Part shown: piece after piece, positions 1 through 64,000 of the stretch
How positions within the stretch are numbered: the first letter of the stretch is position 1
Layout: each line of letters opens with the position of its first letter
Sequence record: NC_007023.1
Source of the DNA: Escherichia phage RB43
DNA length: 64,000 nucleotides
Direction: 5' to 3' (one strand)
Notes under the pieces: model-generated
What the model was told of the DNA's origin: nothing
The model's input: the letters and a program-made list of their open reading frames with translations, nothing else
Database searches by the model: none
Position numbers and translations under genes: made by a program

Positions 1-495
1 AAAGTCGCTATCTGCTGATACAATCAGGACTCGCTTACCTTGCGCTACTGCGTTTTTTGTAACGACACCTATAATATCATCGGCTTCTGCGAAGTCAACC
101 CTCAAGCCTTTGTACGGAAGATTTTCGCGGATCTCGTCGTAAGTCGGGTGAAGGAAACCGTTCAAAAAATCCCAGTCCCATTCAGATTCCGCGTGTTCCA
201 TTTGTCGTTTCTTTTTGTAGTACCAGGCTTTACTTCTTCGCCAATACTTGTTATCATCAAAGGCTAAGACAATTTCTGGATACTCACCTTTGAATTTAAC
301 CACGTTGTACCGGATTGTGTCAAGAACAATGTGACGAATAATTTGTTGATTGATGTCTTTCTGGTCTTTCGGCTTGAAGTTGTTCATCAACGTCGCTACC
401 GAAAGGTTCGATATATCTACACACATCACATCAACAGGATCGTCGTCATTACTCATAAGACTGTTCAGATTGAACATGCTTGCAAATGAAGACAT
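1..495 (-). CDS. rnh: RNase H / 5'-3' exonuclease (FEN family), N-terminal 165 aa; gene continues beyond window start
   Basis: Minus-strand frame open from position 1 to ATG(rc) at 493-495; translation MSSFASMFNLNSL...WYYKKKR...RVLIVSADSDF resembles T4 RNase H N-terminal region. Confidence 0.7.
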   Translation of the reverse strand, partial: MSSFASMFNLNSLMSNDDDPVDVMCVDISNLSVATLMNNFKPKDQKDINQQIIRHIVLDTIRYNVVKFKGEYPEIVLAFDDNKYWRRSKAWYYKKKRQMEHAESEWDWDFLNGFLHPTYDEIRENLPYKGLRVDFAEADDIIGVVTKNAVAQGKRVLIVSADSDF

Positions 496-572
496 ATCAA
501 TACCTCTTGTTGTTGAATGGTGATGATTATAGTGATCACTTTTTCAAAGTCAATAGATCACTTCAAGATTCT

Positions 573-711
573 GAGCGAAGCGAAGGACACGAACGTAGTG
601 AGTGTCTAACTACAGAACTACACTTTTAAATTTTTATATTTTATATATAGAGAAAAATGTAGTTTTTGGTATGTTTTTTAACCAATATTACCTATCCGTT
701 TCGCTTCGCTC
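573..711. promoter_or_regulatory. Palindromic element in rnh/gp55 divergent intergenic region
   Basis: 12-bp perfect inverted repeat GAGCGAAGCGAA (573-584) / TTCGCTTCGCTC (700-711) flanking AT-rich core with nested imperfect repeat AACTACACTTTT (616-627) / AAAAATGTAGTT (653-664); third CGCTTCGCG copy at 719-727. Confidence 0.5.
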
Positions 712-816
712 ACGGAAACGCTTCGCGTTGTTTTTATTAAATAATATAGATTGGAAGTAGGTTTGAAACCCGTAATTCCATCAGCTATAATGAATGTATT
801 CAATTTGGAGAATATA

Positions 817-1332
817 ATGACTACTAAGATTTATGCAGATAATGATAAGCTGTATCCGGTAATGTGTAAGTGGAAACAGCAGATCCGTGAAACTGGTGAT
901 CGCAAAATGCCTGATGAACTGGGTATTGCAATCATGAACATCGCTCATGGTTTAGCCCGTCGATACAACTTCAACCGTTATTCCGAAGATTGGAAAATGG
1001 ATATGATCGATGATGGTATTTCCGCTACGATTTCCGGTTTACATAATTTTGATGAAACCAAATATACAAACGTTTATGGGTATATCAACAAGGCTTGCTG
1101 GCAAGCGTTTGTAACCCGCATTCTTTACGAGAAGAAAGAGAACGCGAAAAAATACAAATACTTCCTGGAACACGTTTACGATAGTGACGATACTGATATG
1201 ACCGCGATAGCTGATGAAACTTTCATTCAGGATATCCATGATAAACTTAATCAGTACGAAGAGTCTGCGAAAAAACCTAAAGATAAAATCGAGGTTGTGG
1301 ACGAATCGCCAACTTTGGAAATGTTTCTATGA
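817..1332 (+). CDS. 55: Late-transcription sigma factor gp55
   Basis: Translation from ATG 817 (GGAG 8 nt upstream) aligns with remembered T4 gp55 (GLAIMNIAHGLARRYNFN, GLHNFDETKY, ETFIQDI motifs). Confidence 0.9.
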   Translation: MTTKIYADNDKLYPVMCKWKQQIRETGDRKMPDELGIAIMNIAHGLARRYNFNRYSEDWKMDMIDDGISATISGLHNFDETKYTNVYGYINKACWQAFVTRILYEKKENAKKYKYFLEHVYDSDDTDMTAIADETFIQDIHDKLNQYEESAKKPKDKIEVVDESPTLEMFL

Positions 1333-1556
1333 AAATTAAAATTGACCTGAACAAAATTTTAGCAGATGCTGACAACGAAATTGATCTGCTTCCTTACCTT
1401 GTGAAATTAGAGTTGCAGAACGTAGGTGTTCCCGTTATCATCGACCCTACTGATGTACGAGATCCAGACTTCGCTATAGAAAGTGGACGTTTGGACTATG
1501 TAATAAATGCCGATACAATGATCATGGAGATCACTTACTATGAACAAGCAGCATGA
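1329..1556 (+). CDS. hypothetical protein (75 aa)
   Basis: ORF overlapping gp55 stop (ATGA), compact early-gene spacing. Confidence 0.45.
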   Translation: MKIKIDLNKILADADNEIDLLPYLVKLELQNVGVPVIIDPTDVRDPDFAIESGRLDYVINADTMIMEITYYEQAA

Positions 1557-1887
1557 AGTATTAGACGAAGTGGCGCACGAGAAAACAGCAACAGAACTTC
1601 GTGAAGAAGAACTGGAATCCCTGAAAGGTACGCGTGTTGAACAGGAAGCGCTACGCAAAGCACAGAAGTATATGCGTAAGAACCGCGCTGAATGGAAACG
1701 ACTTCACAACCACGCTGAAAATGCCCTGTTTGATGGTAACAAAGCACAGTATGTGTACGCTATCAAAAAGATGCGTGATATGCTCAAACAACCATACAAC
1801 GATGAACTGATTGAAACGATGTGGATCACTTCAAATCAACAGCTTAAAGATCTGTTCGTCATGGCTTCTGAAAAATACGGTAAATAA
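1540..1887 (+). CDS. hypothetical protein (115 aa)
   Basis: ORF followed by hairpin terminator at 1887-1905. Confidence 0.5.
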   Translation: MNKQHEVLDEVAHEKTATELREEELESLKGTRVEQEALRKAQKYMRKNRAEWKRLHNHAENALFDGNKAQYVYAIKKMRDMLKQPYNDELIETMWITSNQQLKDLFVMASEKYGK

Positions 1888-1905
1888 ACCCCTTCGGGGG
1901 TTTTT
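1887..1905 (+). terminator. Rho-independent terminator
   Basis: AAACCCCTTCGGGGGTTTTT hairpin plus T-run. Confidence 0.7.
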
Positions 1906-1914
1906 GAGGTTCTT

Positions 1915-2934
1915 ATGAATTATGTTTTAATTGGTGATACACATGCAGGACTTCGCCAGGATAACCCCTGGAACGAAGAAAACCTGTATGCGGTATTCAA
2001 ACAGATTGTAGAATATTGCAAAGAAAACGGGATCACTCGCGGTTTCCATGCTGGCGATTTCTTTGATGTTCGAAAAGCAACCACACAGACAACGATGAAC
2101 TTCGTTCGTGAAAAGCTGGTTCCTCTTCTGATTGAGGCGGGGATCACGCTGGATGTTCTGGTCGGCAACCACGATTGCCAGTTTAAAGACCGTATACGCC
2201 CCAACGCGCCACGCGAGATATTAAGTCAATACGAATGTTTCAATGTCATTGATGAACCGACTACGGTTGATTTAGGCAACGGGAATTCGATCGACCTGAT
2301 ACCGTGGATCTGTCAGGAAAACAGTCACAGGATTTTCGAGTTTATCAAACAGTCAAAATCGAATTACTGCCTGGGACACTTCGAACTGTCTGGTTATTAT
2401 TTCTACAAGAACAGCAAAGCCGATCATGGGCTAGAACCTGATTTCTTGAAGAAGTACGAGCGCGTTTATTCTGGACACTATCACCACGCTAACGAGGGTG
2501 ATAACGTGTTTTACATTGGTACGCCTCTGACTATGAGCGCGAACGATGAAGACGAAACACGGGGTTTCTATGAATTTACTGGTTCCCCTGAACTAACGTT
2601 CATTGCAAATCCAGTTTGCCACCATCGCCGGATCATGTATCCTTCACAAAAGGATGTCGATTTAGAACAGTTCCGTAATTGTTCTGTACGTCTGATTGTC
2701 AGTGAAGTTGACAGCGGTCTTGCCAAGTTCCAAACCAAGATCGAAGAAATTGCACATGAAATCAGCATCATCGACAAAATCCAGACTGATTCGAACGTCG
2801 ATACAGATTTTGAGATCAAGACCGTTCGTGGCCTGATCGGGGAATACATCGCTAACATGCAAATAAGCGACGACGAAAAAGAAGACGTTAACAAGCTGAT
2901 AAGTGAACTTTACGCGGAGGTGTCAAGTGCATGA
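1915..2934 (+). CDS. 47: Recombination nuclease subunit gp47 (Mre11/SbcD-like phosphoesterase)
   Basis: 339 aa; calcineurin-like motifs DTHAG, GDFFD, GNHD; length matches T4 gp47. Confidence 0.9.
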   Translation: MNYVLIGDTHAGLRQDNPWNEENLYAVFKQIVEYCKENGITRGFHAGDFFDVRKATTQTTMNFVREKLVPLLIEAGITLDVLVGNHDCQFKDRIRPNAPREILSQYECFNVIDEPTTVDLGNGNSIDLIPWICQENSHRIFEFIKQSKSNYCLGHFELSGYYFYKNSKADHGLEPDFLKKYERVYSGHYHHANEGDNVFYIGTPLTMSANDEDETRGFYEFTGSPELTFIANPVCHHRRIMYPSQKDVDLEQFRNCSVRLIVSEVDSGLAKFQTKIEEIAHEISIIDKIQTDSNVDTDFEIKTVRGLIGEYIANMQISDDEKEDVNKLISELYAEVSSA

Positions 2935-3202
2935 ACGATATGAAAAATATTTTGGGGAAACCCCATTATATTTGCCACTGCTTACAACGTTCGGTATTGA
3001 CCATATTGTAAGCAAAAGCGATGATAGTGTATGCTTGACGTTCGTTAAAGATAACTGGCATTCTTCAAGAACGTTTTCTATCCTGATGCTTGATGCGTTA
3101 GACGATGATACATTGTCATACGCTCTTGAGGTCGAACTCGTTAATATGGTTGCAGAACTTAGTGAAGGTATTTTAAGTGAAACTAAACTTCAAAAAAATT
3201 AA
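2926..3202 (+). CDS. hypothetical small protein between genes 47 and 46
   Basis: ORF with GGAGG before GTG 2926; overlaps 47 end and 46 start. Confidence 0.35.
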
Positions 3203-4880
3203 GTATCAGAATATTCTGTCGGTCGGGAATACCCCGATCGAACTCGAATTCGATACTGCAAAGAAAACCCTGATTACGGGTAAAAATGGTGGTGGTAAAT
3301 CCACACTGATCGAAGCGTTGACGTATGCTCTTTTTGGTAAGTCATTTCGTGATCTAAAAGTCGGGCAACTGGTAAACAGTGTCAACAAAAAGAAATGCCT
3401 TGTTGAACTCGAAATTGAATATGGCAAAGACTCGTACAAAATTGTACGTGGACAGAAGCCGAAGGTATTCGAGATCTGGAAAAACGGCGATAAGTTAGCA
3501 GAAGATTCGGCATCGGGTGATTATCAATCTCAGCTTGAATCCATGCTCAATATTAACCTGGTTGGATTCAAACAGGTAATCGTGTTGGGTACTGCTGGTT
3601 ATACTCCATTCATGGAACTGAGAACACCGGATCGCCGTAAACTGGTTGAAGACCTGTTGTCGCTATCGGTTATCAGTGAAATGGATAAGCTGAACAAATC
3701 ATATGTTCGTGGTGTTAATCAGCAGTTGGATACCCTGTCTATGCAGGTGAACCACATCCAGCAGCAGATCGCTACACACCAGCGCTTCATTGATGAACAG
3801 CGAGCTAAAGCGAACCAGAACAACGCACGATACAAAGAGATCTACGATAGTCACGTTGAAACCGCGAAGAACATCAAAGCACAGCTTATGCAGTTGCAAG
3901 CGGAGATCGCAGAAACGGTGATCACTGGTGCAGACCGAACGGAAGATATAAACAAACTCCGTGATGGTTATACGCGCCTCTCTATGACTGTAGAACAGTT
4001 TAAAAAGCTGGAAGTGATGTATCAGAAAGGTGGTGAGTGTCCGGCCTGTAAACAGGCGATTAAGCCCACTCCTGAACGCATGGAAGAGATCGCCAACAAT
4101 ATCAAAGCTGGTACACAACGATTAACGCTGATCAAAACCAAACAGGACGAGTTGCAAGGCATTATGAACGAGTTGCTTCAACAGCAACGCGCACTGAATG
4201 CTATGAAAACGAAATACGAAGCCCTGAAAGGTACTTTACAAAACGAAGTCGCCAACGCTAAACGCGCACAAGCTATTATGGAACAGGCAAGCGCGGAAGT
4301 CGTTATTGACGAAGAACCCGTTAAGCAGTTGCAGCAACAAGAAACAGAACTGAATGATAAACGTCAAGGATACGTGAAAGAAAAATATATCCGTGGTATC
4401 GTTACGGATATGTTAAAAGATTCAGGTGTGAAAGCCAGTATCGTAAAACGATATATTCCGTACTTCAATAAACAGATTGCGTATTATCTGAATCTGTTGG
4501 GTGCTGATTATCAATTTACACTGGATGATGAATTCAACGAATCGATCAAATCTCTGGGACGCGATGATTTTAGTTACGCATCATTCAGCCAGGGTGAACG
4601 CGCACGAATCAACCTATCAATTCTGTTTACATGGCGCGATGTAACAAGTAAAGTCTCCGGCGTGGATCTGTCTCTGCTGGTACTTGATGAAGTGTTTGAT
4701 GGGCCACTTGATAAAGAGGGTTCATTTGCGATTAAATCACTTCTGGATTCTGTCGATGGTAACGTTATTGTCATCAGTCATCAGGATCTTGATCCGCAAG
4801 ATTTCGATCGACACATCATCATGTCTAAGGTTGGACGGTTCACAAAACCATCAATCAAAGATATGGCGGTATCATGTTAG
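3177..4880 (+). CDS. 46: Recombination nuclease subunit gp46 (Rad50/SbcC-like ATPase)
   Basis: 567 aa; Walker A GKNGGGKST, long coiled coil, CPxC zinc hook, signature SFSQGERARINLS, D-loop LVLDEVFDG; start MKLNFKKIKYQNILSVG matches T4 gp46. Confidence 0.92.
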   Translation: MKLNFKKIKYQNILSVGNTPIELEFDTAKKTLITGKNGGGKSTLIEALTYALFGKSFRDLKVGQLVNSVNKKKCLVELEIEYGKDSYKIVRGQKPKVFEIWKNGDKLAEDSASGDYQSQLESMLNINLVGFKQVIVLGTAGYTPFMELRTPDRRKLVEDLLSLSVISEMDKLNKSYVRGVNQQLDTLSMQVNHIQQQIATHQRFIDEQRAKANQNNARYKEIYDSHVETAKNIKAQLMQLQAEIAETVITGADRTEDINKLRDGYTRLSMTVEQFKKLEVMYQKGGECPACKQAIKPTPERMEEIANNIKAGTQRLTLIKTKQDELQGIMNELLQQQRALNAMKTKYEALKGTLQNEVANAKRAQAIMEQASAEVVIDEEPVKQLQQQETELNDKRQGYVKEKYIRGIVTDMLKDSGVKASIVKRYIPYFNKQIAYYLNLLGADYQFTLDDEFNESIKSLGRDDFSYASFSQGERARINLSILFTWRDVTSKVSGVDLSLLVLDEVFDGPLDKEGSFAIKSLLDSVDGNVIVISHQDLDPQDFDRHIIMSKVGRFTKPSIKDMAVSC

Positions 4881-5065
4881 AACGTGAGTTCGATTTAAAG
4901 ACCTCTCCCGAAGTGGATAGGTATTATCTACACAACGAACTGTTGGAAGAAAAACACGTTGTTACTATGGAAGATGTCAAAGAAGCCTTTAAAGACAATC
5001 AGTTAGAGCTAACGCGAATACTGAATAACAAATCGTCTGTATGGTTTCTTGAAAAAATCTATTGA
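4874..5065 (+). CDS. hypothetical protein (63 aa)
   Basis: ORF overlapping gp46 stop; followed by terminator. Confidence 0.4.
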   Translation: MLEREFDLKTSPEVDRYYLHNELLEEKHVVTMEDVKEAFKDNQLELTRILNNKSSVWFLEKIY

Positions 5066-5091
5066 CACCTGAACATAAATACCTTAAAGTT

Positions 5092-5124
5092 GCCCGTGTA
5101 CTGAGTTGCACGGGCTTTTATTTT
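5092..5124 (+). terminator. Rho-independent terminator
   Basis: GCCCGTG...CACGGGC hairpin followed by TTTTATTTT. Confidence 0.65.
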
Positions 5125-5136
5125 GAGGAACGGAAA

Positions 5137-5850
5137 ATGATTAACGAAAAAATGACACATCGCGAAGCGTTGGAAATCTTAGGGGCTACTGGTACTGAAT
5201 CCAAAGCCGAAATGTCCAAACTCTTCAAACGTGCTTCTCTGCGTAATCACCCCGATCGTGGTGGTAGCACAGAACTCATGCAAAAAATTAACCAGGCATA
5301 TGACGTAGTAACGAGAACAAACAGTTCTGGCGAAACTATGATGGATATGCGAGCGCGTCACGCAGCGAATAAAAAAGCGTGGGAAGAAAAACTGGATGCG
5401 TATTTTGTTGTTGCTAAGAACTATTTCAGCACGAAATTTAACGCACAGGAATTCGCTGAATACTTCACCAAATACACCGGACAACCGACGACCTTCACAC
5501 AGGAAGTCAAGAAAGATACAATTTCCGTATCTGCTGTGTTCCGTTTCACTTCTGGTGATGCTCACTTTGATTTCGCTTTCTACTGCAAGCCGGAAGAAGG
5601 TAAAGGTTTGATGTCTCCTGATGCAAGCGCATTGGGTAGTGTTTCTGTCAATACTCTGGTATTGGTTGGAACCAAAAAACATAAAATGGCAAGCCGTGAA
5701 TATCAATGGGGCAAAAACCCAGATAAGATCACACCAGAAAGCCTGTTCCCGTCCAAGAAACTTGCATCAATTTTCAGCCCGACACAAAAGAACCTCAAGT
5801 TCAAACGTGCTGACTATATGACTTCTTTCCGCAAGCACTTAGACGCATAA
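5137..5850 (+). CDS. J-domain (DnaJ-like) protein
   Basis: N-terminal J domain with HPD motif (RNHPDRGGSTELMQKINQAYDVV); start ATG 5137 after terminator and GAGGAA RBS. Confidence 0.7.
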   Translation: MINEKMTHREALEILGATGTESKAEMSKLFKRASLRNHPDRGGSTELMQKINQAYDVVTRTNSSGETMMDMRARHAANKKAWEEKLDAYFVVAKNYFSTKFNAQEFAEYFTKYTGQPTTFTQEVKKDTISVSAVFRFTSGDAHFDFAFYCKPEEGKGLMSPDASALGSVSVNTLVLVGTKKHKMASREYQWGKNPDKITPESLFPSKKLASIFSPTQKNLKFKRADYMTSFRKHLDA

Positions 5851-5913
5851 ATTAGCGGTAATGATATCTATGTTCCTGTAGGCGACCTGAAAGTTCGTTT
5901 CTATCGTCATGTA

Positions 5914-6834
5914 ATGATGCGTAAAGGTGCGTATGTGTTTAGTGCGGTATACGACCCAGCGGTAAGTAAATTCCGTTCTGCTGCAAACCTTCGCGGTACT
6001 ATGTTTGAAGACGAAGACGGCGCATGTTTGGATATGATTATCGACACTTTCAAAGAAATGCAGAAAGCAAAACCGAACGTTAACGGTATTGTCGGTATCA
6101 TTGACAAGATGAACGCAGAATTCGCAGCGGGACACCGTTCAGCATCTTTCGTCAAACGTATGGCACAGCAAGCAGCAGCACCGAAGCCGGAAGAAAAGCC
6201 GAAACGCACTGTTAACCGTATCAGCAAAGATGATTATTTCAACGCATTGAAACAAGCGGGTGCAACATTCCGTAGCAACTACGGTGAGTTTGATAACGGC
6301 GCTGGATTGACTTTCCACTTCAAACGCGAGATCAGCAACCGTAAAGGCTTCTGGAGTTTCAGCAGTTTTAATTTCATGCACTCTGGTCAACGTCATGTTG
6401 AATGGTTGAAAGATATCGACATTGACGAAGACAGCAAAGGTGCAAGTATCGGTCTGATGGTTGATACTCTGAAACAGTTGCGTGGTGTTGCTGATTGGTA
6501 TACTGCAAGAAAGATCCTGGAAGCGATGCGCGACAACTTCAAAGCTGGTAAGTTCTCCGCACCACACGTTAAGAAAGAAGCCGAACAGAAACGCACTGAG
6601 GCGCAAGCTAAGGACGAGTTAGGCGCACAGCCTACCAAACCCCAGGAAGCAAAGAAAGAAGCCCCAGCAGTTGATAAGGCTCATGAGGCGCAAATGGCTA
6701 AAGAGAAAGCACAGATGAATGCAACCATTCGTTCTATGCTCTCCGCTCTGGTTAAAGCTGGACGCAAAGACACGCCGGAAGAAATTAAAAAAGCAGTTGA
6801 TGAAGCAATCGCTCTCTGGCGCTTGAAACACTAA
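5914..6834 (+). CDS. hypothetical protein (306 aa), charged Lys/Ala/Glu-rich C-terminus
   Basis: Long ORF in same frame as the J-domain gene, separated only by one TAA stop. Confidence 0.55.
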   Translation: MMRKGAYVFSAVYDPAVSKFRSAANLRGTMFEDEDGACLDMIIDTFKEMQKAKPNVNGIVGIIDKMNAEFAAGHRSASFVKRMAQQAAAPKPEEKPKRTVNRISKDDYFNALKQAGATFRSNYGEFDNGAGLTFHFKREISNRKGFWSFSSFNFMHSGQRHVEWLKDIDIDEDSKGASIGLMVDTLKQLRGVADWYTARKILEAMRDNFKAGKFSAPHVKKEAEQKRTEAQAKDELGAQPTKPQEAKKEAPAVDKAHEAQMAKEKAQMNATIRSMLSALVKAGRKDTPEEIKKAVDEAIALWRLKH

Positions 6835-6850
6835 CTGATTGTGTTATACT

Positions 6851-6880
6851 GGGAACTGTTGAAAAGCAGTTCCCTTTTTT
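6851..6880 (+). terminator. Rho-independent terminator
   Basis: GGGAACTG...CAGTTCCC hairpin followed by TTTTTT. Confidence 0.65.
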
Positions 6881-6894
6881 ATGAGGAAAATACT

Positions 6895-7221
6895 ATGAGT
6901 TGTCCAACATGGGCGCATTTTGAAAATTTGAAAGAAGGTACGCAGAAACGCGTGTATATCAATCTGGGTTGGATTCCTCCAAGTGATTTTGAATTATCCG
7001 TAATTCTGGTCAATGCCAGCAAAGAGATCAACGAAACTTTCGAATGGGAAAGACTTACTTTGCCTGTTCATCCAGGGTTCTTTATGTCCCGTGAAAAGTT
7101 CGAAGAAATGAAACGAGCGGTAGAATGTATCAATGGGTTTACTACGCCATCTCTACGTATGCACTACCGGAACCTATTCACCCTGAAAAAAGCATGGGAA
7201 ATCGCGGAGGTTGAATTATGA
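6895..7221 (+). CDS. hypothetical protein (108 aa)
   Basis: ATG 6895 with AGGAAAA RBS. Confidence 0.5.
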   Translation: MSCPTWAHFENLKEGTQKRVYINLGWIPPSDFELSVILVNASKEINETFEWERLTLPVHPGFFMSREKFEEMKRAVECINGFTTPSLRMHYRNLFTLKKAWEIAEVEL

Positions 7222-7499
7222 TTATTCAGGTATCCGTACAGGGTAACACTCTGACAGTAACCAATTCCATTATGACCGCTATGGCTGCATGTCGTGATCA
7301 TGTATTGACAACGCCGCCTGTGACTGAAATTTTGGAAATTGATATATGGCACGGTGGTGTAATTTCTGGATCTTATGGATTCACACCACTGGAAGAAAAT
7401 TTAAACACAATGGAAGAATGGTTATATGGGAAATTGTACACCAATGAAACTACCAAAGCATACGACGCTGTTAACTCGCGAAAAACTACATTCTGTTGA
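7218..7499 (+). CDS. hypothetical protein (93 aa)
   Basis: ORF with ATGA overlap to upstream gene. Confidence 0.45.
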   Translation: MIIQVSVQGNTLTVTNSIMTAMAACRDHVLTTPPVTEILEIDIWHGGVISGSYGFTPLEENLNTMEEWLYGKLYTNETTKAYDAVNSRKTTFC

Positions 7500-7701
7500 A
7501 TGGAGTCCCTTAGACGTGATGATCTTTGATATCGAATCACGGATCATCAATGCTCGTATGAACGGATTAGGAATCTTTTCTGTTGAATTCGAAAAGATTC
7601 GCGGTTATAATGCTGAATGTAAAAACAAGTTACGCGTCATGGTGGAAGCAATGGGCTACATCGTGGATATTGAAGACAATAAAATGTGGATCGGATTATG
7701 A
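7426..7701 (+). CDS. hypothetical protein (about 85-91 aa)
   Basis: ORF overlapping neighbours; start uncertain (7426 or 7444). Confidence 0.35.
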   Translation: MGNCTPMKLPKHTTLLTREKLHSVEWSPLDVMIFDIESRIINARMNGLGIFSVEFEKIRGYNAECKNKLRVMVEAMGYIVDIEDNKMWIGL

Positions 7702-8279
7702 GCAAAGTAAAAGCAGTTTTCGCAGTCGGTAATGACGCATATGACGAAGATTTTGCGTTTGGCTACCAGCAGGGTTTACCGTGGGGACACTGCAAAGAGG
7801 ATTTGCAGAACTTCAAAGCAGAAACCGCAAATAGTGTCCTGATCATGGGTGCAAACACTTTTACTTCTCTGCCTGGTAAATTGCCAGGGAGAGTTCATTG
7901 CGTTCTGTCTGCATCCGGTCAACGTTTGGTAACGAAGAACGGGAATACCGCTGATTACATTATTCACTGTGGCGGGTTGTCTGCTGCAATCGACGTGATG
8001 AAAGCAACGCATCCAGATAGTGATGTGTGTATCATTGGTGGTAAGGGGTTGCTTCTGGAAGCAATCAATAATACACTGGTTGATGAATTAGTCATAACTC
8101 ACGTTTATGGACATCGTGTGTATAATGCACCAGCGTTTAAACGTGATGTTTCGTTTAGCGTCAAAGAATTCTATGATGCAGTCTTGAAGTACGGATATTG
8201 TGATTTTGAAACTATCCATATTCACGACAACGAACGCGTTGCAAAACTCGTAATTGATCGATATACGAAAAAGGCATGA
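7698..8279 (+). CDS. frd: Dihydrofolate reductase
   Basis: MSKVKAVFAVGND...GLPWG...LIMGANTF aligns with T4 Frd/DHFR motifs. Confidence 0.85.
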   Translation: MSKVKAVFAVGNDAYDEDFAFGYQQGLPWGHCKEDLQNFKAETANSVLIMGANTFTSLPGKLPGRVHCVLSASGQRLVTKNGNTADYIIHCGGLSAAIDVMKATHPDSDVCIIGGKGLLLEAINNTLVDELVITHVYGHRVYNAPAFKRDVSFSVKEFYDAVLKYGYCDFETIHIHDNERVAKLVIDRYTKKA

Positions 8280-8280
8280 A

Positions 8281-9138
8281 ATGAAACAGTATCTTGATAT
8301 TATCAGGTTGGTTCTGGCAAATGGTGTTGAATCAACCGACCGCACTGGTGTAGGTACTATCCGTATCTTTGGTGCGCAAACCCGCTGGAACCTCGCAGAA
8401 GGTTTCCCAGCAACGACCAGCAAACAGCTATTCTTCAAACCGTGTAAGCATGAATTGCAATGGTTCCTGTCCGGTTCTACTAACGTTGATGAACTACGTG
8501 AAATGACCTGGGGAATAGGAAGCGATAAACGCACTATTTGGGACGATAACTACGAAAATCAGGCTAAATCGCTGGGATACTCTCATGGTTATCTGGGGCC
8601 AATCTACGGTCATCAATGGCGTTCGTTCGGTGGTGATTTGTATGGAAATCACAGCGTTGACCAGATTGCTCGGATCGTCAACGAACTGAAAACCACACCA
8701 GACGATCGCGGGATCATCGTTTCCGCATGGAACCCTGTTGATCTGGATAAAATGGCATTGCGTCCGTGTCACTGTTTCTTCCAGTTCGTCGTAATCAACG
8801 GTAAACTGTCTCTACAGTGGTATCAGCGTTCGGTTGATGTCTTCTTAGGGTTGCCGTTCAATATCGCCTCCTACGCTCTCCTGACGCATATTATCGCTGA
8901 TATTTGCGGGTACGAAGTAGGTGATCTGGTTTGGACAGGTGGTGATGTCCATATCTACAAAAACGCAATCGAGCAAGCGAAAGAACTATTGAAGCCGGAA
9001 CGTGAACCGTTACCGCTTCCGACCCTCTACATGCCGAAGGTAAATAGCTTACTTGATTTGGATCAAGAATTCTTTGACTCCATCCATTTGAAAGATTATA
9101 ATCATCACGGCTCGCTAAAAGCAGCTATGGCAGTATAA
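8281..9138 (+). CDS. td: Thymidylate synthase (intronless)
   Basis: MKQYLDII...DRTGVGT...LRPCHCFFQFVV...QRSVDVFLGLPFNIASYALL nearly collinear with T4 Td; single uninterrupted ORF. Confidence 0.95.
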   Translation: MKQYLDIIRLVLANGVESTDRTGVGTIRIFGAQTRWNLAEGFPATTSKQLFFKPCKHELQWFLSGSTNVDELREMTWGIGSDKRTIWDDNYENQAKSLGYSHGYLGPIYGHQWRSFGGDLYGNHSVDQIARIVNELKTTPDDRGIIVSAWNPVDLDKMALRPCHCFFQFVVINGKLSLQWYQRSVDVFLGLPFNIASYALLTHIIADICGYEVGDLVWTGGDVHIYKNAIEQAKELLKPEREPLPLPTLYMPKVNSLLDLDQEFFDSIHLKDYNHHGSLKAAMAV

Positions 9139-9144
9139 ACAAAA

Positions 9145-9164
9145 GGGGCGAAAGCCCCTTTCTT
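9145..9164 (+). terminator. Rho-independent terminator
   Basis: GGGGCGAAAGCCCC hairpin plus T-rich tract. Confidence 0.6.
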
Positions 9165-9178
9165 AACAAGGTAAGATA

Positions 9179-11434
9179 ATGAGTGAAATTAAGACAGTAA
9201 TTAAATCTTCTGGTGTAAGTCAGCCGTTCGAAAAAGAAAAACTGTTTAAAGTCCTGAATTGGGCCAGTGTTGGAAAGAATATTGATGTTAACGCATTCCT
9301 TGAAAGTGTCGTTGACCTGCTTCGTGATGGTATGACTACCAAACAGATCCAGGGCGTAGCTATCAAATATGCAGCGGATCGTATTTCCGTAAAAGAACCA
9401 GATTGGCAGTATGTAGCGGCGAACCTCGAAATGTTCGCACTTCGTAAAACCGTTTACGGGCAATTCGACCCGATTCCATTTTACGAACACATCACTAAAC
9501 TGGTTGATGCTGGGAAGTACGACAAAGAAATCTTAACCAAATGGACTAAAGCGGATATCGAATATTTCGAAGAGAATATTAAGCACGATAAAGATTTTGA
9601 ATTCTCTTACGCTGGCGTACAGCAGTTGATCGGGAAATATCTGTTGCAGGATCGCACCAACGGTGACATCTACGAAACACCGCAATATGCGTTTATGCTG
9701 ATTGCTATGTGTCTGCATCAGGACGAACCGCGAACCCTGAGCGCATTTAATCATGTTGTCGATTTCTACAACGCAATTTCGGATCGTAAGCTGTCGTTAC
9801 CTACGCCTATTATGGCTGGTGTGCGTACTCCTACGCGTCAGTTTTCCAGTTGCGTAGTGATTGAATCAGGTGATTCACTGGGTTCTCTGAATGCTGTAAC
9901 CTCTGCGATCGTGAAGTATATTTCACAACGCGCGGGTATCGGTGTTAATGCTGGACACATTCGCGCAATGGGTTCTAAAATCCGTGGTGGTGAAGCAGTA
10001 CATACAGGCGTGATCCCGTTCTGGAAACATATTCAGACAGCGGTTAAATCCTGTTCACAAGGTGGCGTTCGTGGTGGTGCTGCAACGTTGTATTATCCGA
10101 TCTGGCATTTGGAAGTTGAAAACCTGCTGGTTCTGAAAAACAACAAAGGTGTTGAGAATAACCGTATTCGTCACCTGGATTATGGCGTTCAGCTTAACGA
10201 TTTGATGTATAAGCGTTTAATCAATAACGATTACATCACACTGTTCAGCCCTGACGTTGCAAATGATCGCCTGTATGATGCTTTCTATCAAGCTGATCAG
10301 ACTGAGTTCGAAGAACTCTATACCAGTTTGGAAAAAGACCCAACGGTACGCAAGAAACGCATTAAAGCAGCAGACTTATTCCAGTTGCTTGTTCAGGAAC
10401 GCGCACAGACCGGACGCAAATATATTTTCAACAGTCATCACGTCAACCAGCAGGGCAGTTTCTCCGTTCCTGTTCGTATGTCGAACCTTTGCTGTGAAAT
10501 TGCGATCCCAACGTCACCTCTGGATGATGACGACAAGTTAGCAGGTGAAATCGGACTGTGTACGCTTATGGCTATCGTTCTCGATAACGCTGATGTAAGC
10601 GAATTCCCAGCCCTTACACGTATTGCAGTACGCGCACTGGATAACCTGTTGGATTACCAGAACTACCCTGTTGCGGCGGCTCTGAAAGCTAAACAGCGTC
10701 GTTCTCTGGGCGTTGGTATCACCAACTATGCTTCGTGGTTGGCAAGTAACTATTGCGACTACTCAGAAGCATACGCCGGAAACGTTCATGAACTGATGGA
10801 AGCGTTTCAATATAACCTGTTGGTTGCCTCTATGGAACTGGCGAAAGAACGCGGTGCATGTGGACTGTTCCATGAAACAAAATATGCACAAGGGCTGTTA
10901 CCGATCGATTGGTACTGCAAAACCGTGGATGAACTCGCGTTACCTGTGTATAATTGCGATTGGGAATGGTTGCGCGGCGAAATCAAAAAATATGGCTTGC
11001 GTAACTCAACTCTTTCCGCTTTAATGCCATGTGAGAGTAGTTCTCAAGTAAGCAACTCAACAAACGGGATTGAACCGCCTCGCGGTCCTGTGAGTGTGAA
11101 ATCTTCGAAAGAAGGTTCATTCAACCAGGTAGTACCGAACCAGAACGATCAGATTGATTTCTATGATTATCTCTGGACAATGGCAAAACGCGGTAATAAA
11201 GGTTATCTGTCTCATGTTGCTGTTATGCAGAAGTTTGTTGATCAAGCGATCTCTGCAAACACCAACTATGATCCGGCTAACTTCCCAGATGGTAAAGTGA
11301 AATCTGAAACCATCATTGATGACCTGCTTTATGCGAACTACTACGGCGTGAAAACTCTGTATTATCACAACACCCGCGACGGTGCAGGTGAAGACGAAGC
11401 AGAAGCCGATGATTGCGTAGGCTGTAAGATTTGA
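9179..11434 (+). CDS. nrdA: Ribonucleotide reductase large subunit (class Ia)
   Basis: 751 aa; ATP-cone N-terminus, active-site NLCCEI, C-terminal CxxC tail; length near T4 NrdA. Confidence 0.95.
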   Translation: MSEIKTVIKSSGVSQPFEKEKLFKVLNWASVGKNIDVNAFLESVVDLLRDGMTTKQIQGVAIKYAADRISVKEPDWQYVAANLEMFALRKTVYGQFDPIPFYEHITKLVDAGKYDKEILTKWTKADIEYFEENIKHDKDFEFSYAGVQQLIGKYLLQDRTNGDIYETPQYAFMLIAMCLHQDEPRTLSAFNHVVDFYNAISDRKLSLPTPIMAGVRTPTRQFSSCVVIESGDSLGSLNAVTSAIVKYISQRAGIGVNAGHIRAMGSKIRGGEAVHTGVIPFWKHIQTAVKSCSQGGVRGGAATLYYPIWHLEVENLLVLKNNKGVENNRIRHLDYGVQLNDLMYKRLINNDYITLFSPDVANDRLYDAFYQADQTEFEELYTSLEKDPTVRKKRIKAADLFQLLVQERAQTGRKYIFNSHHVNQQGSFSVPVRMSNLCCEIAIPTSPLDDDDKLAGEIGLCTLMAIVLDNADVSEFPALTRIAVRALDNLLDYQNYPVAAALKAKQRRSLGVGITNYASWLASNYCDYSEAYAGNVHELMEAFQYNLLVASMELAKERGACGLFHETKYAQGLLPIDWYCKTVDELALPVYNCDWEWLRGEIKKYGLRNSTLSALMPCESSSQVSNSTNGIEPPRGPVSVKSSKEGSFNQVVPNQNDQIDFYDYLWTMAKRGNKGYLSHVAVMQKFVDQAISANTNYDPANFPDGKVKSETIIDDLLYANYYGVKTLYYHNTRDGAGEDEAEADDCVGCKI

Positions 11435-11438
11435 TAAT

Positions 11439-11457
11439 GCCCCTTCGGGGGCTTTTT
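11439..11457 (+). terminator. Rho-independent terminator
   Basis: GCCCCTTCGGGGGC hairpin followed by TTTTT. Confidence 0.65.
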
Positions 11458-11470
11458 ATAAGGTAAACTC

Positions 11471-12646
11471 ATGTTAACAGTAATGAACACAAACCCCGAT
11501 CACAAACACTTAGAACAGCCAATGTTCTTCGGTGAAGATACTGGGGTTGCCCGATATGAAGAACAAAAACATCGCGTATTCGAAACTTTGACTGAAAAAC
11601 AACTGTCATTCTTCTGGCGACCGGAAGAAGTGGATCTGTCGATCGACCGTATGCAGTATGCAAAAATGCCGGAACACGAGAAAATCATTTTTGATTCTAA
11701 CCTGCAATATCAAACCCTGTTAGATACCATTCAGGGACGTGGCCCTAACCTGGCGTTTCTCCCGATTGCCTCTGATGTTTCAATGGAAACGTGGATCGAA
11801 ACATGGGCTTTCAGTGAAACAATTCATAGCCGCAGTTATACACACATTCAGCGTAACTTGCATATCGACCCGGCTAAAGAGTTCGACAAAATCCTTCGTA
11901 ACGAAGCGATTATGAAACGTTCGGCTTCAATGACAAAATATTACGATGACCTGATCGCAGAATGTCATGAACTGAAAAACATCGTTCTCAAGATCGAAAT
12001 GATGACATCCCACGGATACCCAGACGAATCGATCGCTGAATACGAACAGAAACGCAAAGAGCAAATGCGCAAATGTAAGGTTGCTCTTTATCTGTGTATG
12101 CACGCTGTCAACGCTCTGGAAGCGATTCGTTTCTATGTCTCGTTTACCTTTACGTTCAACTTTGCCGAACAGGGCAAGATGGAAGGTAACGCAAAGATCA
12201 TGCGTCTGATTGCCCGTGATGAAGCACTTCATCAGAAAGGTACTCAAAGCAAGATCCGACTCTGGCAGATGGGTAAAGATGACCCAGAAATGGCAGAAAT
12301 CGCGTATCAGTACGAAGAAGAAGCAACACAGATTTTCCTCGAAGTTTACGAGCAGGAAAAAGAATGGGCTGAACACTTATTCAGTATTGGTGATGTTGAC
12401 GGCGTGACACTGAAAAGTACAATCGCCTATATCGAACACTTAACCGACCAACGTATGCGAGCGGTTGGGTTACAGTCTCCGTTTAAACCGAGTCCTAACC
12501 CGTATCCGTGGATGAACAAATGGTTGAAGTCTGACAACGTTCAGGTAGCCCCGCAAGAGGTTGAAGTAAGTTCTTACCTGGTTGGCAACCTCAACACCGA
12601 GATCAGCGACGAAGCCTATGCAAAATGGCGACAAAAATACGCGTAA
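11471..12646 (+). CDS. nrdB: Ribonucleotide reductase small subunit (intronless)
   Basis: 391 aa; diiron/tyrosyl radical R2 fold features; uninterrupted ORF. Confidence 0.9.
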   Translation: MLTVMNTNPDHKHLEQPMFFGEDTGVARYEEQKHRVFETLTEKQLSFFWRPEEVDLSIDRMQYAKMPEHEKIIFDSNLQYQTLLDTIQGRGPNLAFLPIASDVSMETWIETWAFSETIHSRSYTHIQRNLHIDPAKEFDKILRNEAIMKRSASMTKYYDDLIAECHELKNIVLKIEMMTSHGYPDESIAEYEQKRKEQMRKCKVALYLCMHAVNALEAIRFYVSFTFTFNFAEQGKMEGNAKIMRLIARDEALHQKGTQSKIRLWQMGKDDPEMAEIAYQYEEEATQIFLEVYEQEKEWAEHLFSIGDVDGVTLKSTIAYIEHLTDQRMRAVGLQSPFKPSPNPYPWMNKWLKSDNVQVAPQEVEVSSYLVGNLNTEISDEAYAKWRQKYA

Positions 12647-12655
12647 GGACATAAC

Positions 12656-13213
12656 ATGATTGATGCGATTCCCGTTTATACGGGAGTCCATCACAATCTA
12701 TACGCATACCTGGCGGGTTGTGTTGATTGTGATGGATGGATTAGTGAAAAAGGAAAGAATGGTTATCTGGTTGGGCTTACACAGCATATTCAACTATGGG
12801 ATGATATGGTTAGCATTCAATCTGATTTGATTAACGATGGTGTTGATGCAAAATTATATGAAAGAACCAGTAGAACAGGATTAGGTAATACGTTGATGTG
12901 CAACCTAATTATTCAAAAATCATCGGATCTCTTGATTCTGTTACCGAGAATCATTCCATACCTTCGATTTAAAAAGCAAAAAGCAGTTGACGCATATTTT
13001 AATTTGTGTAAACATTCAGATCTTAATGCAAGTTCATCCGATAATGATATGAAAGGAAGTAAACGAAAGTATTGGAAGCCGGAAGAAATATCCGAACTAA
13101 TTCGTTTACATTCGGAGGGTTACAACAACCCAGCGATAGGGATTAAAATGAATCGTTCTACCGATTCAATAAGTCATAAGTTGCATCGGTTGGGTATCAT
13201 GAGAAACGAATGA
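12656..13213 (+). CDS. Free-standing LAGLIDADG-type homing endonuclease with C-terminal HTH-like region
   Basis: Single LAGLIDADG motif YAYLAGCVDCDGWI near N-terminus; I-CreI-like size. Confidence 0.65.
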   Translation: MIDAIPVYTGVHHNLYAYLAGCVDCDGWISEKGKNGYLVGLTQHIQLWDDMVSIQSDLINDGVDAKLYERTSRTGLGNTLMCNLIIQKSSDLLILLPRIIPYLRFKKQKAVDAYFNLCKHSDLNASSSDNDMKGSKRKYWKPEEISELIRLHSEGYNNPAIGIKMNRSTDSISHKLHRLGIMRNE

Positions 13214-13620
13214 TGGAATCGAAAGTTTATAGAATGTCTCTTGACAAATGCGGTCGAATAGACCGCAGTTTTATCAAGTGTGGTGAGTTAAGAAATTGCG
13301 TTTACTGTATTGAAATCGACGGCGTGATCGTGTATGTTGGTAAAGCAAAAGACATGTGGAAGCGATTAGATACGTACAGGAATTCAAAATACTGGAGGGA
13401 AGCAAACCCCAGCAACATTTTGAAAACCGCACGTCTGGAAATGGCAATCAAAAAACGTAAGCGTGTGAATCTCATTGTGACAACACACGATGAAGAGACA
13501 TATCATGATTATGAAATCAACATGATCCGAAAAATCAATCCTGAATGGAACAAACAGCATTATGACAAAGCTAACAAAAAACCAGAAAACACTCTTCAAC
13601 CAATTGATGAAGCTGTGTAA
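13210..13620 (+). CDS. denA: Endonuclease II (GIY-YIG family)
   Basis: 136 aa, same length as T4 DenA; GIY-YIG-like VYCIEIDGVIVYVGKAKDMWKRLDTYRNS. Confidence 0.8.
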   Translation: MMESKVYRMSLDKCGRIDRSFIKCGELRNCVYCIEIDGVIVYVGKAKDMWKRLDTYRNSKYWREANPSNILKTARLEMAIKKRKRVNLIVTTHDEETYHDYEINMIRKINPEWNKQHYDKANKKPENTLQPIDEAV

Positions 13621-14719
13621 CGAAACCGAATGCTTTTACTTTATTGATCAAAAAACCGTAATGCAGACCCACGTTCGCATTTTCAACTATCGTATGGCGA
13701 GTTATTCCGATTGGTTGAAACCTGGTGCGCTGGAATGTCGCGGCATTATGTTTGCAATGGATGGGGATACCCCCGTAAAACTCGTCAGCCGTCCTATGGA
13801 GAAGTTTTTCAACTACGCCGAGGTAAAGGCATGGGAAGCACTTAAAGAGGCTCCTGTGACGATTGGCGACACCGTAGTTGATGTGATGATTAAGGAAGAT
13901 GGTTCCCTGATCTCTACATTCTGTGATTCCGGCTATCTGGGCGTTAAGTCAAAAGCGTCTGTACAGTCTGAACAGGCTATGGACGCAATGAGCGTGATCC
14001 AAACTAACCGCGCATTGTTCGAACGCCTTACAGAACTGGTTCGCGATGGATTCACCGTCAACATGGAATACGTCGCACCAACTAACCGTATTGTAATTGG
14101 TTATCAAGACCCTGCTGTTGTGATTCTGAACATTCGCAACAACGATACAGGTGAATACGTACCGTATCAGGATATTTTTGCTGATGCTGTGTTGCGTCCT
14201 TACCTGGTTGAACGTGAGAAAATCGAAATCACCGATCTGGATGCGTTTATTGCAGATGCGTACACGAAAGAAGGTTTCGAGGGATACGTAATCAAGACGA
14301 ACAAAGGTTTTGTGAAAGCAAAAACAAACTGGTACGTGAATCTTCACCGCACGAAGGATAGCATCACCAATAACAAAGATTTGTTCTTAAATATTGTTGA
14401 TAACACAGTTGATGACCTGAAACAATTATTCCTGGATGATACATATTCACTCAAGAAAATTGATGCGTTTGAAACTATGTTCCTCGATAGTCTGAATCGC
14501 CTGTCTGCAAAAGCATTCAAGGCGATTGAAGATACTAAAGGATTGTCCCGTAAGGATTACGCAATCAAACTGAGTTCGGATTTAACCCCAGATGGGCGCA
14601 TTATCTTTGGCCCGATGATGCGATATTTCGATGATACCGATAAACAAAAATTGGTTGATAACATCGTTTCTCTGATGGTTAAAAATTACGAACAGTTCAT
14701 ACCGGAAGAGTATAAATGA
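13562..14719 (+). CDS. rnlA: RNA ligase 1 / tail fibre attachment protein gp63
   Basis: KEDGSL adenylation motif; N-terminus LFNQLMKLC...YSDWLKPGALECRGIMF aligns with T4 RnlA; start ambiguous (13562 or 13607). Confidence 0.85.
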   Translation: MTKLTKNQKTLFNQLMKLCNETECFYFIDQKTVMQTHVRIFNYRMASYSDWLKPGALECRGIMFAMDGDTPVKLVSRPMEKFFNYAEVKAWEALKEAPVTIGDTVVDVMIKEDGSLISTFCDSGYLGVKSKASVQSEQAMDAMSVIQTNRALFERLTELVRDGFTVNMEYVAPTNRIVIGYQDPAVVILNIRNNDTGEYVPYQDIFADAVLRPYLVEREKIEITDLDAFIADAYTKEGFEGYVIKTNKGFVKAKTNWYVNLHRTKDSITNNKDLFLNIVDNTVDDLKQLFLDDTYSLKKIDAFETMFLDSLNRLSAKAFKAIEDTKGLSRKDYAIKLSSDLTPDGRIIFGPMMRYFDDTDKQKLVDNIVSLMVKNYEQFIPEEYK

Positions 14720-15042
14720 ACATACCAGCTTTACCAAAGTTAAGTTCTTTGGTATGGCCTGTGATTGTGGGGCTATCTTTGATAGCCCTTTTTTATATTG
14801 CAGTCGATACCAAAATAGAAAACAGACAATTGTCTAATGATATCAAAGCATTACAAGCTGATATCAAGAAAGTCAAAGAGACAAACAACACCAACACAGT
14901 GATATACGTAGAGCAAAAGGCGAAGGATCAGCAACTGGTGAAAGATGCGGGACGTAAAGATCTGTTATTCAAAAAGCCAGGACTGATTGAAATCAAGATC
15001 AACAAATCATTCGAAGAGTATATGGAGGAATTCGATAAATGA
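14716..15042 (+). CDS. i-spanin (Rz-like; T4 PseT.3 equivalent)
   Basis: N-terminal TM helix then coiled-coil periplasmic domain; position upstream of o-spanin and pseT as in T4. Confidence 0.65.
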   Translation: MNIPALPKLSSLVWPVIVGLSLIALFYIAVDTKIENRQLSNDIKALQADIKKVKETNNTNTVIYVEQKAKDQQLVKDAGRKDLLFKKPGLIEIKINKSFEEYMEEFDK

Positions 15043-15365
15043 AAATCTCCGTGTTAGTCCTTATCATCGGCGCTCTGTTGGTTGGGTGTGCTGAAAAGCC
15101 CCCAGAAAAGGTTTTACCGACCTTACCTGCTAAAGTGAATCCGGTTGATGTTAAATGGAAAGTGATCGCAGAAGTACGGGAAATCGACGGGAAGAAATAT
15201 CTCGTTATGCCGTTTGACGGAAACCCATATGTTGCGCTATCATATCCAGACTCATTGGTTTTTCGTAGCTGGATGAATGATGTCAAGCGACAGAAAGATC
15301 AAACCGATAATATCCTATGTACAGTGGGATACCCAGAAAAATGTAAGTTGAGAAATTTAAAATGA
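15039..15365 (+). CDS. o-spanin lipoprotein (Rz1-like; T4 PseT.2 equivalent)
   Basis: Signal peptide with lipobox LLVGC. Confidence 0.65.
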   Translation: MKISVLVLIIGALLVGCAEKPPEKVLPTLPAKVNPVDVKWKVIAEVREIDGKKYLVMPFDGNPYVALSYPDSLVFRSWMNDVKRQKDQTDNILCTVGYPEKCKLRNLK

Positions 15366-16249
15366 ATCTGATTATTACTGTAGGCGTACCAGGTAGCGGT
15401 AAAACTACTTGGGCGAAAGAGAAAGCGCGTGAAATGGGGAACACGTTGACTGTTTCCCGTGATGACATCCGTCGAACCCTTTACTGTGCTGGCGGCGATC
15501 TCACAGGATACCGCTTCACCGAAGAGAAAGAAAACCTGGTCACTAAGTTACAGGCAGACATCGTGTTAAACGCTCTTGCTTCTGGTAAGAATGTGATTGT
15601 GCATAACACGCACCTGAAAAAAGGCGACCATGTTTACTGGAAAGAAATCGCGAAGTATACGAAAGTAGATTTTCACATCGAATGGATGGATGCTGATATC
15701 GTTGAACTTCTGAAACGCAACCATAAACGCGGTGTAAATGCTTTACCTGTTTCCCGCTTATGGGAAATGTTCGAACAGTACCGTAAATTACGCGGTTGGG
15801 TTCCGGCTATGCAGTTTGCAGATCCGAGCAAACCGAAATGCGTTATCTTTGATGTTGACGGTACTCTGACCAAAGTCGGACAGCGTAGCCCGTATGACTT
15901 CACGAAGGTAATCGACGATCCTGCTAACCCTCCGGTTCAGGAACTGTTCAGGATGTATAAAGCCGCTGGTTATGCCTGTGTTGTTGTATCGGGGCGTGAA
16001 GGTACGGAACAATGCGCACATGATACCAAAGCAAGCCTTACTGCGTATGATGTTGACCTGAGTGATGGTATTTTCATGCGTGAAGAAGGTGATCATCGTC
16101 ACGATTTTTACGTAAAAGAGCAAATACTTGTTGAAAAGATTCTCGATAAGTATTATCCTGTTCTTGCAGTGGACGACCGAGACACCCCAGTAGGGATGTG
16201 GAGAATGAACGGAATTCCGTGCTTCCAGGTTGATTACGGCGACTTTTAA
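15362..16249 (+). CDS. pseT: Polynucleotide 5'-kinase / 3'-phosphatase
   Basis: P-loop GVPGSGKTT kinase domain plus HAD phosphatase DVDGT; collinear with T4 Pnk. Confidence 0.9.
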   Translation: MNLIITVGVPGSGKTTWAKEKAREMGNTLTVSRDDIRRTLYCAGGDLTGYRFTEEKENLVTKLQADIVLNALASGKNVIVHNTHLKKGDHVYWKEIAKYTKVDFHIEWMDADIVELLKRNHKRGVNALPVSRLWEMFEQYRKLRGWVPAMQFADPSKPKCVIFDVDGTLTKVGQRSPYDFTKVIDDPANPPVQELFRMYKAAGYACVVVSGREGTEQCAHDTKASLTAYDVDLSDGIFMREEGDHRHDFYVKEQILVEKILDKYYPVLAVDDRDTPVGMWRMNGIPCFQVDYGDF

Positions 16250-16256
16250 AAAACAG

Positions 16257-16290
16257 TTGACAGTGAGTGCGGGTATGATAAGATACTCGC
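16257..16290 (+). promoter_or_regulatory. Sigma70-type promoter with overlapping inverted repeat
   Basis: TTGACA then about 16-17 nt then TAAGAT-like -10; GTGCGGGTA / TACTCGCAC imperfect inverted repeat. Confidence 0.45.
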
Positions 16291-16309
16291 ACACAAAAGG
16301 AGATATATT

Positions 16310-16574
16310 ATGATCGAACGTGAAAATGTAAATGTTATGGTTGAACTGGGTGATCGTGTTAAAGTTGACAATCCTGTAGATTTGCAACTAAATTAACCAG
16401 TTAGGCCAACGTCTTGTTGATCGGCTTCCTGCTGGTTATAATGTGAAACTTGTCCGTGACGGTCAGTTCTCCTTCCTGTTGGGGATCATTAGTCAACGTG
16501 GTATCGTTGAACAACAGTTCGGAATCCAATGGAATCCGGTATCTAAATTTGTTACTTGGGCTGGTGTCCTATGA
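16310..16574 (+). CDS. hypothetical protein, apparently split by a 1-nt indel at an AAA run (about 87 aa if fused)
   Basis: Strong RBS AAAGGAG before ATG 16310; 28-codon ORF then protein-like reading continues in +1 frame to TGA 16572-16574. Confidence 0.4.
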
Positions 16575-16840
16575 ATGAAACAAAAAATCCGAGTGATATA
16601 GTTGAGGTTCATGAAGCATGGATTCTCACTGATAAAGATAAGGTTCGGTATGGCTGTCTGTTCGGTTTAGTGTGTTTAGACCCAGAAGTAGACATAATGA
16701 CTAGCCCGATTGTATCTTATAGTCATCCAGCGAACACGGAATTTGTTGAAGTGATTACGCGATCTGGTAGCACGTATCGCGTAGTAAATCCAGATTCTGA
16801 TTTCATGAAGCAGTTATTAACCGTGATGGATGACAAATGA
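16571..16840 (+). CDS. hypothetical protein (89 aa)
   Basis: ATG 16571 overlapping upstream stop (ATGA). Confidence 0.5.
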   Translation: MNETKNPSDIVEVHEAWILTDKDKVRYGCLFGLVCLDPEVDIMTSPIVSYSHPANTEFVEVITRSGSTYRVVNPDSDFMKQLLTVMDDK

Positions 16841-17037
16841 AAAATGTTATCGTAGCGGCAGTGATAATGTGCATCATATCCATTATACTTGTTATAATGA
16901 GCACACCAAACAAACCGACTTCTAAGATAACACCATATCAGTCGAGCAAGACAGAAGAAAGCTCTTGCTCGATGCCAATGTGTGAATCGTTGGGTGGTCA
17001 TGATGCAATTGCTTTACAAGTTATGTTTGGAGATTAA
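16837..17037 (+). CDS. small membrane protein (66 aa)
   Basis: Hydrophobic N-terminal helix VIVAAVIMCIISIILVIM. Confidence 0.5.
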   Translation: MKNVIVAAVIMCIISIILVIMSTPNKPTSKITPYQSSKTEESSCSMPMCESLGGHDAIALQVMFGD

Positions 17038-17562
17038 ATGAAATTACTTCATATGATCCGCGCCATAAAGCAAAGTCAGGGTTCTCGATGTATATCGAAC
17101 CGTGTAGGCGCTGTTATTGTAATGAATGGGCGTGTGGTTTCACAGGGTACGAATAATACGGTTGATTCTGATTGTCGATGCGCCGATCATAACAATCATA
17201 TGCTGAATGATGAAGGTAAGTTGAAAGCAATTCATCGACCAGAACATTCAGCATGGTCGAACGATAACGAAATTCACGCTGAAATGAAAGCGTTGCTAAG
17301 TGCTCATACTAATGGTATCATGCTTAATAACGCAGAGTTATACACAACCGCTTCACCGTGTCCGAACTGTGCAAAACACATCGAATGGTATGTTGCGATT
17401 GGTGCAATAACTTCTGTATATTTCCTCGATAAATACGATCGTGGTAATGATGAATGGATTTCGCGTTTGCAAAAATATGGTTGCAAAGTGGAACAAATTA
17501 AACGGGAAAAGTTGGAACCTCATATCAACTTTTCTAATGTAGTGTTTAACAACAATGAGTAA
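17038..17562 (+). CDS. cd: dCMP deaminase
   Basis: Cytidine/deoxycytidylate deaminase zinc motifs HAEMKAL and PCPNCAKHI. Confidence 0.9.
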   Translation: MKLLHMIRAIKQSQGSRCISNRVGAVIVMNGRVVSQGTNNTVDSDCRCADHNNHMLNDEGKLKAIHRPEHSAWSNDNEIHAEMKALLSAHTNGIMLNNAELYTTASPCPNCAKHIEWYVAIGAITSVYFLDKYDRGNDEWISRLQKYGCKVEQIKREKLEPHINFSNVVFNNNE

Positions 17563-17566
17563 CAAA

Positions 17567-17911
17567 ATGTCTGAACTGAAAGTAAAAGCATCTTTTGAAT
17601 ATGTGATTATCGAAACTGTCGCGCGTCCTGCTGGTTCCGAAATCGTTTCAGAATCTGGATTCCTTATTGGAATTCGTCAGCAAGGCGAAGAACCGATTTC
17701 TGGTAAAATCGTTTCTGTAGGGCCGGATGTACCGGAAGAAAAAGCAAAAGAACTGTTGGGTAAAATGGTTCCTCTTCCGAAAGGTCATATGGCAAATGTT
17801 CCTGATCCAGATTTGGTGAAGGGTGTTATTAGCGCGGAAGATGCACGTACCAAAGAAGTAAAATACGTTTCCGCACATTATAAAGCTGTTCAAGCAATTT
17901 ACGAGATCTAA
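17567..17911 (+). CDS. 31: Co-chaperonin gp31 (GroES-like)
   Basis: MSELKVKASFEYVII...VSVGPDVPEE...YVSAHYKAVQAIYEI aligns with T4 gp31. Confidence 0.85.
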   Translation: MSELKVKASFEYVIIETVARPAGSEIVSESGFLIGIRQQGEEPISGKIVSVGPDVPEEKAKELLGKMVPLPKGHMANVPDPDLVKGVISAEDARTKEVKYVSAHYKAVQAIYEI

Positions 17912-17913
17912 TC

Positions 17914-18165
17914 ATGGCTAAATCTATTCAAGCAATTATCGCTGATACTGTCAGCAAGTCTAAAAAACTGTTTGACAAAGGCGATATCCTGGAAGCCCCC
18001 GCGCGTATTGACGTGATGACAGCAATGATCATCGATGCGCATCAGGGTAAACTTAAATCCCGTGCCGATGAAGTCATGGCATACATCGTCCAGTTCGAAG
18101 ACGTATGTAAGTATGCGAAAGGTGTAGATCCGCTGGTACAAGAAATTTACCGTAAGCAGTTCTAA
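17914..18165 (+). CDS. rIII: putative rIII lysis-inhibition accessory protein
   Basis: 83-aa ORF immediately after gene 31 as in T4 (rIII 82 aa); called from size and synteny. Confidence 0.5.
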   Translation: MAKSIQAIIADTVSKSKKLFDKGDILEAPARIDVMTAMIIDAHQGKLKSRADEVMAYIVQFEDVCKYAKGVDPLVQEIYRKQF

Positions 18166-18171
18166 AAATTT

Positions 18172-18248
18172 GGCCCTTTAGCTCAATTGGTAGAGCGAAC
18201 CCCTCATAAGGGTGTGGTTTCCGGTTCGAGTCACGGAAGGGGCCACCA
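18172..18248 (+). tRNA. tRNA with anticodon CAU (Met or Ile2), atypical T-arm
   Basis: 7-bp acceptor stem GGCCCTT/AAGGGCC, D-arm GCTC-AATTGGTA-GAGC, anticodon loop CTCATAA, T-loop TTCGAGT, 3' CCA; T-stem needs removal of A18233 to be canonical. Confidence 0.65.
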
Positions 18249-18407
18249 AATTAGGGTGCTGGCGCAATGCCGTTAAATGGTTCCGAATATGCAACCGTAT
18301 CTTATGGGATCGGCTCTGTTGGTATCGGGTAATAGGTTCCCTGGAATGCAGGGTGAAGTAAAGAAACTCCCAGCCCACAAATTAAATTAAACTTAAAGAG
18401 AAATGAA

Positions 18408-18836
18408 ATGAATACATCTGGTCTGATTACCCTGTTTAAACTGGCTCCGAAAATGCGTGATATTCTTGTGCATCCTCATGGACACTATAACGAAGAACTC
18501 ATGCGACTATTTCAAGAAGAAATTCCTGATTTTGAACGCGTGTTTGGTGATGCGCTTACCGCATATTCTACACAGGGTTATCTTGCAGCACCGTTAGTAA
18601 ACAACCCCGAAGAATATCGACGGACTTATTTCAACTGGCAGATTATTACACTGATTAAGCGTAGCGGCATTACCCCGACAAACTACAAGCTTTTAACAGT
18701 TGACGCGTCGAAATTTTTGATCCAATATATGATCACGGGTGGATTCAAAAACGAACTCGTACCAGTTGATAATGATGCGTTGCTGGAAGAATTCGACGAC
18801 GCAAAACATTTAATCGATGCAATGAAATCTATGTGA
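18408..18836 (+). CDS. hypothetical protein (142 aa)
   Basis: ORF with AGAGAAATGAAATG start context. Confidence 0.55.
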   Translation: MNTSGLITLFKLAPKMRDILVHPHGHYNEELMRLFQEEIPDFERVFGDALTAYSTQGYLAAPLVNNPEEYRRTYFNWQIITLIKRSGITPTNYKLLTVDASKFLIQYMITGGFKNELVPVDNDALLEEFDDAKHLIDAMKSM

Positions 18837-18843
18837 GGTTTAT

Positions 18844-19125
18844 ATGCAGTTTCGTGAAAAGATGCTATATCATCCAGACGGACATTTTGAGCAAGTATTT
18901 GTTCCGATGTCTCCGGTTAAATTCAAAGAACCCTACGGCGTTACTTTTAAAGAGTGGAAATCAAACCTCCATAAAGACGACTACCGGAAGAAATTCAAAT
19001 TTAATGAATGCTACGTTGAAGATGATCCCTATGATCAGGACGTGTGCGGGGAAACAAACCCAATCATTGAACGAACACCGGAAGAACTTTACGAATCTGT
19101 AATAACCGCAGCATACGAAATTTAA
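18844..19125 (+). CDS. hypothetical protein (93 aa)
   Basis: ORF with GAGG RBS. Confidence 0.55.
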   Translation: MQFREKMLYHPDGHFEQVFVPMSPVKFKEPYGVTFKEWKSNLHKDDYRKKFKFNECYVEDDPYDQDVCGETNPIIERTPEELYESVITAAYEI

Positions 19126-19166
19126 TCAACAGGCTATCTTCGGATAGCCTTTTTTCTGGAGAAACT

Positions 19167-19733
19167 ATGCGCTATTTAAAATACGCAAGCTGGATCTTAC
19201 TGGTTCCGGTAGACATTATCACAGGTGTTCTTGCTATCCTGTTAGCCCCCTTTGTGGTTCCGTTCTATGATGAAAAAGTAGGACATCTGCCTAAAGGGTT
19301 CCGATGGATGGAAACCTATGATAACCCGATTGATGGTGACGGTGGACACATCGAACGCTGGAAAGATATTCGCAAATGGGGCGCTGTCGGTGTCTATGCT
19401 CAACGTGTGGCGTGGCTATGGCGTAACAAGGCGTATAACTTCGCGTATCATGTGTTGGGGCGTGAGTCTATATCACACACCTACTGGAAAGGAAACAAAC
19501 TGGTAGACAGCAGTTCAAGCGATCCTAAACATCATGGCTTCCTGGTGATGTGGAACGAATCTGCGTGGGGTGTATTCGGTTTCGTGCCGTGGCTACGTAT
19601 CCATAACATTCAATTCTGTCTGCGTGTCTATTGCGGGTGGAAACTGAAATCGGAAGTAAACAACCCAGACAACAAAGACCGTGTGATGCTGGCATTCCAC
19701 ATCAACCCGTTCCGGTTCTATAAAATCAAGTAA
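19167..19733 (+). CDS. membrane-anchored hypothetical protein (188 aa)
   Basis: N-terminal TM segment WILLVPVDIITGVLAILLAPFVV then Trp-rich soluble domain. Confidence 0.55.
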   Translation: MRYLKYASWILLVPVDIITGVLAILLAPFVVPFYDEKVGHLPKGFRWMETYDNPIDGDGGHIERWKDIRKWGAVGVYAQRVAWLWRNKAYNFAYHVLGRESISHTYWKGNKLVDSSSSDPKHHGFLVMWNESAWGVFGFVPWLRIHNIQFCLRVYCGWKLKSEVNNPDNKDRVMLAFHINPFRFYKIK

Positions 19734-19742
19734 AGGTAATAT

Positions 19743-20105
19743 ATGAAAGCGTATCAAATTTTAGAAGGTTTACATACTGGTACTATCTATCTGGAAGAAG
19801 GAAACGATGTTCGGATCGTAGTATCAAAAACTCTCGAAGTGGATTCAGTGATCGGAAAATCTCGCGTTGTACCATTCGCAAAACGTGAAGTTGATATTGA
19901 GTTTCAACCGACTGTTAAAGTTGAAGGTGGACAGCACCTAAACGTGAATGTGCTACGTCGCGAAACCCTGGAAGATGCTGTGAAACATCCTGAGAAGTAC
20001 CCACAGTTAACGATCCGCGTTTCAGGTTATGCAGTTCGCTTTAATGCACTGACTCCAGAACAACAGCGCGACGTTATCGCCAGAACCTTTACGGAAAGCA
20101 TGTAA
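19743..20105 (+). CDS. Autonomous glycyl-radical cofactor (GrcA/YfiD-like)
   Basis: C-terminal [58 protein letters not shown] with RVSGY glycyl-radical motif; closely resembles enterobacterial GrcA from memory. Confidence 0.8.
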
Positions 20106-20329
20106 TGTCTATTGAAGATATCAAGGGGTATAAACCCCATACTGATGAAAAAATTACGATCGTGAATCGTATCAAAGCAGCAGAAAATGAACTGGGTGCT
20201 ATCCTGGATGATCTTGATAAACGATATTCAGGTGATTACGCCTGTTCAGATCTGGAATCACACACAGAAAAAGAACTTGATGAAATGCTCGAACGTACAC
20301 ATCAAATTCAATGGCAAAAGACCGACTGA
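20105..20329 (+). CDS. hypothetical acidic protein (74 aa)
   Basis: ORF overlapping GrcA-like stop (ATGTAATG context). Confidence 0.5.
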   Translation: MSIEDIKGYKPHTDEKITIVNRIKAAENELGAILDDLDKRYSGDYACSDLESHTEKELDEMLERTHQIQWQKTD

Positions 20330-20391
20330 AAGAAGCCTCTATGTGGGCGTGTCGTGCGGTGTTCCAGCCAGAAGAAAACTATTAAAATCAA

Positions 20392-20419
20392 GCCGTTGCC
20401 GAAAGGTGACGGCTTTTTT
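20392..20419 (+). terminator. Rho-independent terminator
   Basis: GCCGT...ACGGC hairpin followed by TTTTTT. Confidence 0.6.
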
Positions 20420-20440
20420 CGTTTATATCGAAAATAATGC

Positions 20441-20469
20441 TTGCGTTGAATCCGGCTTTCTTGTATCTT
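20441..20469 (+). promoter_or_regulatory. Conserved promoter cassette (TTGCGT-N17-TATCTT)
   Basis: Same -35/17-nt/-10 architecture as six other copies; spacer contains CCGGCTTT. Confidence 0.5.
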
Positions 20470-20487
20470 TAACCACGTAGGCAAGAC

Positions 20488-20545
20488 AACTTAACTTTGA
20501 GGATGACATTATGAACAACTTAACTTTGAGGATGACATTATGAAA
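20488..20545 (+). repeat. 29-bp tandem duplication spanning RBS and start codon
   Basis: AACTTAACTTTGAGGATGACATTATGAAC (20488-20516) repeated at 20517-20545 with one mismatch; first copy creates a 10-codon mini-ORF whose TGA overlaps the second ATG. Confidence 0.85.
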
Positions 20546-20829
20546 ACTTACAACATGAAAGACCTGGTTGCTTCAAAACTCGTCGTGAAGCCCGTGCGTA
20601 TGTTCTGGCGGCTGGTAAAAATACCTCTGCTGTAATCGACCTGGGTACTGATAAAGAGGTTGGTGCTCGTTGGGCCGCTGTTGTGGTTATCGCTGTCCCT
20701 GTTACCCCTGCTAAAACTCTGGTTCTGGGTGCTCGCAATAGCGAAACTTTGAACACCAGCACTTGCAATAACAGAGGAGTTCATAGTGTCAAAGTGTTCA
20801 AACGTCGCAGCATTGGTGCGAGGGCTTAA
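20540..20829 (+). CDS. hypothetical protein, apparently frameshifted (about 96 aa if one A is added to the AAAA run near 20575)
   Basis: ATG 20540 gives 31 codons; protein-like reading continues in the -1 frame to TAA 20827-20829 with no in-frame start of its own. Confidence 0.4.
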
Positions 20830-21038
20830 TGATGGTAAATTTCAAAGCAGGTGATCTTATTTCACCAAAGAACCGAGAATGCATTAAAGAGTTCCCATAT
20901 TGGGAAAATCTGGAGATTGTATCTTTCTGCTCTGATTTGTGTGAAGCGGTAGTACGTCAAAAGGATGGTTGGATGTGTAATCATTTTAACCTCGACCCAG
21001 AATTTGGTGAAGAGTTCGAAGTTGTTGGGAGTGTATGA
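20829..21038 (+). CDS. hypothetical Cys-containing protein (69 aa)
   Basis: ATG overlapping upstream stop (TAATGATG). Confidence 0.5.
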   Translation: MMVNFKAGDLISPKNRECIKEFPYWENLEIVSFCSDLCEAVVRQKDGWMCNHFNLDPEFGEEFEVVGSV

Positions 21039-21039
21039 A

Positions 21040-21244
21040 ATGAGCAAAACCAAAGAATTAGAACAGAAAGTATTGGGGTTCATGAGTAACAGCGAAGATC
21101 GCTATGCGAAACACCTCATTGTTGAACTGATCACCGAGTACGCCGCCGTGACAAAGAGATAAAGATCTGAAAGATGAAAAGCGTGTGGTTCGCGAGGTTG
21201 TTGTAGAACCAGTTGAATACAACTTTGGCCCTGGTGGTGCATGA
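21040..21244 (+). CDS. hypothetical protein, apparently split at an AAA run near 21155 (about 67 aa if fused)
   Basis: ATG 21040; stop at 21160-21162 but protein-like reading continues in +1 frame to TGA 21242-21244. Confidence 0.4.
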
Positions 21245-21471
21245 TGCGATATGGTAAAAAAGACTATGTTCTTATAGTCGGTCAGCAATACGTAAAGCGT
21301 GATTTCTTCGGCGAACTGTTCCTTTCGAACAATCCTGAATTGATGTACTCATTCGAAACGGAAGAAGACGCGTATATTGCTAAGAACAACAGCAGAAATG
21401 CAGATATTCGTAACTTTGCTCGCGTATACGAGCGCAACACTTTAATAACTTACGAGGCATGTGATCAATGA
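21241..21471 (+). CDS. hypothetical protein (76 aa)
   Basis: ORF with ATGA overlaps on both sides. Confidence 0.5.
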   Translation: MMRYGKKDYVLIVGQQYVKRDFFGELFLSNNPELMYSFETEEDAYIAKNNSRNADIRNFARVYERNTLITYEACDQ

Positions 21472-21698
21472 AATACGTTTTAGAATATTGCGAACATGAG
21501 TTCACCGAAGACATGATGAACAAAATGCGGGTGTATAACCAAAATATTACCAGCATCACCCCTGTTACAGCTTGTCGTGAATTCGTGGGTTATTCGTTTA
21601 CGATTTACACAAATTCAGAAGATGACGCAACCGCATATCTGAAAAGCATTAATGCAATCTTCGACAAATTCGAAAAAGTATGGAAGGTAGGTTACTAA
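21468..21698 (+). CDS. hypothetical protein (76 aa)
   Basis: ORF MKYVLEYCEHEF... Confidence 0.5.
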   Translation: MKYVLEYCEHEFTEDMMNKMRVYNQNITSITPVTACREFVGYSFTIYTNSEDDATAYLKSINAIFDKFEKVWKVGY

Positions 21699-21861
21699 TG
21701 AATTTTATCAACGCAGCATACAAGAAATTTTCGACGCGCTGGAAGCCTGGAAGACACGCACAGACGTTTCTATCACTTCGGCATCCAACGGTACTACATA
21801 CGACCGTTACGACCCTTCTCGTGGCTTACACAAGCCGTATGAGACTAAGGAATCAAAATGA
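21698..21861 (+). CDS. hypothetical protein, apparently frameshifted near AAATTTT at about 21690-21710 (about 54 aa if fused)
   Basis: ATG 21698 (MNFINAAYKK) then protein-like -1 frame EIFDALEAWKTRTDVSITSASNGTTYDRYDPSRGLHKPYETKESK ending TGA 21859-21861. Confidence 0.35.
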
Positions 21862-22010
21862 AGTATTACGGGTTTAAAACGAGTCATTACGGTAAAGCGT
21901 ACCGAACTGATAACATCGATCGCAAACGTCCGTATTATGATTCTCTGGTACGTGCAGGTCGTAAACGTGCTCGCCAGGAAGGGAAGAAGGAAGGAGAAGA
22001 CCGTGGTTGA
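21858..22010 (+). CDS. small basic protein (50 aa)
   Basis: AAGGAA RBS before ATG 21858. Confidence 0.5.
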   Translation: MKYYGFKTSHYGKAYRTDNIDRKRPYYDSLVRAGRKRARQEGKKEGEDRG

Positions 22011-22155
22011 TAATTCAGATCTGAATGAAGCACTTCGTTCTATTACTGCGAATACTAAACCGAAAAAGAGAACAGGAGAAATCATCTTTTTATGTGTATG
22101 GTATTTTGTGTTTAGCTTTGTTGTTGGCGCTGCATTTGCGAAATGGTTCTTATAA
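22003..22155 (+). CDS. small membrane protein (about 50 aa, GTG start)
   Basis: AGGAGA RBS before GTG 22003; hydrophobic C-terminal helix IIFLCVWYFVFSFVVGAAFA. Confidence 0.4.
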   Translation: MVDNSDLNEALRSITANTKPKKRTGEIIFLCVWYFVFSFVVGAAFAKWFL

Positions 22156-22595
22156 TGGATATCGGATCAGGTAGTCAATACCCATCATGCGCATTGAGCA
22201 ACTTTGCACCGCATCCGTTTACATTCGACGGGGTAGAATGTGCATCAATGGAGGGCTTTTTACAAAGTCTGAAATTTAGCAATCCAGATATGCAAGCGCA
22301 TGTGTGTACTCTGGTCGGTAAAGCCGCGAAGTTCAAAGGCAAAAAGAAAAAATGGTGGACAACTCAAACCCTGTATTGGAAGGGTATTCCGATACATCGT
22401 GAATCCGAAGCCTATCAGATCCTTATCGAAAACGCGTACAATGCGTTGTTCCTGAATGAAGGGTTTCGCCGTGCGCTGAAAGCAACCGGAAAAAGTACCT
22501 TGACTCATTCAATGGGAAAGAATAAGATGAATGAAACGGTGCTCACTGAACGTGAGTTTGTGCGAAATTTAACCCGACTAAGGGATCTGTTATGA
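22143..22595 (+). CDS. NADAR-domain (YbiA-like) protein
   Basis: N-terminal NADAR signature LSNFAPHPFTFDGVECASMEGFLQSLKF; about 150 aa typical of the family. Confidence 0.7.
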   Translation: MVLIMDIGSGSQYPSCALSNFAPHPFTFDGVECASMEGFLQSLKFSNPDMQAHVCTLVGKAAKFKGKKKKWWTTQTLYWKGIPIHRESEAYQILIENAYNALFLNEGFRRALKATGKSTLTHSMGKNKMNETVLTEREFVRNLTRLRDLL

Positions 22596-22856
22596 GTGAA
22601 AAAGAAAGAGTAGAATGCGTGTTCCTGTTCAAAGGCGCGATTAATCCATTAGCGTTACTGTATGCACAACATGCATTACGTTCAACGTTGATTCAGAGTG
22701 TTATCTATAAAGGCAGGTGTGTATTATGTTACCATCGGCGCAAATAACATGGTTGTTATTGAATCCTATGTTAAGGAATGCGCATCAAACGGCGTTGTCT
22801 TTGATAAAGTCGATTTTGATGCTGGGGTAGATGCTGTTTATATGTATAAGGGTTGA
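22592..22856 (+). CDS. hypothetical protein, apparently split at an AAA run near 22709 (about 88 aa if fused)
   Basis: ATG 22592 overlapping NADAR stop; reading continues in +1 frame to TGA 22854-22856. Confidence 0.4.
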
Positions 22857-22857
22857 T

Positions 22858-23055
22858 ATGAGTTACGTAGTTTATTTTGATTGTTCGGATCTCGATCCGT
22901 TCGTTCTTCAACAGGCAAAGAAATATCATCAAGATGTCGTTGGCATTGGTGTAACAAATGATGATATGTTGTGCATCGAATTTGAATATTATCGGACATT
23001 TGAGCGTGAACAATTCCTGGGTGAATTGAATGCATTCAAAAGTACCCTTTCTTGA
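22858..23055 (+). CDS. hypothetical protein (65 aa)
   Basis: ATG 22858 (MSYVVYFDCSDLDPF...). Confidence 0.5.
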   Translation: MSYVVYFDCSDLDPFVLQQAKKYHQDVVGIGVTNDDMLCIEFEYYRTFEREQFLGELNAFKSTLS

Positions 23056-23073
23056 TCGTTATGAGGTTATATC

Positions 23074-23586
23074 TTGACAGAACTTGATGAACTCATTGAC
23101 AGTTTACGAATAGATTTCGAAGCTGGTAAGTGTTTCTGGGCTAAGAAGATAACCAAAAAGACTGTTGTTGGAGAAGAAGCGGGTTCCGTCCGTCCCGATG
23201 GTTATTGTAGAATCCGGTTCAAAGGAAAATATTACTACCGTCATCGAGTCATCTTTTATGCACGGAATAGGTTTCTTCCTGACGTTGTTGACCACATAAA
23301 AGAGGTTGACAATGGCGACGGTGTAGGTAATATTCAGGCAGCAACTCATCAACAGAATATGATGAAACAAAATATCAATTCGTTGAATAAATCTGGTTGC
23401 CCTGGTGTATCATGGGATACACAAAGAAACAAATGGCTTTCCACTATTAAAAAGGATGGAAAGAATATCTATATAGGTCGGTTTGCGTCTTATGATGACG
23501 CGGTTACTGCCCGAATTAACAAAGAAAAAGAACTATTTGGAAACTTTTATAATGAGCACAAACGCAAAGCCTGTAATTCTGACTGA
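23074..23586 (+). CDS. HNH homing endonuclease with C-terminal AP2 DNA-binding domain
   Basis: HNH motif region GYCRIRFKGKYYYRHRVIFYA...DHI...N...THQQN; AP2 domain GVSWDTQRNKWLSTIKKDGKNIYIGRFASYDDAVTARINKEKELFG; TTG start. Confidence 0.8.
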   Translation: MTELDELIDSLRIDFEAGKCFWAKKITKKTVVGEEAGSVRPDGYCRIRFKGKYYYRHRVIFYARNRFLPDVVDHIKEVDNGDGVGNIQAATHQQNMMKQNINSLNKSGCPGVSWDTQRNKWLSTIKKDGKNIYIGRFASYDDAVTARINKEKELFGNFYNEHKRKACNSD

Positions 23587-24181
23587 TATTGACGGGATCG
23601 CCGTAAAATGGCAGTCGGGGTTGCCGTTCTTTTTGTCTAAACACAATATGCCTACTGATATTGCTCTGGACATGGTCACCGATGAAAGATTTCGTGATAT
23701 GACCGAAATATTCGGGTGTGATCACCAACTGGCTAAAATCCTGATGGAAGAATATAACAACAGTTCGTTTATTCGCTATCTAAGCGCGTATGACGATGCG
23801 TTAGTTGTGATCAACCGTCTGAAAGCCAAATATGATTTCGTCGCTGTCACGGCGCTGGGAACCACTCCTACGGCAAGTCTGAACCGTATTGCAAACCTGA
23901 ACACATTGTTCCCGTCTGCATTTCGTGAAGTGATGGTCGTCGGGCATGGTGAAACAAAAACACATCGTTACCTGGAAGCGAAAGCCAAATACGGATCGCG
24001 GTTGGTTTGCTTTGTTGATGACCTTGCGGTAAACTTAAACGAGTGTCATAACGTTATCAGTCAGTTGCCGTTATTTCACATGTTGCGTGGTGAACGTGAA
24101 CAACCAAATGTTCCGCACAGTATCGTAAAATCATGGTTTGAAATTGAAGAGAAATTAGATGATCTTATCAATATTGAATGA
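23552..24181 (+). CDS. HAD-superfamily hydrolase (putative 5'-nucleotidase/phosphatase)
   Basis: N-terminal DxDG motif ILTDIDGIA; about 210 aa. Confidence 0.5.
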   Translation: MSTNAKPVILTDIDGIAVKWQSGLPFFLSKHNMPTDIALDMVTDERFRDMTEIFGCDHQLAKILMEEYNNSSFIRYLSAYDDALVVINRLKAKYDFVAVTALGTTPTASLNRIANLNTLFPSAFREVMVVGHGETKTHRYLEAKAKYGSRLVCFVDDLAVNLNECHNVISQLPLFHMLRGEREQPNVPHSIVKSWFEIEEKLDDLINIE

Positions 24182-25682
24182 ACTTGCATCGACTCTGAAA
24201 ACCTCAGAGAAGGAAGCAATTTTAAAACGTAATGCAAACAACCTATTGTTGAAAGAGATTTTCCGAATTACGTACACAAAACAGATTATGTTCTATGTGC
24301 GTAAGTTTCCCCAGGTGGACGGCAAACCAGGAACAACCCCGCTATCAAATGCAATCGCGGACCTGATGTCCGATTTAGCATCGCGGAAGTATACAGGTAA
24401 TGCAGCCCGCGATCGCCTGATGGATATTGTGTCATCAGTAAACGAGAACGATCGCGAAGTGTTGCGCCGTATCATTAACCGCGATCTTGAATGTGGTGCG
24501 GGTACAACTCTGCCAAACCGCGTATGGAAGAAACTTATTCCAGAACAGCCTCAATGCCTCGCTACGCCGTTTAGTGAAAAAGCCTTAAAACGTATTCGCT
24601 TCCCTGCTTACTCTCAGCTTAAAGCCGATGGTGCGCGTTGTATGTCGGATCTGTTAGAAGACCAGATTCGCAAAGCAACCCGCGCTGGAAATGAGTATAC
24701 AGGTTTGGTTGATCTGGATAAGGATTTGAAAAAGATCCGCGAATATCTGGGTTATGATGTTGTGCTGGATGGAGAATTGATTTATGTCCCTACTGAAAAA
24801 GCTGTTATCGAACCTGCAAGCGGGATTCCTTTTAGTCTTGCTGGGTTTATGGATGATGACGACGATGATATTTCTGGTCTTGTGGCAGATGTTCGACGGG
24901 AAACTACCGAGAACGAAACACTGGAAGAAGCGAAACGCGAAGAGGGCAACGGGATTGTAAACAAATCCCTGAAAGGCACTATTAGCGACGAAGAACAGCG
25001 CAACATTGTATATGTTGTCTGGGACATCATACCGTATGAAGTTTATTATGGCGATGCTCCGAGTGTTCAACCGTATTGCGATCGTTTGTCTATCCTGGAT
25101 GGTGCTCTGGCTGGTTCTGGGGTATCGTGTGTTAAGTTAATCCCTTCTCGCGTTGTGTATAACATTGCAGAAGCAAAACTGGATTACAACAACTATCGAA
25201 ATGACGGTAAAGAGGGTTCTATCCTGAAAAATACCGATTTCGTCTGGAAGGATTCACGCGTTGCGGACCAGGTTAAGTTGAAGAACAAAACCCCGATTGA
25301 ACTACGGATCATCGACGTATACGCGCATACCAAAGAACCCCATAAAGTAGGTGGTTTTGTGGTTGAAGACTTATCAGGCGAAGCCAGGACAAACACAGGT
25401 TCCGGTCTGACTGATACAGACTACCGCTATGATGAAGATGGTATTACGCGTGTGTATATCCCGTTAGAAGAACGCGGAGAACTGGATCGCGAATACATCA
25501 TGGCGAACAAAGATGACTATATCGGCGCTATCGTCGAAATGGAAGTTGACGGACTCCAGAAGTCTAAGACGCGTAAGAAGGGCGAACCTGAATACAGTTT
25601 CTTCTTACCAATCATCAAGAAGATTCGACGCGACAAGACCGAACCGGATGACATTCACGTTATCTTTGCAGATTTGTTTTAA
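24159..25682 (+). CDS. 30: ATP-dependent DNA ligase gp30
   Basis: MILSILNELAS...KADGARC (adenylation KxDG)...collinear with T4 DNA ligase; 507 aa. Confidence 0.92.
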   Translation: MILSILNELASTLKTSEKEAILKRNANNLLLKEIFRITYTKQIMFYVRKFPQVDGKPGTTPLSNAIADLMSDLASRKYTGNAARDRLMDIVSSVNENDREVLRRIINRDLECGAGTTLPNRVWKKLIPEQPQCLATPFSEKALKRIRFPAYSQLKADGARCMSDLLEDQIRKATRAGNEYTGLVDLDKDLKKIREYLGYDVVLDGELIYVPTEKAVIEPASGIPFSLAGFMDDDDDDISGLVADVRRETTENETLEEAKREEGNGIVNKSLKGTISDEEQRNIVYVVWDIIPYEVYYGDAPSVQPYCDRLSILDGALAGSGVSCVKLIPSRVVYNIAEAKLDYNNYRNDGKEGSILKNTDFVWKDSRVADQVKLKNKTPIELRIIDVYAHTKEPHKVGGFVVEDLSGEARTNTGSGLTDTDYRYDEDGITRVYIPLEERGELDREYIMANKDDYIGAIVEMEVDGLQKSKTRKKGEPEYSFFLPIIKKIRRDKTEPDDIHVIFADLF

Positions 25683-25708
25683 ATAGCACTTTTTGTTAAA
25701 GAAGCCCC

Positions 25709-25737
25709 TTGCGTAAGTGAGGGGCTTTTGTTATTGT
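25709..25737 (+). promoter_or_regulatory. Conserved promoter cassette (TTGCGT-N17-TATTGT) embedded in terminator hairpin
   Basis: CCCCTTGCGTAAGTGAGGGGCTTTTGTTATTGT followed by leader CATCGAAACGAAACAGACAAAAGGAAC. Confidence 0.55.
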
Positions 25738-25774
25738 ACACACATCGAAACGAAACAGACAAAAGGAACATCCC

Positions 25775-26044
25775 ATGAACATCAATAAAGAACTCGAAGG
25801 CAAAGTAATCAACCTGGCAGACCGTGCGCGGTTTGAAAAGCTGGCTAATGGTGGTGAATCTCTGGGTGATGCAGTAGCATTATTCGAAAGACTTCGTGTT
25901 AAACGTGTTGTAGATGGCTGGGTTATCGCTCTCCCTGTTGCAGACGAAGACAAAGCGGTTTACGATCCTGTTGCCGATTCATGGGATATTGAAATCTGTC
26001 TGGTTAATATTGAAGTAGAACTTTGCTTCGAGGAAGAAAAATAA
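25775..26044 (+). CDS. hypothetical acidic protein (89 aa)
   Basis: ORF downstream of conserved promoter/leader. Confidence 0.55.
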   Translation: MNINKELEGKVINLADRARFEKLANGGESLGDAVALFERLRVKRVVDGWVIALPVADEDKAVYDPVADSWDIEICLVNIEVELCFEEEK

Positions 26045-26057
26045 TTAATTAAACCAC

Positions 26058-26086
26058 TTGCACATCGCGAGGGGTTTTGATACATT
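26058..26086 (+). promoter_or_regulatory. Conserved promoter cassette (TTGCAC-N17-TACATT)
   Basis: TTGCACATCGCGAGGGGTTTTGATACATT followed by leader ATATCGAAACGAAAGGAG. Confidence 0.55.
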
Positions 26087-26115
26087 ACCCATATCGAAAC
26101 GAAAGGAGAAACATC

Positions 26116-26295
26116 ATGAAAGTTATGCACACTGCGAACCAACTTCAAAACGGCAACTACGCGATCCACGATGCTATCGGTGCGCTGGTTGGGGTTTATC
26201 TTCCTGGTAGCAAATACCTTGAAGTTAGTGGGAATACCTTTACTGATGTTGAAAACATCGAAGCAGCAATGGAAATCATTGGTGAACTGAAATGA
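26116..26295 (+). CDS. hypothetical protein (59 aa)
   Basis: ATG 26116 with AAAGGAG RBS. Confidence 0.55.
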   Translation: MKVMHTANQLQNGNYAIHDAIGALVGVYLPGSKYLEVSGNTFTDVENIEAAMEIIGELK

Positions 26296-26483
26296 GCAAG
26301 AAACTCGAAACATGGGAAACCATCAGCGAAGATCCGAATCTTCGTTGGTGTTGTGCGAAAACTGGTTTTGATGCTGCATGGGGTGCTACTCCAGAACAGG
26401 CGCGAGAAAACTGGGAACATCAGCAAATGTTCTTTGCGCATAAAACCCCATTCAATTATGACGGGAGTCACATAGCAGCATGA
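26292..26483 (+). CDS. hypothetical protein (63 aa)
   Basis: ORF with ATGA overlap. Confidence 0.45.
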   Translation: MSKKLETWETISEDPNLRWCCAKTGFDAAWGATPEQARENWEHQQMFFAHKTPFNYDGSHIAA

Positions 26484-26788
26484 AAGAGCTAAATCTATCA
26501 AAAGAAGAAGTTGAAAAGCGGATTGCCGAAGGACTTGAAGTGATCAAGTCTATCGACTGGGGAAAAGTGATTGATTCAATGCCTGATATCCCTGATACGA
26601 TTTGCCTTAATTGTGGGCGATCCGTAATGGTTGGAAAGTGCTGTGATAATCAGAATATCGTTATCATGGAAAGGAAAGAAGTTTCACCGGAAGTGTGGGA
26701 TCAGATTCAAGAAATCATCAAAAACCCACCAAAACCGACGAAACGTTTACGCGAACTTATGAGCAGGACACCACGTTATGAAAAATGA
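26480..26788 (+). CDS. hypothetical protein with CxxC...CC cysteine cluster (102 aa)
   Basis: ORF; ICLNCGRSVMVGKCCDN. Confidence 0.45.
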   Translation: MKELNLSKEEVEKRIAEGLEVIKSIDWGKVIDSMPDIPDTICLNCGRSVMVGKCCDNQNIVIMERKEVSPEVWDQIQEIIKNPPKPTKRLRELMSRTPRYEK

Positions 26789-27155
26789 ACCAAGCAAAAC
26801 TGTGCGCCTTATCCGTTGGGAAGGTAACGAACTCCGTTATGAAGACGGCGATCGTGAATTCGTTCATGAAATGCTGGCGCACAATCTGGGATTGAAAAAC
26901 GCTAACCTGGTGCAGATGCAGCAGACAGCAGATCCCGACACATGGCAATGTGTTATTGTCGAACTGAACCCTAACAAGGAATACACAGAAGATGAACTCT
27001 TTGTGCTTGTTCAGGACGTTCCAGCGCGTCAGAAATGCTTTATGATCGACATGCCACGGGAAAACTATGAGAACATCAAGAAAGCCCGTCAGAAGCCCAT
27101 ACACAACGTATTTGATTTGTTTATGGGCTATCATGAGGAACCGGAAACGGCCTAA
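26778..27155 (+). CDS. hypothetical protein (125 aa)
   Basis: ORF converging on gp27. Confidence 0.45.
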   Translation: MKNEPSKTVRLIRWEGNELRYEDGDREFVHEMLAHNLGLKNANLVQMQQTADPDTWQCVIVELNPNKEYTEDELFVLVQDVPARQKCFMIDMPRENYENIKKARQKPIHNVFDLFMGYHEEPETA

Positions 27156-28255
27156 GCCTCGCTTGTTTTGCTGTCGTCGTTAGTCGATGCCGCCACCTGT
27201 ACACATTCTAATGTTTGCAGGTGGAAATCTTTTGATACGTCACGAATACATTCAACAATCAAATATTTTCCCGCGTATTCGTCGCCTAATACTTCAATTA
27301 ATGCCCCCACTTTTACATCCATTCGACCTTGATTAATATCAAACTTAATCCGTTTTTCATAGCTGGACAGCAACTGACATTTAACCGCCTGGAATGGCTG
27401 GCCTTGTTTGTCTGGGTTCTGAAAGTTGGTATCATATACCGCGTTTCGGTTCATGGTGATCCACGCGTTCTCTATGTCTGTACTTGCGAGGATATCGCTA
27501 TACAGCTTTTTATCTGTCATTGAGAAGCTAAAGAAACTTGCATCACCTAATAATGTGGTGTTATCCTTATACGTAATGTATTCGCCTTTGGTAAACACCA
27601 GCGAATCACCTAAAAACGGGTTGCTCACGTTATACTTGTAAGCCTTGATCGGGGTTTGTGCAAGGATCTCCGTATTACTTTTCATAAAGATACCGGAACC
27701 ATCTTCCCACAAATAACAGAAGTCGGACGAATCAACGCTCTGACCATTATCCCTGATGTAATCAAACACGGTTTCATATGTCCCGCTTAAACATGCCGGA
27801 GGTATACGCACGTTTGATGCGTCAATCGTTGGGGTGATCAGTTTCTTATCGTTGTATAGTGCCGTCATGCACTCTGTAATCGTCTGTACGGCGTTATTAC
27901 TGAATGAACGGGAAAACTTACGACGAAACACCGTATGCACCGGAGAAAGGTTTAGGCGCAATATAGAGCGGTTCATATCATCCGTTTCTACGTTCGAATA
28001 CAGAACACCATAGTAATGCTGTTCCAACGTCTGATTATACTGGAAGGATACCTGTATGATCGGTTTCTCTGTCAACTGATAGATTAACTGGTTATCATAT
28101 ATCTGCATCAATGTTTCAGAAGTCCCGTTGATTATGGTCTTCTCACTCATTGAGACAAGGGCAGGTAGCAATTCAAGATAGACGTTATCAGCAAACTTTT
28201 CATATGTTGGATATAATTTAACCGATACGACACGGTTTATAACTTTATTGGACAT
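27152..28255 (-). CDS. 27: Baseplate hub subunit gp27
   Basis: 367 aa; pattern resembles T4 gp27; divergent from gp28 across TAAATA-containing late-promoter region. Confidence 0.65.
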   Translation of the reverse strand: MSNKVINRVVSVKLYPTYEKFADNVYLELLPALVSMSEKTIINGTSETLMQIYDNQLIYQLTEKPIIQVSFQYNQTLEQHYYGVLYSNVETDDMNRSILRLNLSPVHTVFRRKFSRSFSNNAVQTITECMTALYNDKKLITPTIDASNVRIPPACLSGTYETVFDYIRDNGQSVDSSDFCYLWEDGSGIFMKSNTEILAQTPIKAYKYNVSNPFLGDSLVFTKGEYITYKDNTTLLGDASFFSFSMTDKKLYSDILASTDIENAWITMNRNAVYDTNFQNPDKQGQPFQAVKCQLLSSYEKRIKFDINQGRMDVKVGALIEVLGDEYAGKYLIVECIRDVSKDFHLQTLECVQVAASTNDDSKTSEA

Positions 28256-28315
28256 TAGACATCCTCCCTTTATTCTATTTACTAAATAGTAAATATCGGG
28301 ATACTTGAGGCGATT

Positions 28316-28891
28316 ATGAAAAGAAAGAACACACTTGATAAATTTATGGTTACTCGTTTAAACATCAAGAACAGCAAGAACAAAACTGTTACCTTGCCTA
28401 CTGGTGAAGAAGTCACGATCCCGCGTCTGGGTTATCGTCATTTCACCCAGATTAAAGCAATGAAAGACCCTATGCAGTTACTTGATTATATCATCAACGA
28501 GATTAAACCACGCGATCTAACAGCAGCAGAAACCGAATTCCTTTTGATTCATTTGCACTATCATAACGATGATAAAGCAATGGAAGCATTGAAAGAGATC
28601 GGCATTAATCTTGATGATATGAAAATCAGTGAGGCTAAGTATGAATACACTTTCGATAACATCAAATTGGTATTCAATAAACCGACCCTGATGCTGGATG
28701 AACTTTCATTACTAATTAAAGAAGCATACGACAACGGGCAACCGATCGAGCTTACGGACGAAAACCGGATTCAATTAATTAACAGCCTGTATCGTTATGA
28801 ATATGACGAGGTAAAACGTGGCGTACTCCAGGAAGTATATATTGTGCATGAGGGGAAAACCATCAAAGGGCTTAACATCATCGGTGAATGA
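28316..28891 (+). CDS. 28: Baseplate hub distal subunit gp28 (putative)
   Basis: 191 aa ORF heading hub operon; called from size and synteny. Confidence 0.5.
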   Translation: MKRKNTLDKFMVTRLNIKNSKNKTVTLPTGEEVTIPRLGYRHFTQIKAMKDPMQLLDYIINEIKPRDLTAAETEFLLIHLHYHNDDKAMEALKEIGINLDDMKISEAKYEYTFDNIKLVFNKPTLMLDELSLLIKEAYDNGQPIELTDENRIQLINSLYRYEYDEVKRGVLQEVYIVHEGKTIKGLNIIGE

Positions 28892-30625
28892 TAATGGCTA
28901 AAAACCCATATTACAGCGACGAACAACGTCGCAGGATGCAAAATCCACAACAGCCACAACCCACCGTTCGTAAGATTAACGCAACGTTGGATAAGGCTTC
29001 AATGAACGAATTGAAGGACATCAACAATAACACTCTTGAAACCGCGCTGAATACGCTGGATATCAAAGAGGGTATGAAGTCCTTTGAAGATAGATTTAAA
29101 GACAAATTTGCAGGGTTTAAAGAGCAATTCGAACAGGATCAGGAACCTCTTGCAGAACAGTTACCTGATTTTGTCGGCCCCGCACGACCTGCATCACTGA
29201 CAGACAACAGCACAACCACTGTTGACAATTCCGTTAGTGTAAGAAACCATCCGTTTAGCAAGCTGGAAGAACATACAGGCACTATTGCAGAAGCGATAAC
29301 ATCGTTTATCGCTCTTGCAAGCAAGAAGCCGGAACCAGCACCTGAACCGGAACCCGTGCCGGAAGAAGAACCAGAAGTTGATAAGACGAAGAAGAAAATT
29401 CGTGATAAAGACAAAGACGAGAAGAAATTCAGTAAACGTGTATTAGCATTGCTTGATTCAATCAAAAACAATACATCAGGGATACTGTCTCGCTTTATTG
29501 GTTATTCACTCGAAGCACTGGCTAAATTCGCTAAGTGGACATTGATTATTGGTAGCATTGTATTCGCGATCGACGTTCTGGCTAAGGTTGTTCAGAAGTG
29601 GTTCCAGGATATTCTAAGCGAGGGTGAAGCCTCGAAAGAATTGTTCGGATCATATTTCAAGAACATCAAAACACTTGCTGAAAAAATCAATGATGGTCTG
29701 GAAAACTTCGATATGAGCAATCTGGGCGACTCACTGAAAAATCTCTTTTTGGAACCGTTCAAAGTTCTGGGTGATACGATTAAAACCGCTATCACTGAGG
29801 GTATCGGTAATCTGATTTACGCACTGGGTGAATATACCGGATCGGAAACCATTACTGATGCAGGGCGCGGAATGAAAGTATCTGCGTTGCGTGATAAACA
29901 GAAATATGGTTTAGAGATTGATCAGGATGACCTGATTATGCTCAAAGAGCAAGAAATTCAGGATCAGAAAGATAAGATTGTTGAAGCCCGTTCTCAACTT
30001 ACGGATCAGGTTAAAGCGACACAGGGCGCGTTCTCCTATAGTTTCGGGAAGCAGACAGACGCACAGAAAGCATTGTCTAAGCAACTCGAAGAAATGCGCG
30101 ATCGTGTTTCTCTGGAAGAACAGATCACGAAGGAGAAAGAAAAGGAACTCCAGATGCTGAAAGACAACCCTACTCTGTTAAAAGAGCAGGTGCAGAAGGA
30201 GAACACCGAGAACCGGAAACGTGTTGATGATTCTAAGCAGATCGAAGCAGCACAGCAGACAAGCTAAACCAAAAGCCGAAAGCGAGTTTGATCGAGGTGA
30301 AGAAATTTTGGGTAAAGACGATATCACCGCGAAAGATAAAGAGTTGATGGATAAGATCATGGAATCTCTTGAAGAGAAAAATGCTACCCAAAAACTCGAC
30401 GAAGACGATCGCGAAAAATATCGTGCGATGCTGGAACAATGGCAGAACAAGATTGCAGTAGTACCGGAAAGCAGCGCACCAATTGACAAGCAACCGGAAC
30501 CTGTGAGAGCACCAGTTGATGCAGTTGCTTCTAACAACGTCCAGGTAAACCAAAAAACAGTTAATAACATGGTACAACATTCAGTACAACGCACTGAACG
30601 TAAGCCATTGATTGCATTAGCATAA
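28888..30625 (+). CDS. 29: Baseplate hub / tail-length determinator gp29, apparently split into two overlapping frames
   Basis: 459-aa ORF (28888-30267) plus 134-aa continuation in +1 frame (30221-30625); sum about 590 aa equals T4 gp29; removing one A near 30258 fuses frames. Confidence 0.6.
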
Positions 30626-30636
30626 GGGAAATTTAC

Positions 30637-31722
30637 ATGAAAATCAAAGTATTACAAGACACTGTGCAATCATTTGCTGAAATAAAAAATGCTGGCATCC
30701 CCTCTGGGGGTGCTACAACCACGAAAAACGCATTGAGTCAACCTATTGTAACAGCGGAATTTCCTTCCCAACGTGCAGCAGGTATTGATAACGCGTACAA
30801 CGCATCAAGCCTGTATAATAACGGCTTGCTGTTTACTGCATATGATTTCACTGGTGGTCTTGCACCAGGTAGCAAAGATAACTATCGTTCATTACGTCAA
30901 GCAGCACAGAACGCAAAACAGATATTAAGCGCTAACACAGGTAATGTTCGATATAAACAGGTTTTGAATACCCGTACTATGGGTACATTGAACCCGATTT
31001 GTCAAATACTTTTACCTCGAAGCCTTAACGACAACGAAGTAAACAGCCACCGTTACCAGGATGCAACCGATAGTATCGTTGCTAAAGGTTTGTCCCGTGC
31101 GGTGTCTAACGTTATCTGGGGTGCTGTAGAATCGGTTTCTGGTGGTATTCTGGCAGACCGTAGGGAAGCGATCGATATTGGTACGAAAGCAGCGTTTCAA
31201 GGCTCCGATAAACGTACAAAGATGTATTACAATACATTCGTAATCGAAAGCCGTTATGATCTGCTTGAACTGATTAAAATCTATTACCTGTTTACTGTTC
31301 TGGGTTATGGTACTACGTCAGGTGGTACACCTGCTGAACTGGCTGGCCTTGTTAAAACGGCGTATAACAATACAGCGTCTAAAGTGGCTAACGTGTTTGC
31401 ACCATCCAGCAACCAGACAACAGCAAGCGATTTCAATGACAGTATCGGTGATCAGATTGTTGACTTCGTATCGAACGTTGAGGTTATTAAATCGCCTCCA
31501 GTATGGTTTATTCGTGATTTCCAGACAGGTGACAGTCTACGCTTCCCGCATTCTACATTCGGGCCAGCAGGTATTACCAGCGTTCGTTTCGGGCGTACTA
31601 TGGATAATATCGTAAATACATTAAGAGAGTCACCCAATACACCGATATCCGTTGAAATCGAAATTCAGTTTATGGAATTGATCGACATGCGTCAAGATTC
31701 TATTTTCGATGTTCAATACTAG
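30637..31722 (+). CDS. 48: Baseplate tail-tube junction protein gp48
   Basis: 361 aa (T4 gp48 364 aa); position between 29 and 54. Confidence 0.7.
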   Translation: MKIKVLQDTVQSFAEIKNAGIPSGGATTTKNALSQPIVTAEFPSQRAAGIDNAYNASSLYNNGLLFTAYDFTGGLAPGSKDNYRSLRQAAQNAKQILSANTGNVRYKQVLNTRTMGTLNPICQILLPRSLNDNEVNSHRYQDATDSIVAKGLSRAVSNVIWGAVESVSGGILADRREAIDIGTKAAFQGSDKRTKMYYNTFVIESRYDLLELIKIYYLFTVLGYGTTSGGTPAELAGLVKTAYNNTASKVANVFAPSSNQTTASDFNDSIGDQIVDFVSNVEVIKSPPVWFIRDFQTGDSLRFPHSTFGPAGITSVRFGRTMDNIVNTLRESPNTPISVEIEIQFMELIDMRQDSIFDVQY

Positions 31723-31730
31723 GGGGAATA

Positions 31731-32594
31731 ATGTTTTATAGCGTAGATGAATTCTTATCTGGAATGGCAAACAAAGATTTTCAACGCAGCAACTTGTTTA
31801 GCGTTGTGTTCGCCACGAGTCCAGCATCACGCATTCTTGATAGCACGATCGGAAGTATTCGAGATACGTTGATTGACGGCACAATGAGTTCAATCAACGC
31901 GAACAACCCGAACGAGTTCATGAACGCTATCACAGGGGGTGTAAGCAAATTATTCAGCTATACAGTTGATAAAGCGATTATGTCCCTCAACAAAACAGGA
32001 TTCAGTAAAATTATGGGGGCGTTAAGCCCTCGCCTTGTTACTTCCCTGTTTGGTGATAGCGTTTACGGACAACTGTTGACAGAATTCCGTGATAAAATGA
32101 TGTACAATATGGGGTTGAGTATCGTCGGTGTTCAGTTGCCCGGTAAAACACTGGGATATGAATATGTTTATAACGGCGGTGTACCCCAGATCCGATTTAC
32201 CCGACCGGAGAATGGAGAGCTATCTCTTACATTCCGTGTTGATTCAGAAGCACGTAACCTGAAAGTGTTTAACGAATGGATATCCGCTATTCGTGATGAC
32301 ATTACAGGGCAGTTTGCTTTCATTGATGAAGTATCCAGCGCGATCCAGGTTAACTTACATAACCGTGATGGTGTTCCGCATAGCACATACATATTCCAGA
32401 AGTGTTTACCTGTTAAGGTCAGCAGCCCTGAATTAAGCTATGAAACAAACAACGAAATCTGGACATTTACGGTTGACTTCGCATATAAAACTGCGTGGAT
32501 CGTAGAAGCAGACAAAGAAGGTTGGGACGGATTCAAACAATCAATGATTGAAGGTGCAGCGGTTGCCCTTCGTGGTGTGGTATCAGGACAATAA
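31731..32594 (+). CDS. 54: Baseplate tail-tube initiator gp54
   Basis: FQRSNLFSVVFATSP..., LSLTFRVDSEARN, VNLHNRDGVPHS, SSPELSYE align with T4 gp54. Confidence 0.85.
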   Translation: MFYSVDEFLSGMANKDFQRSNLFSVVFATSPASRILDSTIGSIRDTLIDGTMSSINANNPNEFMNAITGGVSKLFSYTVDKAIMSLNKTGFSKIMGALSPRLVTSLFGDSVYGQLLTEFRDKMMYNMGLSIVGVQLPGKTLGYEYVYNGGVPQIRFTRPENGELSLTFRVDSEARNLKVFNEWISAIRDDITGQFAFIDEVSSAIQVNLHNRDGVPHSTYIFQKCLPVKVSSPELSYETNNEIWTFTVDFAYKTAWIVEADKEGWDGFKQSMIEGAAVALRGVVSGQ

Positions 32595-32612
32595 GGGGCG
32601 TAAGCCCCTTTT
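32595..32612 (+). terminator. Rho-independent terminator
   Basis: GGGGCGTAAGCCCC hairpin followed by TTTT. Confidence 0.6.
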
Positions 32613-32621
32613 GAGGTTAAT

Positions 32622-33365
32622 ATGATTGATGTAATTCGCGTCAAACTCCCTTGTGGGGTAAAACGTTTTCCGATGTTCACTGTACGCGATCAGTTGAGTT
32701 TCTTGCTCACCAGCGCGGATATGGAAGGGAAAACATTAACAGAACAGCAGCAGATCCTTGATGAAATTTTAGATATTCTTTATCCGGGTTATTCAAAAAC
32801 CGAACAGGAAAATATATTCACTAAGGTTTATTGTGTATCGTTTGGTAAGAACGTCATTAAGATCCGAATCAAAAACAAAGACAGTTACGCAGAAACATTC
32901 ATGCAGGTCAAAGACTATGAATTGCAGAATGAATATGCTCTTGATGATTCTCTGACCCTGGGGTTCCGGTTCCCAAAACACAGAAAGAGCAGTGAAGAAT
33001 TGTTCCTTGAATGTATCCAGTATGTCAAGCAAAATGATACCCGTTATGAATGGGAATCACTCGACGAAGACACGAAGAATGCTATACTTGATTTGGTATC
33101 TATCACCGATATGGAAAACATTGTGAAGATGTTACGTAAATCCTGTCATGTTGTCGTTCGCGACCTTGAATTCAGTGATTTGCTTACCCTTTACAAGATC
33201 CTGTTTAACAAATCAGAATTGAATGAGTTCTTCAAGACAAACTATTTGTTAAATAAGAATGAAGTACATATTGAACCTATCATGAATGCAAGCCCGATGG
33301 AACGGTCAATTTACGTTGCAATACTGGCAGAAGATTTAAAACAGAGACAAAATACAAATGCGTAA
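32622..33365 (+). CDS. 51: Baseplate hub assembly protein gp51 (putative)
   Basis: 247 aa (T4 gp51 249 aa); called from size and neighbourhood. Confidence 0.45.
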   Translation: MIDVIRVKLPCGVKRFPMFTVRDQLSFLLTSADMEGKTLTEQQQILDEILDILYPGYSKTEQENIFTKVYCVSFGKNVIKIRIKNKDSYAETFMQVKDYELQNEYALDDSLTLGFRFPKHRKSSEELFLECIQYVKQNDTRYEWESLDEDTKNAILDLVSITDMENIVKMLRKSCHVVVRDLEFSDLLTLYKILFNKSELNEFFKTNYLLNKNEVHIEPIMNASPMERSIYVAILAEDLKQRQNTNA

Positions 33366-33915
33366 ACATACTCCAAAGCATATCCAAAAATATAATGTGA
33401 CTTATCGCCCGTTGACTATTGGTGATGTGAATGACACGGATAACTTCATTTTAGAAGGGAAGGTGTTTAAGCATCAACGCGATTATGTGTATCTTATGGC
33501 CTTGTTTGATTCAATCAATAAAGATACTGTCGACCTACAAATCAAGTGTCCTGATTGCGGTGAACTGATTAAGTTCACGTTAAACCGTCATCATATCATG
33601 ATTGACGAGTTCGAAGAAAAACTCTTCGGTAATGAAATTAAAATTGCGGTCAGCCCGTATGTTACCGGAAAAGAAGAATTACCGGATCTGATTAAGTTTG
33701 TTGTCATCGACGGCGAACAAATCTTATGGGAAGACTGCAAAGAGTCAGAAAAGGAAGCGGTGTTAGATAGCATCGACTATCCGGTCTTTAAATCGATAAA
33801 TACCGCGCTGGAATCCCCAGCAATGGTCGCAAACATTCCGGTCGGGTGTTCGTGTGGCTATAAACACATAGTCTCTCTGCGTGGCTTAGAGGCGTTTTTA
33901 AAGGTGGTTGGATAA
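33358..33915 (+). CDS. 26: Baseplate hub subunit gp26 (putative), zinc-ribbon containing
   Basis: 185 aa with CPDCG...CSCGYKH cysteine pairs; adjacent to gp25. Confidence 0.45.
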   Translation: MRKHTPKHIQKYNVTYRPLTIGDVNDTDNFILEGKVFKHQRDYVYLMALFDSINKDTVDLQIKCPDCGELIKFTLNRHHIMIDEFEEKLFGNEIKIAVSPYVTGKEELPDLIKFVVIDGEQILWEDCKESEKEAVLDSIDYPVFKSINTALESPAMVANIPVGCSCGYKHIVSLRGLEAFLKVVG

Positions 33916-34308
33916 ATGGCTGTTAACCTTCGCTTACTATACAGCGATATCGATCCGAACCTTACGAAAGATTGGAATAAAGATGTTGCCGCCTCGAAAG
34001 GGGCGGCAGCAGTAAAGAACAGTCTGATCGGTATCGTTACTACCCAGAAAGGCACACGTCCTTTCGATAGCAATTTTGGATGTGAGATCGGGGAACAGAT
34101 ATTCGAAAACATGAACCCGCTAACAGCGGAATCAGTACGAACTTCGATTACCTCCGCAATACGAACCTACGAACCCCGCGTTTATAACCTTAATGTTGAA
34201 GTGATCCCGCAGTATGACGAAAACGCGATTACTGTTACGATTTACTACAGCATCATTGATGAACCGGAAGAAGTAGAAAAAATCAAACTCCAGCTTTCAT
34301 CCTCATAA
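33916..34308 (+). CDS. 25: Baseplate wedge subunit gp25
   Basis: LYSDIDPNLTKDWNKDV...GTRPFDSNFGCEIGEQIFENMNPLTAESV...YEPRV...IKLQLSSS near-collinear with T4 gp25. Confidence 0.9.
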   Translation: MAVNLRLLYSDIDPNLTKDWNKDVAASKGAAAVKNSLIGIVTTQKGTRPFDSNFGCEIGEQIFENMNPLTAESVRTSITSAIRTYEPRVYNLNVEVIPQYDENAITVTIYYSIIDEPEEVEKIKLQLSSS

Positions 34309-34310
34309 CA

Positions 34311-34333
34311 AAAAGCCCCTTTCGGGGCTTTTC
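34311..34333. terminator. Bidirectional terminator at strand switch
   Basis: AAAAAGCCCCTTTCGGGGCTTTT flanked by A-run and T-run between convergent genes. Confidence 0.7.
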
Positions 34334-34831
34334 TTATTCCATCACGATCCAGCCCATTAGCTGTTGATATCGCAATTCGAACGGGGTGATGAAAGAGCGG
34401 TTATTGATAACCTTCGTCCCGTTGTAGGACTTAATCACTTCCTCACCACGAAGCACATATTCGTATACTTCGTCCATAGTGTCGTAACGCACTTCTTCGA
34501 CTTCGAAGCAGAAGTTGGAATACTCAATCATCCCAATCTTGTTCGCGTAACGGCGTTCGATACAACCCTGTTTTTCAACCAGAGTGATCGCAGTATCAAT
34601 GAACTGCGCAAGTGCTTGCATGAAATTACCACATTCGACTTCACGCCCCCCGCTTGAGATAGCCAGATAAACGCGGCTCAATCCATCATTGCCGATGTAA
34701 CCGATGCAATCACCACCAATGTTAACAGACCACACTTTGCCAATCGGCCCCATACCCATTCTGTTTTCACTGCGAGAAACACCTTTCAGTAACAGTGCCA
34801 TGATGCCGCCGCGAACGTAATTCATTTTCAT
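34334..34831 (-). CDS. hypothetical protein (165 aa)
   Basis: First ORF of the minus-strand block. Confidence 0.55.
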   Translation of the reverse strand: MKMNYVRGGIMALLLKGVSRSENRMGMGPIGKVWSVNIGGDCIGYIGNDGLSRVYLAISSGGREVECGNFMQALAQFIDTAITLVEKQGCIERRYANKIGMIEYSNFCFEVEEVRYDTMDEVYEYVLRGEEVIKSYNGTKVINNRSFITPFELRYQQLMGWIVME

Positions 34832-34841
34832 GATAAGCCCC

Positions 34842-35072
34842 TTATTTTTTCAGGTTGATTAACCAAGACGGTTGGGTTTCTAAACTAACCTCTTTCCAAG
34901 CATATGCAACACTATAACCGGAATACGTCTGACATACAACAGCATTTTCATTTAAATATTTCACTTTGTGATCTGCCTCTTGTTCATTCAGGGCAGCACA
35001 TACGATATTCTTTTCATACACTCCGCCGTTTGGCTGGATAATTGTTTCTTCAATCAGATAAACGCTGTTCAT
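34842..35072 (-). CDS. hypothetical protein (76 aa)
   Basis: ORF. Confidence 0.5.
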   Translation of the reverse strand: MNSVYLIEETIIQPNGGVYEKNIVCAALNEQEADHKVKYLNENAVVCQTYSGYSVAYAWKEVSLETQPSWLINLKK

Positions 35073-35281
35073 GCTAATTCCTTCTCGATTGCTTCGATGA
35101 TGTGGAGAACATAACCATTCAATCTTTCGGCTTGTTCAGCGGCTTCGATCATACCGTAACGAGGAACTTCTAAAACGTCGAAACCTTCGATCGGGTTGCT
35201 TTCGATATCAACGATGATATAGCTTTCACCGATCACAGCACCTTTTCTCCAGTCTTTTACGAATTTCATTTTAGCGTTCAT
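35069..35281 (-). CDS. hypothetical acidic protein (70 aa)
   Basis: ORF downstream of conserved promoter cassette. Confidence 0.5.
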   Translation of the reverse strand: MNAKMKFVKDWRKGAVIGESYIIVDIESNPIEGFDVLEVPRYGMIEAAEQAERLNGYVLHIIEAIEKELA

Positions 35282-35319
35282 TTTCTCGTTCCTTTTGTCT
35301 GTTCCGTTTCAACACCCCT

Positions 35320-35348
35320 AATATACAAAAACCCCTCGCGATATGCAA
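35320..35348 (-). promoter_or_regulatory. Conserved promoter cassette (TTGCAT-N17-TATATT)
   Basis: Minus-strand CCCCCTTGCATATCGCGAGGGGTTTTTGTATATT then leader GTTGAAACGGAACAGACAAAAGGAAC. Confidence 0.55.
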
Positions 35349-35360
35349 GGGGGTTTTCGA

Positions 35361-35753
35361 TTAATTAAACTTATTGTACAGCATGAAGTTTACACCGATT
35401 GAACTTAGGGAGGTACAAGCTCGTTCCAGGTCGTCCGCTTCAATTTCGATAACGAATTTCGTTCGTATTAAAGCTGGCGCGACTTCTTCGACAGAAGGTG
35501 TAGTGACTTCTACGACAGGTTTATATACGTTCTTATCATGATCAGGAACATCATCGAGATACTTCAACATTTGATTGATGTATCGTTTATCTGAGTATAC
35601 AAACCGCTTCGCATTCGTCAGAAGAGAACGCATTTTAGAGCGGGTTGTAACTTTTGTACTTTCTTTGTATCCGCTACTTTCGGTGTTAAGAAAGTTTGGA
35701 TTGCTATCCAGCATAATGATAGACGCTAGATTGTTTTTGTGGAAGTATCCCAC
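35361..35753 (-). CDS. hypothetical protein (130 aa)
   Basis: ORF. Confidence 0.5.
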   Translation of the reverse strand: MGYFHKNNLASIIMLDSNPNFLNTESSGYKESTKVTTRSKMRSLLTNAKRFVYSDKRYINQMLKYLDDVPDHDKNVYKPVVEVTTPSVEEVAPALIRTKFVIEIEADDLERACTSLSSIGVNFMLYNKFN

Positions 35754-36004
35754 GAGTTCATTACGAGACTGAGAGAAACAAGCACATAAGCCTCTTCACC
35801 TACCAGATACATTTGTATATGTACTGGCGCTGTAAACATTTTGTTTATGATTTTATGGAATCGAGTGTTTTCCGATAAACTGCGTTGTCTTGTATAACTT
35901 TTGAAAATGTTATCTTTGACAATGGTCGCCATCGTTTCGATGTGGTTTAGCGATTTCCCAAGTAACGGGTTCAGAAAAACTTCTTTTTTCGGTACATAAG
36001 CCAT
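35726..36004 (-). CDS. hypothetical protein (92 aa)
   Basis: ORF. Confidence 0.45.
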   Translation of the reverse strand: MAYVPKKEVFLNPLLGKSLNHIETMATIVKDNIFKSYTRQRSLSENTRFHKIINKMFTAPVHIQMYLVGEEAYVLVSLSLVMNSWDTSTKTI

Positions 36005-36020
36005 ATTTCAAATTCTCTTT

Positions 36021-36311
36021 TTAGTGCATGAAAGATTTAACGTACTTCAATATTTCTTCACGACATGTGTCAACGCTTGTGTTTTCGGCAATCATAGCAT
36101 GACAAAGTATCTCACCGTCAAGCCAAAACGTCAGCATGTATTGAATATCACGACCTTCTGTTGCTTCCTGATGATACTTGATTTTCGCGAAAGCAGTTTC
36201 GATACTTTCGGTTACTGTCAACATTTCGGAATCACCATCTACAGCAGCCATTTCCCCAGCTTCTTCGCTGAATTCGCTTTCCAGTTCTTCCCAGTATACT
36301 ATCGTTATCAT
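36021..36311 (-). CDS. hypothetical acidic protein (96 aa)
   Basis: ORF. Confidence 0.5.
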   Translation of the reverse strand: MITIVYWEELESEFSEEAGEMAAVDGDSEMLTVTESIETAFAKIKYHQEATEGRDIQYMLTFWLDGEILCHAMIAENTSVDTCREEILKYVKSFMH

Positions 36312-36444
36312 TGATTACCCCAAACATACTTTACATTTGCATAAAGGGCATTCAGCCTCTTTGATGCGTAGACGTTTCGTTGTTGTCTTCTTCTCCGTAT
36401 TGTGATCATATACATGAAGACAACGGAAGCAGATCACCCAACGT

Positions 36445-36912
36445 TTATCCGTCATAACCGCCACCGCACTTAACCTCACCTTCAATGAACAGTTCGCGGT
36501 TGTCTCTCAAAAGATTGTATTTCTTTTCGAGTTCCGGCCCGAATGCGTCAGCGTCTTCATAATAGCTATAATTATAACAACCGCATTCATCATCCCATTC
36601 AGGTTCATCACCGCGTTCGTTGAAGTGTACGACTTTGAGATCGTCAACTCCAGACTCTTTCATTTTATCCCAGATATACCGGATGTCAACGCTATGGTAA
36701 CTGAATGCTTCAAGGGTGATGTTATCACCATCGATTTGAGGGATACCCCATTTAGGACGTTGGTCATCGGTGATGATATCAAGCAAAGATTCTACGTTTT
36801 CGTGTCCGTAAATCTTCGCGACCTCTTCCTCTTTACCAGGACGAACAAGCCCGATCCCGATAATAAAGCTACTGCTTGAACTGTTACTTACAAAACCAGA
36901 ACGGATCTTCAT
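36445..36912 (-). CDS. Acidic protein, paralog A of MKIRSGFVSNSSSSSF family (155 aa)
   Basis: First 16 residues identical to ORF 40362-40844; Glu/Asp/Tyr/Cys-rich remainder. Confidence 0.6.
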   Translation of the reverse strand: MKIRSGFVSNSSSSSFIIGIGLVRPGKEEEVAKIYGHENVESLLDIITDDQRPKWGIPQIDGDNITLEAFSYHSVDIRYIWDKMKESGVDDLKVVHFNERGDEPEWDDECGCYNYSYYEDADAFGPELEKKYNLLRDNRELFIEGEVKCGGGYDG

Positions 36913-37100
36913 CGTCTTGCCTCATATTTCGCGTTCTCCGCGATTTTTTCTTGATAGATGTTATATGACATTACCAGAGGCGCAATCGCCACGATAAGCC
37001 CTATAAAGCACACAGAGAACTCACGTTTATTGAAAGCCAGGAACGCAATTGCGCTCCCGACTACAAACACACCTAATGCCAGTAAGAAGAATAGCGTCAT
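36909..37100 (-). CDS. small membrane protein (63 aa)
   Basis: Two hydrophobic helices. Confidence 0.45.
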   Translation of the reverse strand: MTLFFLLALGVFVVGSAIAFLAFNKREFSVCFIGLIVAIAPLVMSYNIYQEKIAENAKYEARR

Positions 37101-37714
37101 TTCGGCAACGTGTCCATTTTGCGTGATTTTTCCAACAGGGTGTTGATTACCGTATCCATCGCCTGTTCTGTATCACCATCATGATAGATGATCGCGGTTT
37201 GATGCAAACCTTTCACCAGACGATTAATAATGTACGCCATTTCGGTCGGTAACAGTTTACCCGTTTCGTTGAATTTTTCAAACAGTTTGAACAGTTCTTC
37301 ATTATTCCCTTTCTTACTGAAATTGAAATCGTGCATACCAGACAGAAGACCATCCAGATACAGAACTGTTTTGTTATCAGAGCGGAGGTGTCCACCGATT
37401 TTGTAGTAGTTGCTGAAAACGTATGGCGCTTCACGAACATCATTGATTTCGAAACCAGCATCATCGATATTGCCTACGTGGGAGAAGAAATCCGCATCGT
37501 TATCGAACAGGTTGATCGCGCCTTTCTTGTACGGGAAGCCAGCCAGGTTAATGACTCCCTTTTCATACGCATCATCGTTATCAACGACAACGTATTCAGG
37601 AAGCATAGGGGCATACGGTTTGTTTTTGTCGTGGTTTTCGCGATACGCTAAAGGTTCAGCCAGATAGAGGATATCGCCTTGTTTGACTTCATCCCAAAAG
37701 ATATTACGTGACAT
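37097..37714 (-). CDS. hypothetical protein (about 205 aa)
   Basis: ATG(rc) 37714 with GAGGAA RBS just after hairpin following vWA gene. Confidence 0.5.
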   Translation of the reverse strand: MSRNIFWDEVKQGDILYLAEPLAYRENHDKNKPYAPMLPEYVVVDNDDAYEKGVINLAGFPYKKGAINLFDNDADFFSHVGNIDDAGFEINDVREAPYVFSNYYKIGGHLRSDNKTVLYLDGLLSGMHDFNFSKKGNNEELFKLFEKFNETGKLLPTEMAYIINRLVKGLHQTAIIYHDGDTEQAMDTVINTLLEKSRKMDTLPK

Positions 37715-37754
37715 ATTAAATTCCTCAATATGCCCCCTTTCGGGGGCTATTTCA

Positions 37755-39974
37755 TTACAGTTTAACTTCTTTTTCTTCCAGAACGATTTCGCAATCGAAT
37801 GTTGCACCTTCCCAGAATTTATGCGGGATAATGTCAGTCGCTTTAACCGATACTTTGGTTTCTTCAAAATCCAGATCCGCAAACCAGGCGTGGCCTACAA
37901 CGATACCATACATTACACGGCTCAGGCGCTTGTTCAGTGCGCGTACTTCGTTGATGGTTGCCTTTGTTTCTTTATCAAGGTACTCGATTACCTTATCCTT
38001 GTCAAGCGCTGCGAGTTCAGCTTTAACAGAATCGTAAGCCCACAGGATGATCAGGTCGCCGTTGTTCAGTTTCTTCTTACCTTCGGCACGTTTCGCAACG
38101 GTTGCCGCTACAGCAGGAAGGGAGGAAACACCCTTGATTTTCAGATTCAGTTCTTTCGACATATAAACATCAGTCGAATCGGTACTGGTTACTTTCGGGG
38201 AGAATCCATAATCACGAATACCCTGTTCAGATAACCATTCACCAGCGGCTTCACCGTATTTCTGTTTCAGACCTTCGGCATTACGTAAACCGATCGCGTC
38301 GTCACGGAAGAACTTCATCACCTTCTGGCGACCTTTCAGGATTTCCAGACGGATAGAGTCGTTTACATACTCTTTACCGGAGATCCCGCGAGTCATCGCA
38401 CGGTTAACCAGGGGCAGACTGGTAAAGTCAACCAGTACCGACATGCGGTCTTCACCGATTTTTGCCAGCGGCTTGATAGTCAAACCAGAAGCGCGAAGGT
38501 TTTTCAGTGTCGGAATATCAGTTTCCAGCGGCAGAACCTTAACGTTTACGATACCGTCTTTAACGATGGTAAAGTTACGTACCTGCTTAGTTTCGATCTG
38601 TTCAGGCAGTTTCAGTTCTTTCTGTTTGCTTTCTGGGATAGTTACGTAACCCATCAGATCCGTGTTAATGGAAATGTTAGGACGTGAACTGTTACCGACC
38701 AGGTGCTTAACCGATACTTTGGTTGTAGTCTGGGTAAATTTCGGTGTCCAGATTTCATGCGTTACCATTTGCGCCGCAAGTGCTTTGCGTTCTTCCGGTG
38801 TTTTCGCGTTTGCAATCTGTTCAGACAGTTGATCCAGAGTATCATCTTCTTTCTGTACCGTCTGACGGCCTGTGCGGTTGTACGCCCAGTGTTCAGAGGA
38901 CAGGTCGATCACAGTGTCGGTTTCTGCCAGCAGTTCGAGAGCGTCAACCAGAGTGAACGCGTTTTCGTCTGGAACCATGTTGTAATCAACACCATCGAGC
39001 AGACGTTTAGCCGGATCAACTACCGCTTCCGCGATCAGGTCTTTCGCGTTGGAATAGTCCTGTTTGGTAAAGCAGTTATCATACGCCTTAATCAGACGAA
39101 CATCACCCAGCTTTTTCAGCACTTTCCATGCAAGGTCAGGGTTCATTGTGTGTAGCGCATGATACAGCACGACATACAGAACCTGTTCACCTTCCAGAGT
39201 AGCCGGATCGAAACCGTCGATGTCGTTGATTGCGTTATCACCCAGCGCCCAGATGTTTTTGATGTGCTCAGGAACCAGAACAACACCGTTTGCAGCGTTC
39301 AGGACATACACACGCCCTTCGTCCAGGTAGATAGCATGGGTTGCGTCAGCAACTTTAACTTCGACGCGAGCGGAGGTTTGCGCGGTGATGATTTCAGCAA
39401 ATGCTGGCTCGTATGCGTCGAAACCTTCAACGAATTTATGCAATGCGTTGGTTGCTTCTGCCATTTTTTCCAGCAGAGGACGGTTAACATAATAGCCGTA
39501 TTCCAGGAATGCAATGCTGTTAAACGTCAGCGGGAGAACCGCACACGCTTTCAGGATGTCATCGGTACGCCAGCAGTTATCATAACCATCAGTCAGGAAG
39601 ATCAGGCTGTTCAGGTTGCCGTTTTCGGATTGCAGGTCGGTTGCGATTTCAGCAGCCAGATTCAGTGGTTCAACAAAACCAGTACAACCAGTAGGTTTCA
39701 GATAACGGTCGATCGCGGTACAGATATTGGTCAGATCCGATACGTTGCTAACCTTCTCACCACGGAACACAGTACCGTAATCGCCTTTGCTGGAGAAGTA
39801 CAGGATCGAAACGGTGTCATCCTGTTTAACCAGACTCGCCAGGTTTGCTTTCAGGTGCTTACGGATCTTCGGCAGTTCGTTATACATTGAACCGGAAACG
39901 TCGCAAACGAAAACGTGGTTGGTCGGAGTCGGCTTAGATACTGCGTTTTTGAATTCGATATTTGTAATTGACAT
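37755..39974 (-). CDS. Large vWA (MIDAS-containing) domain protein, 739 aa
   Basis: N-terminal vWA with DxSxS MIDAS motif (HVFVCDVSGSMYNELPKIRKHL...ILYFSS...FLTDGYDN); about 530-aa C-terminal region unrecognised. Confidence 0.7.
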   Translation of the reverse strand: MSITNIEFKNAVSKPTPTNHVFVCDVSGSMYNELPKIRKHLKANLASLVKQDDTVSILYFSSKGDYGTVFRGEKVSNVSDLTNICTAIDRYLKPTGCTGFVEPLNLAAEIATDLQSENGNLNSLIFLTDGYDNCWRTDDILKACAVLPLTFNSIAFLEYGYYVNRPLLEKMAEATNALHKFVEGFDAYEPAFAEIITAQTSARVEVKVADATHAIYLDEGRVYVLNAANGVVLVPEHIKNIWALGDNAINDIDGFDPATLEGEQVLYVVLYHALHTMNPDLAWKVLKKLGDVRLIKAYDNCFTKQDYSNAKDLIAEAVVDPAKRLLDGVDYNMVPDENAFTLVDALELLAETDTVIDLSSEHWAYNRTGRQTVQKEDDTLDQLSEQIANAKTPEERKALAAQMVTHEIWTPKFTQTTTKVSVKHLVGNSSRPNISINTDLMGYVTIPESKQKELKLPEQIETKQVRNFTIVKDGIVNVKVLPLETDIPTLKNLRASGLTIKPLAKIGEDRMSVLVDFTSLPLVNRAMTRGISGKEYVNDSIRLEILKGRQKVMKFFRDDAIGLRNAEGLKQKYGEAAGEWLSEQGIRDYGFSPKVTSTDSTDVYMSKELNLKIKGVSSLPAVAATVAKRAEGKKKLNNGDLIILWAYDSVKAELAALDKDKVIEYLDKETKATINEVRALNKRLSRVMYGIVVGHAWFADLDFEETKVSVKATDIIPHKFWEGATFDCEIVLEEKEVKL

Positions 39975-39984
39975 TTAGTTTTTC

Positions 39985-40221
39985 TCAGTATTTGGATTTG
40001 GTTGTTTTGTGTACATTTAAAATGCTTTGGATTTTTTCGGAAATCGTTTGCTGGTCTGGTTCACATCCCAACTTACCGCCAATCGCCTTGTAAAAATCTT
40101 CAACAGAGCTTACGTTGAAATCCGGCATATGGAAACCTAACGAGTACATATGCGGATTGTGGAATTCGTAAACATCCACATTGTATTCGTTAAGATCGAA
40201 ACGTTCAAGATATTTCTTCAA
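39985..40221 (-). CDS. hypothetical protein (78 aa)
   Basis: ORF immediately upstream of vWA gene. Confidence 0.5.
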   Translation of the reverse strand: MKKYLERFDLNEYNVDVYEFHNPHMYSLGFHMPDFNVSSVEDFYKAIGGKLGCEPDQQTISEKIQSILNVHKTTKSKY

Positions 40222-40361
40222 AGAAAATAAATCGAACGGTAATGGGAGGTGCTGTTCAATCGTTACAGGTTCCCCCAGCTTGTGCGCTTTCAGGGGTTGC
40301 CCCTTTCGCGTATGTCAGTTCTGTTTTCATCAGTGGTGACTCTTTTGATGTATATTCAAGG

Positions 40362-40844
40362 TTACGGAAAGATGTTTCCATGTTCCAGTTGGGTTCCAAT
40401 CGGGCCGCACTCGTCAGAGTACGTAAACTCGTAGATAAACACGCCGTTTTGATTCCCGTACTTCGTGTTGTATTCTTCATACAGCCACATCTTGATCAGA
40501 GCGTCTTTCTCTTCGGTTTCTAAATCGTACCAATCCCGACCATCATATGCAAGCGCAATTTGCGGATTTGAACGATAACGGGTTTCGGCGCTGTCTTCGG
40601 TTTCCCAATCATAACGCTTATCATCATAATACGATTCAAAGCTATTACCCATGTGACCGCCTAAGTCACGGTGAACGTGTTGAACAACTTCTTCGGATGT
40701 CAGCGGAGGATTATAATAACCGCAATTGGGAGAACAATCACCCATCATTTCGCGAAGGTTGTCGATATCAATCGGATCTTTCGGGAACCGGACGATAAAA
40801 CTACTTGATGAACTATTGCTCACAAAACCAGAACGAATTTTCAT
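40362..40844 (-). CDS. Acidic protein, paralog B of MKIRSGFVSNSSSSSF family (160 aa)
   Basis: Identical 16-aa N-terminus to ORF 36445-36912; acidic, Tyr/Cys-rich. Confidence 0.6.
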   Translation of the reverse strand: MKIRSGFVSNSSSSSFIVRFPKDPIDIDNLREMMGDCSPNCGYYNPPLTSEEVVQHVHRDLGGHMGNSFESYYDDKRYDWETEDSAETRYRSNPQIALAYDGRDWYDLETEEKDALIKMWLYEEYNTKYGNQNGVFIYEFTYSDECGPIGTQLEHGNIFP

Positions 40845-41086
40845 TTTAACGCCTCGAATTTGATTTCTTTCAGTGATTGTGTGTGATTATAACAAACCAC
40901 TCCGCGATGTGTTTTCTTTCCGGTAAATCCGTCGAATATGGTGACATAATAATGATAGCAACAATCATCAAGAGGATTGTTTCTGATATAGTCTAACACA
41001 ACGTCCAACGATACGGTAGAGCATACGCAATCAGATTCATTGTCACGACCATCATAGAAATCTTTTTCAATACTATAAATTTTCAC
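40841..41086 (-). CDS. hypothetical Cys-rich protein (81 aa)
   Basis: ORF. Confidence 0.45.
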   Translation of the reverse strand: MKIYSIEKDFYDGRDNESDCVCSTVSLDVVLDYIRNNPLDDCCYHYYVTIFDGFTGKKTHRGVVCYNHTQSLKEIKFEALK

Positions 41087-41356
41087 GATACTTGCCTCAT
41101 GTTAGACATAATTTCTTCAAAAGTCACGGGGAATTCTTTGGGTTCGCAATCGTCATCCCATTCTTCTCGATATCCGTTAATTTTGCTAACCGCGATCATC
41201 TTATCGTTTTTCCCATACAGTCACTTCAATACGATCACCAAGATAGGGAAAGCTGGGGTGCTTGTTGATTACATCAACACACGTTTGAAGAGATTCAGAT
41301 ACTTGAATTACTTCACCAAAATCATAATCGCCGTGACGCGACAGAACATAAATCAT
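41083..41356 (-). CDS. hypothetical protein, apparently split at an A5 run (sense) near 41215 (about 89 aa if fused)
   Basis: ATG(rc) 41356; two consecutive protein-like frames joined by removing one A from GAAAAACG. Confidence 0.35.
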
Positions 41357-41544
41357 AAAACCCTCGCCCACCAAATAATGTCAGTAATTACGTCATAGAT
41401 CATGAGAGGGAACACTGTAAGAGCAATACACAAAATAAACACAGTTGCCCACAACCCCAAAACTTTACGACCCGATAAAACACATCCAATAACAGCAATC
41501 ATTCCTACTACTGCAATGATCAACATAATGATAGATGCAACCAT
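41353..41544 (-). CDS. small membrane protein (63 aa)
   Basis: Two TM helices. Confidence 0.5.
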   Translation of the reverse strand: MVASIIMLIIAVVGMIAVIGCVLSGRKVLGLWATVFILCIALTVFPLMIYDVITDIIWWARVL

Positions 41545-41585
41545 AATAAAACCCTCACGAAAAGCCCCTTTCGGGGCTTGATTAA

Positions 41586-41873
41586 TCAGTGTCCGAAGAT
41601 GTGTTTAACAGACTCAGCGAAAGCGTAAAACACCGGATTGTTTTCTTTTAGCATCGCTTCTGATTTCAGAAGATACTCGCTTTTGAACTTAGCACCGAAC
41701 AGGCAGTAAGAAAACGATTTGTCCCAGTAAAAGCAGTTGTAACCACCATCAACAAATCTCACTTCAACCAACAGATAACCCACATCTTCCGGTTTGGTAT
41801 TCGAATAATCTTTCAGAAGATTCGCGCTTACTACTTCGTATGCTTTGCCAGCAACCAAATCGTTATAAGTCAT
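41586..41873 (-). CDS. hypothetical protein (95 aa)
   Basis: ORF following hairpin 41558-41577. Confidence 0.5.
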   Translation of the reverse strand: MTYNDLVAGKAYEVVSANLLKDYSNTKPEDVGYLLVEVRFVDGGYNCFYWDKSFSYCLFGAKFKSEYLLKSEAMLKENNPVFYAFAESVKHIFGH

Positions 41874-41887
41874 GATGTGGTTCCTTT

Positions 41888-42358
41888 TCAGTTTCGTTTC
41901 GATAAAGTTAAGGTATCACTGTTCTTACGAAGATGCAAACACTTTTTTGAAGAATTTGTTTCCGGTCTTTCTTTGTATGGGCGCATGGTCAACCGCTTAC
42001 CGTCCAATACTGTTGGTTTTCCATCCAGTTCAATCAGGATAAAGTTGCCTTTGCGATACTTCAACACGCCCTGGCTTGCCGACCATTCATCGTTATCCCA
42101 GTGGTTGTAATGCCATTCAACAACGGTATCGATTGGTATTTCTGGTTGATTTCTCATATTTGCTTTCCTTCGTTCTGATGCTTCTTTCAATTGTCGTATT
42201 TGTGGTATCAACTGTTGTGGTGGAACAGTATCTTCCCGTTTCAATGCCTTTCGAACTTGATCAACAAACCATTCGTATTTCGGACGGCGGTTAAGTTCTT
42301 CCCTTAGTCGGGCATTCTCTTGTTCGGCAATGCTTGCGCGTTTTCTGTAATCGGTCAT
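41888..42358 (-). CDS. hypothetical protein with N-terminal coiled coil (156 aa)
   Basis: ORF overlapping methyltransferase stop by 4 nt (likely co-translated). Confidence 0.5.
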   Translation of the reverse strand: MTDYRKRASIAEQENARLREELNRRPKYEWFVDQVRKALKREDTVPPQQLIPQIRQLKEASERRKANMRNQPEIPIDTVVEWHYNHWDNDEWSASQGVLKYRKGNFILIELDGKPTVLDGKRLTMRPYKERPETNSSKKCLHLRKNSDTLTLSKRN

Positions 42359-43263
42359 AGAACTTTCCTTATCTGTTTGGCTATTGCCTCGATAACTGGC
42401 ACGGAAACGGAGTTACCCGCTTGCTTGTATGCTTGTTTTTTACTCGATGGAATAATAAACGAATCTGGGAAGCCCTGCAAGCGAAAACATTCACGCGGGG
42501 TTAATCGTCGTGGGTTCTTCCCATCCTGTAACACCAGACACTGAACGCCGTCCTTGTAGTATTGCGCTGTGATGGTTCCTGTGTGCGTAGAATCGGCTGT
42601 GACGGCCTGATAACCAAACCCCTTACCGTTTGCCTTATTTCGTTCCTTACGCTCTCTAAAGCCTTTCCACGCGTTATCTGATAGGGTGTACGAATCATCA
42701 ACATCTTCGAGGATATCACCTACGCGCGTAGGGGTGCGCGGGGGAACCGGAAACGAAAAGAATACATCATCCAGGAAGCAGACAATAAACACACGTTCAC
42801 GTCGCTGGGGTAATCCGAAATCTTTCGTATTCAGTCGTTGATAGAATACGTTGTATCCTTCGGCCTCCAGAAGCCCGTAAATCGTTTTAAACGTCTTTCC
42901 CTTGTCATGGGTTAGCAATTCAGGCACATTCTCAAAGAACAGCACACGGGGCTTTTTAGCGCGTATAATGCGGAGGATTTCAAAGAACACCGTACCGCGA
43001 ACATCATCGAAGCCCAGTTTTAATCCGGCTTTACTGAATGCCTGACACGGGAACCCAGCCAACAGGATATCGTGATCAGGTACTTTGTTTTCATCAATGG
43101 CGAACAAGTCACCTTCGAGATTATCACCGCCCCAGTTAGCGGCGTATGTTTGCTGTGCGAATTTGTCGATCTCAGCAGTAAGCACACATTCAACACCGTC
43201 AAATGCGCGATCAAAGCCCATACGAACGCCACCAACGCCAGCGCATAAATCAATCAGTTTCAT
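42355..43263 (-). CDS. DNA (cytosine-5)-methyltransferase (Dcm-like)
   Basis: Canonical m5C MTase motifs: I DLCAGVGG, IV GFPCQAFS, VI ENV, VIII QRRERVF, X GNSVSVPV. Confidence 0.9.
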   Translation of the reverse strand: MKLIDLCAGVGGVRMGFDRAFDGVECVLTAEIDKFAQQTYAANWGGDNLEGDLFAIDENKVPDHDILLAGFPCQAFSKAGLKLGFDDVRGTVFFEILRIIRAKKPRVLFFENVPELLTHDKGKTFKTIYGLLEAEGYNVFYQRLNTKDFGLPQRRERVFIVCFLDDVFFSFPVPPRTPTRVGDILEDVDDSYTLSDNAWKGFRERKERNKANGKGFGYQAVTADSTHTGTITAQYYKDGVQCLVLQDGKNPRRLTPRECFRLQGFPDSFIIPSSKKQAYKQAGNSVSVPVIEAIAKQIRKVL

Positions 43264-43290
43264 AAATATACCTAAAAAGAGGGTAATAAC

Positions 43291-43992
43291 ATGCTAATAT
43301 CAGCAAGCAGTGTAGACGAATTGAACAGCAAGGTCAACGAAATGCTGTCACAAGGGATGTACTTATGGGGAAGCCCGTTCGTTGTCCCATCCGATTATCT
43401 GAACCAAACACGATTCTTTCAACAGGTTTCAAACGTAAATCCTTCGAGCGGCGGAACCGATGGAAAGAGTGCGTATCAACTATGGGTTGAACAACCAGGC
43501 AATGAAGGGAAAACACTAGATGATTTCTTTGATTCCATTGCAGGGGTTCGCAAAAAATCAGAGGTGTTCTGGACGGGGCTTAGTCTGGTGATCCCAGAGG
43601 ATACGCCGACCAACTTCATCAACCTGATTAAAGGGACCATTCCGACTACCGGAACATTAGAACCGTTCTTCAAAATTACAGACAATAAGTTACACCCGTT
43701 TAACGAAAACTCAACATTAACGTTTAAGCTGAACCTGAAAGGTACTTTCACAGGGGCAACAACCGCACAGCGTAGCGTTACACTTGATTTTGTCGGTACA
43801 CAGGGCAACACCCTCACTCTGAACCGCAGCCAATCGGTAACTACTAGCACCCTTTCTTTCGTCACGTTCTTTAGTGTCGATAAAAACGGAAATATGGTTA
43901 CTAATGGTACTGCATTCAACATTTTCGCAAACGGTAGCCCGTTTACTGTATCCGAAGTTCTTTTAGTCGCCGAACAGCGTACTACTCAATAA
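43291..43992 (+). CDS. Lone plus-strand gene: beta-rich Thr/Asn/Gly-rich protein with tail-fibre-like motif (233 aa)
   Basis: AGAGGG RBS; motif GKSAYQLWVEQPGNEGKTLDDFFDSIAG resembles conserved tail-fibre segments; bounded by bidirectional terminator. Confidence 0.6.
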   Translation: MLISASSVDELNSKVNEMLSQGMYLWGSPFVVPSDYLNQTRFFQQVSNVNPSSGGTDGKSAYQLWVEQPGNEGKTLDDFFDSIAGVRKKSEVFWTGLSLVIPEDTPTNFINLIKGTIPTTGTLEPFFKITDNKLHPFNENSTLTFKLNLKGTFTGATTAQRSVTLDFVGTQGNTLTLNRSQSVTTSTLSFVTFFSVDKNGNMVTNGTAFNIFANGSPFTVSEVLLVAEQRTTQ

Positions 43993-44012
43993 CAAAAAAG
44001 CCCCGAAAGGGG
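43985..44012. terminator. Bidirectional terminator
   Basis: AAAAAAGCCCCGAAAGGGGCTTTTC. Confidence 0.7.
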
Positions 44013-44019
44013 CTTTTCT

Positions 44020-44283
44020 TTATGCTTCAAAATCAATTTCGTCGATCTTGTAAGACTCTTCATCGATATCAGCCCACAGAGTGACTTTAACCGTTTTACG
44101 GTCTTCGTACATGTCACGACCATCATAGCCGCCCGTGTACTCGCTGTGCGTCTGTTCATCCACTTCTAAACGCAGACTATCGCGCATGATTGGACAACAG
44201 CCTGTCCAGCGTAACAGAATCTGGGTGCTGTTCTGTGCCACCAACTCGAACATCTTTCAGGTGTAAAATAATATCGCTCATTA
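44020..44283 (-). CDS. one or two small hypothetical proteins (34 aa + 57 aa, or a fused form)
   Basis: Two overlapping protein-like frames (MSDIILHLKDVRVGG... and ...MRDSLRLEVDEQTHSEYTGGYDGRD...). Confidence 0.35.
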
Positions 44284-44559
44284 GTAGAACTTTCCATATG
44301 TGTTGAAATTGATACTTTCGTGGTTACGTTCATTGATCGTGATTTCATAATCGTAATCTTCATTAGTAACCGCGCGGTCGTGTTTGATAACGTTCACGTC
44401 ATAAACGCGGGATAACGCATGATACAAAGAATCACGGATCTTTTCAGCAATCTTCGCGGGTTCGCTATACATATTGAGCATATCAGCAACAATACCTTCT
44501 ACTCGCTGAATATCTCGCTGTTCGATGTATCCTACGTACAGGCTTACGTCTTTAATCAT
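44281..44559 (-). CDS. hypothetical protein (92 aa)
   Basis: ORF overlapping nucleotidyltransferase gene stop. Confidence 0.5.
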   Translation of the reverse strand: MIKDVSLYVGYIEQRDIQRVEGIVADMLNMYSEPAKIAEKIRDSLYHALSRVYDVNVIKHDRAVTNEDYDYEITINERNHESINFNTYGKFY

Positions 44560-45554
44560 TTGTAATACCCCAGAACATGATCTTTGTATACCTGTTCGAT
44601 AAAGTCATTCCAGAATTCCCGATCGACTTCTTTCGGATAGGTAGAGATTGCAGCAAGGCGTTCAACTTCGCCCATCACTTCCTCCAGTTTTTCCTGTACT
44701 TCGGCAAACGGGACATTACCAGCTTTAACCGATTTCAACAGGTCACTCTCAGGAAGAGGGTACACGATATCGCCGTGTTTGTAAATCTGTACTAACTGCA
44801 TACCACCGCGCAATGCGTGACTTAATGCTTTCCAATCGATCCCGTTGTTGGCTTCTGCTTGTCGTGCGCGTTCGCCATATTCATCCCAGAGCTTGTACAC
44901 GGATTTCTTCATTTCCGCTACGGTGATCGTGAACTGGAATTTACGACCCAATACTTCATAGAAATTCTGCATACCGCCTTTTTCGCTATAATGCAAAATA
45001 GAACGACAGAATTCATTGGTCGGTAGTTGGTCTTTGATGTCGCCAACTTTGATGTTTTCTATTGCATCACCCAGATTGGAAGGCATACGCACAACGCGAG
45101 TATTTGGGGTGTCTTGTAACACGTCATACACTTCACGCAGTGCAGCCAGGCGAGAACCTTTCACACCATATTTCGCGGCTTGCTTACGGACATAACCGAA
45201 CAGGCCAGTTAACTCCGTAGTGTAGAAACGCCAACGGTTAGCGCGGATATACTGCCAGATTTCAGAGTTAGCGATCAGCTTGCTATCATCAGCATGAAGC
45301 ATATCGAGCGCTACGGTATCACCATCACACGCAAGGCTGATGAACTTAGGCAGACTATACAACTGACGGTCTACGTCATCAACGGTGTTTTTAGAGTTCT
45401 TATCGCCCGTGCTCGTGTCGATAGTCTTCGGGGCTTTACCTAGCAAGATATCGCGTGGATGCGGGAGGAAGATCCCTTTATAATCTTTGTCGCTTGTCGG
45501 GGTGTTCAGCCCGTACAGGTGAGAACCGAACACAGTTTCCATTACAATTTTCAC
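44556..45554 (-). CDS. Pol-beta superfamily nucleotidyltransferase-like protein (332 aa)
   Basis: N-terminal minimal NTase motif VFGSHLYGLNTPTSDKDYKGIF (GS...hDhD) with later acidic residues; helical C-terminal domain. Confidence 0.55.
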   Translation of the reverse strand: MKIVMETVFGSHLYGLNTPTSDKDYKGIFLPHPRDILLGKAPKTIDTSTGDKNSKNTVDDVDRQLYSLPKFISLACDGDTVALDMLHADDSKLIANSEIWQYIRANRWRFYTTELTGLFGYVRKQAAKYGVKGSRLAALREVYDVLQDTPNTRVVRMPSNLGDAIENIKVGDIKDQLPTNEFCRSILHYSEKGGMQNFYEVLGRKFQFTITVAEMKKSVYKLWDEYGERARQAEANNGIDWKALSHALRGGMQLVQIYKHGDIVYPLPESDLLKSVKAGNVPFAEVQEKLEEVMGEVERLAAISTYPKEVDREFWNDFIEQVYKDHVLGYYK

Positions 45555-45943
45555 AATTCAACTCCCAGAGTTTTTGCAATTTCTTTCAATTGGTCAGTTG
45601 TGATATCAGGAACAGTCACACCGTAACTATGTCCAAACACGTATTTGATCTTAGCGGATAATTCCTCGCGATACAACTTTTCTTTGTACGCCTCTTCGCT
45701 GCGATAAACCTTAATACCGTTCCAATCGTTAGAACTTCCGGTTTTGCGGTCCAGCTTTTCGACGCAATATGATTTAAGATCTGTTTCTGTAGGGTTAGGC
45801 GATGCGTACAGATACTGACGCGCAACCTTATGAACATACAGAATACGCGGTTTTACACGGCAACGGTTATCATATCCACGTTCACCAGGATCATATAAGG
45901 TATCGCCTACTTTAACATCTGTTAAACTCATTTCATTTTCCAA
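45551..45943 (-). CDS. hypothetical protein (130 aa)
   Basis: ORF overlapping NTase start by 4 nt. Confidence 0.5.
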   Translation of the reverse strand: MENEMSLTDVKVGDTLYDPGERGYDNRCRVKPRILYVHKVARQYLYASPNPTETDLKSYCVEKLDRKTGSSNDWNGIKVYRSEEAYKEKLYREELSAKIKYVFGHSYGVTVPDITTDQLKEIAKTLGVEL

Positions 45944-46179
45944 CGTTTTGTTTTATCACAATAGAATACTGGCAATTTGGACAGGACAGGAGTCACCACA
46001 TCTTCACCAGTTTTCGTGTTATGCGTCATTTCGATTGTCAGCGAACGACCAGGCACGGGTTTCACAATATCCAGTTCCATGATCTCCCGATTACCTTTTG
46101 TGTTGATTTCTGCAACATAGTAATCGTTCCCGTTGATGTTAACAACATCACCCATAATTACGCTTCTGCTGTGTTTCAT
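45928..46179 (-). CDS. hypothetical protein (83 aa)
   Basis: ORF. Confidence 0.45.
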   Translation of the reverse strand: MKHSRSVIMGDVVNINGNDYYVAEINTKGNREIMELDIVKPVPGRSLTIEMTHNTKTGEDVVTPVLSKLPVFYCDKTKRWKMK

Positions 46180-46565
46180 TTGTTAATAAACCTTAACGTA
46201 ACGTGCAGGGATTCTAACACTCGTGCGTCAGTACCGTCAATAATCATCATTCCGATAAATTCTTTAGAGCTAACGGAATACATGCGACATAACAGGGAAC
46301 CATCTTTCGCGATATATTCAACGATATACTCACGGCGTGATGATTTGAACGAATCACCGACCATGACCGGACGTTCGACATTCTGGCGTTTTTTGGCTGT
46401 ATAACACAACTCGTTTTCGCCGTTTGGTGCGCAATCTTTACTTCCGATCGACATATCCGTTACAGTAACAGAATTCACAGAACCGCCGATCAGTAAGCTG
46501 GGTTCGCCAGCACCTACTTTCATGATTAGTGTCGAACGGTTTGCAACGGTTTCAGTCACAAACAC
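46176..46565 (-). CDS. hypothetical protein (129 aa)
   Basis: ORF; start uncertain. Confidence 0.45.
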   Translation of the reverse strand: MFVTETVANRSTLIMKVGAGEPSLLIGGSVNSVTVTDMSIGSKDCAPNGENELCYTAKKRQNVERPVMVGDSFKSSRREYIVEYIAKDGSLLCRMYSVSSKEFIGMMIIDGTDARVLESLHVTLRFINK

Positions 46566-46716
46566 GTAGCACTGTGGATTCGTTTTCTTTGGCGATTGAC
46601 TGCAAAATGAATTTGGTCTTCTCAGGCGTTCTCGAATGTCCGATTTAAAACACGATCACCGATCGTCAATGTTGTGGTTGAATCGACATCTTCGGTAGTA
46701 CGAATAATTGCTGTTT

Positions 46717-46986
46717 TCATGATAATTTCCTCTCAAATTCTTCATCAGATTTCCAGTACACGTTAAAGTTACGGCAATCGTGATCAGAAGTCAACGTATA
46801 TTTTTCATTTGTTTTTTCATCGGTGATAACCATCGTTTCATTCTCGATCGAGTCAACACCGTACACAAACACTTTGTCACCGCGTTTATTCAGGAACGCA
46901 TCACCTGTTTCAATCAACTGCCAGCAACTAACTGGCAACCCGCCCGAACAGATCGGACGGTTTACTAAACAGTAAGGATGTTTCAT
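46717..46986 (-). CDS. hypothetical Cys-containing protein (89 aa)
   Basis: ORF. Confidence 0.45.
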   Translation of the reverse strand: MKHPYCLVNRPICSGGLPVSCWQLIETGDAFLNKRGDKVFVYGVDSIENETMVITDEKTNEKYTLTSDHDCRNFNVYWKSDEEFERKLS

Positions 46987-47171
46987 TAATCAGCAAGCCT
47001 TATATTGTTCGGATCGGGAACGAAAGTATCCTTTTGAGTAACCATAAACACCAGGAAAGTAGCGATTTCAGGATCATCAATCACGTTGAATTTACGCTTA
47101 CCTTTCCAACGCACAGCGAGTTTGCCATTGTCCAGTTTCTTGATTGCTGCGACTTCTGATTTCGTAGTCAT
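46986..47171 (-). CDS. hypothetical protein (61 aa)
   Basis: ATG(rc) 47171 with AAAGGAG RBS downstream of conserved promoter. Confidence 0.5.
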   Translation of the reverse strand: MTTKSEVAAIKKLDNGKLAVRWKGKRKFNVIDDPEIATFLVFMVTQKDTFVPDPNNIRLAD

Positions 47172-47199
47172 GATTATCTCCTTTCGTTTCAGTACCCCT

Positions 47200-47228
47200 A
47201 ATATAACAAAAGCCCTACACGAATGCAA
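47200..47228 (-). promoter_or_regulatory. Conserved promoter cassette (TTGCAT-N17-TATATT)
   Basis: Minus-strand GCCCTTGCATTCGTGTAGGGCTTTTGTTATATT then leader ACTGAAACGAAAGGAG. Confidence 0.55.
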
Positions 47229-47333
47229 GGGCTTTTTCAACTTATCGACAGAAAGGACAACTAAAAGAGTCGCCGCTTCCACCATGTTTACGACACGCCG
47301 ATTTCTCGATCGGTGTCATTGTTAAAATTTTCA

Positions 47334-48392
47334 TTAGATACCTGTAAATGCTACGACAATCTGATAGTGGTCATCGAAGAATTCCCCTTGTCGTTGTACG
47401 ACCTCATGTAAGGGCATCCAGAACGCGTCTAACGCATCGTCAGAACCGCCCATAATACGTGGTAAACTTCCATCATTGTTAGGTTCTAACTTGATGTATT
47501 GCGCCACAGTCGGTTTTGAGAAGTGTACAGAACGCTTCGGATGATCGAACAGCATCGAATTGCGGATTGAACCACGAATAACCTTTTCAGGAACCTTGAT
47601 CCGAACCTCTTCGAGCAGTTCGCGGATCGCACAATCCAGGAACGTTTCATTTGCGTTTTTGTGTCCACCTGGCAGGGCTAGTGCGCCTTTTCCTGGTGCA
47701 AACTTACGACGAATTACCAGCAGGTGATTGTTGCACACAACCACGTTATCACCCGTGCAGCAGTTTAGCGCTTCTGGGTATGGGTAATTTTTGAATTTCT
47801 CCAATTCACTTTCCCATTTTTCGAATTCGTAGTACAGTCGCCAAAATGTATCCGTCATCATCCATGAATTGATATAACTCACAGTAGACGGAGGAACATA
47901 ACGAGATAGTTTCTTGTCCCATCCATTCTTATGCAAAAAGGATGGTTGGTCGTAAATCGGTCGCAGATAAATCTTCCCATCAACCTTAACCGGATCTACC
48001 GGAACATGAGTCCATCCAAACGCTTTCAGCCAGTATGAATCAGCATCTTTTTCGTAACCATAGATCGCGATGTTATCGCCTTTGGTTTCGTTGATTGCTG
48101 TACGAACAGAAGTTTTCCATTTTTCTTCGTTGTAAAGATAATCAGGAATATGAGCAAACTTAACACGACAAACATCTTCGTATTTGTATTCAGTCATCAG
48201 CCACGAAAAGATCATTCTTTCGCGTTCGTTCGCGGTCAGAGGATTTAAAACGTTGGGGTATGCGTAGGCAGAACCCAGGAGGATGTAAACGGTCTCCGAC
48301 TCTTCCAGTGCTTTACGCACCATCGCCGCATGACCATTATGGAAAGGTTGGAATCTGCCAATCACGACAGCTTTATCAAATTTGTGTTTCAT
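47334..48392 (-). CDS. Bifunctional NMN adenylyltransferase / Nudix hydrolase (NadM-Nudix type)
   Basis: N-terminal HxGH motif GRFQPFHNGH; C-terminal Nudix box GGHKNANETFLDCAIRELLEEV; GGAG RBS before ATG(rc) 48392. Confidence 0.85.
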   Translation of the reverse strand: MKHKFDKAVVIGRFQPFHNGHAAMVRKALEESETVYILLGSAYAYPNVLNPLTANERERMIFSWLMTEYKYEDVCRVKFAHIPDYLYNEEKWKTSVRTAINETKGDNIAIYGYEKDADSYWLKAFGWTHVPVDPVKVDGKIYLRPIYDQPSFLHKNGWDKKLSRYVPPSTVSYINSWMMTDTFWRLYYEFEKWESELEKFKNYPYPEALNCCTGDNVVVCNNHLLVIRRKFAPGKGALALPGGHKNANETFLDCAIRELLEEVRIKVPEKVIRGSIRNSMLFDHPKRSVHFSKPTVAQYIKLEPNNDGSLPRIMGGSDDALDAFWMPLHEVVQRQGEFFDDHYQIVVAFTGI

Positions 48393-48588
48393 AACGTGCT
48401 CCACGTTTAAAGGGTAATCATAAAACAGACGCAATAATCAATACACCAAGCAAACCGCCAATAAAGCCGAAGAATGACGAAATGAAGATAGACAATATAA
48501 TCTGTTTTATGTTCATTGTAGTATTCTCGTTTTAAGAGTCAAGCCCCCAGAACGGGGGCTTTAAAATCTTATTTACGAGAATCGAAAA

Positions 48589-49494
48589 TCACTTTGCCAG
48601 CGTAATCAGAACCCATGACAGTTTGAGGTACACCACCTTGTAGCGGGTAGAGTAGTTCATCTGTACATCCAGTTCTTTCCAGCGGATCATTTCTGGTGTA
48701 ATGGTGCGCTGCAACACGGCGTTCGCTTCTGCTTCTTTACGGGCCGCATACAGTTTAGCATCAGCATCACGTTCGTTTGCGAGTGCTTCATTTTCACGCG
48801 CCTGACGATTTGCTTCTGCCTGTTTTACCTGTTGTTGAGAAGTTTGCTCAACCTTCGCCAGTTCAGCACGAGCGGCGTTAACCTGTTCTTCACGGATCTT
48901 CGTGTTAGTTACCTGTTCCATGATAACATCTGGCAGGGTAATATCCTGCAAGAATACCTGTTTCACGGTGTAACCATACGGTCGCGCATACTCTTCAACT
49001 TCCTGCTGAATCGCAGTTTGCAACTGGTTCTGGATCTTTGCGTCGAACAGATCCTGTGCTTTCGGAACTGATTTACCGAATTCGCGAACAGTGGACAGCA
49101 ATTTTTCGGTTACGTATTTATCCAGAGCTTGTTCCTGGTCGCCAGCGTTGATACGGTTAATCGGTGCTTTGTTACCGTCGAATTGCAACATCACGGTCAT
49201 GTCAACAGTCGATTTAAATTTATCCTGGGACGGAACCTGCAACTTGTCGAATTTCTTCGCGATATCTTTCGTACTGAAAGTATCGAAGTCAGCCAGTGGG
49301 TTTACGATATGGAAACCAGGCATGACAGGTTTCGGAGAAACTTTACCCATAAAGGTCTGGGTTTTGACCGTACCGTCCTGTACGATGGTAAAGGAGTTCG
49401 GAACCAGCCACAGTGCAGCAACTACGCCCAGAGCGATCAGAGTGGTTTTCTTCGGGTTGTCACGGATAGTATTAATATTCATAGTATGTCTCAT
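48589..49494 (-). CDS. SPFH/band-7 (prohibitin-like) membrane protein
   Basis: N-terminal TM helix then SPFH-like core and long Ala/Glu/Gln-rich coiled coil. Confidence 0.6.
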   Translation of the reverse strand: MRHTMNINTIRDNPKKTTLIALGVVAALWLVPNSFTIVQDGTVKTQTFMGKVSPKPVMPGFHIVNPLADFDTFSTKDIAKKFDKLQVPSQDKFKSTVDMTVMLQFDGNKAPINRINAGDQEQALDKYVTEKLLSTVREFGKSVPKAQDLFDAKIQNQLQTAIQQEVEEYARPYGYTVKQVFLQDITLPDVIMEQVTNTKIREEQVNAARAELAKVEQTSQQQVKQAEANRQARENEALANERDADAKLYAARKEAEANAVLQRTITPEMIRWKELDVQMNYSTRYKVVYLKLSWVLITLAK

Positions 49495-49713
49495 TTGATT
49501 AAAGTTTATGTTTCAATTCGATAGTTATTCTATCATCACCATTTCGCTTGTCAAATACTTTTTTAAGAAAGTTTTGTCAGCTTGTAAATCGTTTGATAGC
49601 ACAAGCCTTTGATCTCGTCCAGTATGTTCTTCAATGAACTGTCTACTGATTCGTAGATATCGTTGGCTTCGGTGGCTATTTTACGGAGATACGCTACCGT
49701 GTCAAGCACATTT

Positions 49714-49947
49714 TCAACTTTTAATACGGGGTTTATAACGTCCTGTAATGCCTATATGGATTTCGGTGAATTTGTCTACCAAATCCTGCATATCTTCGTA
49801 AAAACCCTCGTATGCCTTATGTTGCGAATATGACCCCGTCATAAAATGTGCGCTGTGCATATACGTAACAGACATCAGGCATGTGCCAATAAAGGCATCT
49901 ATTTTACTTGTATTATCGCGCTCGACGATTTCGTTAAACGTTTGCAT
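49714..49947 (-). CDS. hypothetical protein (77 aa)
   Basis: ORF. Confidence 0.45.
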   Translation of the reverse strand: MQTFNEIVERDNTSKIDAFIGTCLMSVTYMHSAHFMTGSYSQHKAYEGFYEDMQDLVDKFTEIHIGITGRYKPRIKS

Positions 49948-49957
49948 CTTTCATCCC

Positions 49958-50242
49958 TTATGAACGGTGAATAGAAGCAAATTCAGTTGCTACCCTAAGC
50001 CCTAAGCGTTTGCATTCAGGTTCAGATTTACACTGCTTCTGCTGCCATTTTCGTTCCATGTAATTATAGAATAGTTCACTGGTATTTACGCTGGGAGGGA
50101 TGGTGTCTAGATACACCTGTAGCGCTGCATTGATGTAATAGTCGAACTCTTTTGCGACCACAGAACGGTCGTCTGCTTGCGATGCTGGAGACAAAATTAA
50201 CAAACCAAACATCAGCGCTTTTGATATGCGTTTAATGTTCAT
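49958..50242 (-). CDS. secreted small protein with signal peptide (94 aa)
   Basis: Signal peptide MNIKRISKALMFGLLILSPASQA; Cys pairs. Confidence 0.55.
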   Translation of the reverse strand: MNIKRISKALMFGLLILSPASQADDRSVVAKEFDYYINAALQVYLDTIPPSVNTSELFYNYMERKWQQKQCKSEPECKRLGLRVATEFASIHRS

Positions 50243-50347
50243 AGCAATTCTCTAAGTGCTTACGGATCAACAATAGACCCGTTCCTGTATATATTTATAG
50301 CAAAAAAGGGGCTAAAAGCCCCTTATGTTAAATTAATCTAAAAATAC

Positions 50348-50741
50348 TTATGTTATATCGTACCAGCATAAACCACGTTCATAAGCACGGATCTTATTGG
50401 CATTGTGAATGTTTTCATCCCATCCAATCACACCCGCTTTCATGCGTTTCAGTTCCTGGCGCATTTTAACGCGTACTTTTGAATCAATCTTTTTCTTTGC
50501 GATCGAAAGCATCGCGGGAGATATCACCATGCGCCTTGTTGCCGTCACGATTCAAATTGTTATCGAACCGGATATATGCGCAACCTGATTTATGTTTCCA
50601 GTTGGTTGTGTACCAACGAAGACCATCAGGATCGCGCCCGTGTTGTGCATAATACTCAGAATATGCCTTTGTCTCTTCGATCTGTTCCAGAGAAGAAAGG
50701 TCACGGATAGGAACATATTTGTTACGGTAAGTACGGCTCAT
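50348..50741 (-). CDS. hypothetical protein, apparently split at an A5 run (sense) near 50500 (about 129 aa if fused)
   Basis: Two overlapping protein-like frames joined by removing one A from GAAAAAG. Confidence 0.35.
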
Positions 50742-50771
50742 AGATATCTCCTTTTGTTTTCTAATTGCAGA

Positions 50772-51353
50772 TTAGCAATCTACGCCAACTTTATCAAGCA
50801 CTTTTTCATGATAATGTTTCCGGCATAACGAAACATATTTGTCTTCGGCTCCGATTTCGACTTGCTCCCCTTCGGTTACGAAGTTGCCTTGTGCGTCGAT
50901 ACGCGCGACCGTGGTTGCTTTGCGCCCACAGTGACACATTCCCCGTAGTTCTCGGATCTCGTCAGCCCATGCGAGCAACCAGTAAGAACCCTCGAACAGA
51001 TTCAACTGAAAGTCGGTACGCAGCCCGTAACACATTACAGGAATTTCGAGTTCATCAACAACGCGACACAGATCGAAAACGTTTTTCTTCGAAAGGAACT
51101 GTGCTTCGTCAACAAAAATACAGGAAATATTATTCCGGCGTTGAATGTCCCAGAACAGATCCATGCTGGGTGAAATCAGTTCACATGATGCGCTTAACCC
51201 TACGCGAGAAGACACCGTATGTGAACGAGTATCAAGCATAGGCTTGTAAATCACTACGTTCATACCACGTTCTTTGTAGTTGTATGCGTCGGTCAGCAGT
51301 CGTGCGCTTTTACCAGCATTCATTGATGCGTAATGATAATACAGTTTAGCCAT
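50772..51353 (-). CDS. tk: Thymidine kinase
   Basis: 193 aa; P-loop SMNAGKSARLL, VDEAQFL, zinc ribbon CHCGRKA...SLCRKH; collinear with T4 Tk. Confidence 0.92.
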   Translation of the reverse strand: MAKLYYHYASMNAGKSARLLTDAYNYKERGMNVVIYKPMLDTRSHTVSSRVGLSASCELISPSMDLFWDIQRRNNISCIFVDEAQFLSKKNVFDLCRVVDELEIPVMCYGLRTDFQLNLFEGSYWLLAWADEIRELRGMCHCGRKATTVARIDAQGNFVTEGEQVEIGAEDKYVSLCRKHYHEKVLDKVGVDC

Positions 51354-51529
51354 TTGCAGCGTCCTTGATCTCTTTCTTCACGAACAGAATGATATCTTCG
51401 ATTTTGTTTTCGATGTAGCACATGTTTGACATTACGCGCTTCTGTATCATCATCGGTCGCGTAGTCCATGTATAATTCACCCAGTTCTTTCAGTTTGTGC
51501 GTCAACAGCTTTTCTTCTTGCGGTCTCAT
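51320..51529 (-). CDS. hypothetical protein (69 aa)
   Basis: ORF. Confidence 0.4.
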   Translation of the reverse strand: MRPQEEKLLTHKLKELGELYMDYATDDDTEARNVKHVLHRKQNRRYHSVREERDQGRCKWLNCIIITHQ

Positions 51530-51711
51530 TCGCGAGATTCCCTTCTTTCATCGTCGATTAGCTGGTCGATGAAATCAACGATGTCATCAAACCAATCTAC
51601 GGCTTCTTGAGCAGAAACCGAACCTTTCCCACTACCACTCATAAAGCGTTCGCGAGCGTCAGCAAACTTTTCGAGTTTTGAATACAGCTTTTCTTTATGT
51701 TCCTGGATCAT
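51526..51711 (-). CDS. hypothetical acidic protein (61 aa)
   Basis: ORF. Confidence 0.45.
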   Translation of the reverse strand: MIQEHKEKLYSKLEKFADARERFMSGSGKGSVSAQEAVDWFDDIVDFIDQLIDDERRESRE

Positions 51712-52200
51712 GATAAATCTACCGTTTTCATGTTAACGTAGGGATCGAAATGTACCACGATGATTGGATAGTCGCCAGTGGCCTTATCAATGATGTCATA
51801 GATGCGCATCCAATCGCCCCCAGCAAGCCCCGCACCAATAAGAGGGGTAACGATAGGCAATTGAACAGGACACGCCTTAGCGCGTTCTACAGCAGATTTG
51901 AAGCATGATTCAATCGCATCATAATCGACTTGTGGGCCTTCACCCCAAAATTTGTATTGGGTGTACGCGTTAAACAGAAGTTTGTTTCCGTCCTGATAAA
52001 CGGAGTTACGCCCCAACTTAGATTGATTGCCCTTCATCGTCATTGCGTCTTCTTTAAACGCACCAGGGATCTTTTTCTTCACTTCTTTGGCGATACCCGC
52101 GCCCATGTTACCAGAAACCAGTTACCACCCCATGAATTAGGTGTACATCGCGATTAAGGAACAGTTCAACCGCGTTACCTTTGATTTCTTTAATGATCAT
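51708..52200 (-). CDS. TARG1/OARD1-like macrodomain protein, interrupted by a frameshift
   Basis: N-terminal 30-codon ORF (MIIKEIKGNAVELFLNRDVHLIHGVV...) then +1 frame MGAGIAKEVKKKIPGAF... resembling the TARG1 CRMGAGIAVLFKKKFG core; frames join if one T is removed from sense GGTTTC or a 7-nt unit from GTTACCA-GAAACCA-GTTACCA. Confidence 0.6.
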
Positions 52201-52434
52201 TGTTTATTACCCATTCGATAGCCGATCCCAATAACCAGCCCCATTATAATCACAACAGTGATCAGTATTGCAAATTGCATACCTATGCTCATTTGAATTG
52301 ATCATCCCATATTTGCCACGCTTCCAGTTCATCATTGTATTCAGGTAATGAACGTTCGCCAGGCTTCATTAAACAGTACCATATGATAATTGCAACAGCA
52401 ATAACCATTCCATAGAAAATAATTAGTCCTATCA

Positions 52435-52758
52435 TCAATATAATCCTATTCCGGCGTTGTACTCGTCAACCAAGTAGGTACGCAACTTTTCACAACGTTC
52501 CTTATTTGGTGCGCTAGTACATAGTTTCATCATCGGTTCAGACTGCAAAAACTCACGCTGTTTAGCCAGCTTTTGACGCTTAACCAGGTGCGCGTTTTCT
52601 TCGCCCCACACATAAGCAGCGTCCAGTTGTTCCGCGATCACCTGATAACATACAGCAGTATCTTTAATGTCGCGATGGTCGCAGAGTTCAGAAAGACGGT
52701 TGTCGTCTGCATACGCGAAACCAGAAACCAGAGTCAATAAAAGCGCAAGTTTTTTCAT
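52435..52758 (-). CDS. secreted small protein with signal peptide (107 aa)
   Basis: Signal peptide MKKLALLLTLVSGFAYA; four Cys. Confidence 0.55.
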   Translation of the reverse strand: MKKLALLLTLVSGFAYADDNRLSELCDHRDIKDTAVCYQVIAEQLDAAYVWGEENAHLVKRQKLAKQREFLQSEPMMKLCTSAPNKERCEKLRTYLVDEYNAGIGLY

Positions 52759-52759
52759 G

Positions 52760-53425
52760 TTAACCTCGATATGTCACGTCTTCGATAGGGTTATAGTAAT
52801 GATTCTTGCAAATATACGCAAGTGTTTTTCGTAGGCTTGCGCTGGCAAACAGAGGATCGCGGTTGTACGTCATAGAACGATAGGTGTGTACTTCCCAGAC
52901 TTCCCGATCAGTATCATACACGAAGCAATAGCTTTCATATTCAGACAGCATATGATCCATGATGTCGAAATACAGTTGTTTGTTTTCGTTCATCTTAACA
53001 AACGGCTTGATCAACTTGATTGCTTCATAAACCTGGTCAAGATTGCTATGGTCTTCATTCATCGCAACACGAATAACTGATTGATTCGTGTCTGGATTAT
53101 ATGTGTTGGTTGCAACACCAAGTTCATAAAAGAAGTTAGCAGCATCGCGATATGTTTCACCACCAGTGCGGGGAGAATTCAGGTAATACTCAATACGTTT
53201 TTCTACAGAGGAACTCCGCATAATGACGGCCTTTATGTCATCAATTCGTTCCTGCAAGTCAATACGCTTTTTGTTTAGTTCCGTAGCACGTTTTTGGAGT
53301 GGTTCAAGCTGGGTTCTTACTTCGTCAAACTCACTTGTAATGGCTGTCAACTGCTTTTCTAAGGTTTGGCTCAACATAGAAGTTGCGTTTTCGTTTACCT
53401 TATTCATAGCTTCTGCGTATGTCAT
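52760..53425 (-). CDS. hypothetical protein with N-terminal coiled coil (221 aa)
   Basis: ORF. Confidence 0.5.
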   Translation of the reverse strand: MTYAEAMNKVNENATSMLSQTLEKQLTAITSEFDEVRTQLEPLQKRATELNKKRIDLQERIDDIKAVIMRSSSVEKRIEYYLNSPRTGGETYRDAANFFYELGVATNTYNPDTNQSVIRVAMNEDHSNLDQVYEAIKLIKPFVKMNENKQLYFDIMDHMLSEYESYCFVYDTDREVWEVHTYRSMTYNRDPLFASASLRKTLAYICKNHYYNPIEDVTYRG

Positions 53426-53427
53426 GA

Positions 53428-53829
53428 TTATTCCCCTAATACATATTCAAAACGATGTTCCAGCGCATCATTAACGCTTTCGTAAACTCCCCCAATACGT
53501 GTAGCCTTACGAATGCCGGACTTGACAATATTCATGATCTCGACGTTACTACCCCAAACATTCAGGTTGAAATACAATTCGCAATCGATCGGATGGTCGT
53601 TTGTGTCGTAATACATGTCACAACCTTCGCAAACAAACAGTGTACGCTTTTCGTCGCCATACTGGAAGTGAATGTTAAACGCAGACATACTATCTTTATC
53701 AACAGTAATGTCAATGATGCGAACCTTTGGGTTGCTTTTCAGTTCGGTAAGAACACTTTGGATAACATGCAGAGTGTTCAGCTTGACAATCCCTACTCTG
53801 CCTACAATGACTCGATGTGATGTACTCAT
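53428..53829 (-). CDS. hypothetical protein (133 aa)
   Basis: ORF downstream of conserved promoter. Confidence 0.5.
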   Translation of the reverse strand: MSTSHRVIVGRVGIVKLNTLHVIQSVLTELKSNPKVRIIDITVDKDSMSAFNIHFQYGDEKRTLFVCEGCDMYYDTNDHPIDCELYFNLNVWGSNVEIMNIVKSGIRKATRIGGVYESVNDALEHRFEYVLGE

Positions 53830-53857
53830 AATTTAATCCTCAATGGTTGATGCACAC

Positions 53858-53886
53858 ATAATAAAAAAGCCCCTGCAAAAATGCAA
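53858..53886 (-). promoter_or_regulatory. Conserved promoter cassette (TTGCAT-N17-TATTAT)
   Basis: Minus-strand GCCCTTGCATTTTTGCAGGGGCTTTTTTATTAT. Confidence 0.55.
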
Positions 53887-53896
53887 GGGCTTTTGA

Positions 53897-54532
53897 TCAA
53901 ATAATTTGCTTTTCTTCTAACAGTTTCGCGGTATGGTTAACCATGCGAGCATATTCACGGGCTTCTTTCTTTCCATACTTAAAGCCAGCGTTATAACTCG
54001 CGAGCGCCTTTTTCAAGTCGCCTTTGTGGTAATCAAGCCAGTATTCCAGTTCATGAATAGCGTACTTAGAACCGCCCCGAAGGGTTTCAAGCGTTTTGAT
54101 TACTACGCGTTTGGAATATGATTTATCCATCCGTGCTAAAGCACTATTTGCGGTTACTTGCCAGCACCCGTAAGCGTGATGACCTTTCTTACCCTTTCCG
54201 GTGTTCTCACATGCGCGAGACTCGATCCAGGCAATAGCCGCTAAATGATATCCCAAACGTTTCGATTGTTCCGTTTCAACAGGTTTTGCAGTTTTGAGAT
54301 CATACTCGTTTCCGATCCTGAAAGCATACTCCAAAACCTTTTTCTGCTTTGGTGTAATTTCGTCCAGTTCCTTCACATATGATGGTGCTTTCTTGATCAC
54401 TGTTGCTTGTTGAAGCGGTAATGTTGACTGATAAGCCGGAAGTTTTTCGATGAATTCCCCAAGCGGATCTGTCTTTGCGTGACCAGAAAAAGAGCATAAG
54501 AAAATGCTGGTCGCTAAAATAATTTTCTTCAT
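53897..54532 (-). CDS. Secreted lytic transglycosylase (SLT domain; T4 Vs.1-like)
   Basis: Signal peptide MKKIILATSIFLCSFSGHA; SLT motifs AIAWIESRA and YGCWQVT. Confidence 0.65.
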   Translation of the reverse strand: MKKIILATSIFLCSFSGHAKTDPLGEFIEKLPAYQSTLPLQQATVIKKAPSYVKELDEITPKQKKVLEYAFRIGNEYDLKTAKPVETEQSKRLGYHLAAIAWIESRACENTGKGKKGHHAYGCWQVTANSALARMDKSYSKRVVIKTLETLRGGSKYAIHELEYWLDYHKGDLKKALASYNAGFKYGKKEAREYARMVNHTAKLLEEKQII

Positions 54533-54584
54533 TGATTAATACCTTTTGTAACAAGAGAGGGCAATGATACCCTCGCCTTATTAT

Positions 54585-55145
54585 TTATGCAAGTACAATC
54601 TTGCATTCCACCAGTTGATTTTGAATGAATTCAGCAACGTTATAGTTCATAATAGAACGGTTTGCATCATACAAAGCAACCAGGTCTTCAAAAGAAACCT
54701 GAACCACTTTTTCGAAGTGTGTACCCCAGTTAGTAGCAAGGATCTCTTTGTTGTCAAATCCACAGTCAGGACTGAATATGGCACGATATTTGTAACCAGA
54801 ATAATCCCGAAGACGGTTAACATTATGCGCGTTGCTGGTAATCAAAAACTGACCATGTTTAGTTTGAACAACGAAGAAATAACCAAAGAGTTCCTCACTA
54901 CCAAACATATTTTCGAACTTATTGATTTTGTCTTCTTTATCAACACGGGTTTCGATCATCTTCCAGACCTGTTCATATTCAGGCCAATCGTGTTCAACAA
55001 CAACCGCTTTCAGTGGTTCCTTTCCGCGTTTAACGCGAGATTTTTCTAATTTGCGCAACAGCGCACGAAGTTTCAGTTGATCATCATAATCCATATGATC
55101 CGTATCTGAAAGTTTGATTACAGCATAACGATTTTCACGATTCAT
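54585..55145 (-). CDS. hypothetical protein (186 aa)
   Basis: ORF. Confidence 0.5.
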   Translation of the reverse strand: MNRENRYAVIKLSDTDHMDYDDQLKLRALLRKLEKSRVKRGKEPLKAVVVEHDWPEYEQVWKMIETRVDKEDKINKFENMFGSEELFGYFFVVQTKHGQFLITSNAHNVNRLRDYSGYKYRAIFSPDCGFDNKEILATNWGTHFEKVVQVSFEDLVALYDANRSIMNYNVAEFIQNQLVECKIVLA

Positions 55146-55152
55146 TTCACAA

Positions 55153-55320
55153 TCACCTTATTAGAACAAACCGGACAAGTGATCACGCGGTAGGTGTCTC
55201 GACCACCAGTGTAATCGGTATGAACTTCTTCACGCACATCAGATGCGACGTAAGACAAACGAGATTCACATTTGCGGCAAGTAACCTCTTTTGGCTTCAT
55301 TTCAATGACTTGTACCATAA
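55153..55320 (-). CDS. small zinc-ribbon protein (about 55 aa)
   Basis: CxxC...CxxC (TCRKCES...ITCPVCS). Confidence 0.4.
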
Positions 55321-55325
55321 TAACC

Positions 55326-55523
55326 TCAGTTCAATTTTAATTTAACTTCACTACCGCATTTCGGGCAGGTAATGAACTTTATCACTTTGTAGTCAGCAGC
55401 ACGATAGAAACCATTGTAGATAGGTTTCGTCCTGCCTTGAATGTCTTCAAGTTCGTATTCTAACCCACTTTTGCAGGATTCGCAAACAGTAATTAGCTTT
55501 GGTGATACAATAACGTTAATCAT
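55326..55523 (-). CDS. small zinc-ribbon protein (about 65 aa)
   Basis: CxxC...CxxC (VCESCKS...ITCPKCGS); paralogous pattern to neighbour. Confidence 0.4.
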   Translation of the reverse strand: MINVIVSPKLITVCESCKSGLEYELEDIQGRTKPIYNGFYRAADYKVIKFITCPKCGSEVKLKLN

Positions 55524-55560
55524 ATATTCCTCACGAAAAAAGGGGCCGAAGCCCCCTTTG

Positions 55561-56910
55561 TTAAAAGTTATCTTCGACGAATGCAGCGAGTCGCCCACGA
55601 TATACGGTATCCAGGATCACATGACTTGAATGACCGTACTCTTTAAGTTTTTCAACCGCATACACAAAACCGTTGTTTACGGCAGTGTTGCGCGGGTTGT
55701 CAATCTGTTTAATGTTCCCGCATAGTATCAGAAGTGTGTTCTCACCGCAACGGGAAATGATGGATTTAATTTCGTGATTGCTCAAGTTTTGACATTCATC
55801 AACAATCAGAACGGAACCTTTACCCGGATCAGGATGCCCGATTGAGCGCCCACGGAAGTAATACAGGCTGGGGAACTGTACAACGCCTTTCTCTAACAGC
55901 CCTTCGACGTACTTATCAACTTCCGGTTGATCTTTAAACAGAATGTTCAGGCTTGTAATACATGGTTCAATAGACGGTCGTAATTTTTCTCCCAGTGTAC
56001 CAGGTAAGAACCCGATTTCGCCCGACAGTGGGCTATCCGATTTTACATACATCACATTAGCAAAATGACCAGCATTTACCAGGTGCATAGCACCAGCAAC
56101 CGCCAGCATTGTTTTACCGGAACCAGCCGCGCCCATAATGGTCACTGCATCAATGTTTTTATCCAGAATGGAATCAACGAAAGACGCTTGCAACGCATCG
56201 CGAGGTTGAATTGTTTTCATCAGCTTGCGTTTCATCAGGTGTTCGTGTTTCAACGGCAACACTTCAAGCTGAAACTCTCCAGCATCCACCACACGCCCGA
56301 CAACCTCACCATAGGACAGGATGTATTGGTTAGGGTAGAAATCTACCTTGTAGTCGGCAAACGACGCATAGCTAATCAACGCAATATCGCCATTGTACCC
56401 AACAACATCAACGATGTTCCAGAAGTCGGTCAGTTCAATATAACCGGAATACAGAACATCACTATCTTTCAGTGTGTCATCGCCCGTGTACTGTTCAACA
56501 GGACAACCCTTAGACATTGCGATCAACAACATATTGATATCGCGGGTTACTAAGGTCGCTTTCTCCTGCAAACAGGTAGCGATAATGCGAGCATCTTGCT
56601 TATCAAGCGGGAACTCTTCACCACCGACATAATCGACGATACGCAGAGTAACGCTATCGGGTAAAGCTGGGTTTGTTTGGCCCAACGAAACCCCAGTTTG
56701 GGTAATTGCTTCATACTTCTGTCCCAGGACAATTTTAGACAGAAGTCGGATCACTAAACGTGCTTCGCGGGAAGTGTGTTCCTTTGATTTCAGGTGATCC
56801 AGTTCTTCCATTGTTGCAGCGGTAATGATGATCTCAGTACCAGGGGCAACATAAGAATAGATTGAATATGGGTTCGAGATTAAAACGTTGGTATCTAGAA
56901 CATATTTCAT
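55561..56910 (-). CDS. PIN-PhoH fusion ATPase (PhoH2/YlaK-like)
   Basis: N-terminal PIN domain (MKYVLDTNVLISNP...) and C-terminal PhoH P-loop GAAGSGKT with DE box LIVDECQN; AGGAAAA RBS. Confidence 0.85.
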   Translation of the reverse strand: MKYVLDTNVLISNPYSIYSYVAPGTEIIITAATMEELDHLKSKEHTSREARLVIRLLSKIVLGQKYEAITQTGVSLGQTNPALPDSVTLRIVDYVGGEEFPLDKQDARIIATCLQEKATLVTRDINMLLIAMSKGCPVEQYTGDDTLKDSDVLYSGYIELTDFWNIVDVVGYNGDIALISYASFADYKVDFYPNQYILSYGEVVGRVVDAGEFQLEVLPLKHEHLMKRKLMKTIQPRDALQASFVDSILDKNIDAVTIMGAAGSGKTMLAVAGAMHLVNAGHFANVMYVKSDSPLSGEIGFLPGTLGEKLRPSIEPCITSLNILFKDQPEVDKYVEGLLEKGVVQFPSLYYFRGRSIGHPDPGKGSVLIVDECQNLSNHEIKSIISRCGENTLLILCGNIKQIDNPRNTAVNNGFVYAVEKLKEYGHSSHVILDTVYRGRLAAFVEDNF

Positions 56911-57029
56911 AGAAGTTTTCCTGTTAATTGCGAGGTACGCGGATTCGCACCCCGCGTACTGCAATTACATACCCAAACGGATAATGTGAATGTATGGGAA
57001 AGGATGCAGGTTACTATTTCTCATGCAGA

Positions 57030-57422
57030 TCATGAGTGTTTGAACCAGTTCCCAACGGTCATCAAATTTTGTATTACATTCATCAAAATCAGATTGATCG
57101 CCTGATGCTTGATACTTCTACCACGAAAGATTGTGGTTAAATCCTGTCTAGCAGACAGCAGCATCAGATTTTCACAGTCGGCTTCATATCGTTGGGCTTC
57201 ACCTACTGCAAGTTGCTTTGTCGGGGCAACATAGATGTTCAGTGTACCTTTCGACTGTCTGATAATTTCAAACGCCGCTTTCGTTTTACCAGATCGACGG
57301 CCCATATCAAGCGCCGTTTCAAACGCCGCAACGCCCGTTGTATCTGCTTGTCCTTCCATTACGCGCATCAGGTGCATATTGCGCGATTGCTTAACAGCAT
57401 CAACGTAAAATTTTGAAAACAT
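57030..57422 (-). CDS. small P-loop-containing protein (130 aa)
   Basis: Walker A-like GRRSGKT. Confidence 0.4.
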   Translation of the reverse strand: MFSKFYVDAVKQSRNMHLMRVMEGQADTTGVAAFETALDMGRRSGKTKAAFEIIRQSKGTLNIYVAPTKQLAVGEAQRYEADCENLMLLSARQDLTTIFRGRSIKHQAINLILMNVIQNLMTVGNWFKHS

Positions 57423-57431
57423 GGTGAGTCC

Positions 57432-57827
57432 TTATGCAAGTTCAATATGCGGTGCGTCGATGAATTTTGTTTCGATCGGAAGATTAGGATCATTCTTCCA
57501 GTTGATACCGAAACGCAGTTTCACACCGAGTTCATCACCAGCTTTTTTCATTGCATTCAGAACAGGCAACCACACTTTCGGGTTTTTCTGCCAACCTTCC
57601 GGCAGTTTGCTAGGATACAGATCCACAGCATCGCCTGTAATGTGTTTTGAATTCATGGTTTGTGACGCGCCAGTGCGAACGTATTCGCGTTGCTGTTCGA
57701 CGGTACGCAATCCTTCACGTACACCGAAATCTTCTGGGGATAGCTCCAGAGCGCGTTGTACAACCTTAACCAGTTCAGGTTTAACACCTTTCAGGTTATT
57801 GATACTTTTTTTGGCTAATTTAAACAT
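57432..57827 (-). CDS. Endolysin, peptidase M15 family (L-alanyl-D-glutamate peptidase-like)
   Basis: 131 aa; zinc-binding pattern SKHITGDAVDL ... DAPHIE typical of M15/VanY-like phage endolysins. Confidence 0.6.
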   Translation of the reverse strand: MFKLAKKSINNLKGVKPELVKVVQRALELSPEDFGVREGLRTVEQQREYVRTGASQTMNSKHITGDAVDLYPSKLPEGWQKNPKVWLPVLNAMKKAGDELGVKLRFGINWKNDPNLPIETKFIDAPHIELA

Positions 57828-57893
57828 ACATACCTCTTTATGAAAATACCCTATGGGTTACACAGGGTATTTACGGTTTAAGAGGCGCAACGA

Positions 57894-58316
57894 TTACATG
57901 TCGTACAGAGCATCTTCCGCACGACGAACGATCCATTCACGGTGCATTTTACGGCTAGTCTCTCTCAGTTCGGGAGGGAGTTGGTCGTTGTTGATTTGGT
58001 CAACATATTCCTGTGCATCTTTTTTACTCAGGAAAAGTGCGTGGAAGTTATAATTATTGCGCCCTATTACATTGTGGTCCATTAAAGACATATGTTGACG
58101 ACCTTCCCAATCATCATAAACGGTGATCGCGTCAACGAACAACCCTATACTCAAGTGCTGGAAAGGTAATCCAGTGATAATTTTTTTGGGACCCATTTCA
58201 GCTTTAACACCATTGATGCTAAAAACTTCATACAGGATAGCGCCAGGTTTGATGTCTTTAAGTTGAGCACGTTTTTCAAAAGCATTCATAATATATTCCT
58301 CACAATTAGTTTTCAT
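57894..58316 (-). CDS. hypothetical protein (about 130-140 aa)
   Basis: ORF. Confidence 0.45.
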   Translation of the reverse strand: MKTNCEEYIMNAFEKRAQLKDIKPGAILYEVFSINGVKAEMGPKKIITGLPFQHLSIGLFVDAITVYDDWEGRQHMSLMDHNVIGRNNYNFHALFLSKKDAQEYVDQINNDQLPPELRETSRKMHREWIVRRAEDALYDM

Positions 58317-58344
58317 ATACAGATTATCATAATCTGTTTTGGTG

Positions 58345-58665
58345 TCAACAAGGTTTATCGTTTTTTGATGGAAAAGTTAACTGGAACAGGCGATCATGTA
58401 GTGCGTCGATGCGTTCACATGCCTGTTTCAGTATGACTTTATCACCCGCGCTTGTTGTCTCAATGCAGCCTAATTCGTCTGCGTCGATCGCTATAACGTC
58501 ATCCATCAGGGAAGCAAAAACGTTAGCGTCAGGGTGTGTCAGTTCCTGTATCTCCGCTTGCATCCCGTCATGTTGGGATAACAGTTCAATGATATCTCTT
58601 TGCAGATCTCCCTGGTACGGGAAGCCTGTTTGAAGATGGTTAATGATTCTCTCTGCTTTGGTCAT
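58345..58665 (-). CDS. hypothetical acidic protein (106 aa)
   Basis: ORF. Confidence 0.45.
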   Translation of the reverse strand: MTKAERIINHLQTGFPYQGDLQRDIIELLSQHDGMQAEIQELTHPDANVFASLMDDVIAIDADELGCIETTSAGDKVILKQACERIDALHDRLFQLTFPSKNDKPC

Positions 58666-58702
58666 ATTTCACCTACAAAAAAGCCCCTTTCGGGGCTGGG
58701 AA

Positions 58703-58966
58703 TTAAAGGTCTTTACACTGACAAACACCGTATTTGCTGAAAGGCTTTTCACCGCTCAGGTAAGACCAGAAGTCGCAAGCCTGTTCAGCGGTTTCGAAGA
58801 TTGCAGCATCATAGAAGCCGTGTTCTTCGTTACCTTGTTCATTGAGGAACACAGGAAGCCAGCTTTGAGGTTTGTAGCAGTCAGTAACAACTACCCAACC
58901 TTCTTTCGCTTTCATCGCTTCTTTGTTCGCTTCAACCATTTCCAGCATTTCGTTCAGTAAGTTCAT
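58703..58966 (-). CDS. hypothetical protein (87 aa)
   Basis: ORF. Confidence 0.45.
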   Translation of the reverse strand: MNLLNEMLEMVEANKEAMKAKEGWVVVTDCYKPQSWLPVFLNEQGNEEHGFYDAAIFETAEQACDFWSYLSGEKPFSKYGVCQCKDL

Positions 58967-59040
58967 TTTTAATCCCCTTTGTTAATCCGTTTCGTTGTCT
59001 ACGAGAGAGATATTATCACAACGGGGATCTATGTCAACAC

Positions 59041-59310
59041 CTATTCGAAACGAATCGTGCTATTTTTGAAAAATAATCCAGAGCATACCGCACCAGCGAT
59101 CGGCTTACCGTTTACACCTGTTGCGGTGAATCCGGTTGCGTATGTATCCTTTTCAGAACAGGAAAACCAGCTATATCCTGTGAACTGAATATTCGAATAC
59201 CCTTGCGCTTCCAGGATACGTTGTGCTTCTCGTTCATCGGTACAGCCTGATTGCAATAAAACGAGAACCACAACCAGTAATACACATCCAATAACTTTAA
59301 ACATAATCAC
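59041..59310 (-). CDS. lipoprotein-like secreted protein (89 aa)
   Basis: Signal peptide with lipobox LLQSGC. Confidence 0.5.
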   Translation of the reverse strand: MIMFKVIGCVLLVVVLVLLQSGCTDEREAQRILEAQGYSNIQFTGYSWFSCSEKDTYATGFTATGVNGKPIAGAVCSGLFFKNSTIRFE

Positions 59311-59783
59311 ACTCTTTTTAAGTTGGTTTTACTTGCTTGAACCCAGCTAACACCTAACGGACCACCACGGAAACCGCTGATAGCACCGAGACATACAGTT
59401 GTATGGCTAAACGTGTTAGGTAAATCGACCTGGTTATCGGGAGAGATACCCAAATCGTGTACGCTTACATCAGTTGCATACAGATAACCACCAGACACAT
59501 ACAGGGAATTGATTGAACCGTAAGCATCGTTAGGCCATTTAAAACGGTATTTGTCGCCCCATAGTTCAACTTCATACACCTGATATTCATCGAACAGAGG
59601 ATCATTACCCTTTGTTGCTGTATAAAGAGCACTACGCCATTCATACAACTTTGCTTCAATGTCACTGACATTGATTTCTTTGCCAGCGCTTAAATCATCA
59701 AGCACCTGTTCAAGTTTGCGGATTGCCCCGCTTAATTCATGAGAAAGATTCATACAATACCCTCTTCTTCTAGCACTTCCCAA
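59307..59783 (-). CDS. hypothetical protein (about 150 aa)
   Basis: ORF. Confidence 0.45.
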   Translation of the reverse strand: MGSARRRGYCMNLSHELSGAIRKLEQVLDDLSAGKEINVSDIEAKLYEWRSALYTATKGNDPLFDEYQVYEVELWGDKYRFKWPNDAYGSINSLYVSGGYLYATDVSVHDLGISPDNQVDLPNTFSHTTVCLGAISGFRGGPLGVSWVQASKTNLKRV

Positions 59784-60109
59784 ATAAGTTTATCCATGTG
59801 CATTAGGTTCCACATAACAGAGTCATACGAACCCAGTGAGCGGGAGTAAATTACACCCCAGGAACGATACGCTTTTTGAAACTCTTCCGCGCTGTTTGTA
59901 TCGCACGGCATATCATCACCAGAAGCGATCAGAAGTTTCAGAACCATCAGACTATTGAGCAGTTTTGAACTTGCGTCCTGTTCTCTCAGTTTAGACCAAT
60001 ATCTTTCGATAATCGCTTTTGCTTTCGGTTCAGTAATACGTCCGTTGTTACAACGTTCACGATACGCATACATCAGTTCATCGAGTATTTCGGTCATAAC
60101 ACACCCCAT
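59750..60109 (-). CDS. hypothetical protein (119 aa)
   Basis: ORF. Confidence 0.45.
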   Translation of the reverse strand: MGCVMTEILDELMYAYRERCNNGRITEPKAKAIIERYWSKLREQDASSKLLNSLMVLKLLIASGDDMPCDTNSAEEFQKAYRSWGVIYSRSLGSYDSVMWNLMHMDKLIWEVLEEEGIV

Positions 60110-60432
60110 TTACTTTTGATTCTGCTGCATTCTTCCTCACACTCTTTTTCCGCAAGGATTTTGCGAACAACAGTATTTCTGATTTTCCAGAGATAATCAA
60201 TCATCTGCATATCTTCGGGAGTGTGATAACCTTTCATATCACATTCAAATACGATAGCATCGCGTTCTGACATTGCCATTATCGCGGTAGCAGAACAAAT
60301 GGTCATCCCACTATATTTTTCAATCAACGATTCCAGTGTACGCTTTTCTGCCGGAAGGTCAATAGTTATCGGAACAGGACGGATTCTTGTAGTTGAATCG
60401 TCAAAGGATTGATAAATCATATCATCCACCAT
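60094..60432 (-). CDS. hypothetical protein (112 aa)
   Basis: ORF. Confidence 0.45.
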   Translation of the reverse strand: MVDDMIYQSFDDSTTRIRPVPITIDLPAEKRTLESLIEKYSGMTICSATAIMAMSERDAIVFECDMKGYHTPEDMQMIDYLWKIRNTVVRKILAEKECEEECSRIKSKWGVL

Positions 60433-60715
60433 ATTTGAGAGTATTCATATAACCGATGATGTATTCAACAACAGCATCGCGTTCTTCTTCACATTCATAT
60501 CCACCCCACGTTACCGACTGATTATGTGCTAAATGAAACGTAATCGCAGGTTTCCATGTTTTGTTAATACAAGGAATTTTAGCGTCGGTCTGAATCCATA
60601 AAACGTGCTCTACGTTAACAGGATAGTTAACACATTCCACCTCTGCGTTACTATTGTATACAAAATGGTCTGCGTATAAACGTTTATACGATTTAATTTC
60701 TGACACAATAATCAT
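60422..60715 (-). CDS. hypothetical protein (97 aa)
   Basis: ORF. Confidence 0.45.
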   Translation of the reverse strand: MIIVSEIKSYKRLYADHFVYNSNAEVECVNYPVNVEHVLWIQTDAKIPCINKTWKPAITFHLAHNQSVTWGGYECEEERDAVVEYIIGYMNTLKYGG

Positions 60716-60835
60716 TTTAACTCCACTGCATAAACATCGGTTTCAGGGGCTTTGTGTACGCGCATATCTTTACCACATACCGCATAAGCCGGACAGTTGC
60801 GACAACCGTTATGATCCGTGTTGCCTGTCAGTTCT

Positions 60836-61870
60836 TTACGGAACTGTTTTGTTCGCGGGTGTTCCCAGATATCTTTGATAAAAATCATCTGCTTCCAGAA
60901 CGTTCAAACCTTCGCCCCAGCCACCTTCAACCCAACGTTCGGTAAACGAGCAAGGGAAGAATTCGCCTTTTTCGTTGATGTAAGAGCTAAACATCGTCGC
61001 TTCGCAATCTTCCGCATACTGCTTGTATTGTTCGAAGTTCGGGTGTCCCTCCATCGCTTCAACGAAAGCGGGTGCTGAACAACTATCGAATCCAAATCCT
61101 ACACCAGAATCGAGGCAATATTCAACAAGTTTTTTGTATTGTTCGCGGGTGACGGTATCCCAGTTCTTACCGCGTCCCTTTTGTTTCAGACCCAGGAACA
61201 CGATCGCATTGACTTGTTTCAGGCGTGGATCGTTACGCACGGCATCAACAACGGTAAACGCATCATCATAGGTCTTTGAGCTAACCATGAAATGTAGGTT
61301 GATTTGCTGTTGTCCTGCTTCTGCCAGGTTCGCTACGGAATCGAAAGCAACATCGAAGCCAGCATGTTTATACACCGATACCGCAACAGCCCCAGCAACC
61401 GCCGCTAAACGCGCTGCAACGTCTTTTGATACATCAGCAATGGTAAGGTTCGGCACAATGCCTTTAGAACGCGCATAGGCCATCATATCAAACATATCAG
61501 GGTTTGTTTGTCCCTGTGCATCAGCACCGAGTGCGCATTGGGTTAACCAGGGCATTTTATCAATGATGGATTTGAAAGAAGCGAGATCCATATTGTAGCC
61601 GTTCGGGTTATTGGACTTGTAACAGAACCCACACAGCTTACCAGCAGGACCGTTGCATTTGGTAGTGACCTCAATATCGAGAATCTCAGGGAATGGGGCA
61701 TAAGTCGGATCGTTGTCAAAGGTTGTACCCCAACGAGCAAACTGACCAGTTTTAACGTTGAAATCGTAATTGTACCATTTGGATCTAGCGTGGCGCATAT
61801 CTCCAGCCTGGTAGATAAACAACGTAGGCGCTTTCATAACAGTATGTGCATTATTCATAATATTTCTCAA
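60836..61870 (-). CDS. Cys-rich candidate Fe-S / radical-SAM-like enzyme (344 aa)
   Basis: Cx8CxxC cluster in IEVTTKCNGPAGKLCGFCY plus C-terminal Cys cluster (GFDSCSAP...DCEATMF...FFPCSF); assignment tentative. Confidence 0.4.
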   Translation of the reverse strand: MRNIMNNAHTVMKAPTLFIYQAGDMRHARSKWYNYDFNVKTGQFARWGTTFDNDPTYAPFPEILDIEVTTKCNGPAGKLCGFCYKSNNPNGYNMDLASFKSIIDKMPWLTQCALGADAQGQTNPDMFDMMAYARSKGIVPNLTIADVSKDVAARLAAVAGAVAVSVYKHAGFDVAFDSVANLAEAGQQQINLHFMVSSKTYDDAFTVVDAVRNDPRLKQVNAIVFLGLKQKGRGKNWDTVTREQYKKLVEYCLDSGVGFGFDSCSAPAFVEAMEGHPNFEQYKQYAEDCEATMFSSYINEKGEFFPCSFTERWVEGGWGEGLNVLEADDFYQRYLGTPANKTVP

Positions 61871-62314
61871 AATTGAATGTGTGAACGGAATACAGCACGA
61901 GCGGTTACTTCATTATCAAACGGCATTGAAGTACCGGATTTTTCGTTTTCCACGTTAACGCGCCAGAAAGAAGAAATGTCGTTACCTTCAACATACTGAA
62001 ACAGCGTTACAGTTTTGTTTGGTAATTCGCGTTTGTCGATTTCATACTTTTTCATTTTTGCCACCAAAGCGGGATTGACGTTCTGCCATGAGTTCACGGC
62101 GATAATGTTTAACGTAAACCCCGTTGAGTTTACGCAGTTGTCCGAATACTTTGTTAAACAGGGCTTTCTTCGCCTTGTATTCGTCGGTCATGCGGATAGA
62201 CTCGATGGTCATCCCCATTTCATTTTTCGGATATGCTCTAAGTTCACTTCCTATATCAGAGCACCAGGATTCAAGATAGTCACGCTGGGTTTTGTATTGT
62301 TCAAACGTTAACAT
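61867..62314 (-). CDS. hypothetical protein, apparently split at an A5 run (sense) near 62060 (about 145 aa if fused)
   Basis: Two overlapping protein-like frames joined by removing one A from GAAAAAG. Confidence 0.35.
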
Positions 62315-62545
62315 AGTTCACCTCTCCGTTTCTGTATGGGTGTAAGATAACATCATCAAACACCCAGCGCAAGCATTATTTGTTGTATTCAAGGAAGAAT
62401 TTAATTGCTTCTTCCGGTGTCATATCATCGGAGAACAAACCAAAGAAAGTACGATGATGATCATTATAGGAAATGTTCAGAGGTTGCAATAAATCCCGAA
62501 CCTGTTCAGCCCATTGGCGATATTTTTTACTAAATGGTTGATTTC

Positions 62546-62746
62546 TCATTCTTCCTCTCCTTCCTGTGCGAAGTATTCACACACCGCATCTTCGGGGGTA
62601 CAACCATCAGAGTAAAGGGCATACATGAAATCTTCATCATATGCAGAACTACCCAGCATGTTTTCAACAGAGCGTTTCCATTTGTTGTAATTCTTTTCGC
62701 CCTGGGTTACTTCGTTTTCTGCTTTACACATTTCATACATGTTCAT
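62546..62746 (-). CDS. hypothetical acidic protein (66 aa)
   Basis: ORF. Confidence 0.4.
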   Translation of the reverse strand: MNMYEMCKAENEVTQGEKNYNKWKRSVENMLGSSAYDEDFMYALYSDGCTPEDAVCEYFAQEGEEE

Positions 62747-63060
62747 AAAAATCTCCCAAAATCTTTTGCTACATCTTTCGGATCGGCTTCCAGTTCGTAC
62801 AGTTCACGGGCTAAGGAACTGGGTTTTATATCACGCCCTAAATGGGTGCTAACGTTACGTAACCACTGAATATAGGGATCGAACTTGCTCATAACACCAC
62901 CGCATTACCAGACTTTATTGAACGCTCCAGGGATTCAGCAGTGACAGTAAATTCAGGGAACCACACACCGAGATTACTTGACCACCACCAGACATTACCA
63001 CCATCAGTTTTAAATTCAAGATTCAGGTAGTTACTGAAAATGCGTTTCATATTATTCCCC

Positions 63061-63339
63061 TTATGCCATTTTCTTAGCGAGTTTCCAGGCGGCTTTGAAC
63101 GCCGGAACATCGTCAATTTCAATCCAGAAACCAGAACCGAAACCATCATTGTAGCAAGGGCAACCGTCGCAGTAGTTTTCCCAGGTCATCACTTCGCCAC
63201 CAACAGAAGCACCAGTTTCCATCGCACGTAACGCATCTTCAACTTTTTCCAGTTTTTCCGCGTTGTCGTCATAAATGATGAAGTACCATTTGCCGTTGTA
63301 TTCGTTACCCAGTTTGATTGCTTCGCGAACAAGTTTCAT
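63061..63339 (-). CDS. hypothetical Cys-containing protein (about 92 aa)
   Basis: ATG(rc) 63339 with AAAGGAA RBS downstream of conserved promoter. Confidence 0.5.
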   Translation of the reverse strand: MKLVREAIKLGNEYNGKWYFIIYDDNAEKLEKVEDALRAMETGASVGGEVMTWENYCDGCPCYNDGFGSGFWIEIDDVPAFKAAWKLAKKMA

Positions 63340-63376
63340 GATGATTTCCTTTTGTCTGTTTCGTTTCGATGTGTGT

Positions 63377-63405
63377 AATATAACAAAACCCCTCACCATA
63401 GGCAA
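63377..63405 (-). promoter_or_regulatory. Conserved promoter cassette (TTGCCT-N17-TATATT)
   Basis: Minus-strand CCCCTTGCCTATGGTGAGGGGTTTTGTTATATT then leader CACACATCGAAACGAAACAGACAAAAGGAA. Confidence 0.55.
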
Positions 63406-63430
63406 GGGGTTTCTTTAACAAAAAGTGCTA

Positions 63431-63961
63431 TTACCATCCGTTAGGGTTGCGGAAATGTGTCTGCCAGTAACGCAGTTGTTCGCGGCTCATTTGCTGGGTG
63501 TCAATTACCATGCTATGAATCATTTCTAACATAACACGGGTTTGTGCGACATCCTCCAGGCTCGCTATACGCTGTTTTAAGGCTTCGTTCTCTTTCTCCA
63601 ACTCAACCATACGGTCGTATGCTTTGATGCGCTCCAGTGGCATATCAGGGCGCTCTTTGAGGACACGGGCGCGGGACACTTCACATTCATGATTCGCTTT
63701 CCAGTGTTCAGCCTCTTTGACGGCTTTTTGTTCGTTATGACGTGACATAGAAAGGTCACTAACCAGATCCATAACAGTTTGCGGATCTACGGTTTCAAGG
63801 TAATTCCCCAGATCCGTTTCCCATCCTTTAACCTGTGTCGGACTATCACCATAAGGAACTACATACTGAAATACACGTTTATATTCTTTCCCACTGAATC
63901 CGTAATCTTGATTACCGCGAATAGAACCATTATCAGCAGCAGTCCATTTAGAACCCATCAT
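63431..63961 (-). CDS. hypothetical protein with C-terminal coiled coil (176 aa)
   Basis: ORF. Confidence 0.5.
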   Translation of the reverse strand: MMGSKWTAADNGSIRGNQDYGFSGKEYKRVFQYVVPYGDSPTQVKGWETDLGNYLETVDPQTVMDLVSDLSMSRHNEQKAVKEAEHWKANHECEVSRARVLKERPDMPLERIKAYDRMVELEKENEALKQRIASLEDVAQTRVMLEMIHSMVIDTQQMSREQLRYWQTHFRNPNGW

Positions 63962-64000
63962 GTAAGAGACTTTACGCGCCGCCTCAGCAATAGCGCCAAT

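Follow-up and report, generated by a model that had tools for sequence, protein, structure and literature searches.

Enzymes of the M.SsoII type (M.SsoII, M.Ecl18kI and M.Kpn2kI) are cytosine methyltransferases (MTases) of 379 aa that carry a 71-residue helix-turn-helix (HTH) domain regulating a divergent restriction endonuclease (REase) gene (PMC3978073, PMC2760811). The SsoII, Ecl18kI and Kpn2kI systems reside on small enterobacterial plasmids, within the host range of RB43-like phages (Shigella, E. coli, Klebsiella, Enterobacter and Salmonella). M.NlaX from Neisseria lactamica, which is 67% identical to M.SsoII's MTase domain and shares that enzyme's specificity, is missing residues 1–71 and represents a natural delta(1–71) form of M.SsoII (PMC3978073). 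M.SpyI is encoded by the Streptococcus pyogenes mefA prophage element, where it is paired in a restriction–modification (R-M) cassette with a LlaJI/McrBC-like REase of two subunits; it has an N-terminal HTH extension. The 408-aa MTase of phi29862 lies in a mefA/msrD element beside the genes for two REase subunits, in the position of spyIM, and we take it to be the orthologue of SpyIM in Phi1207.3 and Phi10394.4. These elements have been described (PMC4260502), and C(m5C)NGG methylation has been cited for M.SpyI (PMC6597129), as it has in the literature for the SsoII-type enzymes and M.NlaX. M.HhaI, which recognizes GCGC, is 41% identical to the SsoII MTase domain (PMC3978073).

The related gene of Escherichia phage RB43 lies in a 64,000-nt stretch of record NC_007023.1 (hereafter the window), which is 99.9% identical to the resequenced RB43-GVA. 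The gene occupies positions 42355..43263 on the minus strand (RB43ORF127c) and encodes 302 aa. Residues 1–299 matched positions 1–323 of the 324-position Pfam profile PF00145 (E = 6.2e-94; 315.5 bits, cutoff 22), and TIGR00675 was matched with 320 bits (cutoff 100.65). All of the m5C MTase motifs quoted in the initial annotation were recovered: motif I DLCAGVGG (residues 5–12), motif IV GFPCQAFS (residues 70–77, with PCQ at 72–74 and the catalytic Cys73), motif VI ENV (residues 111–113), motif VIII QRRERVF (QxRxR, residues 153–159) and motif X GNSVSVPV (residues 283–290), with the target recognition domain (TRD) at residues of about 160–251. The motif order is linear (I–VIII, TRD, IX–X) without circular permutation and is colinear with M.HhaI residues 13–318 and with M.Ecl18kI. 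The protein begins only 4 residues ahead of motif I, and no HTH match was found in Pfam. Judged by its sequence, the ORF encodes a C5-cytosine DNA methyltransferase that is intact. The gene itself is already known and is of little importance on its own account, having been listed in 2006 and carrying an annotation in dozens of genomes of related phages.

The RB43 MTase belongs to the SsoII/NlaX/SpyI lineage. Its best plasmid matches were pECL18, pKPN2 and 4.2-kb Shigella sonnei plasmids (55.4% identity over residues 2–302), and identity to M.SsoII, M.Ecl18kI and M.Kpn2kI was 54.9–55.4% across the whole MTase domain. The lowest of these values, 54.9%, was obtained for M.Ecl18kI, whose TRD is 51% identical and colinear with one 4-residue and one 1-residue gap. 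The SpyI-type MTase of phi29862 was 54.5% identical (TRD 45%, again with one 4-residue and one 1-residue gap) and P0064, named nlaX by its source, was 57.6% identical (TRD 56%, one 1-residue gap). Overall, TRD identity to SsoII-type enzymes was 45–60% with small gaps only. Bacterial homologues with 57–62% identity adjoin REases that share 40% identity with R.Ecl18kI (E = 3e-53), and the annotation of the orthologue in phage KP15 notes similarity to NlaX and ScrFIA.

In its layout the phage enzyme resembles M.NlaX, as both are single-domain proteins of about 300–313 aa with no N-terminal HTH. It differs from M.NlaX in that its TRD loops and its motifs I, VIII and X carry changes specific to the phage clade, and in being encoded by a lytic T4-like phage. 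Unlike the SsoII-type systems, RB43 has neither the HTH domain nor the REase; with M.SpyI it shares a phage or prophage location, but not the R-M cassette or the HTH extension. The best match of solved structure was M.HhaI (E = 7e-64), with RB43 residues 2–298 aligned to residues 13–318 in the same motif order. In an alignment with M.HhaI, the RB43 TRD appears 13 residues shorter, a deletion common to the SsoII-type enzymes, and its recognition loops appear different; its target would be expected to differ from GCGC. The initial annotation had called the enzyme Dcm-like. This holds at the level of the superfamily, to which E. coli Dcm and M.EcoRII (CCWGG) also belong, but not as orthology: the Dcm model NF007772 gave 203 bits (cutoff 710) and aligned from residue 58 only, the Shigella Dcm structures 3lx6 and 3me5 aligned to residues 59–298 only, the N-terminal extension of about 90 aa found in Dcm is missing, and the overlapping downstream gene is not Vsr.

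Orthologues that are 82–100% identical were found at the same genomic locus in Pseudotevenvirus and Slopekvirus (e.g. KP15_105 and RB16p119), where existing annotations call them DNA-cytosine methyltransferase or note a similarity to NlaX/ScrFIA. The MTase gene was present in about 185 phage records in all. Comparison with the KP15 copy gave a dN/dS of 0.087, and the gene is under strong purifying selection. Its flanks vary among the orthologues, and both the divergent needle-knob ORF and the 144-aa ORF described below occur in some members only.

We then looked for a cognate REase, and the claim that none is adjacent stood. No REase family was detected on 18 flanking ORFs with Pfam and PADLOC, and tblastn with R.Ecl18kI and two homologues gave no match at E ≤ 1 to Ecl18kI-type REases across the 64-kb window. 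There was likewise no match to an R.Ecl18kI-type REase among 50,697 phage records. Because an Ecl18kI-type REase is missing from both the window and these records, we regard the MTase as an orphan that is apparently solitary, without a cognate REase. No TET or carboxymethyl hypermodification partner domain was detected among the neighbouring genes.

The target sequence had been given as unknown, and family placement narrows it: the enzyme likely methylates the inner C of CCNGG, or of its CCWGG subset. CCNGG enzymes of Gram-negative and Gram-positive bacteria share the recognition-loop consensus GKGFGY[GS]LF...SPYTNT[IL]SARYYKDGSEILIEQ, and the phage MTases keep GKGFGY, T.T[IL][ST]A.YYKDG and NPR[KR][IL]TPRE. 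Clade-specific changes were seen in two putative recognition loops (GY[GS]LFN to GYQAVT, SPYTNTISAR to STHTGTITAQ and GSEILIEQ to GVQCLVLQ). In motif I the GxG part is kept (LCAGVGG) and the conserved Phe is replaced by Cys (F7C); the other phage-clade substitutions are N154R in motif VIII and F282A in motif X. Given these loop and motif changes, target or kinetics may differ from those of SsoII. We examined the context of two bacterial MTases with phage-like TRD loops (P0042 and P0046) as a guide to specificity and recognized no REase adjacent to either.

Our preferred reading, to which we assign a probability of roughly 0.7, is that RB43 encodes an active solitary C5-MTase of the SsoII/NlaX/SpyI lineage that protects phage DNA at CCNGG, with the small downstream ORF as an accessory. 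After replication, the enzyme, in the one-domain form of M.NlaX without an N-terminal HTH regulator, would use AdoMet to methylate the inner cytosine of CCNGG on phage DNA, presumably by base flipping and the covalent mechanism of Cys73 in PCQ. There are about 112 CCNGG sites in the 64 kb, or ~1 per 570 bp. The RB43 genome is almost without CCSGG, and therefore nearly all modified sites would be CCWGG, a Dcm-like outcome. Progeny DNA would be refractory to CCNGG/CCWGG systems of the SsoII/Ecl18kI/Kpn2kI, EcoRII and PcaI types whether or not the host has Dcm; restriction systems with these targets are common on small plasmids and chromosomes of enterobacterial hosts. Self-protection against host restriction, proposed in the initial annotation, is the most plausible role, and the purifying selection, the wide occurrence among phages and the missing Ecl18kI-type REase all fit it. 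Indirect support comes from KP15, whose virion DNA resisted EcoRII despite 279 sites (PMC3620542), a resistance that could equally stem from host Dcm. In the literature we found no methylome of RB43-like or KP15-like phages; the EcoRII-resistance data available, for KP15 and KP27, are confounded by Dcm.

Transcription signals at the locus count against the preferred reading in that we found no convincing MTase promoter and a bidirectional terminator-like hairpin lies upstream. The MTase start is separated by a 27-bp spacer (43264..43290) from a divergent plus-strand ORF of 233 aa (43291..43992) with a Sf6-type tail-needle-knob domain (PF16532, E = 9e-35; phrog_1030). This ORF is absent from RB16, and in many relatives the start of the MTase is precisely where DNA homology ends; the ORF is a variable insertion, back to back with the MTase, and belongs to the context, not to the function, of the MTase. 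Just beyond it, at 43996..44017, is a perfect hairpin, AAAAGCCCC-GAAA-GGGGCTTTT, accompanied by runs of T on either strand, which would cut the MTase off from the minus-strand genes upstream. A weak sigma-70-like match on the minus strand upstream of the MTase (TTGAAA-17-GATAAT, 43394..43422) is a candidate promoter only, as such matches occur in the region at chance level (12 found vs 10.2 expected). Neither the T4 late consensus (TATAAATA) nor the MotA-box middle consensus was found upstream of the MTase.

We compared the frequencies of CCSGG and CCWGG across five genome segments. CCSGG was the most depleted 5-mer in RB43, with 4 observed vs 38–58 expected; the four sites in the window are at 11869, 32139, 32784 and 55823. 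It ranked first in each of two independent RB43 regions (observed/expected ratios of 0.10 and 0.07) and third in KP15, and was not depleted in T5 or lambda. CCWGG showed no depletion in RB43, where many other restriction sites have nevertheless been purged, and this indirectly favours the preferred reading. The purge of CCSGG with retention of CCWGG is possibly a new observation. A full CCNGG methylase should make such a purge needless unless some other pressure acts on CCSGG.

It is possible, and we suggest it tentatively, that the MTase and the oligonucleotide content of the genome have co-adapted in the RB43/KP15 lineage, either by a narrowing of specificity to CCWGG or by avoidance of McrA-type restriction. 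C(m5C)GG is the classic target of McrA-type methyl-dependent restriction. In the McrA version, the MTase would still make C(m5C)NGG, and the purge of CCSGG would follow from the presence of C(m5C)GG in the CCGGG strand once it is modified. In Pectobacterium, CCNGG methylation is the target of a described Type IV enzyme (PMC8989522). If co-adaptation is real, the phage would tune both the TRD of its methylase and its own sites between modification-blocked and modification-dependent restriction. The sharp contrast of CCSGG with CCWGG suggests an interplay of self-methylation with methyl-dependent restriction.

The narrowing version taken on its own is doubtful. It holds that the phage MTase has gone from CCNGG to CCWGG, becoming functionally Dcm-like, and that unprotected CCSGG was purged by CCNGG-cutting host enzymes. 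The site frequencies in RB43, KP15, T5 and lambda agree with it, as do the conserved clade-specific loop changes, including R-to-Q in ISAR to ITAQ, and where a CCNGG system restricted plasmids carrying Dcm (CCWGG) methylation, their unmethylated CCSGG sites have been held responsible (PMC8989522). However, the TRD is colinear, apart from small gaps, with three characterized CCNGG enzymes, and the GYQxVT and TGT features of the loops also occur in some bacterial members of the family that retain SAR. Moreover, no structural or biochemical basis for W discrimination is known in this scaffold, and the CCSGG purge could have other causes.

The preferred reading also treats the small ORF downstream of the MTase as a variable accessory gene that is translationally juxtaposed by chance in RB43. 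In NC_007023.1 this minus-strand ORF (41888..42358) encodes 156 aa, with a predicted helical module at residues ~1–68 and a predicted small beta domain at ~76–127. RB43-GVA has one extra T near 41955, which gives 144 aa (equivalent to 41924..42358) ending in ...ETKFFKKVFASS. The 144-aa form agrees with all homologues and with the 146-position PHROG model, and the 156-aa form is peculiar to the NC_007023.1 record. The 4-nt overlap reported in the initial annotation was correct, with both ORFs on the same strand, but the length was specific to the record. The ORF had also been placed upstream, overlapping the MTase start, and this was wrong. Within the ATGA overlap (42355..42358, minus strand), TGA at 42357–42355 is the MTase stop and ATG at 42358–42356 is the start of the small ORF, so the overlap involves the stop of the MTase and not its start. 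A Shine–Dalgarno-like AAGGA lies about 7 nt upstream of the small-ORF ATG.

The small protein matched phrog_16432 (E = 8e-94) and, over residues 3–66, phrog_10768; no family match was found in Pfam, NCBIfam or PADLOC. For this putative coiled-coil protein, as the initial annotation had it, an AlphaFold model from a 7-sequence alignment, of low confidence (pLDDT 55, pTM 0.27), showed three helices (residues 2–68) followed by a five-strand beta domain. Foldseek against the PDB returned nothing at E ≤ 0.001 for this model, and the best weak matches were uninformative SH3-like or Sm-like barrels, the C-terminal domain of HIV integrase and Hfq among them. A profile search of 1.84 billion representatives yielded 25 matches, in which the N-terminal module occurred alone (~70 aa) or fused to unannotated domains; nine of the 25 were scanned with Pfam and none carried an informative annotation. 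One multi-repeat match, to an Ig-domain protein of 2677 aa, seems to be an artefact of the repeats. The vsr gene of E. coli overlaps dcm, and its product has the same length of 156 aa. We rejected Vsr as the identity of the ORF, there being no Pfam or NCBIfam match and only a sub-threshold one to Ntox50 (18.3 vs 22.2 bits). A hidden REase was rejected by sequence comparison, as BLASTP against R.Ecl18kI and two homologues gave noise and PADLOC was empty.

Could the two proteins nevertheless form a two-gene module, co-expressed through the ATGA, in which the small one acts as a regulator, specificity factor or anti-restriction partner? The overlap and its Shine–Dalgarno-like sequence would suit such an arrangement, and the ORF adjoins the MTase in RB43, GuL6 and EcRAM-01 and almost adjoins it in about 30 further Pseudotevenvirus records. 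We nonetheless consider it very unlikely. The small ORF was found in only 41 phage records, the MTase in about 185; Slopekvirus lacks the ORF and has a convergent gene next to the MTase in its place, and in RB16 an 84-aa gene separates the two. Ten records retain only residues 64–141, the C-terminal half, the N-terminal part is found alone or fused to unrelated domains, and its homologue P0125, on a phage contig, has no MTase nearby. No family or fold was assigned to the small protein, and the functional link suggested in the initial annotation is unsupported.

Regulatory roles are known for orphan MTases in general terms. Methylation in RB43 might accordingly serve epigenetic control of expression or packaging, or shield cytosine DNA from phage DenA-type nucleases, as has been speculated for the RB43-type and RB49-type groups (PMC8056088). 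Such ends are highly improbable here, as methylation at the observed density of CCNGG sites cannot shield DNA from a nuclease of different or broader specificity, the nearest relatives of the MTase all belong to R-M systems, and strong restriction-site avoidance elsewhere in the genome points to restriction as the main pressure. Least credible is that the DLFAG-to-DLCAG change in motif I leaves the enzyme catalytically impaired or using a different cofactor: F7C is fixed in 23/23 phage-clade MTases (Phe in 97/97 other family members examined) and a phage C5-MTase homologue with a carboxymethyl donor has been described (PMC12783734), but the catalytic Cys, ENV and QxRxR are intact, the low dN/dS speaks for retained function, identity to ordinary methyltransferases is 55–62% and the neighbourhood of the MTase showed no CmoA-like gene.

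The predicted protection of CCNGG/CCWGG at the inner C has practical consequences for restricting, cloning and nanopore sequencing the DNA of RB43-, RB16- and KP15-like therapeutic phages, whose relevant hosts include Klebsiella, Enterobacter, Cronobacter and Citrobacter. One methylase combined with heavy site avoidance also suggests which host systems would fail to restrict these phages, namely those of the SsoII/Ecl18kI/Kpn2kI and EcoRII types and cutters of CTGAAG, TCCGGA, GGWCC and similar sites.

The minus-strand run has a third gene, a 95-aa ORF at 41586..41873 that matched phrog_7752 (E = 2e-47; function unknown). Six nt past its stop, at 41561..41580 on the minus strand, is a GC-rich hairpin, AAGCCCC-GAAA-GGGGCTT followed by TTTT, a possible terminator that a consensus scan missed because its T tail is weak.

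The 302-aa ORF at 42355..43263 on the minus strand of RB43 (RB43ORF127c) is a solitary phage C5-cytosine DNA methyltransferase (MTase) of the SsoII/NlaX (CCNGG) lineage. The five motifs from which the initial annotation had recognized an intact m5C enzyme are all present (DLCAGVGG, residues 5–12; GFPCQAFS, 70–77; ENV, 111–113; QRRERVF, 153–159; GNSVSVPV, 283–290), and the protein matched Pfam PF00145 end to end (E 6.2e-94, 315 bits; gathering score 22), NCBIfam TIGR00675 at 320 bits and, as its best solved structure, M.HhaI (E 7e-64, residues 2–298 on 13–318). In a megablast search of 50,697 phage records, 41500–43600 was 99.9% identical over its full length to Enterobacteria phage RB43-GVA (HE858210, where position 73100 corresponds to 41500 here) and 86–96% identical to GuL6, RB16, Margaery, GAP161 and other Pseudotevenvirus genomes. 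The gene is previously annotated and not new: Nolan et al. had already covered it, its orthologues in many related genomes carry a DNA-cytosine methyltransferase annotation, and the KP15 GenBank record describes its own as "similar to cytosine methylase NlaX; methylase ScrFIA".

The enzyme had been called Dcm-like, which holds at the superfamily level but not for the Dcm subfamily. On NF007772, the model of the E. coli Dcm subfamily, the MTase scored 203 bits (cutoff 710) in an alignment starting only at residue 58, and the Shigella Dcm structures 3lx6 and 3me5 aligned to residues 59–298 only, with a weaker score than HhaI (E 1e-49). When 72,556 plasmids were searched by tblastn, the top matches (55.4% identity over residues 2–302) were 4–6-kb plasmids from Shigella sonnei, E. 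coli, E. fergusonii, Klebsiella, Salmonella and Enterobacter. They include pECL18 of Enterobacter cloacae and pKPN2 of Klebsiella pneumoniae, each with a 379-aa MTase divergent from a type II restriction endonuclease (REase); the pairs make up the Ecl18kI and Kpn2kI systems, both isoschizomers of SsoII, and CCNGG is given as the Ecl18kI/SsoII target (PMC2577355, PMC2760811). The MTase domain of SsoII is 41% identical to M.HhaI, and NlaX has been described as a natural delta(1-71) mutant (PMC3978073). A homologue named nlaX by its source was 57.6% identical to the RB43 MTase, which begins four residues before motif I and therefore, like NlaX, is without the SsoII HTH regulator. The 408-aa MTase of phi29862, a Streptococcus pyogenes mefA prophage, was 54.5% identical; we assumed it to be the orthologue of SpyIM, whose product makes 5mC at C(m)CNGG (Euler et al, 2007, as cited in PMC6597129).

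The target-recognition domain (TRD, residues 160–251) was colinear with those of Ecl18kI, SpyI-type and NlaX-like enzymes. Only one 4-residue and one 1-residue gap separated it from M.Ecl18kI (51% TRD identity) and M.SpyI (45% for the SpyI-type protein), and a single 1-residue gap from the NlaX-like proteins (56–60%). Compared with M.HhaI, the RB43 MTase and its relatives share a 13-residue TRD deletion. Bacterial homologues 57–62% identical to the MTase adjoin nucleases of the EcoRII-C family (PF09019) with 40% identity to R.Ecl18kI (E 3e-53 and 8e-32). Given the colinear TRD, the Ecl18kI-like nucleases beside the bacterial homologues and the NlaX-like start, the inner C of CCNGG is the best-supported predicted target.

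No restriction-enzyme family was matched among the 18 ORFs flanking the MTase (Pfam, PADLOC), and tblastn with R.Ecl18kI and two homologues found no match at E ≤ 1 in the 64-kb window, in agreement with the initial view that no REase is adjacent; R.Ecl18kI also had no match in the 50,697 phage records. The MTase itself occurred in 185 phage records (E ≤ 1e-60), 172 of them at 60% identity or more, with copies 92–100% identical in Pseudotevenvirus and 82–85% in Slopekvirus. Between RB43 and KP15, dN/dS was 0.087 (Nei–Gojobori; dS 1.43, dN 0.12), a value that indicates an expressed, functional protein. Its role is most likely that of an anti-restriction self-methylase. KP15 virion DNA is EcoRII-resistant despite 279 sites (PMC3620542), which fits inner-C methylation of CCWGG; host Dcm could equally account for the resistance. 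In a P2-like prophage of Morganella morganii (positions 4523–5927), an intact MTase that shares 62% identity with that of RB43 adjoins a 156-aa fragment matching R.Ecl18kI residues 123–262, and the pair looks like the remains of a decayed CCNGG-type restriction–modification system, with an orphan methylase surviving on the prophage.

The two halves of CCNGG were represented very differently in the window. CCWGG occurred 108 times (expected 139 from a maximal-order Markov model, 77 from base composition) and CCSGG four times, at 11869, 32139, 32784 and 55823 (expected 38.5 and 58); CCCGG/CCGGG was the most depleted of 511 5-mer classes tested (z = −5.6). The observed/expected (Markov) ratio for CCSGG was thus 0.10 (rank 1), and it was 0.07 in RB43-GVA 1–50 kb (2 against 27.4, rank 1) and 0.29 in KP15 45–95 kb (10 against 34.6, rank 3). 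Depletion of CCSGG with CCWGG kept therefore extends to a second RB43 region and to KP15, but not to T5 30–80 kb (21 against 21.4, ratio 0.98, rank 233) or lambda (114 against 128.9, ratio 0.88, rank 64). This purge beside CCWGG retention in an MTase-bearing lineage is the one item here that may be new. Several 6-mers corresponding to known restriction sites were missing or rare in the window: CTGAAG (0 against 42 expected), TCCGGA (0 against 25), GGATCC, CTGCAG, CGTACG and ACCGGT (0 each), AAGCTT (1) and ATGCAT (3). GGWCC was also depleted (9 against 33), and GGSCC was not. Avoidance of restriction sites is thus widespread, with CCWGG a tolerated exception, which supports its protection by methylation.

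As a separate observation, CTWGG/CCWAG was strongly under-represented (9 observed against 29 by the Markov model or 103 by base composition) and CCWGG stood at 1.4 times its base-composition expectation. This resembles the E. coli very-short-patch-repair signature; the rarity of CTAG accounts for part of it.

A purge of CCSGG is puzzling for an enzyme that would methylate every CCNGG, and it can be read in two ways. In one reading the enzyme still acts on CCNGG and CCSGG, modified or not, is disfavoured on other grounds. C(m5C)GGG includes C(m5C)GG, which McrA classically targets, and CCSGG-specific enzymes may likewise go unblocked. A Type IV enzyme directed at CCNGG-methylated DNA is also known (PMC8989522). 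Narrowing of the phage enzyme to CCWGG is a rather unlikely account; it draws on a CCNGG system found to restrict Dcm-methylated plasmids, an effect put down to their unmethylated CCSGG sites (PMC8989522), and on substitutions fixed in the phage clade. A Phe that is otherwise near-invariant in motif I (DLCAG) is Cys at residue 7 in 23/23 phage-clade sequences and in 0/97 other family members, and the clade also carries N154R in motif VIII (QRRER for QNRER) and F282A in motif X (QAGNS for QFGNS). In two putative recognition loops, GY[GS]LFN became GYQAVT, SPYTNTISAR became STHTGTITAQ and GSEILIEQ became GVQCLVLQ, the conserved TRD-loop changes falling within residues 211–246.

A small ORF (ORF156, 41888..42358), described as coiled-coil, had been placed upstream of the MTase, overlapping its start. 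On the minus strand, where both genes lie, the small ORF runs from 42358 down to 41888 and comes after the MTase; the tetranucleotide at 42355–42358 is indeed shared, but with the MTase stop (plus-strand tcat is minus-strand ATGA, in which the stop TGA overlaps the small-ORF ATG). AAGGA lies ~ 7 nt upstream of this ATG. The proposed partnership fell with the misread strand order and is not conserved: RB16 has an 84-aa gene between the two, and KP15 lacks the small ORF and has a convergent gene after the MTase. The small ORF was found in only 41 phage records, 10 of which retain residues 64–141 only, and a homologue of its N-terminal module in an unrelated phage contig has no MTase nearby. Because it is sparse, truncated, separated or absent in relatives, we conclude that its juxtaposition with the MTase in RB43 is incidental.

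NC_007023.1 differs from RB43-GVA here by two single-base indels, one T fewer at ~ 41955 and one extra G at ~ 41879. The former shifts the small-ORF C-terminus, giving 156 aa instead of the family-typical 144 aa of RB43-GVA, which ends ...ETKFFKKVFASS and agrees with every homologue and with the 146-position phrog_16432; a sequencing error, or else a frameshift peculiar to this strain, probably explains the 156-aa tail. The second indel precedes the start of a 95-aa ORF (ORF95, 41586..41873, minus strand) by 6 nt. The small-ORF protein had no family match in Pfam, NCBIfam or PADLOC, and its low-confidence AlphaFold model (pLDDT 55; three helices at 2–68, a five-strand beta domain at 78–127) retrieved no structure at E ≤ 0.001 with Foldseek. 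Searching 1.84 billion representatives with a profile revealed a modular protein. Its N-terminal module of ~ 65 residues (YRxRAxxAEQENAxLRxELxxRPxYEWFV...QLKEA, encoded at 42160–42358) is helical, unannotated and recurrent (P0127–P0135), either stand-alone at ~ 70 aa or joined to unrelated unannotated domains, and in a 94-aa protein the beta domain is preceded by another helix.

On its other side, a 27-bp spacer separates the MTase start from a divergent 233-aa ORF (43291–43992, plus strand) with an Sf6/P22-type tail-needle-knob domain (PF16532, E 9e-35), followed by a perfect, bidirectional terminator-like hairpin with T runs on both strands (43996–44017). The knob ORF is absent from RB16 and many relatives. 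Since the stop of the upstream gene overlaps the MTase ATG in RB16, and DNA homology breaks off exactly at the MTase start in many relatives, the knob ORF and terminator look like a moron-like insertion that severed the RB43 MTase from its ancestral operon. No convincing MTase promoter was found, sigma-70-like matches being at chance level and the T4 middle and late consensus absent. A second hairpin follows ORF95 (41561–41580) and may close a short unit made up of the MTase, ORF156 and ORF95. Neighbours on the minus strand encode a 739-aa protein whose N-terminus carries a von Willebrand A domain (37755–39974), a 332-aa RlaP/nrdC.11-type nucleotidyltransferase (44556–45554) and a 130-aa phage ProQ-C-like domain protein (45551–45943). 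The knob ORF lies in the early region of this T4-like myovirus and is oriented opposite to all its neighbours.

Follow-up and report, generated by a model that had tools for sequence, protein, structure and literature searches.

Phage RB43 NrdC.11, an RlaP-family nucleotidyltransferase with a candidate role in tRNA repair

The T4-like coliphage RB43, source of the window analysed here (a stretch of 64,000 nucleotides from sequence record NC_007023.1), carries a gene that is, judged by its sequence, an ortholog of T4 nrdC.11 and a member of the RlaP family (PF10127) of Pol-beta-type nucleotidyltransferases (NTases). The nrdC.11/nucleotidyltransferase annotation has been in place since the RB43 genome paper, so that this assignment is already known and ordinary. 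By analogy, RB43 NrdC.11 may fill gaps during the repair of tRNA by the phage, a reading to which we give a probability of about 0.6, because RB43 encodes Rnl1, Pnkp and Rnl2 and because bacterial homologs of the protein lie beside RNA-repair genes. A preliminary description of this DNA had called the function unknown, which is outdated for an annotated ortholog in a family whose bacterial biochemistry has been published (PMC12776372).

The nrdC.11 gene and its product

The gene, its ribosome-binding sequence and the parts of its product lie as follows.

44556..45554, minus strand: nrdC.11 ortholog encoding a Pol-beta nucleotidyltransferase of the RlaP family (PF10127); 332 aa from a GTG, stop codon 44556..44558
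45562..45566, minus strand: Shine-Dalgarno GGGAG, 7 nt 5' of the GTG, read from the sequence, within the terminal part of the upstream ORF
45153..45554, minus strand: N-terminal catalytic NTase domain, residues 1-134
45522..45527, minus strand: G10-S11
45489..45491, minus strand: D22
45483..45485, minus strand: D24
45369..45371, minus strand: D62, third carboxylate
44931..45113, minus strand: beta-rich inserted subdomain, residues ~148-208 (AF2 strands; gap-rich alignment columns 150-195)
44559..44930, minus strand: C-terminal helical domain, residues 209-332

The N-terminal sequence of the ORF is MKIVMETVFGSHLYGLNTPTSDKDYKGIF. Its GTG start is supported by the Shine-Dalgarno sequence, by the N-terminus MK[TI][VI]xE, which is kept across homologs including T4 NrdC.11, and by the AF2 model, in which residues 2-9 form a beta-strand. 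The original GenBank call, 328 aa from an internal ATG, is probably 4 aa too short.

Over 336/336 residues the protein shows 50.4% identity to T4 NrdC.11 (NP_049709.1). It matches phrog_388 over residues 1-331 (E=3.9e-120), and its GenBank name is 'NrdC.11 [Escherichia phage RB43]'. The Pfam RlaP match (48.7 bits, cutoff 23, E=1e-12) covers residues 2-132, corresponding to profile positions 19-142 of 249, as it does in T4 NrdC.11. The family name reportedly dates from 2016 and the work of Burroughs and Aravind. NCBIfam models gave no match, and PDB sequence searches with the single protein, a NrdC.11 profile and a canonical RlaP profile returned no true match. The NrdC.11 group comprised 1434 clusters at 50% identity (E<=1e-30), nearly all of the best 150 matches being full-length, and the NTase was found in 1904 phage records.

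The 332-aa ORF with a minimal Pol-beta signature had been noticed beforehand, and this stands. The signature was taken as hG[GS], [DE]x[DE] and a third carboxylate, PfRlaP having three strictly conserved Asp; hhalign pairs G10-S11, D22, D24 and D62 with S26-G27, D39, D41 and D72, which are invariant in canonical RlaP. Seven residues (G10, S11, D22, D24, D60, D62 and D84) are invariant in 33 NTase homologs with identity down to 52%, and the NTase domain is followed by an invariant basic motif, R123-K124-Q-A-A-K128-Y-G-V-K132-G-S-R135. Similarity to canonical RlaP, by sequence and by hhalign, stops at residue 134, and the C-terminal halves have no detectable similarity. The AF2 model of the whole protein (pLDDT 86) comprises the NTase domain, a five-stranded beta subdomain (~150-207) and a C-terminal helical domain. 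The long helical region said to follow the signature thus corresponds to the C-terminal helices, which carry the invariant motif E225-x-G227-x-R229-A-R231-x-A-E234-x-N236...D240-W-K242, but the beta subdomain intervenes (strands E152-156, E163-167, E183-190, E194-201 and E204-207; block pLDDT 85-90). This subdomain varies in length in its first half among homologs (gap-rich columns 150-195), and the Pfam RlaP match, which stops at residue 132, does not extend over it.

The architecture had also been likened to that of CD-NTases/SMODS, MNT and CCA-adding enzymes. The comparison did not hold up in profile searches: PADLOC gave no match to the NTase at E<=0.1, and RlaP was the sole Pfam match at E<=0.01. 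Foldseek against the PDB, the fold check that had been suggested, returned HalB, 3c18 and kanamycin NTase, rather than class I/II CCA-adding enzymes, as closest structures, and cGAS/DncV structures were absent from the top 50-60 fold matches. HalB is the oligodeoxyadenylate-synthesising NTase of the Hailong anti-phage system. Despite this likeness, a HalB- or CD-NTase-like enzyme making an oligo- or cyclic nucleotide (e.g. oligo-dA) that mimics or jams a host immune signal is very unlikely. Membership in Hailong HalB was rejected, both a sequence relationship and the HalA transmembrane channel partner being missing, and so was CD-NTase/SMODS, for which there was no PADLOC match, no Pfam SMODS/CD-NTase match, no cGAS/DncV fold and no effector-type neighbour.

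Another candidate is an MNT- or ANT-type enzyme, with AMPylation of a protein, as in toxin-antitoxin modules, or of a small molecule (an aminoglycoside, for instance). We consider this extremely unlikely: the fold matches to such enzymes are generic and weaker than those to HalB and 3c18, matching Pfam families were not found, and bacterial RlaP left E. coli proteins unlabelled (PMC12776372). The MNT of a HEPN-MNT module was rejected on size, 332 aa being far above the minimal MNT (about 100-150 aa), and on the lack of a HEPN partner, the neighbour being a beta-barrel. A CCA-adding/tRNA nucleotidyltransferase was likewise rejected, as PF01743, PF12627 and PF13735 gave no match at E<=0.1; such matches were readily obtained for the genes that neighbour bacterial NrdC.11-type genes. 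Profile searches thus placed the protein in no housekeeping tRNA nucleotidyltransferase family with all expected domains; its family is nonetheless a named and described one.

The early-gene cluster and the upstream PF24203 protein

nrdC.11 lies in a compact operon, directly downstream of a gene for a small protein.

44020..47285, minus strand: tightly packed early-gene cluster holding nrdC.11, junctions all overlapping by 4 or 1 nt
43996..44017: bidirectional hairpin terminator closing the cluster
45551..45931, minus strand: upstream neighbour, 126 aa, PF24203 (Phage_ProQ_C_like)/phrog_3032 (Pfam, phrog, start in HE981739)

The TGA of the upstream ORF, which runs to 45551, overlaps the NTase GTG as GTGA, and the 4-nt overlap described earlier is confirmed. 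The length of 130 aa given to this ORF was not: rather than TTG 45943, its start is most likely ATG 45931 (126 aa), which forms an ATGA overlap with the stop codon of the next gene upstream, agrees with the N-termini of homologs and is the annotated start in HE981739. The product matches PF24203 over residues 5-126 (64.2 bits, cutoff 27, E=2e-17) and phrog_3032 (E=1.5e-36), and the PF24203 domain is precomputed on all its close homologs. Its AF2 model (pLDDT 88.8) is a small beta-barrel with two helices. No ProQ_C Pfam match was obtained at E<=0.1, and Foldseek against the PDB gave nothing below E=0.04, the best matches being generic small barrels (eL21, MBT); the protein was therefore rejected as a ProQ C-terminal (Tudor-like) domain proper.

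The PF24203 gene and the NTase gene share a transcript and are coupled in translation, as are most genes of the cluster. The two proteins could form a dedicated two-component module with the barrel as RNA-binding or specificity subunit, regulator or substrate. The GTGA coupling speaks for such a module, as does the position of the PF24203 gene no more than 0.5 kb upstream of the NTase in 11/11 of the checked T4-like genomes or contigs that have both, even at 33% partner identity, and Pfam names PF24203 after the C-terminal domain of ProQ, an RNA-binding protein. We nevertheless regard it as unlikely. Four-nucleotide overlaps are the local norm, occurring at 17/46 same-strand junctions in the surrounding RB43 region (1-nt overlaps at 4 more), all 7/7 junctions of the operon being -4 or -1, and were rejected as a sign of partnership. 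The partner is found in 161 phage records versus 1904 for the NTase (~8% of the NTase-carrying records), makes up just 41 protein clusters among 5.8 billion, and is missing from T4 and most relatives. ORFs are inserted between the two genes in RB16 (a 177-aa AP2/HNH-like homing-endonuclease gene) and in another phage (64 aa). RlaP genes do not neighbour the distant PF24203 members of Streptomyces and of a metagenomic phage contig, and none of the profiled recurrent bacterial neighbours of NrdC.11-type genes is PF24203. The lack of a ProQ_C or significant PDB fold match for the partner also argues against the module.

A universal NTase-PF24203 module was rejected on the rarity of the partner, the inserted ORFs and the NTase-free relatives. 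T4 MobD.1, being a member of the y05I family, was discarded as a counterpart of the PF24203 protein. What had been called an overlapping partner is a clade-restricted syntenic neighbour, and nothing in the analysis makes it a component of the NTase. The cluster ORFs other than the NTase are small (up to about 180 aa) and match no effector-type domain. A sigma-70 promoter scan of the operon did not rise above shuffled background, and Rfam and tRNA scans returned only the known tRNA-Met.

A candidate role in tRNA repair

RB43 has the complete T4-type tRNA repair kit, consisting of Rnl1, Pnkp and Rnl2, and two of its genes are used in the argument below.

13562..14719, plus strand: T4-type RNA ligase 1 (rnlA) with C-terminal tRNA-binding domain (45% identity to T4 RnlA; Pfam RNA_lig_T4_1, T4_Rnl1_C)
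15362..16249, plus strand: T4-type polynucleotide kinase/phosphatase (pseT/Pnkp) (39% identity to T4 PseT; Pfam AAA_33, HAD_PNKP)

RloC-type anticodon nucleases excise a nucleotide, so that plain religation of the cut tRNA fails. We propose that, after a host nuclease of this type has cut a tRNA and removed one or more nucleotides, Pnkp would heal the ends, NrdC.11 would extend the 5' tRNA half at its 3'-OH by one or two untemplated nucleotides, using NTPs and probably Mn2+, and Rnl1 would seal the nick. Part of the tRNA would thereby become functional again and phage translation could continue. Pnkp is inferred to be the end-healing enzyme of this RB43 pathway and Rnl1 the downstream one.

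The model for the middle step comes from a December 2025 preprint of Carruthers, Fatma and Huang (PMC12776372), in which bacterial RlaP adds 1-2 NMP at an RNA 3'-OH with a preference for broken tRNA; PfRlaP and PaRlaP are stimulated by Mn2+ and inactive on DNA, and the 5' half of cleaved tRNA is preferred over the 3' half. Long NrdC.11-type bacterial homologs (28-46% identity) lie within RNA-repair operons, where they adjoin genes for RtcB, RtcA, Hen1, canonical RlaP and CCA-adding-like enzymes. The preliminary description had proposed a Pol-beta NTase that could synthesise or cap a nucleotide signal or modify RNA or protein. The superfamily is borne out and modification of RNA is favoured, while signal synthesis found no support.

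Several observations weigh against gap filling. Detectable homology to the characterised RlaPs is limited to the N-terminal ~130 residues of NrdC.11, and the extra beta subdomain and different C-terminal domain of the long type mean that substrate or product could differ. The RNA-repair association in RB43 is one of the genome as a whole: rnlA lies 30 kb from nrdC.11 on the opposite strand, Rnl1, Pnkp and Rnl2 are not encoded next to the NTase, and nrdC.11 adjoins neither rnlA nor pseT in RB43 and T4. T4 is viable in the laboratory after loss of nrdC.11-mobD.3. At 10 bacterial loci a NrdC.11-type gene and a canonical RlaP gene form a tandem pair, an arrangement that speaks against identical roles for the two. 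Our literature search found no experimental papers on phage NrdC.11.

The tandem arrangement suggests a division of labour and would also suit tailing or repair of RNA 3' ends elsewhere than at anticodon-loop gaps, for instance of damaged tRNA 3'-CCA, or RNA tags that alter host or phage RNA stability. Bacterial RlaP labels rRNA-sized species and full-length tRNA besides fragments, with little NTP specificity (PMC12776372), and in Campylobacterota the gene of the NrdC.11 type immediately follows one for a CCA-adding/PolyA_pol+HD protein. This explanation is possible but doubtful, given the preference of RlaP for the 5' half and the RtcB, RtcA and Hen1 neighbours, which indicate break repair instead. 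It is highly improbable, though conceivable, that the long NrdC.11 enzymes make a distinct product, such as a protein- or RNA-primed (deoxy)oligonucleotide counterfeiting or quenching a host immune signal, with the PF24203 barrel as cofactor in RB43-like phages. The grounds for this idea are the catalytic domain, structurally closest to HalB, the beta subdomain and C-terminal domain of its own, and the bacterial tandem with canonical RlaP.

If the gap-filling reading is true, the classic T4 Pnkp/Rnl1 tRNA-repair pathway may have an unrecognised third enzyme, which would let phages survive RloC-type nucleotide-excising anticodon nucleases. As a discovery the gene itself matters little, the family having been characterised biochemically in 2025; interest remains in the T4-type subfamily, with its more than 1400 clusters at 50% identity and its presence in about 1900 phage genomes.

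Comparison with known systems

HalB (PDB 9dbh) shares 13% identity with the RB43 NTase and has no profile-level relationship to it. It is a protein of 217 aa without the RB43-type beta insert and long helical domain, and its partner, the HalA channel, is not present at the RB43 locus.

With class II CCA-adding enzymes and poly(A) polymerases (PF01743) the NTase shares the Pol-beta superfamily and, by analogy, the untemplated extension of RNA 3' ends, and genes of this family adjoin NrdC.11-type genes in Campylobacterota. The RB43 protein differs from CCA-adding enzymes in having neither an HD domain match nor the head-neck-body-tail architecture.

RB43 and T4 NrdC.11 have the N-terminus, the invariant motifs and the partial PF10127 match in common, and both genes follow tk, rI and rI.-1 in the early region. 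Their immediate neighbours differ: in T4, mobD, which encodes a homing endonuclease, and beyond it mobD.1, of the y05I family, upstream, and nrdC.10, for an AAA protein, downstream; in RB43, the PF24203 gene upstream and a gene for a 92-aa protein downstream.

The RB43 protein is ~75 residues longer than bacterial RlaP, and the inserted beta subdomain is its own. In the SSN it belongs to cluster 5, whereas the characterised PfRlaP and PaRlaP belong to cluster 1a, and in phage RB43 the ligase genes lie apart from nrdC.11. The crystal structure of PfRlaP consists of an N-terminal NTase domain and a C-terminal helical domain, whose last helix packs onto the NTase domain (PMC12776372); for the RB43 protein, AF2 predicts an N-terminal NTase domain and C-terminal helices together with the extra beta subdomain. 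The two share the Pfam family, the aligned GS...DxD...D core and an association with RNA ligase or RNA-repair genes.

Gene structure and family of the nucleotidyltransferase

RB43 is a T4-like coliphage (Pseudotevenvirus), and positions 44000-46500 of the window are 99.9% identical to HE981739/HE858210. The gene of interest and its neighbours are as follows.

Features around the nucleotidyltransferase (NTase) gene
42355..43263, minus strand: C-5 cytosine DNA methyltransferase (PF00145, E=6e-94; RB43ORF127c in Nolan et al. 2006)
43291..43992, plus strand: protein of 233 aa carrying a tail needle knob domain of the Sf6 type (PF16532, E=9e-35)
43996..44017: bidirectional hairpin terminator, end of the NTase gene cluster
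44556..45554, minus strand: NTase ORF, 332 aa from GTG
47334..48434, minus strand: 366-aa cytidylyltransferase-like (NMN adenylyltransferase-type) protein with NUDIX domain (phrog_395; Pfam CTP_transf_like, NUDIX)
48589..49494, minus strand: SPFH/Band 7 protein (RB43ORF139c)

The NTase belongs to the NrdC.11 orthologous group and to the PF10127/RlaP family. It scored 48.7 bits with PF10127 ('RNA repair pathway DNA polymerase beta family'; Pfam gathering cutoff 23) and matched phrog_388 'nucleotidyltransferase' over its whole length (PHROGs, E=3.9e-120); searches of PADLOC and NCBIfam gave no match. T4 NrdC.11 matched the RlaP profile in the same region and equally strongly, and its direct comparison with the RB43 protein gave 50.4% identity over 336/336 residues. 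By tblastn, 1904 phage records contain homologs, and in 1462 of these the match extends over 80% or more of the protein; the homologs of T2/T4-type phages are 51-52% identical. An exhaustive profile search returned 6332 representatives of 50%-identity clusters at E<=1e-3 and 1434 at E<=1e-30, and nearly all of the best 150 listed matched over full length. The early-region position downstream of tk, rI and rI.-1 is common to RB43 and T4, and nrdC.11 orthologs with a COG3541 nucleotidyltransferase domain have been reported in RB43 and its relatives (Nolan et al. 2006). The preliminary description was right in calling a Pol-beta NTase, but what it took for an ORF of unknown function is an already known, named and conserved T4-like gene, and the kinship it suggested with CD-NTases, MNT or CCA-adding enzymes does not exist at the sequence level, where homology to HalB was likewise rejected. 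Fold-level resemblance is the sole basis for attributing a HalB-like signalling or decoy activity to the NTase, and we consider such an activity highly improbable.

NrdC is the thioredoxin of T4, and the label 'thioredoxin' carried by the NrdC.11 homolog in many T4-like genomes (e.g. ON157416, MT515753, MT764206, OK275722) therefore looks like an error spread from the gene name nrdC.11. An assembly of the marine flavobacterium Flagellimonas marina contains a 178,077-bp contig (L017, NZ_JBHSCL010000010.1) with an NTase 82% identical to that of RB43; its size fits a Pseudotevenvirus genome, so an enterobacterial T4-like phage has most likely contaminated the assembly.

The first GenBank annotation (protein entry P0002, 'NrdC.11 [Escherichia phage RB43]') starts at an internal ATG and gives 328 aa. 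The GTG is favoured because the N-terminus MK[TI][VI]xE is kept in relatives including T4, because AlphaFold2 places a beta-strand at residues 2-9, and because a Shine-Dalgarno sequence read 7 nt upstream (GGGAG) is correctly spaced for it.

The methyltransferase and SPFH/Band 7 genes flank the region, and related phages (loci L015 and L002) keep the former in synteny with the NTase block. The tail-needle-knob gene is the lone plus-strand gene among minus-strand early genes and is followed by the terminator, a perfect hairpin; a structural-type domain is oddly placed there for a T4-like phage. The 366-aa bifunctional protein, encoded just upstream of the NTase operon, corresponds to the KVP40 NatV/NadR-like NAD salvage enzyme (RB43ORF138c in Nolan et al. 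2006). Between 43900 and 47400 the only differences from resequenced RB43-GVA (HE981739) are five single-base indels, at which one of the two RB43 records was probably misread in sequencing. Those at 46569 and 46644 split a 180-aa CDS annotated in HE981739 (window 46176..46718), leaving a 129-aa ORF, those at 44190 and 44205 touch a small gene at about 44020..44284, and the fifth lies at 47216.

The upstream PF24203 gene

The ORF preceding the NTase gene, described earlier as 130 aa long from a TTG at 45943, has its most plausible start at the ATG at 45931 (126 aa), since this ATG shares bases with the stop codon of the gene before it (ATGA) and agrees with the N-termini of homologs and with the annotated start. 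Its overlap with the NTase gene stands, the GTG sharing bases with the TGA (GTGA), but to take it as the mark of a partner was an over-reading: of the 46 same-strand junctions in the surrounding 26 kb, 17 are overlaps of exactly 4 nt and another 4 are overlaps of 1 nt, and 7/7 junctions within the NTase operon belong to these two kinds (-4 or -1). Genes in this region are packed with translational coupling by default, which makes it no sign of partnership.

The upstream ORF matched PF24203 (Phage_ProQ_C_like, 64 bits) and phrog_3032, and had no direct Pfam match to ProQ_C. In its AlphaFold2 model (pLDDT 88.8), residues 11-61 form a small beta-barrel and two helices come after it; Foldseek found nothing significant in the PDB for this model. 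The family numbers 41 clusters among 5.8 billion proteins and 8 IMG/VR contigs, and its 161 phage records, all of them Klebsiella, Enterobacter, Cronobacter or Citrobacter-type T4-likes, compare with 1904 for the NTase. Where both genes are present, the ORF lies within 0.5 kb 5' of the NTase gene (11/11 T4-like genomes or contigs checked), even in Pantoea phage Phynn, whose homolog of the ORF is just 33% identical. In some phages the two genes overlap; in Miro-like phages they are 2 nt apart, and in one IMG/VR contig 18 nt. One lineage has a 64-aa ORF in between, and RB16, the closest relative of RB43, an ORF of 177 aa (L097:4369-4902) that, judging by its sequence, is putatively AP2/HNH-like. 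In T4, mobD and mobD.1 (y05I family) take the place of the ORF, and no RlaP gene adjoins the distant PF24203 members in Streptomyces and in a metagenomic phage contig. The pairing is loose, and the ORF is a clade-specific syntenic neighbour of the NTase; a role as RNA-binding accessory is conceivable but improbable.

The T4 mobD gene (NC_000866, 56429-57208), directly upstream of nrdC.11, encodes an HNH endonuclease. Freestanding homing-endonuclease-type genes are inserted directly 5' of nrdC.11 in two separate lineages (RB16 and T4), and homing may repeatedly have targeted the conserved 5' end of this gene.

Conserved residues and domain organization

In an alignment of 33 homologs, down to 52% identity, residues G10-S11, D22, D24, D60, D62 and D84 are invariant, as are a basic motif around R123-K124...K128-Y-G-V-K132-G-S-R135 and a second motif, E225-x-G-x-R229-A-R231...N236...D240-W-K242. 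The AlphaFold2 model (pLDDT 86.4) has three parts. An alpha/beta NTase domain forms the N-terminus and a helical domain the C-terminus; between them lies a five-stranded beta subdomain (about residues 150-207), predicted with confidence, the first half of which differs in length between homologs. The two most conserved motifs fall in stretches of lower confidence (block pLDDT 65-75), a pattern that would be compatible with flexible loops binding the substrate. Profile-profile alignment with canonical 'short' RlaPs covered residues 4-134 (E=3e-5) and paired D22/D24/D62 with the invariant D39/D41/D72; by this pairing with D72, D62 is the third catalytic carboxylate. Beyond residue 134, neither the Pfam profile nor the profile-profile alignment detected sequence similarity to canonical RlaPs.

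Association with RNA repair

The family owes its name to gene location in RNA-ligase operons (Burroughs and Aravind 2016, as cited). Two Pseudomonas RlaPs have been characterised (Carruthers, Fatma and Huang, bioRxiv, December 2025, PMC12776372). With a preference for Mn2+, they extend RNA at its 3'-OH by one or two NMPs (or dNMPs), DNA and protein not being substrates; they favour the 5' half of cleaved tRNA, and restore aminoacylation of a tRNA short of one anticodon-loop nucleotide before ligation. The same authors proposed RlaP as an antidote to 'smart' ribotoxins such as RloC, considered its product incompatible with RtcB, and placed T4 NrdC.11 in PF10127 (SSN cluster 5) as an uncharacterised member.

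The T4-type repair kit is complete in RB43.

RNA-repair genes of RB43
13562..14719, plus strand: Rnl1 (rnlA), 45% identity; Pfam RNA_lig_T4_1, T4_Rnl1_C
15362..16249, plus strand: Pnkp (pseT), 39% identity; kinase and HAD_PNKP
outside the window: Rnl2, 44% identity

The rnlA and pseT genes form one cluster (13562..16249, plus strand) with two 108-aa ORFs between them that have no Pfam match; the single tRNA gene of the phage, a tRNA-Met (CAT anticodon; 18172..18248, plus strand), lies about 2 kb downstream. Since nrdC.11 is 30 kb away from rnlA/pseT and on the opposite strand, its association with the kit is confined to the genome level.

A scan of 185,579 species genomes, from which 80 loci with full-length NrdC.11-type ('long') proteins were kept, linked this type to RNA repair independently of phages, through its bacterial neighbours. 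These proteins are 28-46% identical to the RB43 NTase, except on one phage-like contig (82%), and many are encoded on large bacterial contigs (up to 3.7 Mb). After clustering of the neighbours and profiling of representatives, a canonical 254-aa RlaP (PF10127, E=6e-81) was found near the long-type gene in 10 loci (directly downstream in 9), a CCA-adding/PolyA_pol+HD protein in 9 (mostly directly upstream), a small metallophosphoesterase in 5 and RtcB in 4. A Nitrosospira MAG (L035, 3709-10277) has the order RtcB, RtcA, NrdC.11-type, RlaP, Hen1, AAA, and two Campylobacterota loci (L079, L083) the order CCA/PolyA_pol+HD, long NTase, RtcB. The tandem of long and short types, also present in L020, L032, L039, L051, L053, L055 and L059, suggests that they are two non-redundant paralogs in RNA repair.

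With NrdC.11 as the proposed gap-filling enzyme, a host anticodon nuclease would cleave a tRNA with loss of one or more nucleotides, Pnkp would then heal the ends, and Rnl1 would seal the break, yielding some functional tRNA. The 3'-OH end of an RlaP product suits the phage's own 5'-phosphate ligases, Rnl1 and Rnl2, and with these ligases the RtcB incompatibility does not arise in RB43. The gap-filling mechanism is uncertain, because the catalytic domain appears from sequence comparison to be the only part of NrdC.11 demonstrably homologous to characterised RlaPs, the other domains being its own, and because laboratory-grown T4 can do without nrdC.11-mobD.3. The classic phage tRNA-repair pathway may have a third component in the T4-type RlaP subfamily. 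The RB43/T4-type enzyme differs from the characterised RlaPs by its own beta subdomain and its own C-terminal domain.

Follow-up and report, generated by a model that had tools for sequence, protein, structure and literature searches.

The predicted NatV (NadM-Nudix) gene of Escherichia phage RB43, its Nampt partner and its flanking mini-ORFs

The closest described system is the NAD+ reconstitution pathway 2 (NARP2) of phage KVP40, in which NatV and NadV together make NAD+ and completely abolish defence by Thoeris and DSR2 (Osterman et al. 2024, 10.1101/2024.02.11.579819). NARP1 (Adps and Namat) also rebuilds NAD+ from NADase products (10.1101/2024.02.11.579819). Its Namat is homologous to Nampt, but it needs a Prs-like ADPR-PP synthetase and involves no NMNAT. 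NARP3, composed of the NadR-like Bas30_86 and the PnuC-like Bas30_87, resembles NatV in its NMNAT domain and in the principle of restoring NAD+; its NMNAT is, however, fused to a ribosylnicotinamide kinase rather than to a Nudix domain, and its partner is a nicotinamide riboside transporter. In bacteria, NadM-Nudix enzymes such as slr0787 of Synechocystis (PDB 2QJO) and NadM of Francisella tularensis (2QJT/2R5W) serve housekeeping NAD salvage and recycling.

The stretch analysed here, referred to as the window, comprises 64,000 nucleotides of the genome of Escherichia phage RB43 (NC_007023.1). It contains a gene, RB43ORF138c, that is probably (at about 0.9, judged from its sequence) the orthologue of natV, encoding one of the two enzymes of NARP2 (NadV/NatV salvage). 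RB43 differs from KVP40 in genus and host (Pseudotevenvirus on enterobacteria). The finding carries little biological weight, as the enzyme was already annotated in RB43-like phages and the Nampt is already included in the NARP2 census; it merely confirms what would be a full NAD+ rebuilding pair in coliphage RB43. As by-products, errors in RB43 reference proteins were flagged, together with what look like two conserved micro-genes flanking natV that are missing from most annotations.

The natV gene and its product

The original prediction placed in the window an ORF at 47334-48392 carrying the motif GRFQPFHNGH and a Nudix box; both motifs were located (Table 1) and the corresponding domains matched. 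Pfam detected CTP_transf_like (PF01467, E=2e-8) and NUDIX (PF00293, E=3e-14), both above the gathering score, and Pfam and PDB alignments place the NMN adenylyltransferase domain at the N-terminus and the Nudix domain, of the ADP-ribose pyrophosphatase type, at the C-terminus, the same two-domain architecture as in KVP40 NatV. The seven top NCBIfam matches are PRK05379 'bifunctional NMN adenylyltransferase/Nudix' models, full length and with E-values down to 9e-72. Their equivalog scores all stay below the curated cutoffs (242 bits versus 397), which points to a diverged phage branch, distinct in this respect from the bacterial enzymes. PHROG 395 matches at E=3e-93, and NadR models match weakly, over the NMNAT domain alone. 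The family matches are far beyond chance. Residues 2-349 align collinearly with residues 4-337 of slr0787 (PDB 2qjo, E=7e-53), and residues 4-347 with residues 6-342 of Francisella NadM (PDB 2qjt, E=2e-43); NatV of the KVP40-like phage ValKK3 is 40% identical over 98% of the length. The NadM-Nudix/NatV-type identity proposed beforehand is upheld by these alignments.

In an alignment of nine phage homologues that includes ValKK3, residues G12, R13, F14, H18, G20 and H21 of the HxGH motif are invariant, as are the catalytic residues R257, E258, E261 and E262 of the Nudix box. A catalytically dead HxGH or Nudix motif had been named as a finding that would speak against the assignment; on alignment both motifs are intact. 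The box reads G243-x5-E250-x7-R257-E258-L-L-E261-E262-V-R-I, compared with the consensus Gx5Ex7REUxEExGU. The last consensus G is replaced by R, as in slr0787; the bacterial NadM-Nudix enzymes, which share the HxGH motif, have R or N at this position. Together these data support a bifunctional enzyme of the NadM-Nudix/NatV type, with NMNAT and ADP-ribose pyrophosphatase activities predicted from homology.

The exact protein of the window is RB43ORF138c (YP_239114.1) of the 180,500-bp RB43 reference genome, and the region shares 99.8% identity with isolate GVA of phage RB43. The same genomic site, flanked by an SPFH/band-7 gene and a 61-aa ORF, holds orthologues with 72-97% identity in every Pseudotevenvirus and Slopekvirus genome (RB16, Lw1, Miller, CfP1, GuL6, Matisse, KP27 etc.). 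The RB16 orthologue, RB16p129, bears the name 'bifunctional protein: NMN adenylyltransferase/NUDIX hydrolase', and such naming has been in use since 2010. The gene is the catalogued natV, already known, and nothing in it is new biology. ValKK3 has a second, stand-alone 'nicotinate-nucleotide adenylyltransferase' gene (ORF97) about 650 bp downstream of natV, with no equivalent beside RB43 natV. The SPFH/band-7 gene upstream of natV is called 'lipoprotein' by RefSeq and PHROG.

The natV gene belongs to an early-type block of minus-strand genes and lies behind a sigma-70-like promoter and ahead of a terminator-like hairpin. The promoter is probably the early promoter of the natV unit; its equivalent in the Klebsiella phage Matisse is a perfect TTGACA-16-TATAAT. 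Terminators are annotated at the site equivalent to the hairpin in CfP1, Miller and Matisse. The two elements bracket the unit in a way that fits early expression by the host RNA polymerase.

Table 1. Positions of features of the natV locus and of related loci (window positions unless a genome or locus is named)
Feature	Position	Strand	Remarks
NatV/NadM-Nudix CDS (RB43ORF138c)	47334..48392	minus	352 aa; ATG at 48392, TAA at 47336..47334
GRFQPFHNGH	48330..48359	minus	aa 12-21; first ATP-binding motif (HxGH) of HIGH nucleotidyltransferases
Nudix box GGHKNANETFLDCAIRELLEEVRI	47598..47669	minus	aa 242-265; matches pattern G-x5-E-x7-R-E-U-x-E-E
Putative sigma-70-like promoter TTGACT-16-TACAAT	48515..48542	minus	directly after the hairpin trailing the SPFH gene
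Terminator-like hairpin followed by T-run	47213..47230	minus	closes the natV/mini-ORF unit
Cys/His mini-ORF MKILTMTPIEKSACRKHGGSGDSFSCPFCR	47242..47334	minus	30 codons; ATG overlaps natV stop (TAATG)
Hydrophobic mini-ORF MNIKQIILSIFISSFFGFIGGLLGVLIIASVL	48418..48516	minus	32 codons; one predicted transmembrane helix
SPFH/band-7 gene	48589..49494	minus	directly upstream of the natV unit
Segment bounded by two compensating 1-nt indels	47940..47973	minus	compared with RB43-GVA and all relatives, one base is missing at ~47973 and one is extra at 47940
Indel sites relative to RB43-GVA	40293, 40343, 40368, 41207, 41879, 41954, 44189, 44204, 46569, 46644, 47215, 47940, 47973, 48637, 49728, 50516, 51425, 52112-52128		
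NatV ORF of RB43-GVA	78,938-79,996		
Nampt ORF of RB43-GVA	150,873-152,306		477 aa (reference copy 476-477 aa)
Conserved hypothetical of RB43-GVA	149,001-149,585 (L008:19002-19586)		194 aa; downstream of rnlB, 1.3 kb upstream of Nampt
ValKK3 ORF97	L003:21676-22302		
GAP32 NatV and Nampt	L018:2480-5686		
Other Cys/His microprotein loci	L019:1510-1587, L020:1501-1578, L021:1501-1578, L022-L040		

The Nampt partner and the proposed pathway

The window has 14 ORFs of 330 aa or more, none of them Nampt-like; nine were scanned with Pfam and the rest judged by their RB16 counterparts. The nine, which have no obvious T4 counterpart, gave ligase, baseplate, VWA, PhoH, SPFH and similar matches, none of them NAPRTase-like. 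Four unscanned ORFs match the RB16 genes gp47, gp46, NrdA and NrdB by size and order; RnlA may be a fifth counterpart of this kind. The original prediction had likewise seen no Nampt-like ORF in the window and regarded the gene as half of a pathway with its partner elsewhere. The partner does lie outside the window, but the genome holds more than the half: the genome-wide search for a Nampt/NadV homologue that the prediction proposed leads to RB43ORF255w (YP_239231.1), which is on the same 180,500-bp contig and completes the pair.

The distance between the two genes is about 71-72 kb in RB43 (the Nampt gene lies ~55 kb past the end of the window), and they share no operon, so that any co-regulation would be conjectural. 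The RB43-GVA Nampt is 99% identical to its RB16 orthologue and scores 458.6 bits with NCBIfam PRK09198 (cutoff 405); it shares 50-51% identity with the Nampt of nt-1, a KVP40-like phage. In RB16 the orthologue is RB16p239, a 477-aa 'putative nicotinate phosphoribosyltransferase' at 150.5 kb with the Pfam domains NAMPT_N and NAPRTase. This protein is listed as 'Nmnat-associated' (NARP2) in Table S2 of Osterman et al., a class other than that of NARP1, and no Adps (the Prs-like ADPR-PP synthetase of NARP1) is annotated anywhere in RB16. Among phage records, at an identity of at least 60%, 175 have NatV and 178 have Nampt. Linkage varies with the phage lineage. The two genes do not adjoin in RB43, RB16 or ValKK3, and KVP40-like phages resemble RB43 in carrying them unlinked in a T4-like (Straboviridae) genome; they are close together in GAP32. 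In this jumbo Cronobacter phage they are ~600 bp apart with one 171-aa ORF in between. Pfam revealed no further NAD or ADPR enzyme among the neighbours of either gene. The conserved hypothetical protein upstream of the RB43-GVA Nampt has a weak, sub-threshold Pfam match to DNA_processg_A (DprA family, E=1e-4).

With natV and RB43ORF255w in one genome, RB43 would hold the full known pathway. That RB43 carries the complete two-enzyme NARP2 is supported by every feature that a sequence can test, the ISxTxxR motif in this record excepted (see below). Homology, domain architecture, motif integrity (the sequencing artefact aside) and the presence of the partner gene in the genome were established directly, and from homology to KVP40 NatV/NadV and to slr0787/FtNadM we infer the following reactions. 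The phage Nampt (RB43ORF255w) would convert nicotinamide and PRPP to NMN, from which the N-terminal domain of NatV would form NAD+ with ATP. The Nudix domain would cleave ADP-ribose, and possibly also NAD(H), to AMP and ribose-5-phosphate, which the host Prs could turn back into PRPP. The two proteins would in this way rebuild NAD+ from nicotinamide and ADPR, the leftovers of NAD-depleting defences. E. coli itself is not known to have a Nampt, so the phage would supply a two-step path that leads directly from nicotinamide. The RB43 pair may have an anti-defence role, by analogy with KVP40 NARP2.

The main task of the enzymes might instead be auxiliary metabolism in general: they would raise or keep up NAD+ for phage nucleotide metabolism, ADP-ribosylation and other processes that consume NAD in the infected cell, and would not be directed specifically at NAD-depleting immunity; this is possible at a rather low probability and would be compatible with the NARP2 assignment. 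KVP40 NARP2 raises NAD+ in defence-free cells as well (10.1101/2024.02.11.579819), the pathway is reported to have been described at first simply as a route of NAD+ salvage (Lee et al. 2017, as cited in later papers), and the surroundings of natV include early genes and genes of nucleotide metabolism, tk and nrd among them. A mainly metabolic function is less easily reconciled with the total cancellation of Thoeris and DSR2 defence by the KVP40 pair (10.1101/2024.02.11.579819). The Nudix/ADPR branch, moreover, is suited to the recycling of NADase products. E. coli has its own NAD salvage and de novo synthesis, and this host redundancy also argues against it.

Probable reference errors and the identity of the enzyme

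Eleven codons of natV (residues 141-151) are out of frame in the window, which reads IYLRPIYDQPS where the relatives read DLSATDLRPTI. This is the only difference between the NatV proteins of the window and of RB43-GVA; RB16p129 and the other Pseudotevenvirus and Slopekvirus orthologues are in frame here, so that the out-of-frame form is confined to the RB43 reference copy. The stretch contains the second ATP-binding motif, ISxTxxR (SxxxxR), which is scrambled in the window and of the DLSATDLR/LSATDLR type in RB43-GVA and eight of eight relatives in the nine-sequence alignment (for example LSATDLR in RB16, ISATDFR in ValKK3 and INSTEMR in GAP32). In the DNA of the window one base is lacking in GGGAAAG and one is in excess at the CCATC/TTTTT junction, ~33 nt apart; the indel-free forms of the two sites on the coding strand are GGGAAAG and CCATCTTTTT. 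The Ser and Arg of ISxTxxR contact the beta and gamma phosphates of ATP (PMC12470169; PMC5889475), and the scrambled motif, if real, would be expected to weaken ATP binding.

A double frameshift truly present in the sequenced RB43 stock would have cost the protein SxTxxR and crippled its NMNAT, leaving mainly a Nudix ADP-ribose pyrophosphatase, perhaps selected for on account of a cost or toxicity of NARP2 in E. coli. Besides the reading of the window itself, the toxicity that made KVP40 NARP2 uncloneable in E. coli (Osterman et al., 10.1101/2024.02.11.579819) is in keeping with such a loss, but the pattern of differences renders it very improbable. Over 18 kb (38996..57007), 21 single-base indels and only two substitutions separate the window from the independently sequenced RB43-GVA; the indels often fall in short homopolymer runs and often come as compensating pairs. 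Thirteen of the sites could be tested in RB16, and at each of them the GVA form aligns gap-free and the window form needs a gap, making the window the odd one out each time. Similar frame damage is seen in two other reference ORFs. RB43ORF255w has a local compensated frameshift relative to RB43-GVA (VFREK-CR for VVPVKNAV, residues ~110-116), and the 1-nt indel at 48637 gives the SPFH/band-7 ORF a changed C-terminus and a length of 301 aa, against 308 aa in RB43-GVA and all relatives. A density of ~1.2 indels per kb would be incompatible with a viable phage. A truly inactivated NMNAT was rejected on this indel pattern and on the agreement of RB16 with GVA, for which reasons the double frameshift in natV is almost certainly a base-calling error of the reference record and not a product of evolution. 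The record as a whole probably contains about 1.2 indel errors per kb, corrupting many annotated ORFs. Residues 141-151 of the database entry for RB43ORF138c are accordingly to be taken as wrong and as hiding ISxTxxR, with local corruption of the same kind in the Nampt and SPFH ORFs, and the RB43-GVA sequence is preferable for cloning or modelling of these proteins.

Least probable of the readings considered is a generic cytidylyltransferase-like/Nudix fusion with another substrate and no link to NAD+: 'cytidyltransferase' is the sole name given by RefSeq and PHROG and the NCBIfam equivalog matches are all below cutoff, but the top matches are all NMNAT-specific (PRK05379, archaeal NMNAT TIGR01527, NadR NMNAT) with PPAT and other cytidylyltransferase families far lower, the protein aligns collinearly with two NadM-Nudix enzymes whose biochemistry and structure have been characterised, and NatV strictly co-occurs with Nampt.

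Mini-ORFs flanking natV

Two mini-ORFs flanking natV had been predicted with 29 and 31 codons; both exist, on the natV strand, and each is one codon longer than predicted. Both are conserved and look like real genes. Their origin as chance ORFs was rejected on the conservation of frame, length and start, on the third-position bias of their variation and on their presence in other genera and families. Searches of Pfam, PHROGs and PDB for a known family gave nothing significant for either microprotein.

In seven Pseudotevenvirus genomes and in the Slopekvirus Matisse the hydrophobic mini-ORF upstream of natV is unchanged in length, frame and start. Third codon positions account for 13 of the 23 variable columns, and in nine codon columns the variation is exclusively synonymous. 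A tblastn search with the peptide gave no hits, an outcome that probably reflects the low-complexity filter. The ATG of the mini-ORF overlaps the -10 hexamer of the sigma-70-like promoter; transcripts from this promoter would therefore start inside the ORF, and translation could come only from read-through transcripts.

The overlap of the Cys/His mini-ORF with the natV stop suggests translational coupling. Its core, which starts at M6 (47319) in RB43 behind a five-residue N-terminal extension (MKILT), is always 25 aa long and follows the pattern MTPIEK-x2-C-x2-H-GGSG-x4-CP[FY]C[KR] (27 loci, 13 sequence variants). The mini-ORF was found in RB43, GuL6, CfP1, Lw1, Xman and EcRAM-01; unlike RB43, RB16 and Miller have no such ORF beside natV, where it is deleted. 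With tblastn the peptide was found in 80 phage records, ~70 of them of Drexlerviridae (Tls, Stevie, YSP2, U136B, Bas12 etc.) and nearly all in unannotated DNA; in the Drexlerviridae the ORF has 25 codons and follows a strong Shine-Dalgarno sequence. A strict back-translated pattern of the core matched 19 viral contigs and gave no match in 185,579 species-representative bacterial and archaeal genomes. The Drexlerviridae genomes, of ~50 kb, are absent from the phages with NatV matches, which makes it probable that the microprotein functions independently of NAD+ salvage. It is somewhat favoured that this mini-ORF, with its translation coupled to the end of natV, codes for a true microprotein of the zinc-knuckle-like kind and is an unannotated gene moving horizontally between Straboviridae and Drexlerviridae, which may have a host-takeover or anti-defence role of its own that requires no link to NAD+.

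Follow-up and report, generated by a model that had tools for sequence, protein, structure and literature searches.

The window analysed here is the whole 64,000-nucleotide stretch of Escherichia phage RB43 (NC_007023.1), a T4-like myovirus of Pseudotevenvirus. Its minus strand carries an open reading frame (ORF) at 48589..49494, which runs from ATG to stop, encodes 301 aa and lies exactly where the sequence-only reading had placed a gene for an SPFH/band-7 membrane protein. As read in the window from its first ATG, the ORF matches the Pfam Band_7 family (E=2.5e-15) and PHROG 200 (E=2e-74). The public protein, RB43ORF139c (297 aa), is the same ORF read from its second ATG (49482), and it includes the aberrant tail described below. 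The annotations of RB43-GVA, RB16 and GuL6 also start at the second ATG, where a GAG/GGA element sits 8-11 nt upstream. We consider this ATG the likely start of the gene, which would give a protein of 304 aa when the 3' end is intact.

The 3' end is not intact in the window. Alignments of the window DNA and proteins indicate that, relative to RB43-GVA, a base is absent from an A-run in codon K282 (position 48638), so the last 15 residues of the ORF (VVYLKLSWVLITLAK) are out of frame. The proteins of RB43-GVA, RB16 and GuL6 all end ...RYKGGVPQTVMGSDYAGKVIFDSRK, and the true C-terminal coding segment, which encodes GGVPQTVMGSDYAGKVIFDSRK, lies out of frame at 48569..48637 (minus strand). An intact RB43 gene would span approximately 48569-49482 on the minus strand and encode 304 aa, and residue numbers below refer to this form unless stated otherwise.

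The wider region (47000-51500) has 99.8% identity to two RB43-GVA records and 98% to Buttiauxella phage GuL6. When the window is aligned with the resequenced RB43-GVA over 8.5 kb, it differs by 13 single-base indels and one substitution, most of them at base repeats, as is usual for sequencing errors in older records. Other indels of the same stretch split rI.-1 and an ORF at 50348-50741, both of which RB43-GVA, RB16 and GuL6 have in conserved, intact form, so the most economical explanation of the 3'-end frameshift is a sequencing artefact of the older record. Alternatively, the frameshift could be real, in which case the RB43 genome would hold a C-terminally damaged allele whose protein is unable to close a cage. 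The aberrant tail is indeed found in both the window and the public RB43ORF139c, but the pattern of indels, several of which break other conserved ORFs, makes this highly unlikely. Of practical use is the point that the public RB43 protein, through its frameshifted tail, loses its most conserved C-terminal motif.

Upstream of the gene, at 49527..49554 on the minus strand and approximately 45 nt from the probable start, is a sigma-70-type promoter-like site (TTGACA-16 nt-TAGAAT, with a TG extended -10) that agrees with the consensus at 11 of 12 positions. Both hexamers are identical in RB43, RB16, GuL6, KM3, GAP161 and EcRAM-01, while the spacer varies. As a class, promoter-like sites are not enriched in the region (10, vs 9.4 in shuffled sequences). 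On the downstream side, a GC-rich hairpin (AGCCCCC-GTTC-TGGGGGCT; 48542..48560, minus strand) starts 9 nt past the true stop. It is terminator-like, with no clean U-run, and is more stable than shuffled sequences (dG -18.5 kcal/mol, z=-3.3); in RB16 and KM3 its stem is conserved and its loop variable. We infer from these elements that the SPFH gene is a self-contained unit, and the conserved promoter-like site suggests that host RNA polymerase would transcribe it early in infection.

Directly downstream of the SPFH gene is a conserved ORF for a hydrophobic peptide of 32 aa (MNIKQIILSIFISSFFGFIGGLLGVLIIASVL; 48418..48516, minus strand). It is intact in six phages, with differences distributed 49:8:90 over the three codon positions, and has no PHROG match. 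Among the six related records pulled that carry the ORF, only one (EcRAM-01) annotates it. Its product is a possible candidate for a small membrane-protein partner of the SPFH protein. Genes for small transmembrane (TM) proteins lie downstream of the SPFH gene in four of five lineages, but these belong to different PHROG families or to none, so we rejected the idea of a homologous small partner shared across lineages; the recurrence may be coincidence.

Pseudotevenvirus and the Klebsiella phage KM3 share a conserved gene order, tk - orf - rI - rI.-1 - SPFH - NadM/Nudix. The rI neighbour is an antiholin (PF24205, E=7e-26), and the SPFH gene is flanked by rI.-1 (DUF5856) and NadM/Nudix, with no paralogous SPFH gene next to it. 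This arrangement, together with a predicted periplasmic location that would match that of RI, could suggest that the SPFH protein acts with RI in the periplasm to time or inhibit lysis or to exclude superinfecting phage; lysis timing and superinfection exclusion, beside protease activity, are roles that the sequence-only reading had raised as possibilities. However, the linkage is specific to one lineage. T5-like phages carry the SPFH gene among tRNA genes, unlike the rI region of RB43, and Aeromonas phage PX29, avDM4 and an N4-like Vibrio phage carry it with unrelated neighbours. Conversely, in the T4-type phage RB51 a mobD cluster comes after rI and rI.-1 and there is no SPFH gene, and rI homologues, present in 731 records, have a host spread that differs from that of the SPFH gene. 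We therefore rejected guilt by association with rI: its adjacency gives little support for a lysis role, which we regard as very unlikely.

SPFH identity and database names

The protein matches Pfam PF01145 (Band_7) at 57.4 bits, against a curated gathering cut-off of 23.6 (E=2.5e-15). The match covers residues 46-220 of the 301-aa ORF, which corresponds to approximately residues 42-216 in the numbering of the 304-aa form. Among proteins of solved structure, the nearest in sequence is E. coli QmcA, with E=3.5e-6 for the RB43 protein alone and E=2.9e-7 with the family profile (23% identity over 259 columns). When the family profile is compared with PDB sequences, it also matches prohibitin-2 (E=9e-5) and HflC (E=3e-3). 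NCBIfam gave only noise, with no match to its HflK and HflC equivalog models at E<=1, and the PADLOC defence models gave no match to the RB43 protein. The protein is thus within the SPFH superfamily but is not clearly claimed by any single SPFH subfamily.

The sequence-only reading had proposed an SPFH-like core. The Band_7 match above the curated cut-off and the profile matches to QmcA and prohibitin-2 agree with this, as do matches of the predicted structure to SPFH cage proteins (see below). Sequence and structure both support an SPFH fold, so the assignment stands.

It is also an assignment that was already published: RB43ORF139c is listed as SPFH/Band 7 in Table 3 of Nolan et al. 2006. 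Related records say much the same. For example, the orthologue is a ‘putative SPFH domain-containing protein/band 7 family protein’ in the RB16 record, the RB43 protein is a ‘Band 7 domain-containing protein’ in UniRef, and the records of some homologues use ‘prohibitin family protein’. Two other names are misleading. The widespread name ‘lipoprotein’, used by RefSeq and for PHROG 200, would need a lipobox whose invariant cysteine follows a signal peptide; the RB43 protein contains no cysteine at all, so the name is wrong, and 28 of the 32 homologues likewise contain none. The name ‘membrane protease’, found in one T5 record, lacks support as well: Band_7 is the sole Pfam domain that passes and there is no protease domain. 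A PHROG ‘protease’ match to the RB43 protein is weak (E=7e-4) and falls within the low-complexity helix. The identification itself, listed since 2006 and repeated in related records, adds nothing new. What is worth keeping is the correction of the frameshift and of the names, the connection with T5, and the conserved 32-aa membrane ORF, which few of the related records annotate.

Predicted protomer and cage assembly

We predicted the structure of the intact 304-aa form as a monomer with AlphaFold, using a 32-sequence alignment (mean pLDDT 77.6). The model has the full layout of an SPFH protomer: a TM helix, an SPFH core, the two helices known as CC1 and CC2, and a conserved C-terminal tail. 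The predicted TM helix (residues 10-29; 49396..49455, minus strand) is preceded by a short K/R-rich tail and reaches a hydropathy maximum of 1.97. Windows of 19 residues with a Kyte-Doolittle value >1.6 start only at residues 13-16, defining one hydrophobic segment (residues 13-34). The N-terminal TM helix that had been read from the sequence is therefore borne out by both the hydropathy profile and the model. After it comes the predicted alpha/beta core (residues 31-182; 48937..49392, minus strand), with strands and helices as in SPFH1/SPFH2. A long single helix of 76 aa rich in Ala, Glu, Gln and Arg (residues 185-260; 48703..48930, minus strand) would be equivalent to CC1, the wall helix of SPFH cages, and a second helix (residues 263-280; 48643..48696, minus strand) to CC2. 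Two C-terminal strands (residues 288-292 and 298-302) are predicted with low confidence.

A Foldseek search of the PDB with this model returned, as its best 37 matches (E 8e-15 to 2.5e-7), exclusively SPFH cage proteins. All of these are full-length protomers except for one stomatin fragment, and they are followed by the core domains of major vault protein and stomatin. The matches, with probability 1.0, include erlin1/2 (E=8e-15), prohibitin 1/2, HflK/C, stomatin, QmcA, flotillin and major vault protein; for erlin, prohibitin, HflK/C, stomatin and QmcA the E-values run from 8e-15 to 1e-8. Cage protomers align over approximately 270-310 columns at 12-20% identity. TM-scores are near 0.5 and rmsd is large, which is expected, since core and long helix meet at different angles in a free monomer model and in cage subunits.

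Each of the known systems resembles the RB43 protein in some respects and differs in others. HflK/HflC of E. coli is a hetero-oligomeric, periplasm-facing SPFH cage that regulates FtsH. The RB43 protein shares its single N-terminal TM helix, SPFH core, CC1/CC2 and hydrophobic-Pro C-terminal tail, matches it structurally over the full length (7vhq, 9cz2, 7wi3; E 5e-13 to 1e-8), probably has its orientation (N-in/C-out) and, like it, has no NfeD partner gene. However, E. coli has two paralogues where RB43 has one gene, neither the long cytoplasmic N-tail of HflK nor the insertion of HflC is present in the RB43 protein, and the sequence similarity is marginal (the profile match to HflC and the unmatched equivalogs given above). 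QmcA is nearly the same length (305 aa) and shares a PSQ(E/D) core motif and an Ala/Glu-rich helix. It is homo-oligomeric, and 26 QmcA chains are present in the QmcA-YbbJ complex (8z5g). QmcA is cytoplasm-facing and its gene lies beside the NfeD gene ybbJ; the RB43 protein, by contrast, has a positively charged N-tail, and its gene lacks an NfeD neighbour. Prohibitin 1/2 and erlin 1/2 give the best structural matches (erlin 9vvj, E=8e-15; PHB 9o9z, E=2e-13), but these are eukaryotic hetero-oligomers (type-II SPFH cages of mitochondria and ER) with only 16-18% identity.

The sequence-only reading had also described a long coiled coil rich in Ala, Glu and Gln. The composition (16 Ala, 10 Glu and 8 Gln among the 72 residues 191-262) and the continuous helix at 185-260 agree with this, but heptad periodicity is absent: hydrophobic periodicity at 3.5 residues in the 76-residue helix is no better than in shuffled sequences (p=0.33). 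A classical heptad coiled coil was therefore rejected, and the term holds for this helix only in the SPFH sense. CC1 has 76 residues in 24 of the 32 family members, 87 in seven (with two insertion sites) and 98 in one. Insertions of 11 or 22 residues keep the helical register. They suit the side-by-side packing of an SPFH cage wall better than they suit a two-stranded coiled coil.

The C-terminal tail is the other element of note. Residues G283, P286, T288 and G291 are invariant in the 32-sequence family alignment, and the Pro of the GGVPxTV tail, itself invariant, lines up with a Pro in HflK (LMVLPLD), HflC (VMVMSP) and QmcA (KVVMMPLE). In solved SPFH cages the C-terminal region forms the cap (PMC12624060), so the frameshifted tail of the window would lose a structurally important element. 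Cage-type packing is supported indirectly by both the invariant tail and the changes of CC1 length in units of 11 residues.

We consider it likely that the RB43 protein would form a ring or cage. Subunit number has been regressed on CC1 length (y=0.1782x+10.22; PMC12624060), and for a CC1 of 76 residues this would give approximately 24 subunits, a figure that is only indicative because our helix boundaries may differ from those of that paper. About two dozen copies of the protein would self-assemble as a homo-oligomer in the shape of a ring or dome, fencing off a patch of the host inner membrane.

Membrane orientation and possible roles

Two kinds of evidence bear on the orientation of the protein in the membrane. 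The first is charge: across the 32 homologues, the flanks of the TM helix have a mean charge of +2.4 on the N side and 0.0 on the C side, with N exceeding C in 30 of the 32, which by the positive-inside rule favours N-in. The distant PX29 homologue has a non-positive N flank, while T5-like copies have a long (~27 aa) K/R-rich N-tail. However, the same metric separates E. coli controls poorly (N/C values of +2/+2 for HflC, +2/+1 for HflK and 0/0 for QmcA), so we dropped the positive-inside rule as a decisive test of topology. The second is gene context. In E. coli, periplasm-facing HflK/C has no NfeD partner, while the cytoplasm-facing QmcA and YqiK each have one (PMC10434171), encoded in the adjacent pair qmcA-ybbJ and likewise in the SPFH-NfeD pair yqiK-yqiJ. 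No NfeD domain is present in the eight proteins neighbouring the RB43 SPFH gene, and no NfeD gene is annotated in the T5-like, PX29, Vibrio-phage and avDM4 records pulled. We conclude that the N-terminus is probably cytoplasmic and the SPFH domain periplasmic, as in HflK/C, and state this as a probability rather than a demonstration because of the poorly separated controls.

The opposite orientation (N-out, C-in) would make the protein a flotillin- or QmcA-like scaffold that faces the cytoplasm and organises inner-membrane microdomains, for example as a platform for membrane-associated phage processes, with no link to a protease. QmcA is the closest solved sequence by both searches, the core motif VPSQDK resembles QmcA's IPSQE, and the failure of the charge metric to separate the controls cleanly leaves room for this alternative. 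It is nonetheless unlikely, given the positive N-tail in 30 of the 32 homologues, the K/R-rich tail of T5-like copies, which argues against translocation, and the missing NfeD partner, unlike qmcA-ybbJ and yqiK-yqiJ.

It is on balance probable that the gene product is an early-made SPFH scaffold or cage in the host inner membrane with an N-in/C-out orientation. It would cross the inner membrane once, with a cytoplasmic N-terminus and a periplasmic SPFH domain. As a mimic of HflK/C, the cage might then capture a host inner-membrane protein with a domain in the periplasm, the FtsH protease being the most plausible target, and such capture would alter which membrane proteins are degraded during infection. 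This extension, the specific mechanism that we prefer, is drawn by analogy to HflK/C and to prohibitin with the m-AAA protease; it is tentative, and we consider it doubtful. It is analogy that ties the SPFH protein to FtsH. Counted against an HflK/C mimic are the closest sequence being cytoplasm-facing QmcA, the unmatched HflK/HflC equivalog models, and the single gene vs a hetero-oligomer.

A different kind of role would be in membrane integrity or maintenance of the proton-motive force (PMF), with an SPFH assembly that stabilises or repairs the inner membrane after DNA injection or against membrane-targeting abortive-infection effectors. This would fit the probable early promoter and the occurrence of the gene in three families of virulent phages that perturb the envelope when they infect. 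There are also bacterial parallels: Bacillus has SPFH proteins that act together with its phage-shock system, a passage in PMC8581546 describes a B. subtilis SPFH protein that links PspA to the membrane, and E. coli that has lost HflKC becomes more sensitive to aminoglycosides and to oxidative stress (PMC10434171). The argument is one of analogy, however; no PspA-like or repair gene lies nearby and there is no PADLOC or other defence-related match, making this a fairly improbable role. The periplasm-facing cage of the inner membrane is the reading that we prefer.

The literature offers little to compare with these possibilities. For phage SPFH proteins, T5.080 or RB43ORF139c, we found no functional work beyond the 2006 annotation table and passing remarks. 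The main text of the phiR2-01 paper does not mention the orthologue g069, band 7 or SPFH, and a 2026 paper (PMC13239085) writes that the reason for an SPFH gene in a phage genome ‘remains unclear’.

Distribution and probable exchange among phages

SPFH homologues are present in 741 of 50,697 phage records, including T4-like, T5-like and N4-like virulent phages, and the RB43 gene is an accessory gene of virulent phages. The T5 homologue is T5.080 (NC_005859, 39791-40738), and the same protein occurs in 446 T5-like records, where it is near-core; it is shared with T4-like phages, at approximately 79% identity to the RB43 protein. Two viable T5 deletions (29191-32442 and 30661-38625) have been described (PMC11464382), but they end approximately 1.2 kb before the homologue, so they say nothing on whether it is dispensable.

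Copies in Straboviridae and Demerecviridae share 75-80% amino-acid identity. At the DNA level, RB43 and T5-like phages have 75% identity over the part coding for the ectodomain only, with no relationship in the N-tail/TM portion or in the flanks. The pattern suggests that the SPFH gene has moved between unrelated families of virulent phages and has since been under strong purifying selection. Combined with the role discussed above, one could picture a homo-oligomeric viral mimic of HflK/C that cages FtsH or another inner-membrane protein with a periplasmic domain early in infection, maybe with the 32-aa peptide, and that has been passed horizontally as a membrane-takeover device among T4-, T5- and N4-like phages. 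This composite picture is distinctly unlikely to hold as a whole.

Relatives also extend well beyond these phages. An exhaustive profile search covering 1.84 billion representatives gave 86 clusters with E<=1e-30; relaxing the limit to E<=1e-10 raised the number to 357, and relaxing it to E<=1e-3 raised it to 2,056. The distant members that were sampled are mostly unnamed proteins on metagenomic contigs of up to ~120 kb, with a single one on a Vibrio contig of 615 kb. Many other phages, among them phages of Vibrio, Rhizobium and Streptomyces, and giant viruses also have proteins with a predicted SPFH fold.

SPFH genes of T5-like phages and variation within the family

The SPFH protein is near-core among T5-like siphophages (446 records), e.g., at 39791-40738 of phage T5 (NC_005859) and L004:4941-5888, a sequence piece of phage DT57C. 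T5-like and RB43 proteins share approximately 79% identity, and the similarity of their DNA (75%) is confined to the part encoding the ectodomain. Because protein identity is this high and DNA similarity covers only that part, the sequences point to horizontal exchange of the gene between Straboviridae and Demerecviridae.

In the family alignment of 32 homologues, the long helix (residues 185-260 of the RB43 protein, alignment columns 209-317) differs in length solely by 11-residue steps: seq­uences with 11 additional residues number seven, with two insertion sites, and one sequence has 22. Such additions would heighten the presumed cage wall while keeping the helical register.

Homologues are widely called "lipoprotein" in RefSeq and PHROG 200. 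We reject this name as a propagated annotation error, since there is no cysteine in the RB43 protein or in 28 of the 32 homologues.

Genes and promoter-like sites beside the SPFH gene

Upstream of the RB43 SPFH gene, a second near-consensus promoter-like site (TTGACA-16-TAAAAT, 49678-49705, minus strand, 11 of 12 consensus matches) lies within the coding region of rI.-1. The downstream neighbour (47334-48434, minus strand) encodes, by Pfam, a bifunctional NMN adenylyltransferase (cytidylyltransferase-like) and NUDIX protein, which has already been described in RB43 (Nolan et al. 2006).

The "intergenic" gap between the SPFH gene and this NadM/Nudix neighbour holds a hydrophobic 32-aa ORF, MNIKQIILSIFISSFFGFIGGLLGVLIIASVL (48418-48516, minus strand), whose reading frame is intact in six phages. 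Differences among the six are distributed 49:8:90 by codon position, a pattern which, judged from the sequences, is a coding signature. The ORF has no match in PHROG, and although it is present in six of the related records examined, it is annotated solely in that of EcRAM-01. A second promoter-like site, at 48542-48515, has a -10 hexamer that overlaps the ATG of the ORF.

Small membrane-protein genes also adjoin SPFH genes in other phages. In Aeromonas phage avDM4, a gene for a 75-aa protein (L012:3487-3714) is directly downstream of the SPFH gene; the protein has a type IV pilin-like N-terminus (FTLIELMV...) and matches PHROG 11263, with a weak match to a "pilin" PHROG. In a published listing, 44RRORF097c, which has an N-terminal methylation motif, adjoins the SPFH gene 44RRORF098c (Nolan et al. 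2006). Genes for small TM proteins likewise follow the SPFH gene in PX29 and a Vibrio phage.

Single-base indels in the RB43 record

Compared with the resequenced record RB43-GVA, the window contains 13 single-base indels between 45000 and 53500, the majority at base repeats, and these are probably sequencing errors of the older RB43 record. Several conserved ORFs are split or shifted as a result: rI.-1 (49563-49947) by an indel at 49728, the ORF at 50348-50741 by one at 50516, the NadM/Nudix gene by a compensating pair (47940 and 47974), and an ORF around 46176-46720. Four extra C's are also clustered at 52112-52128.
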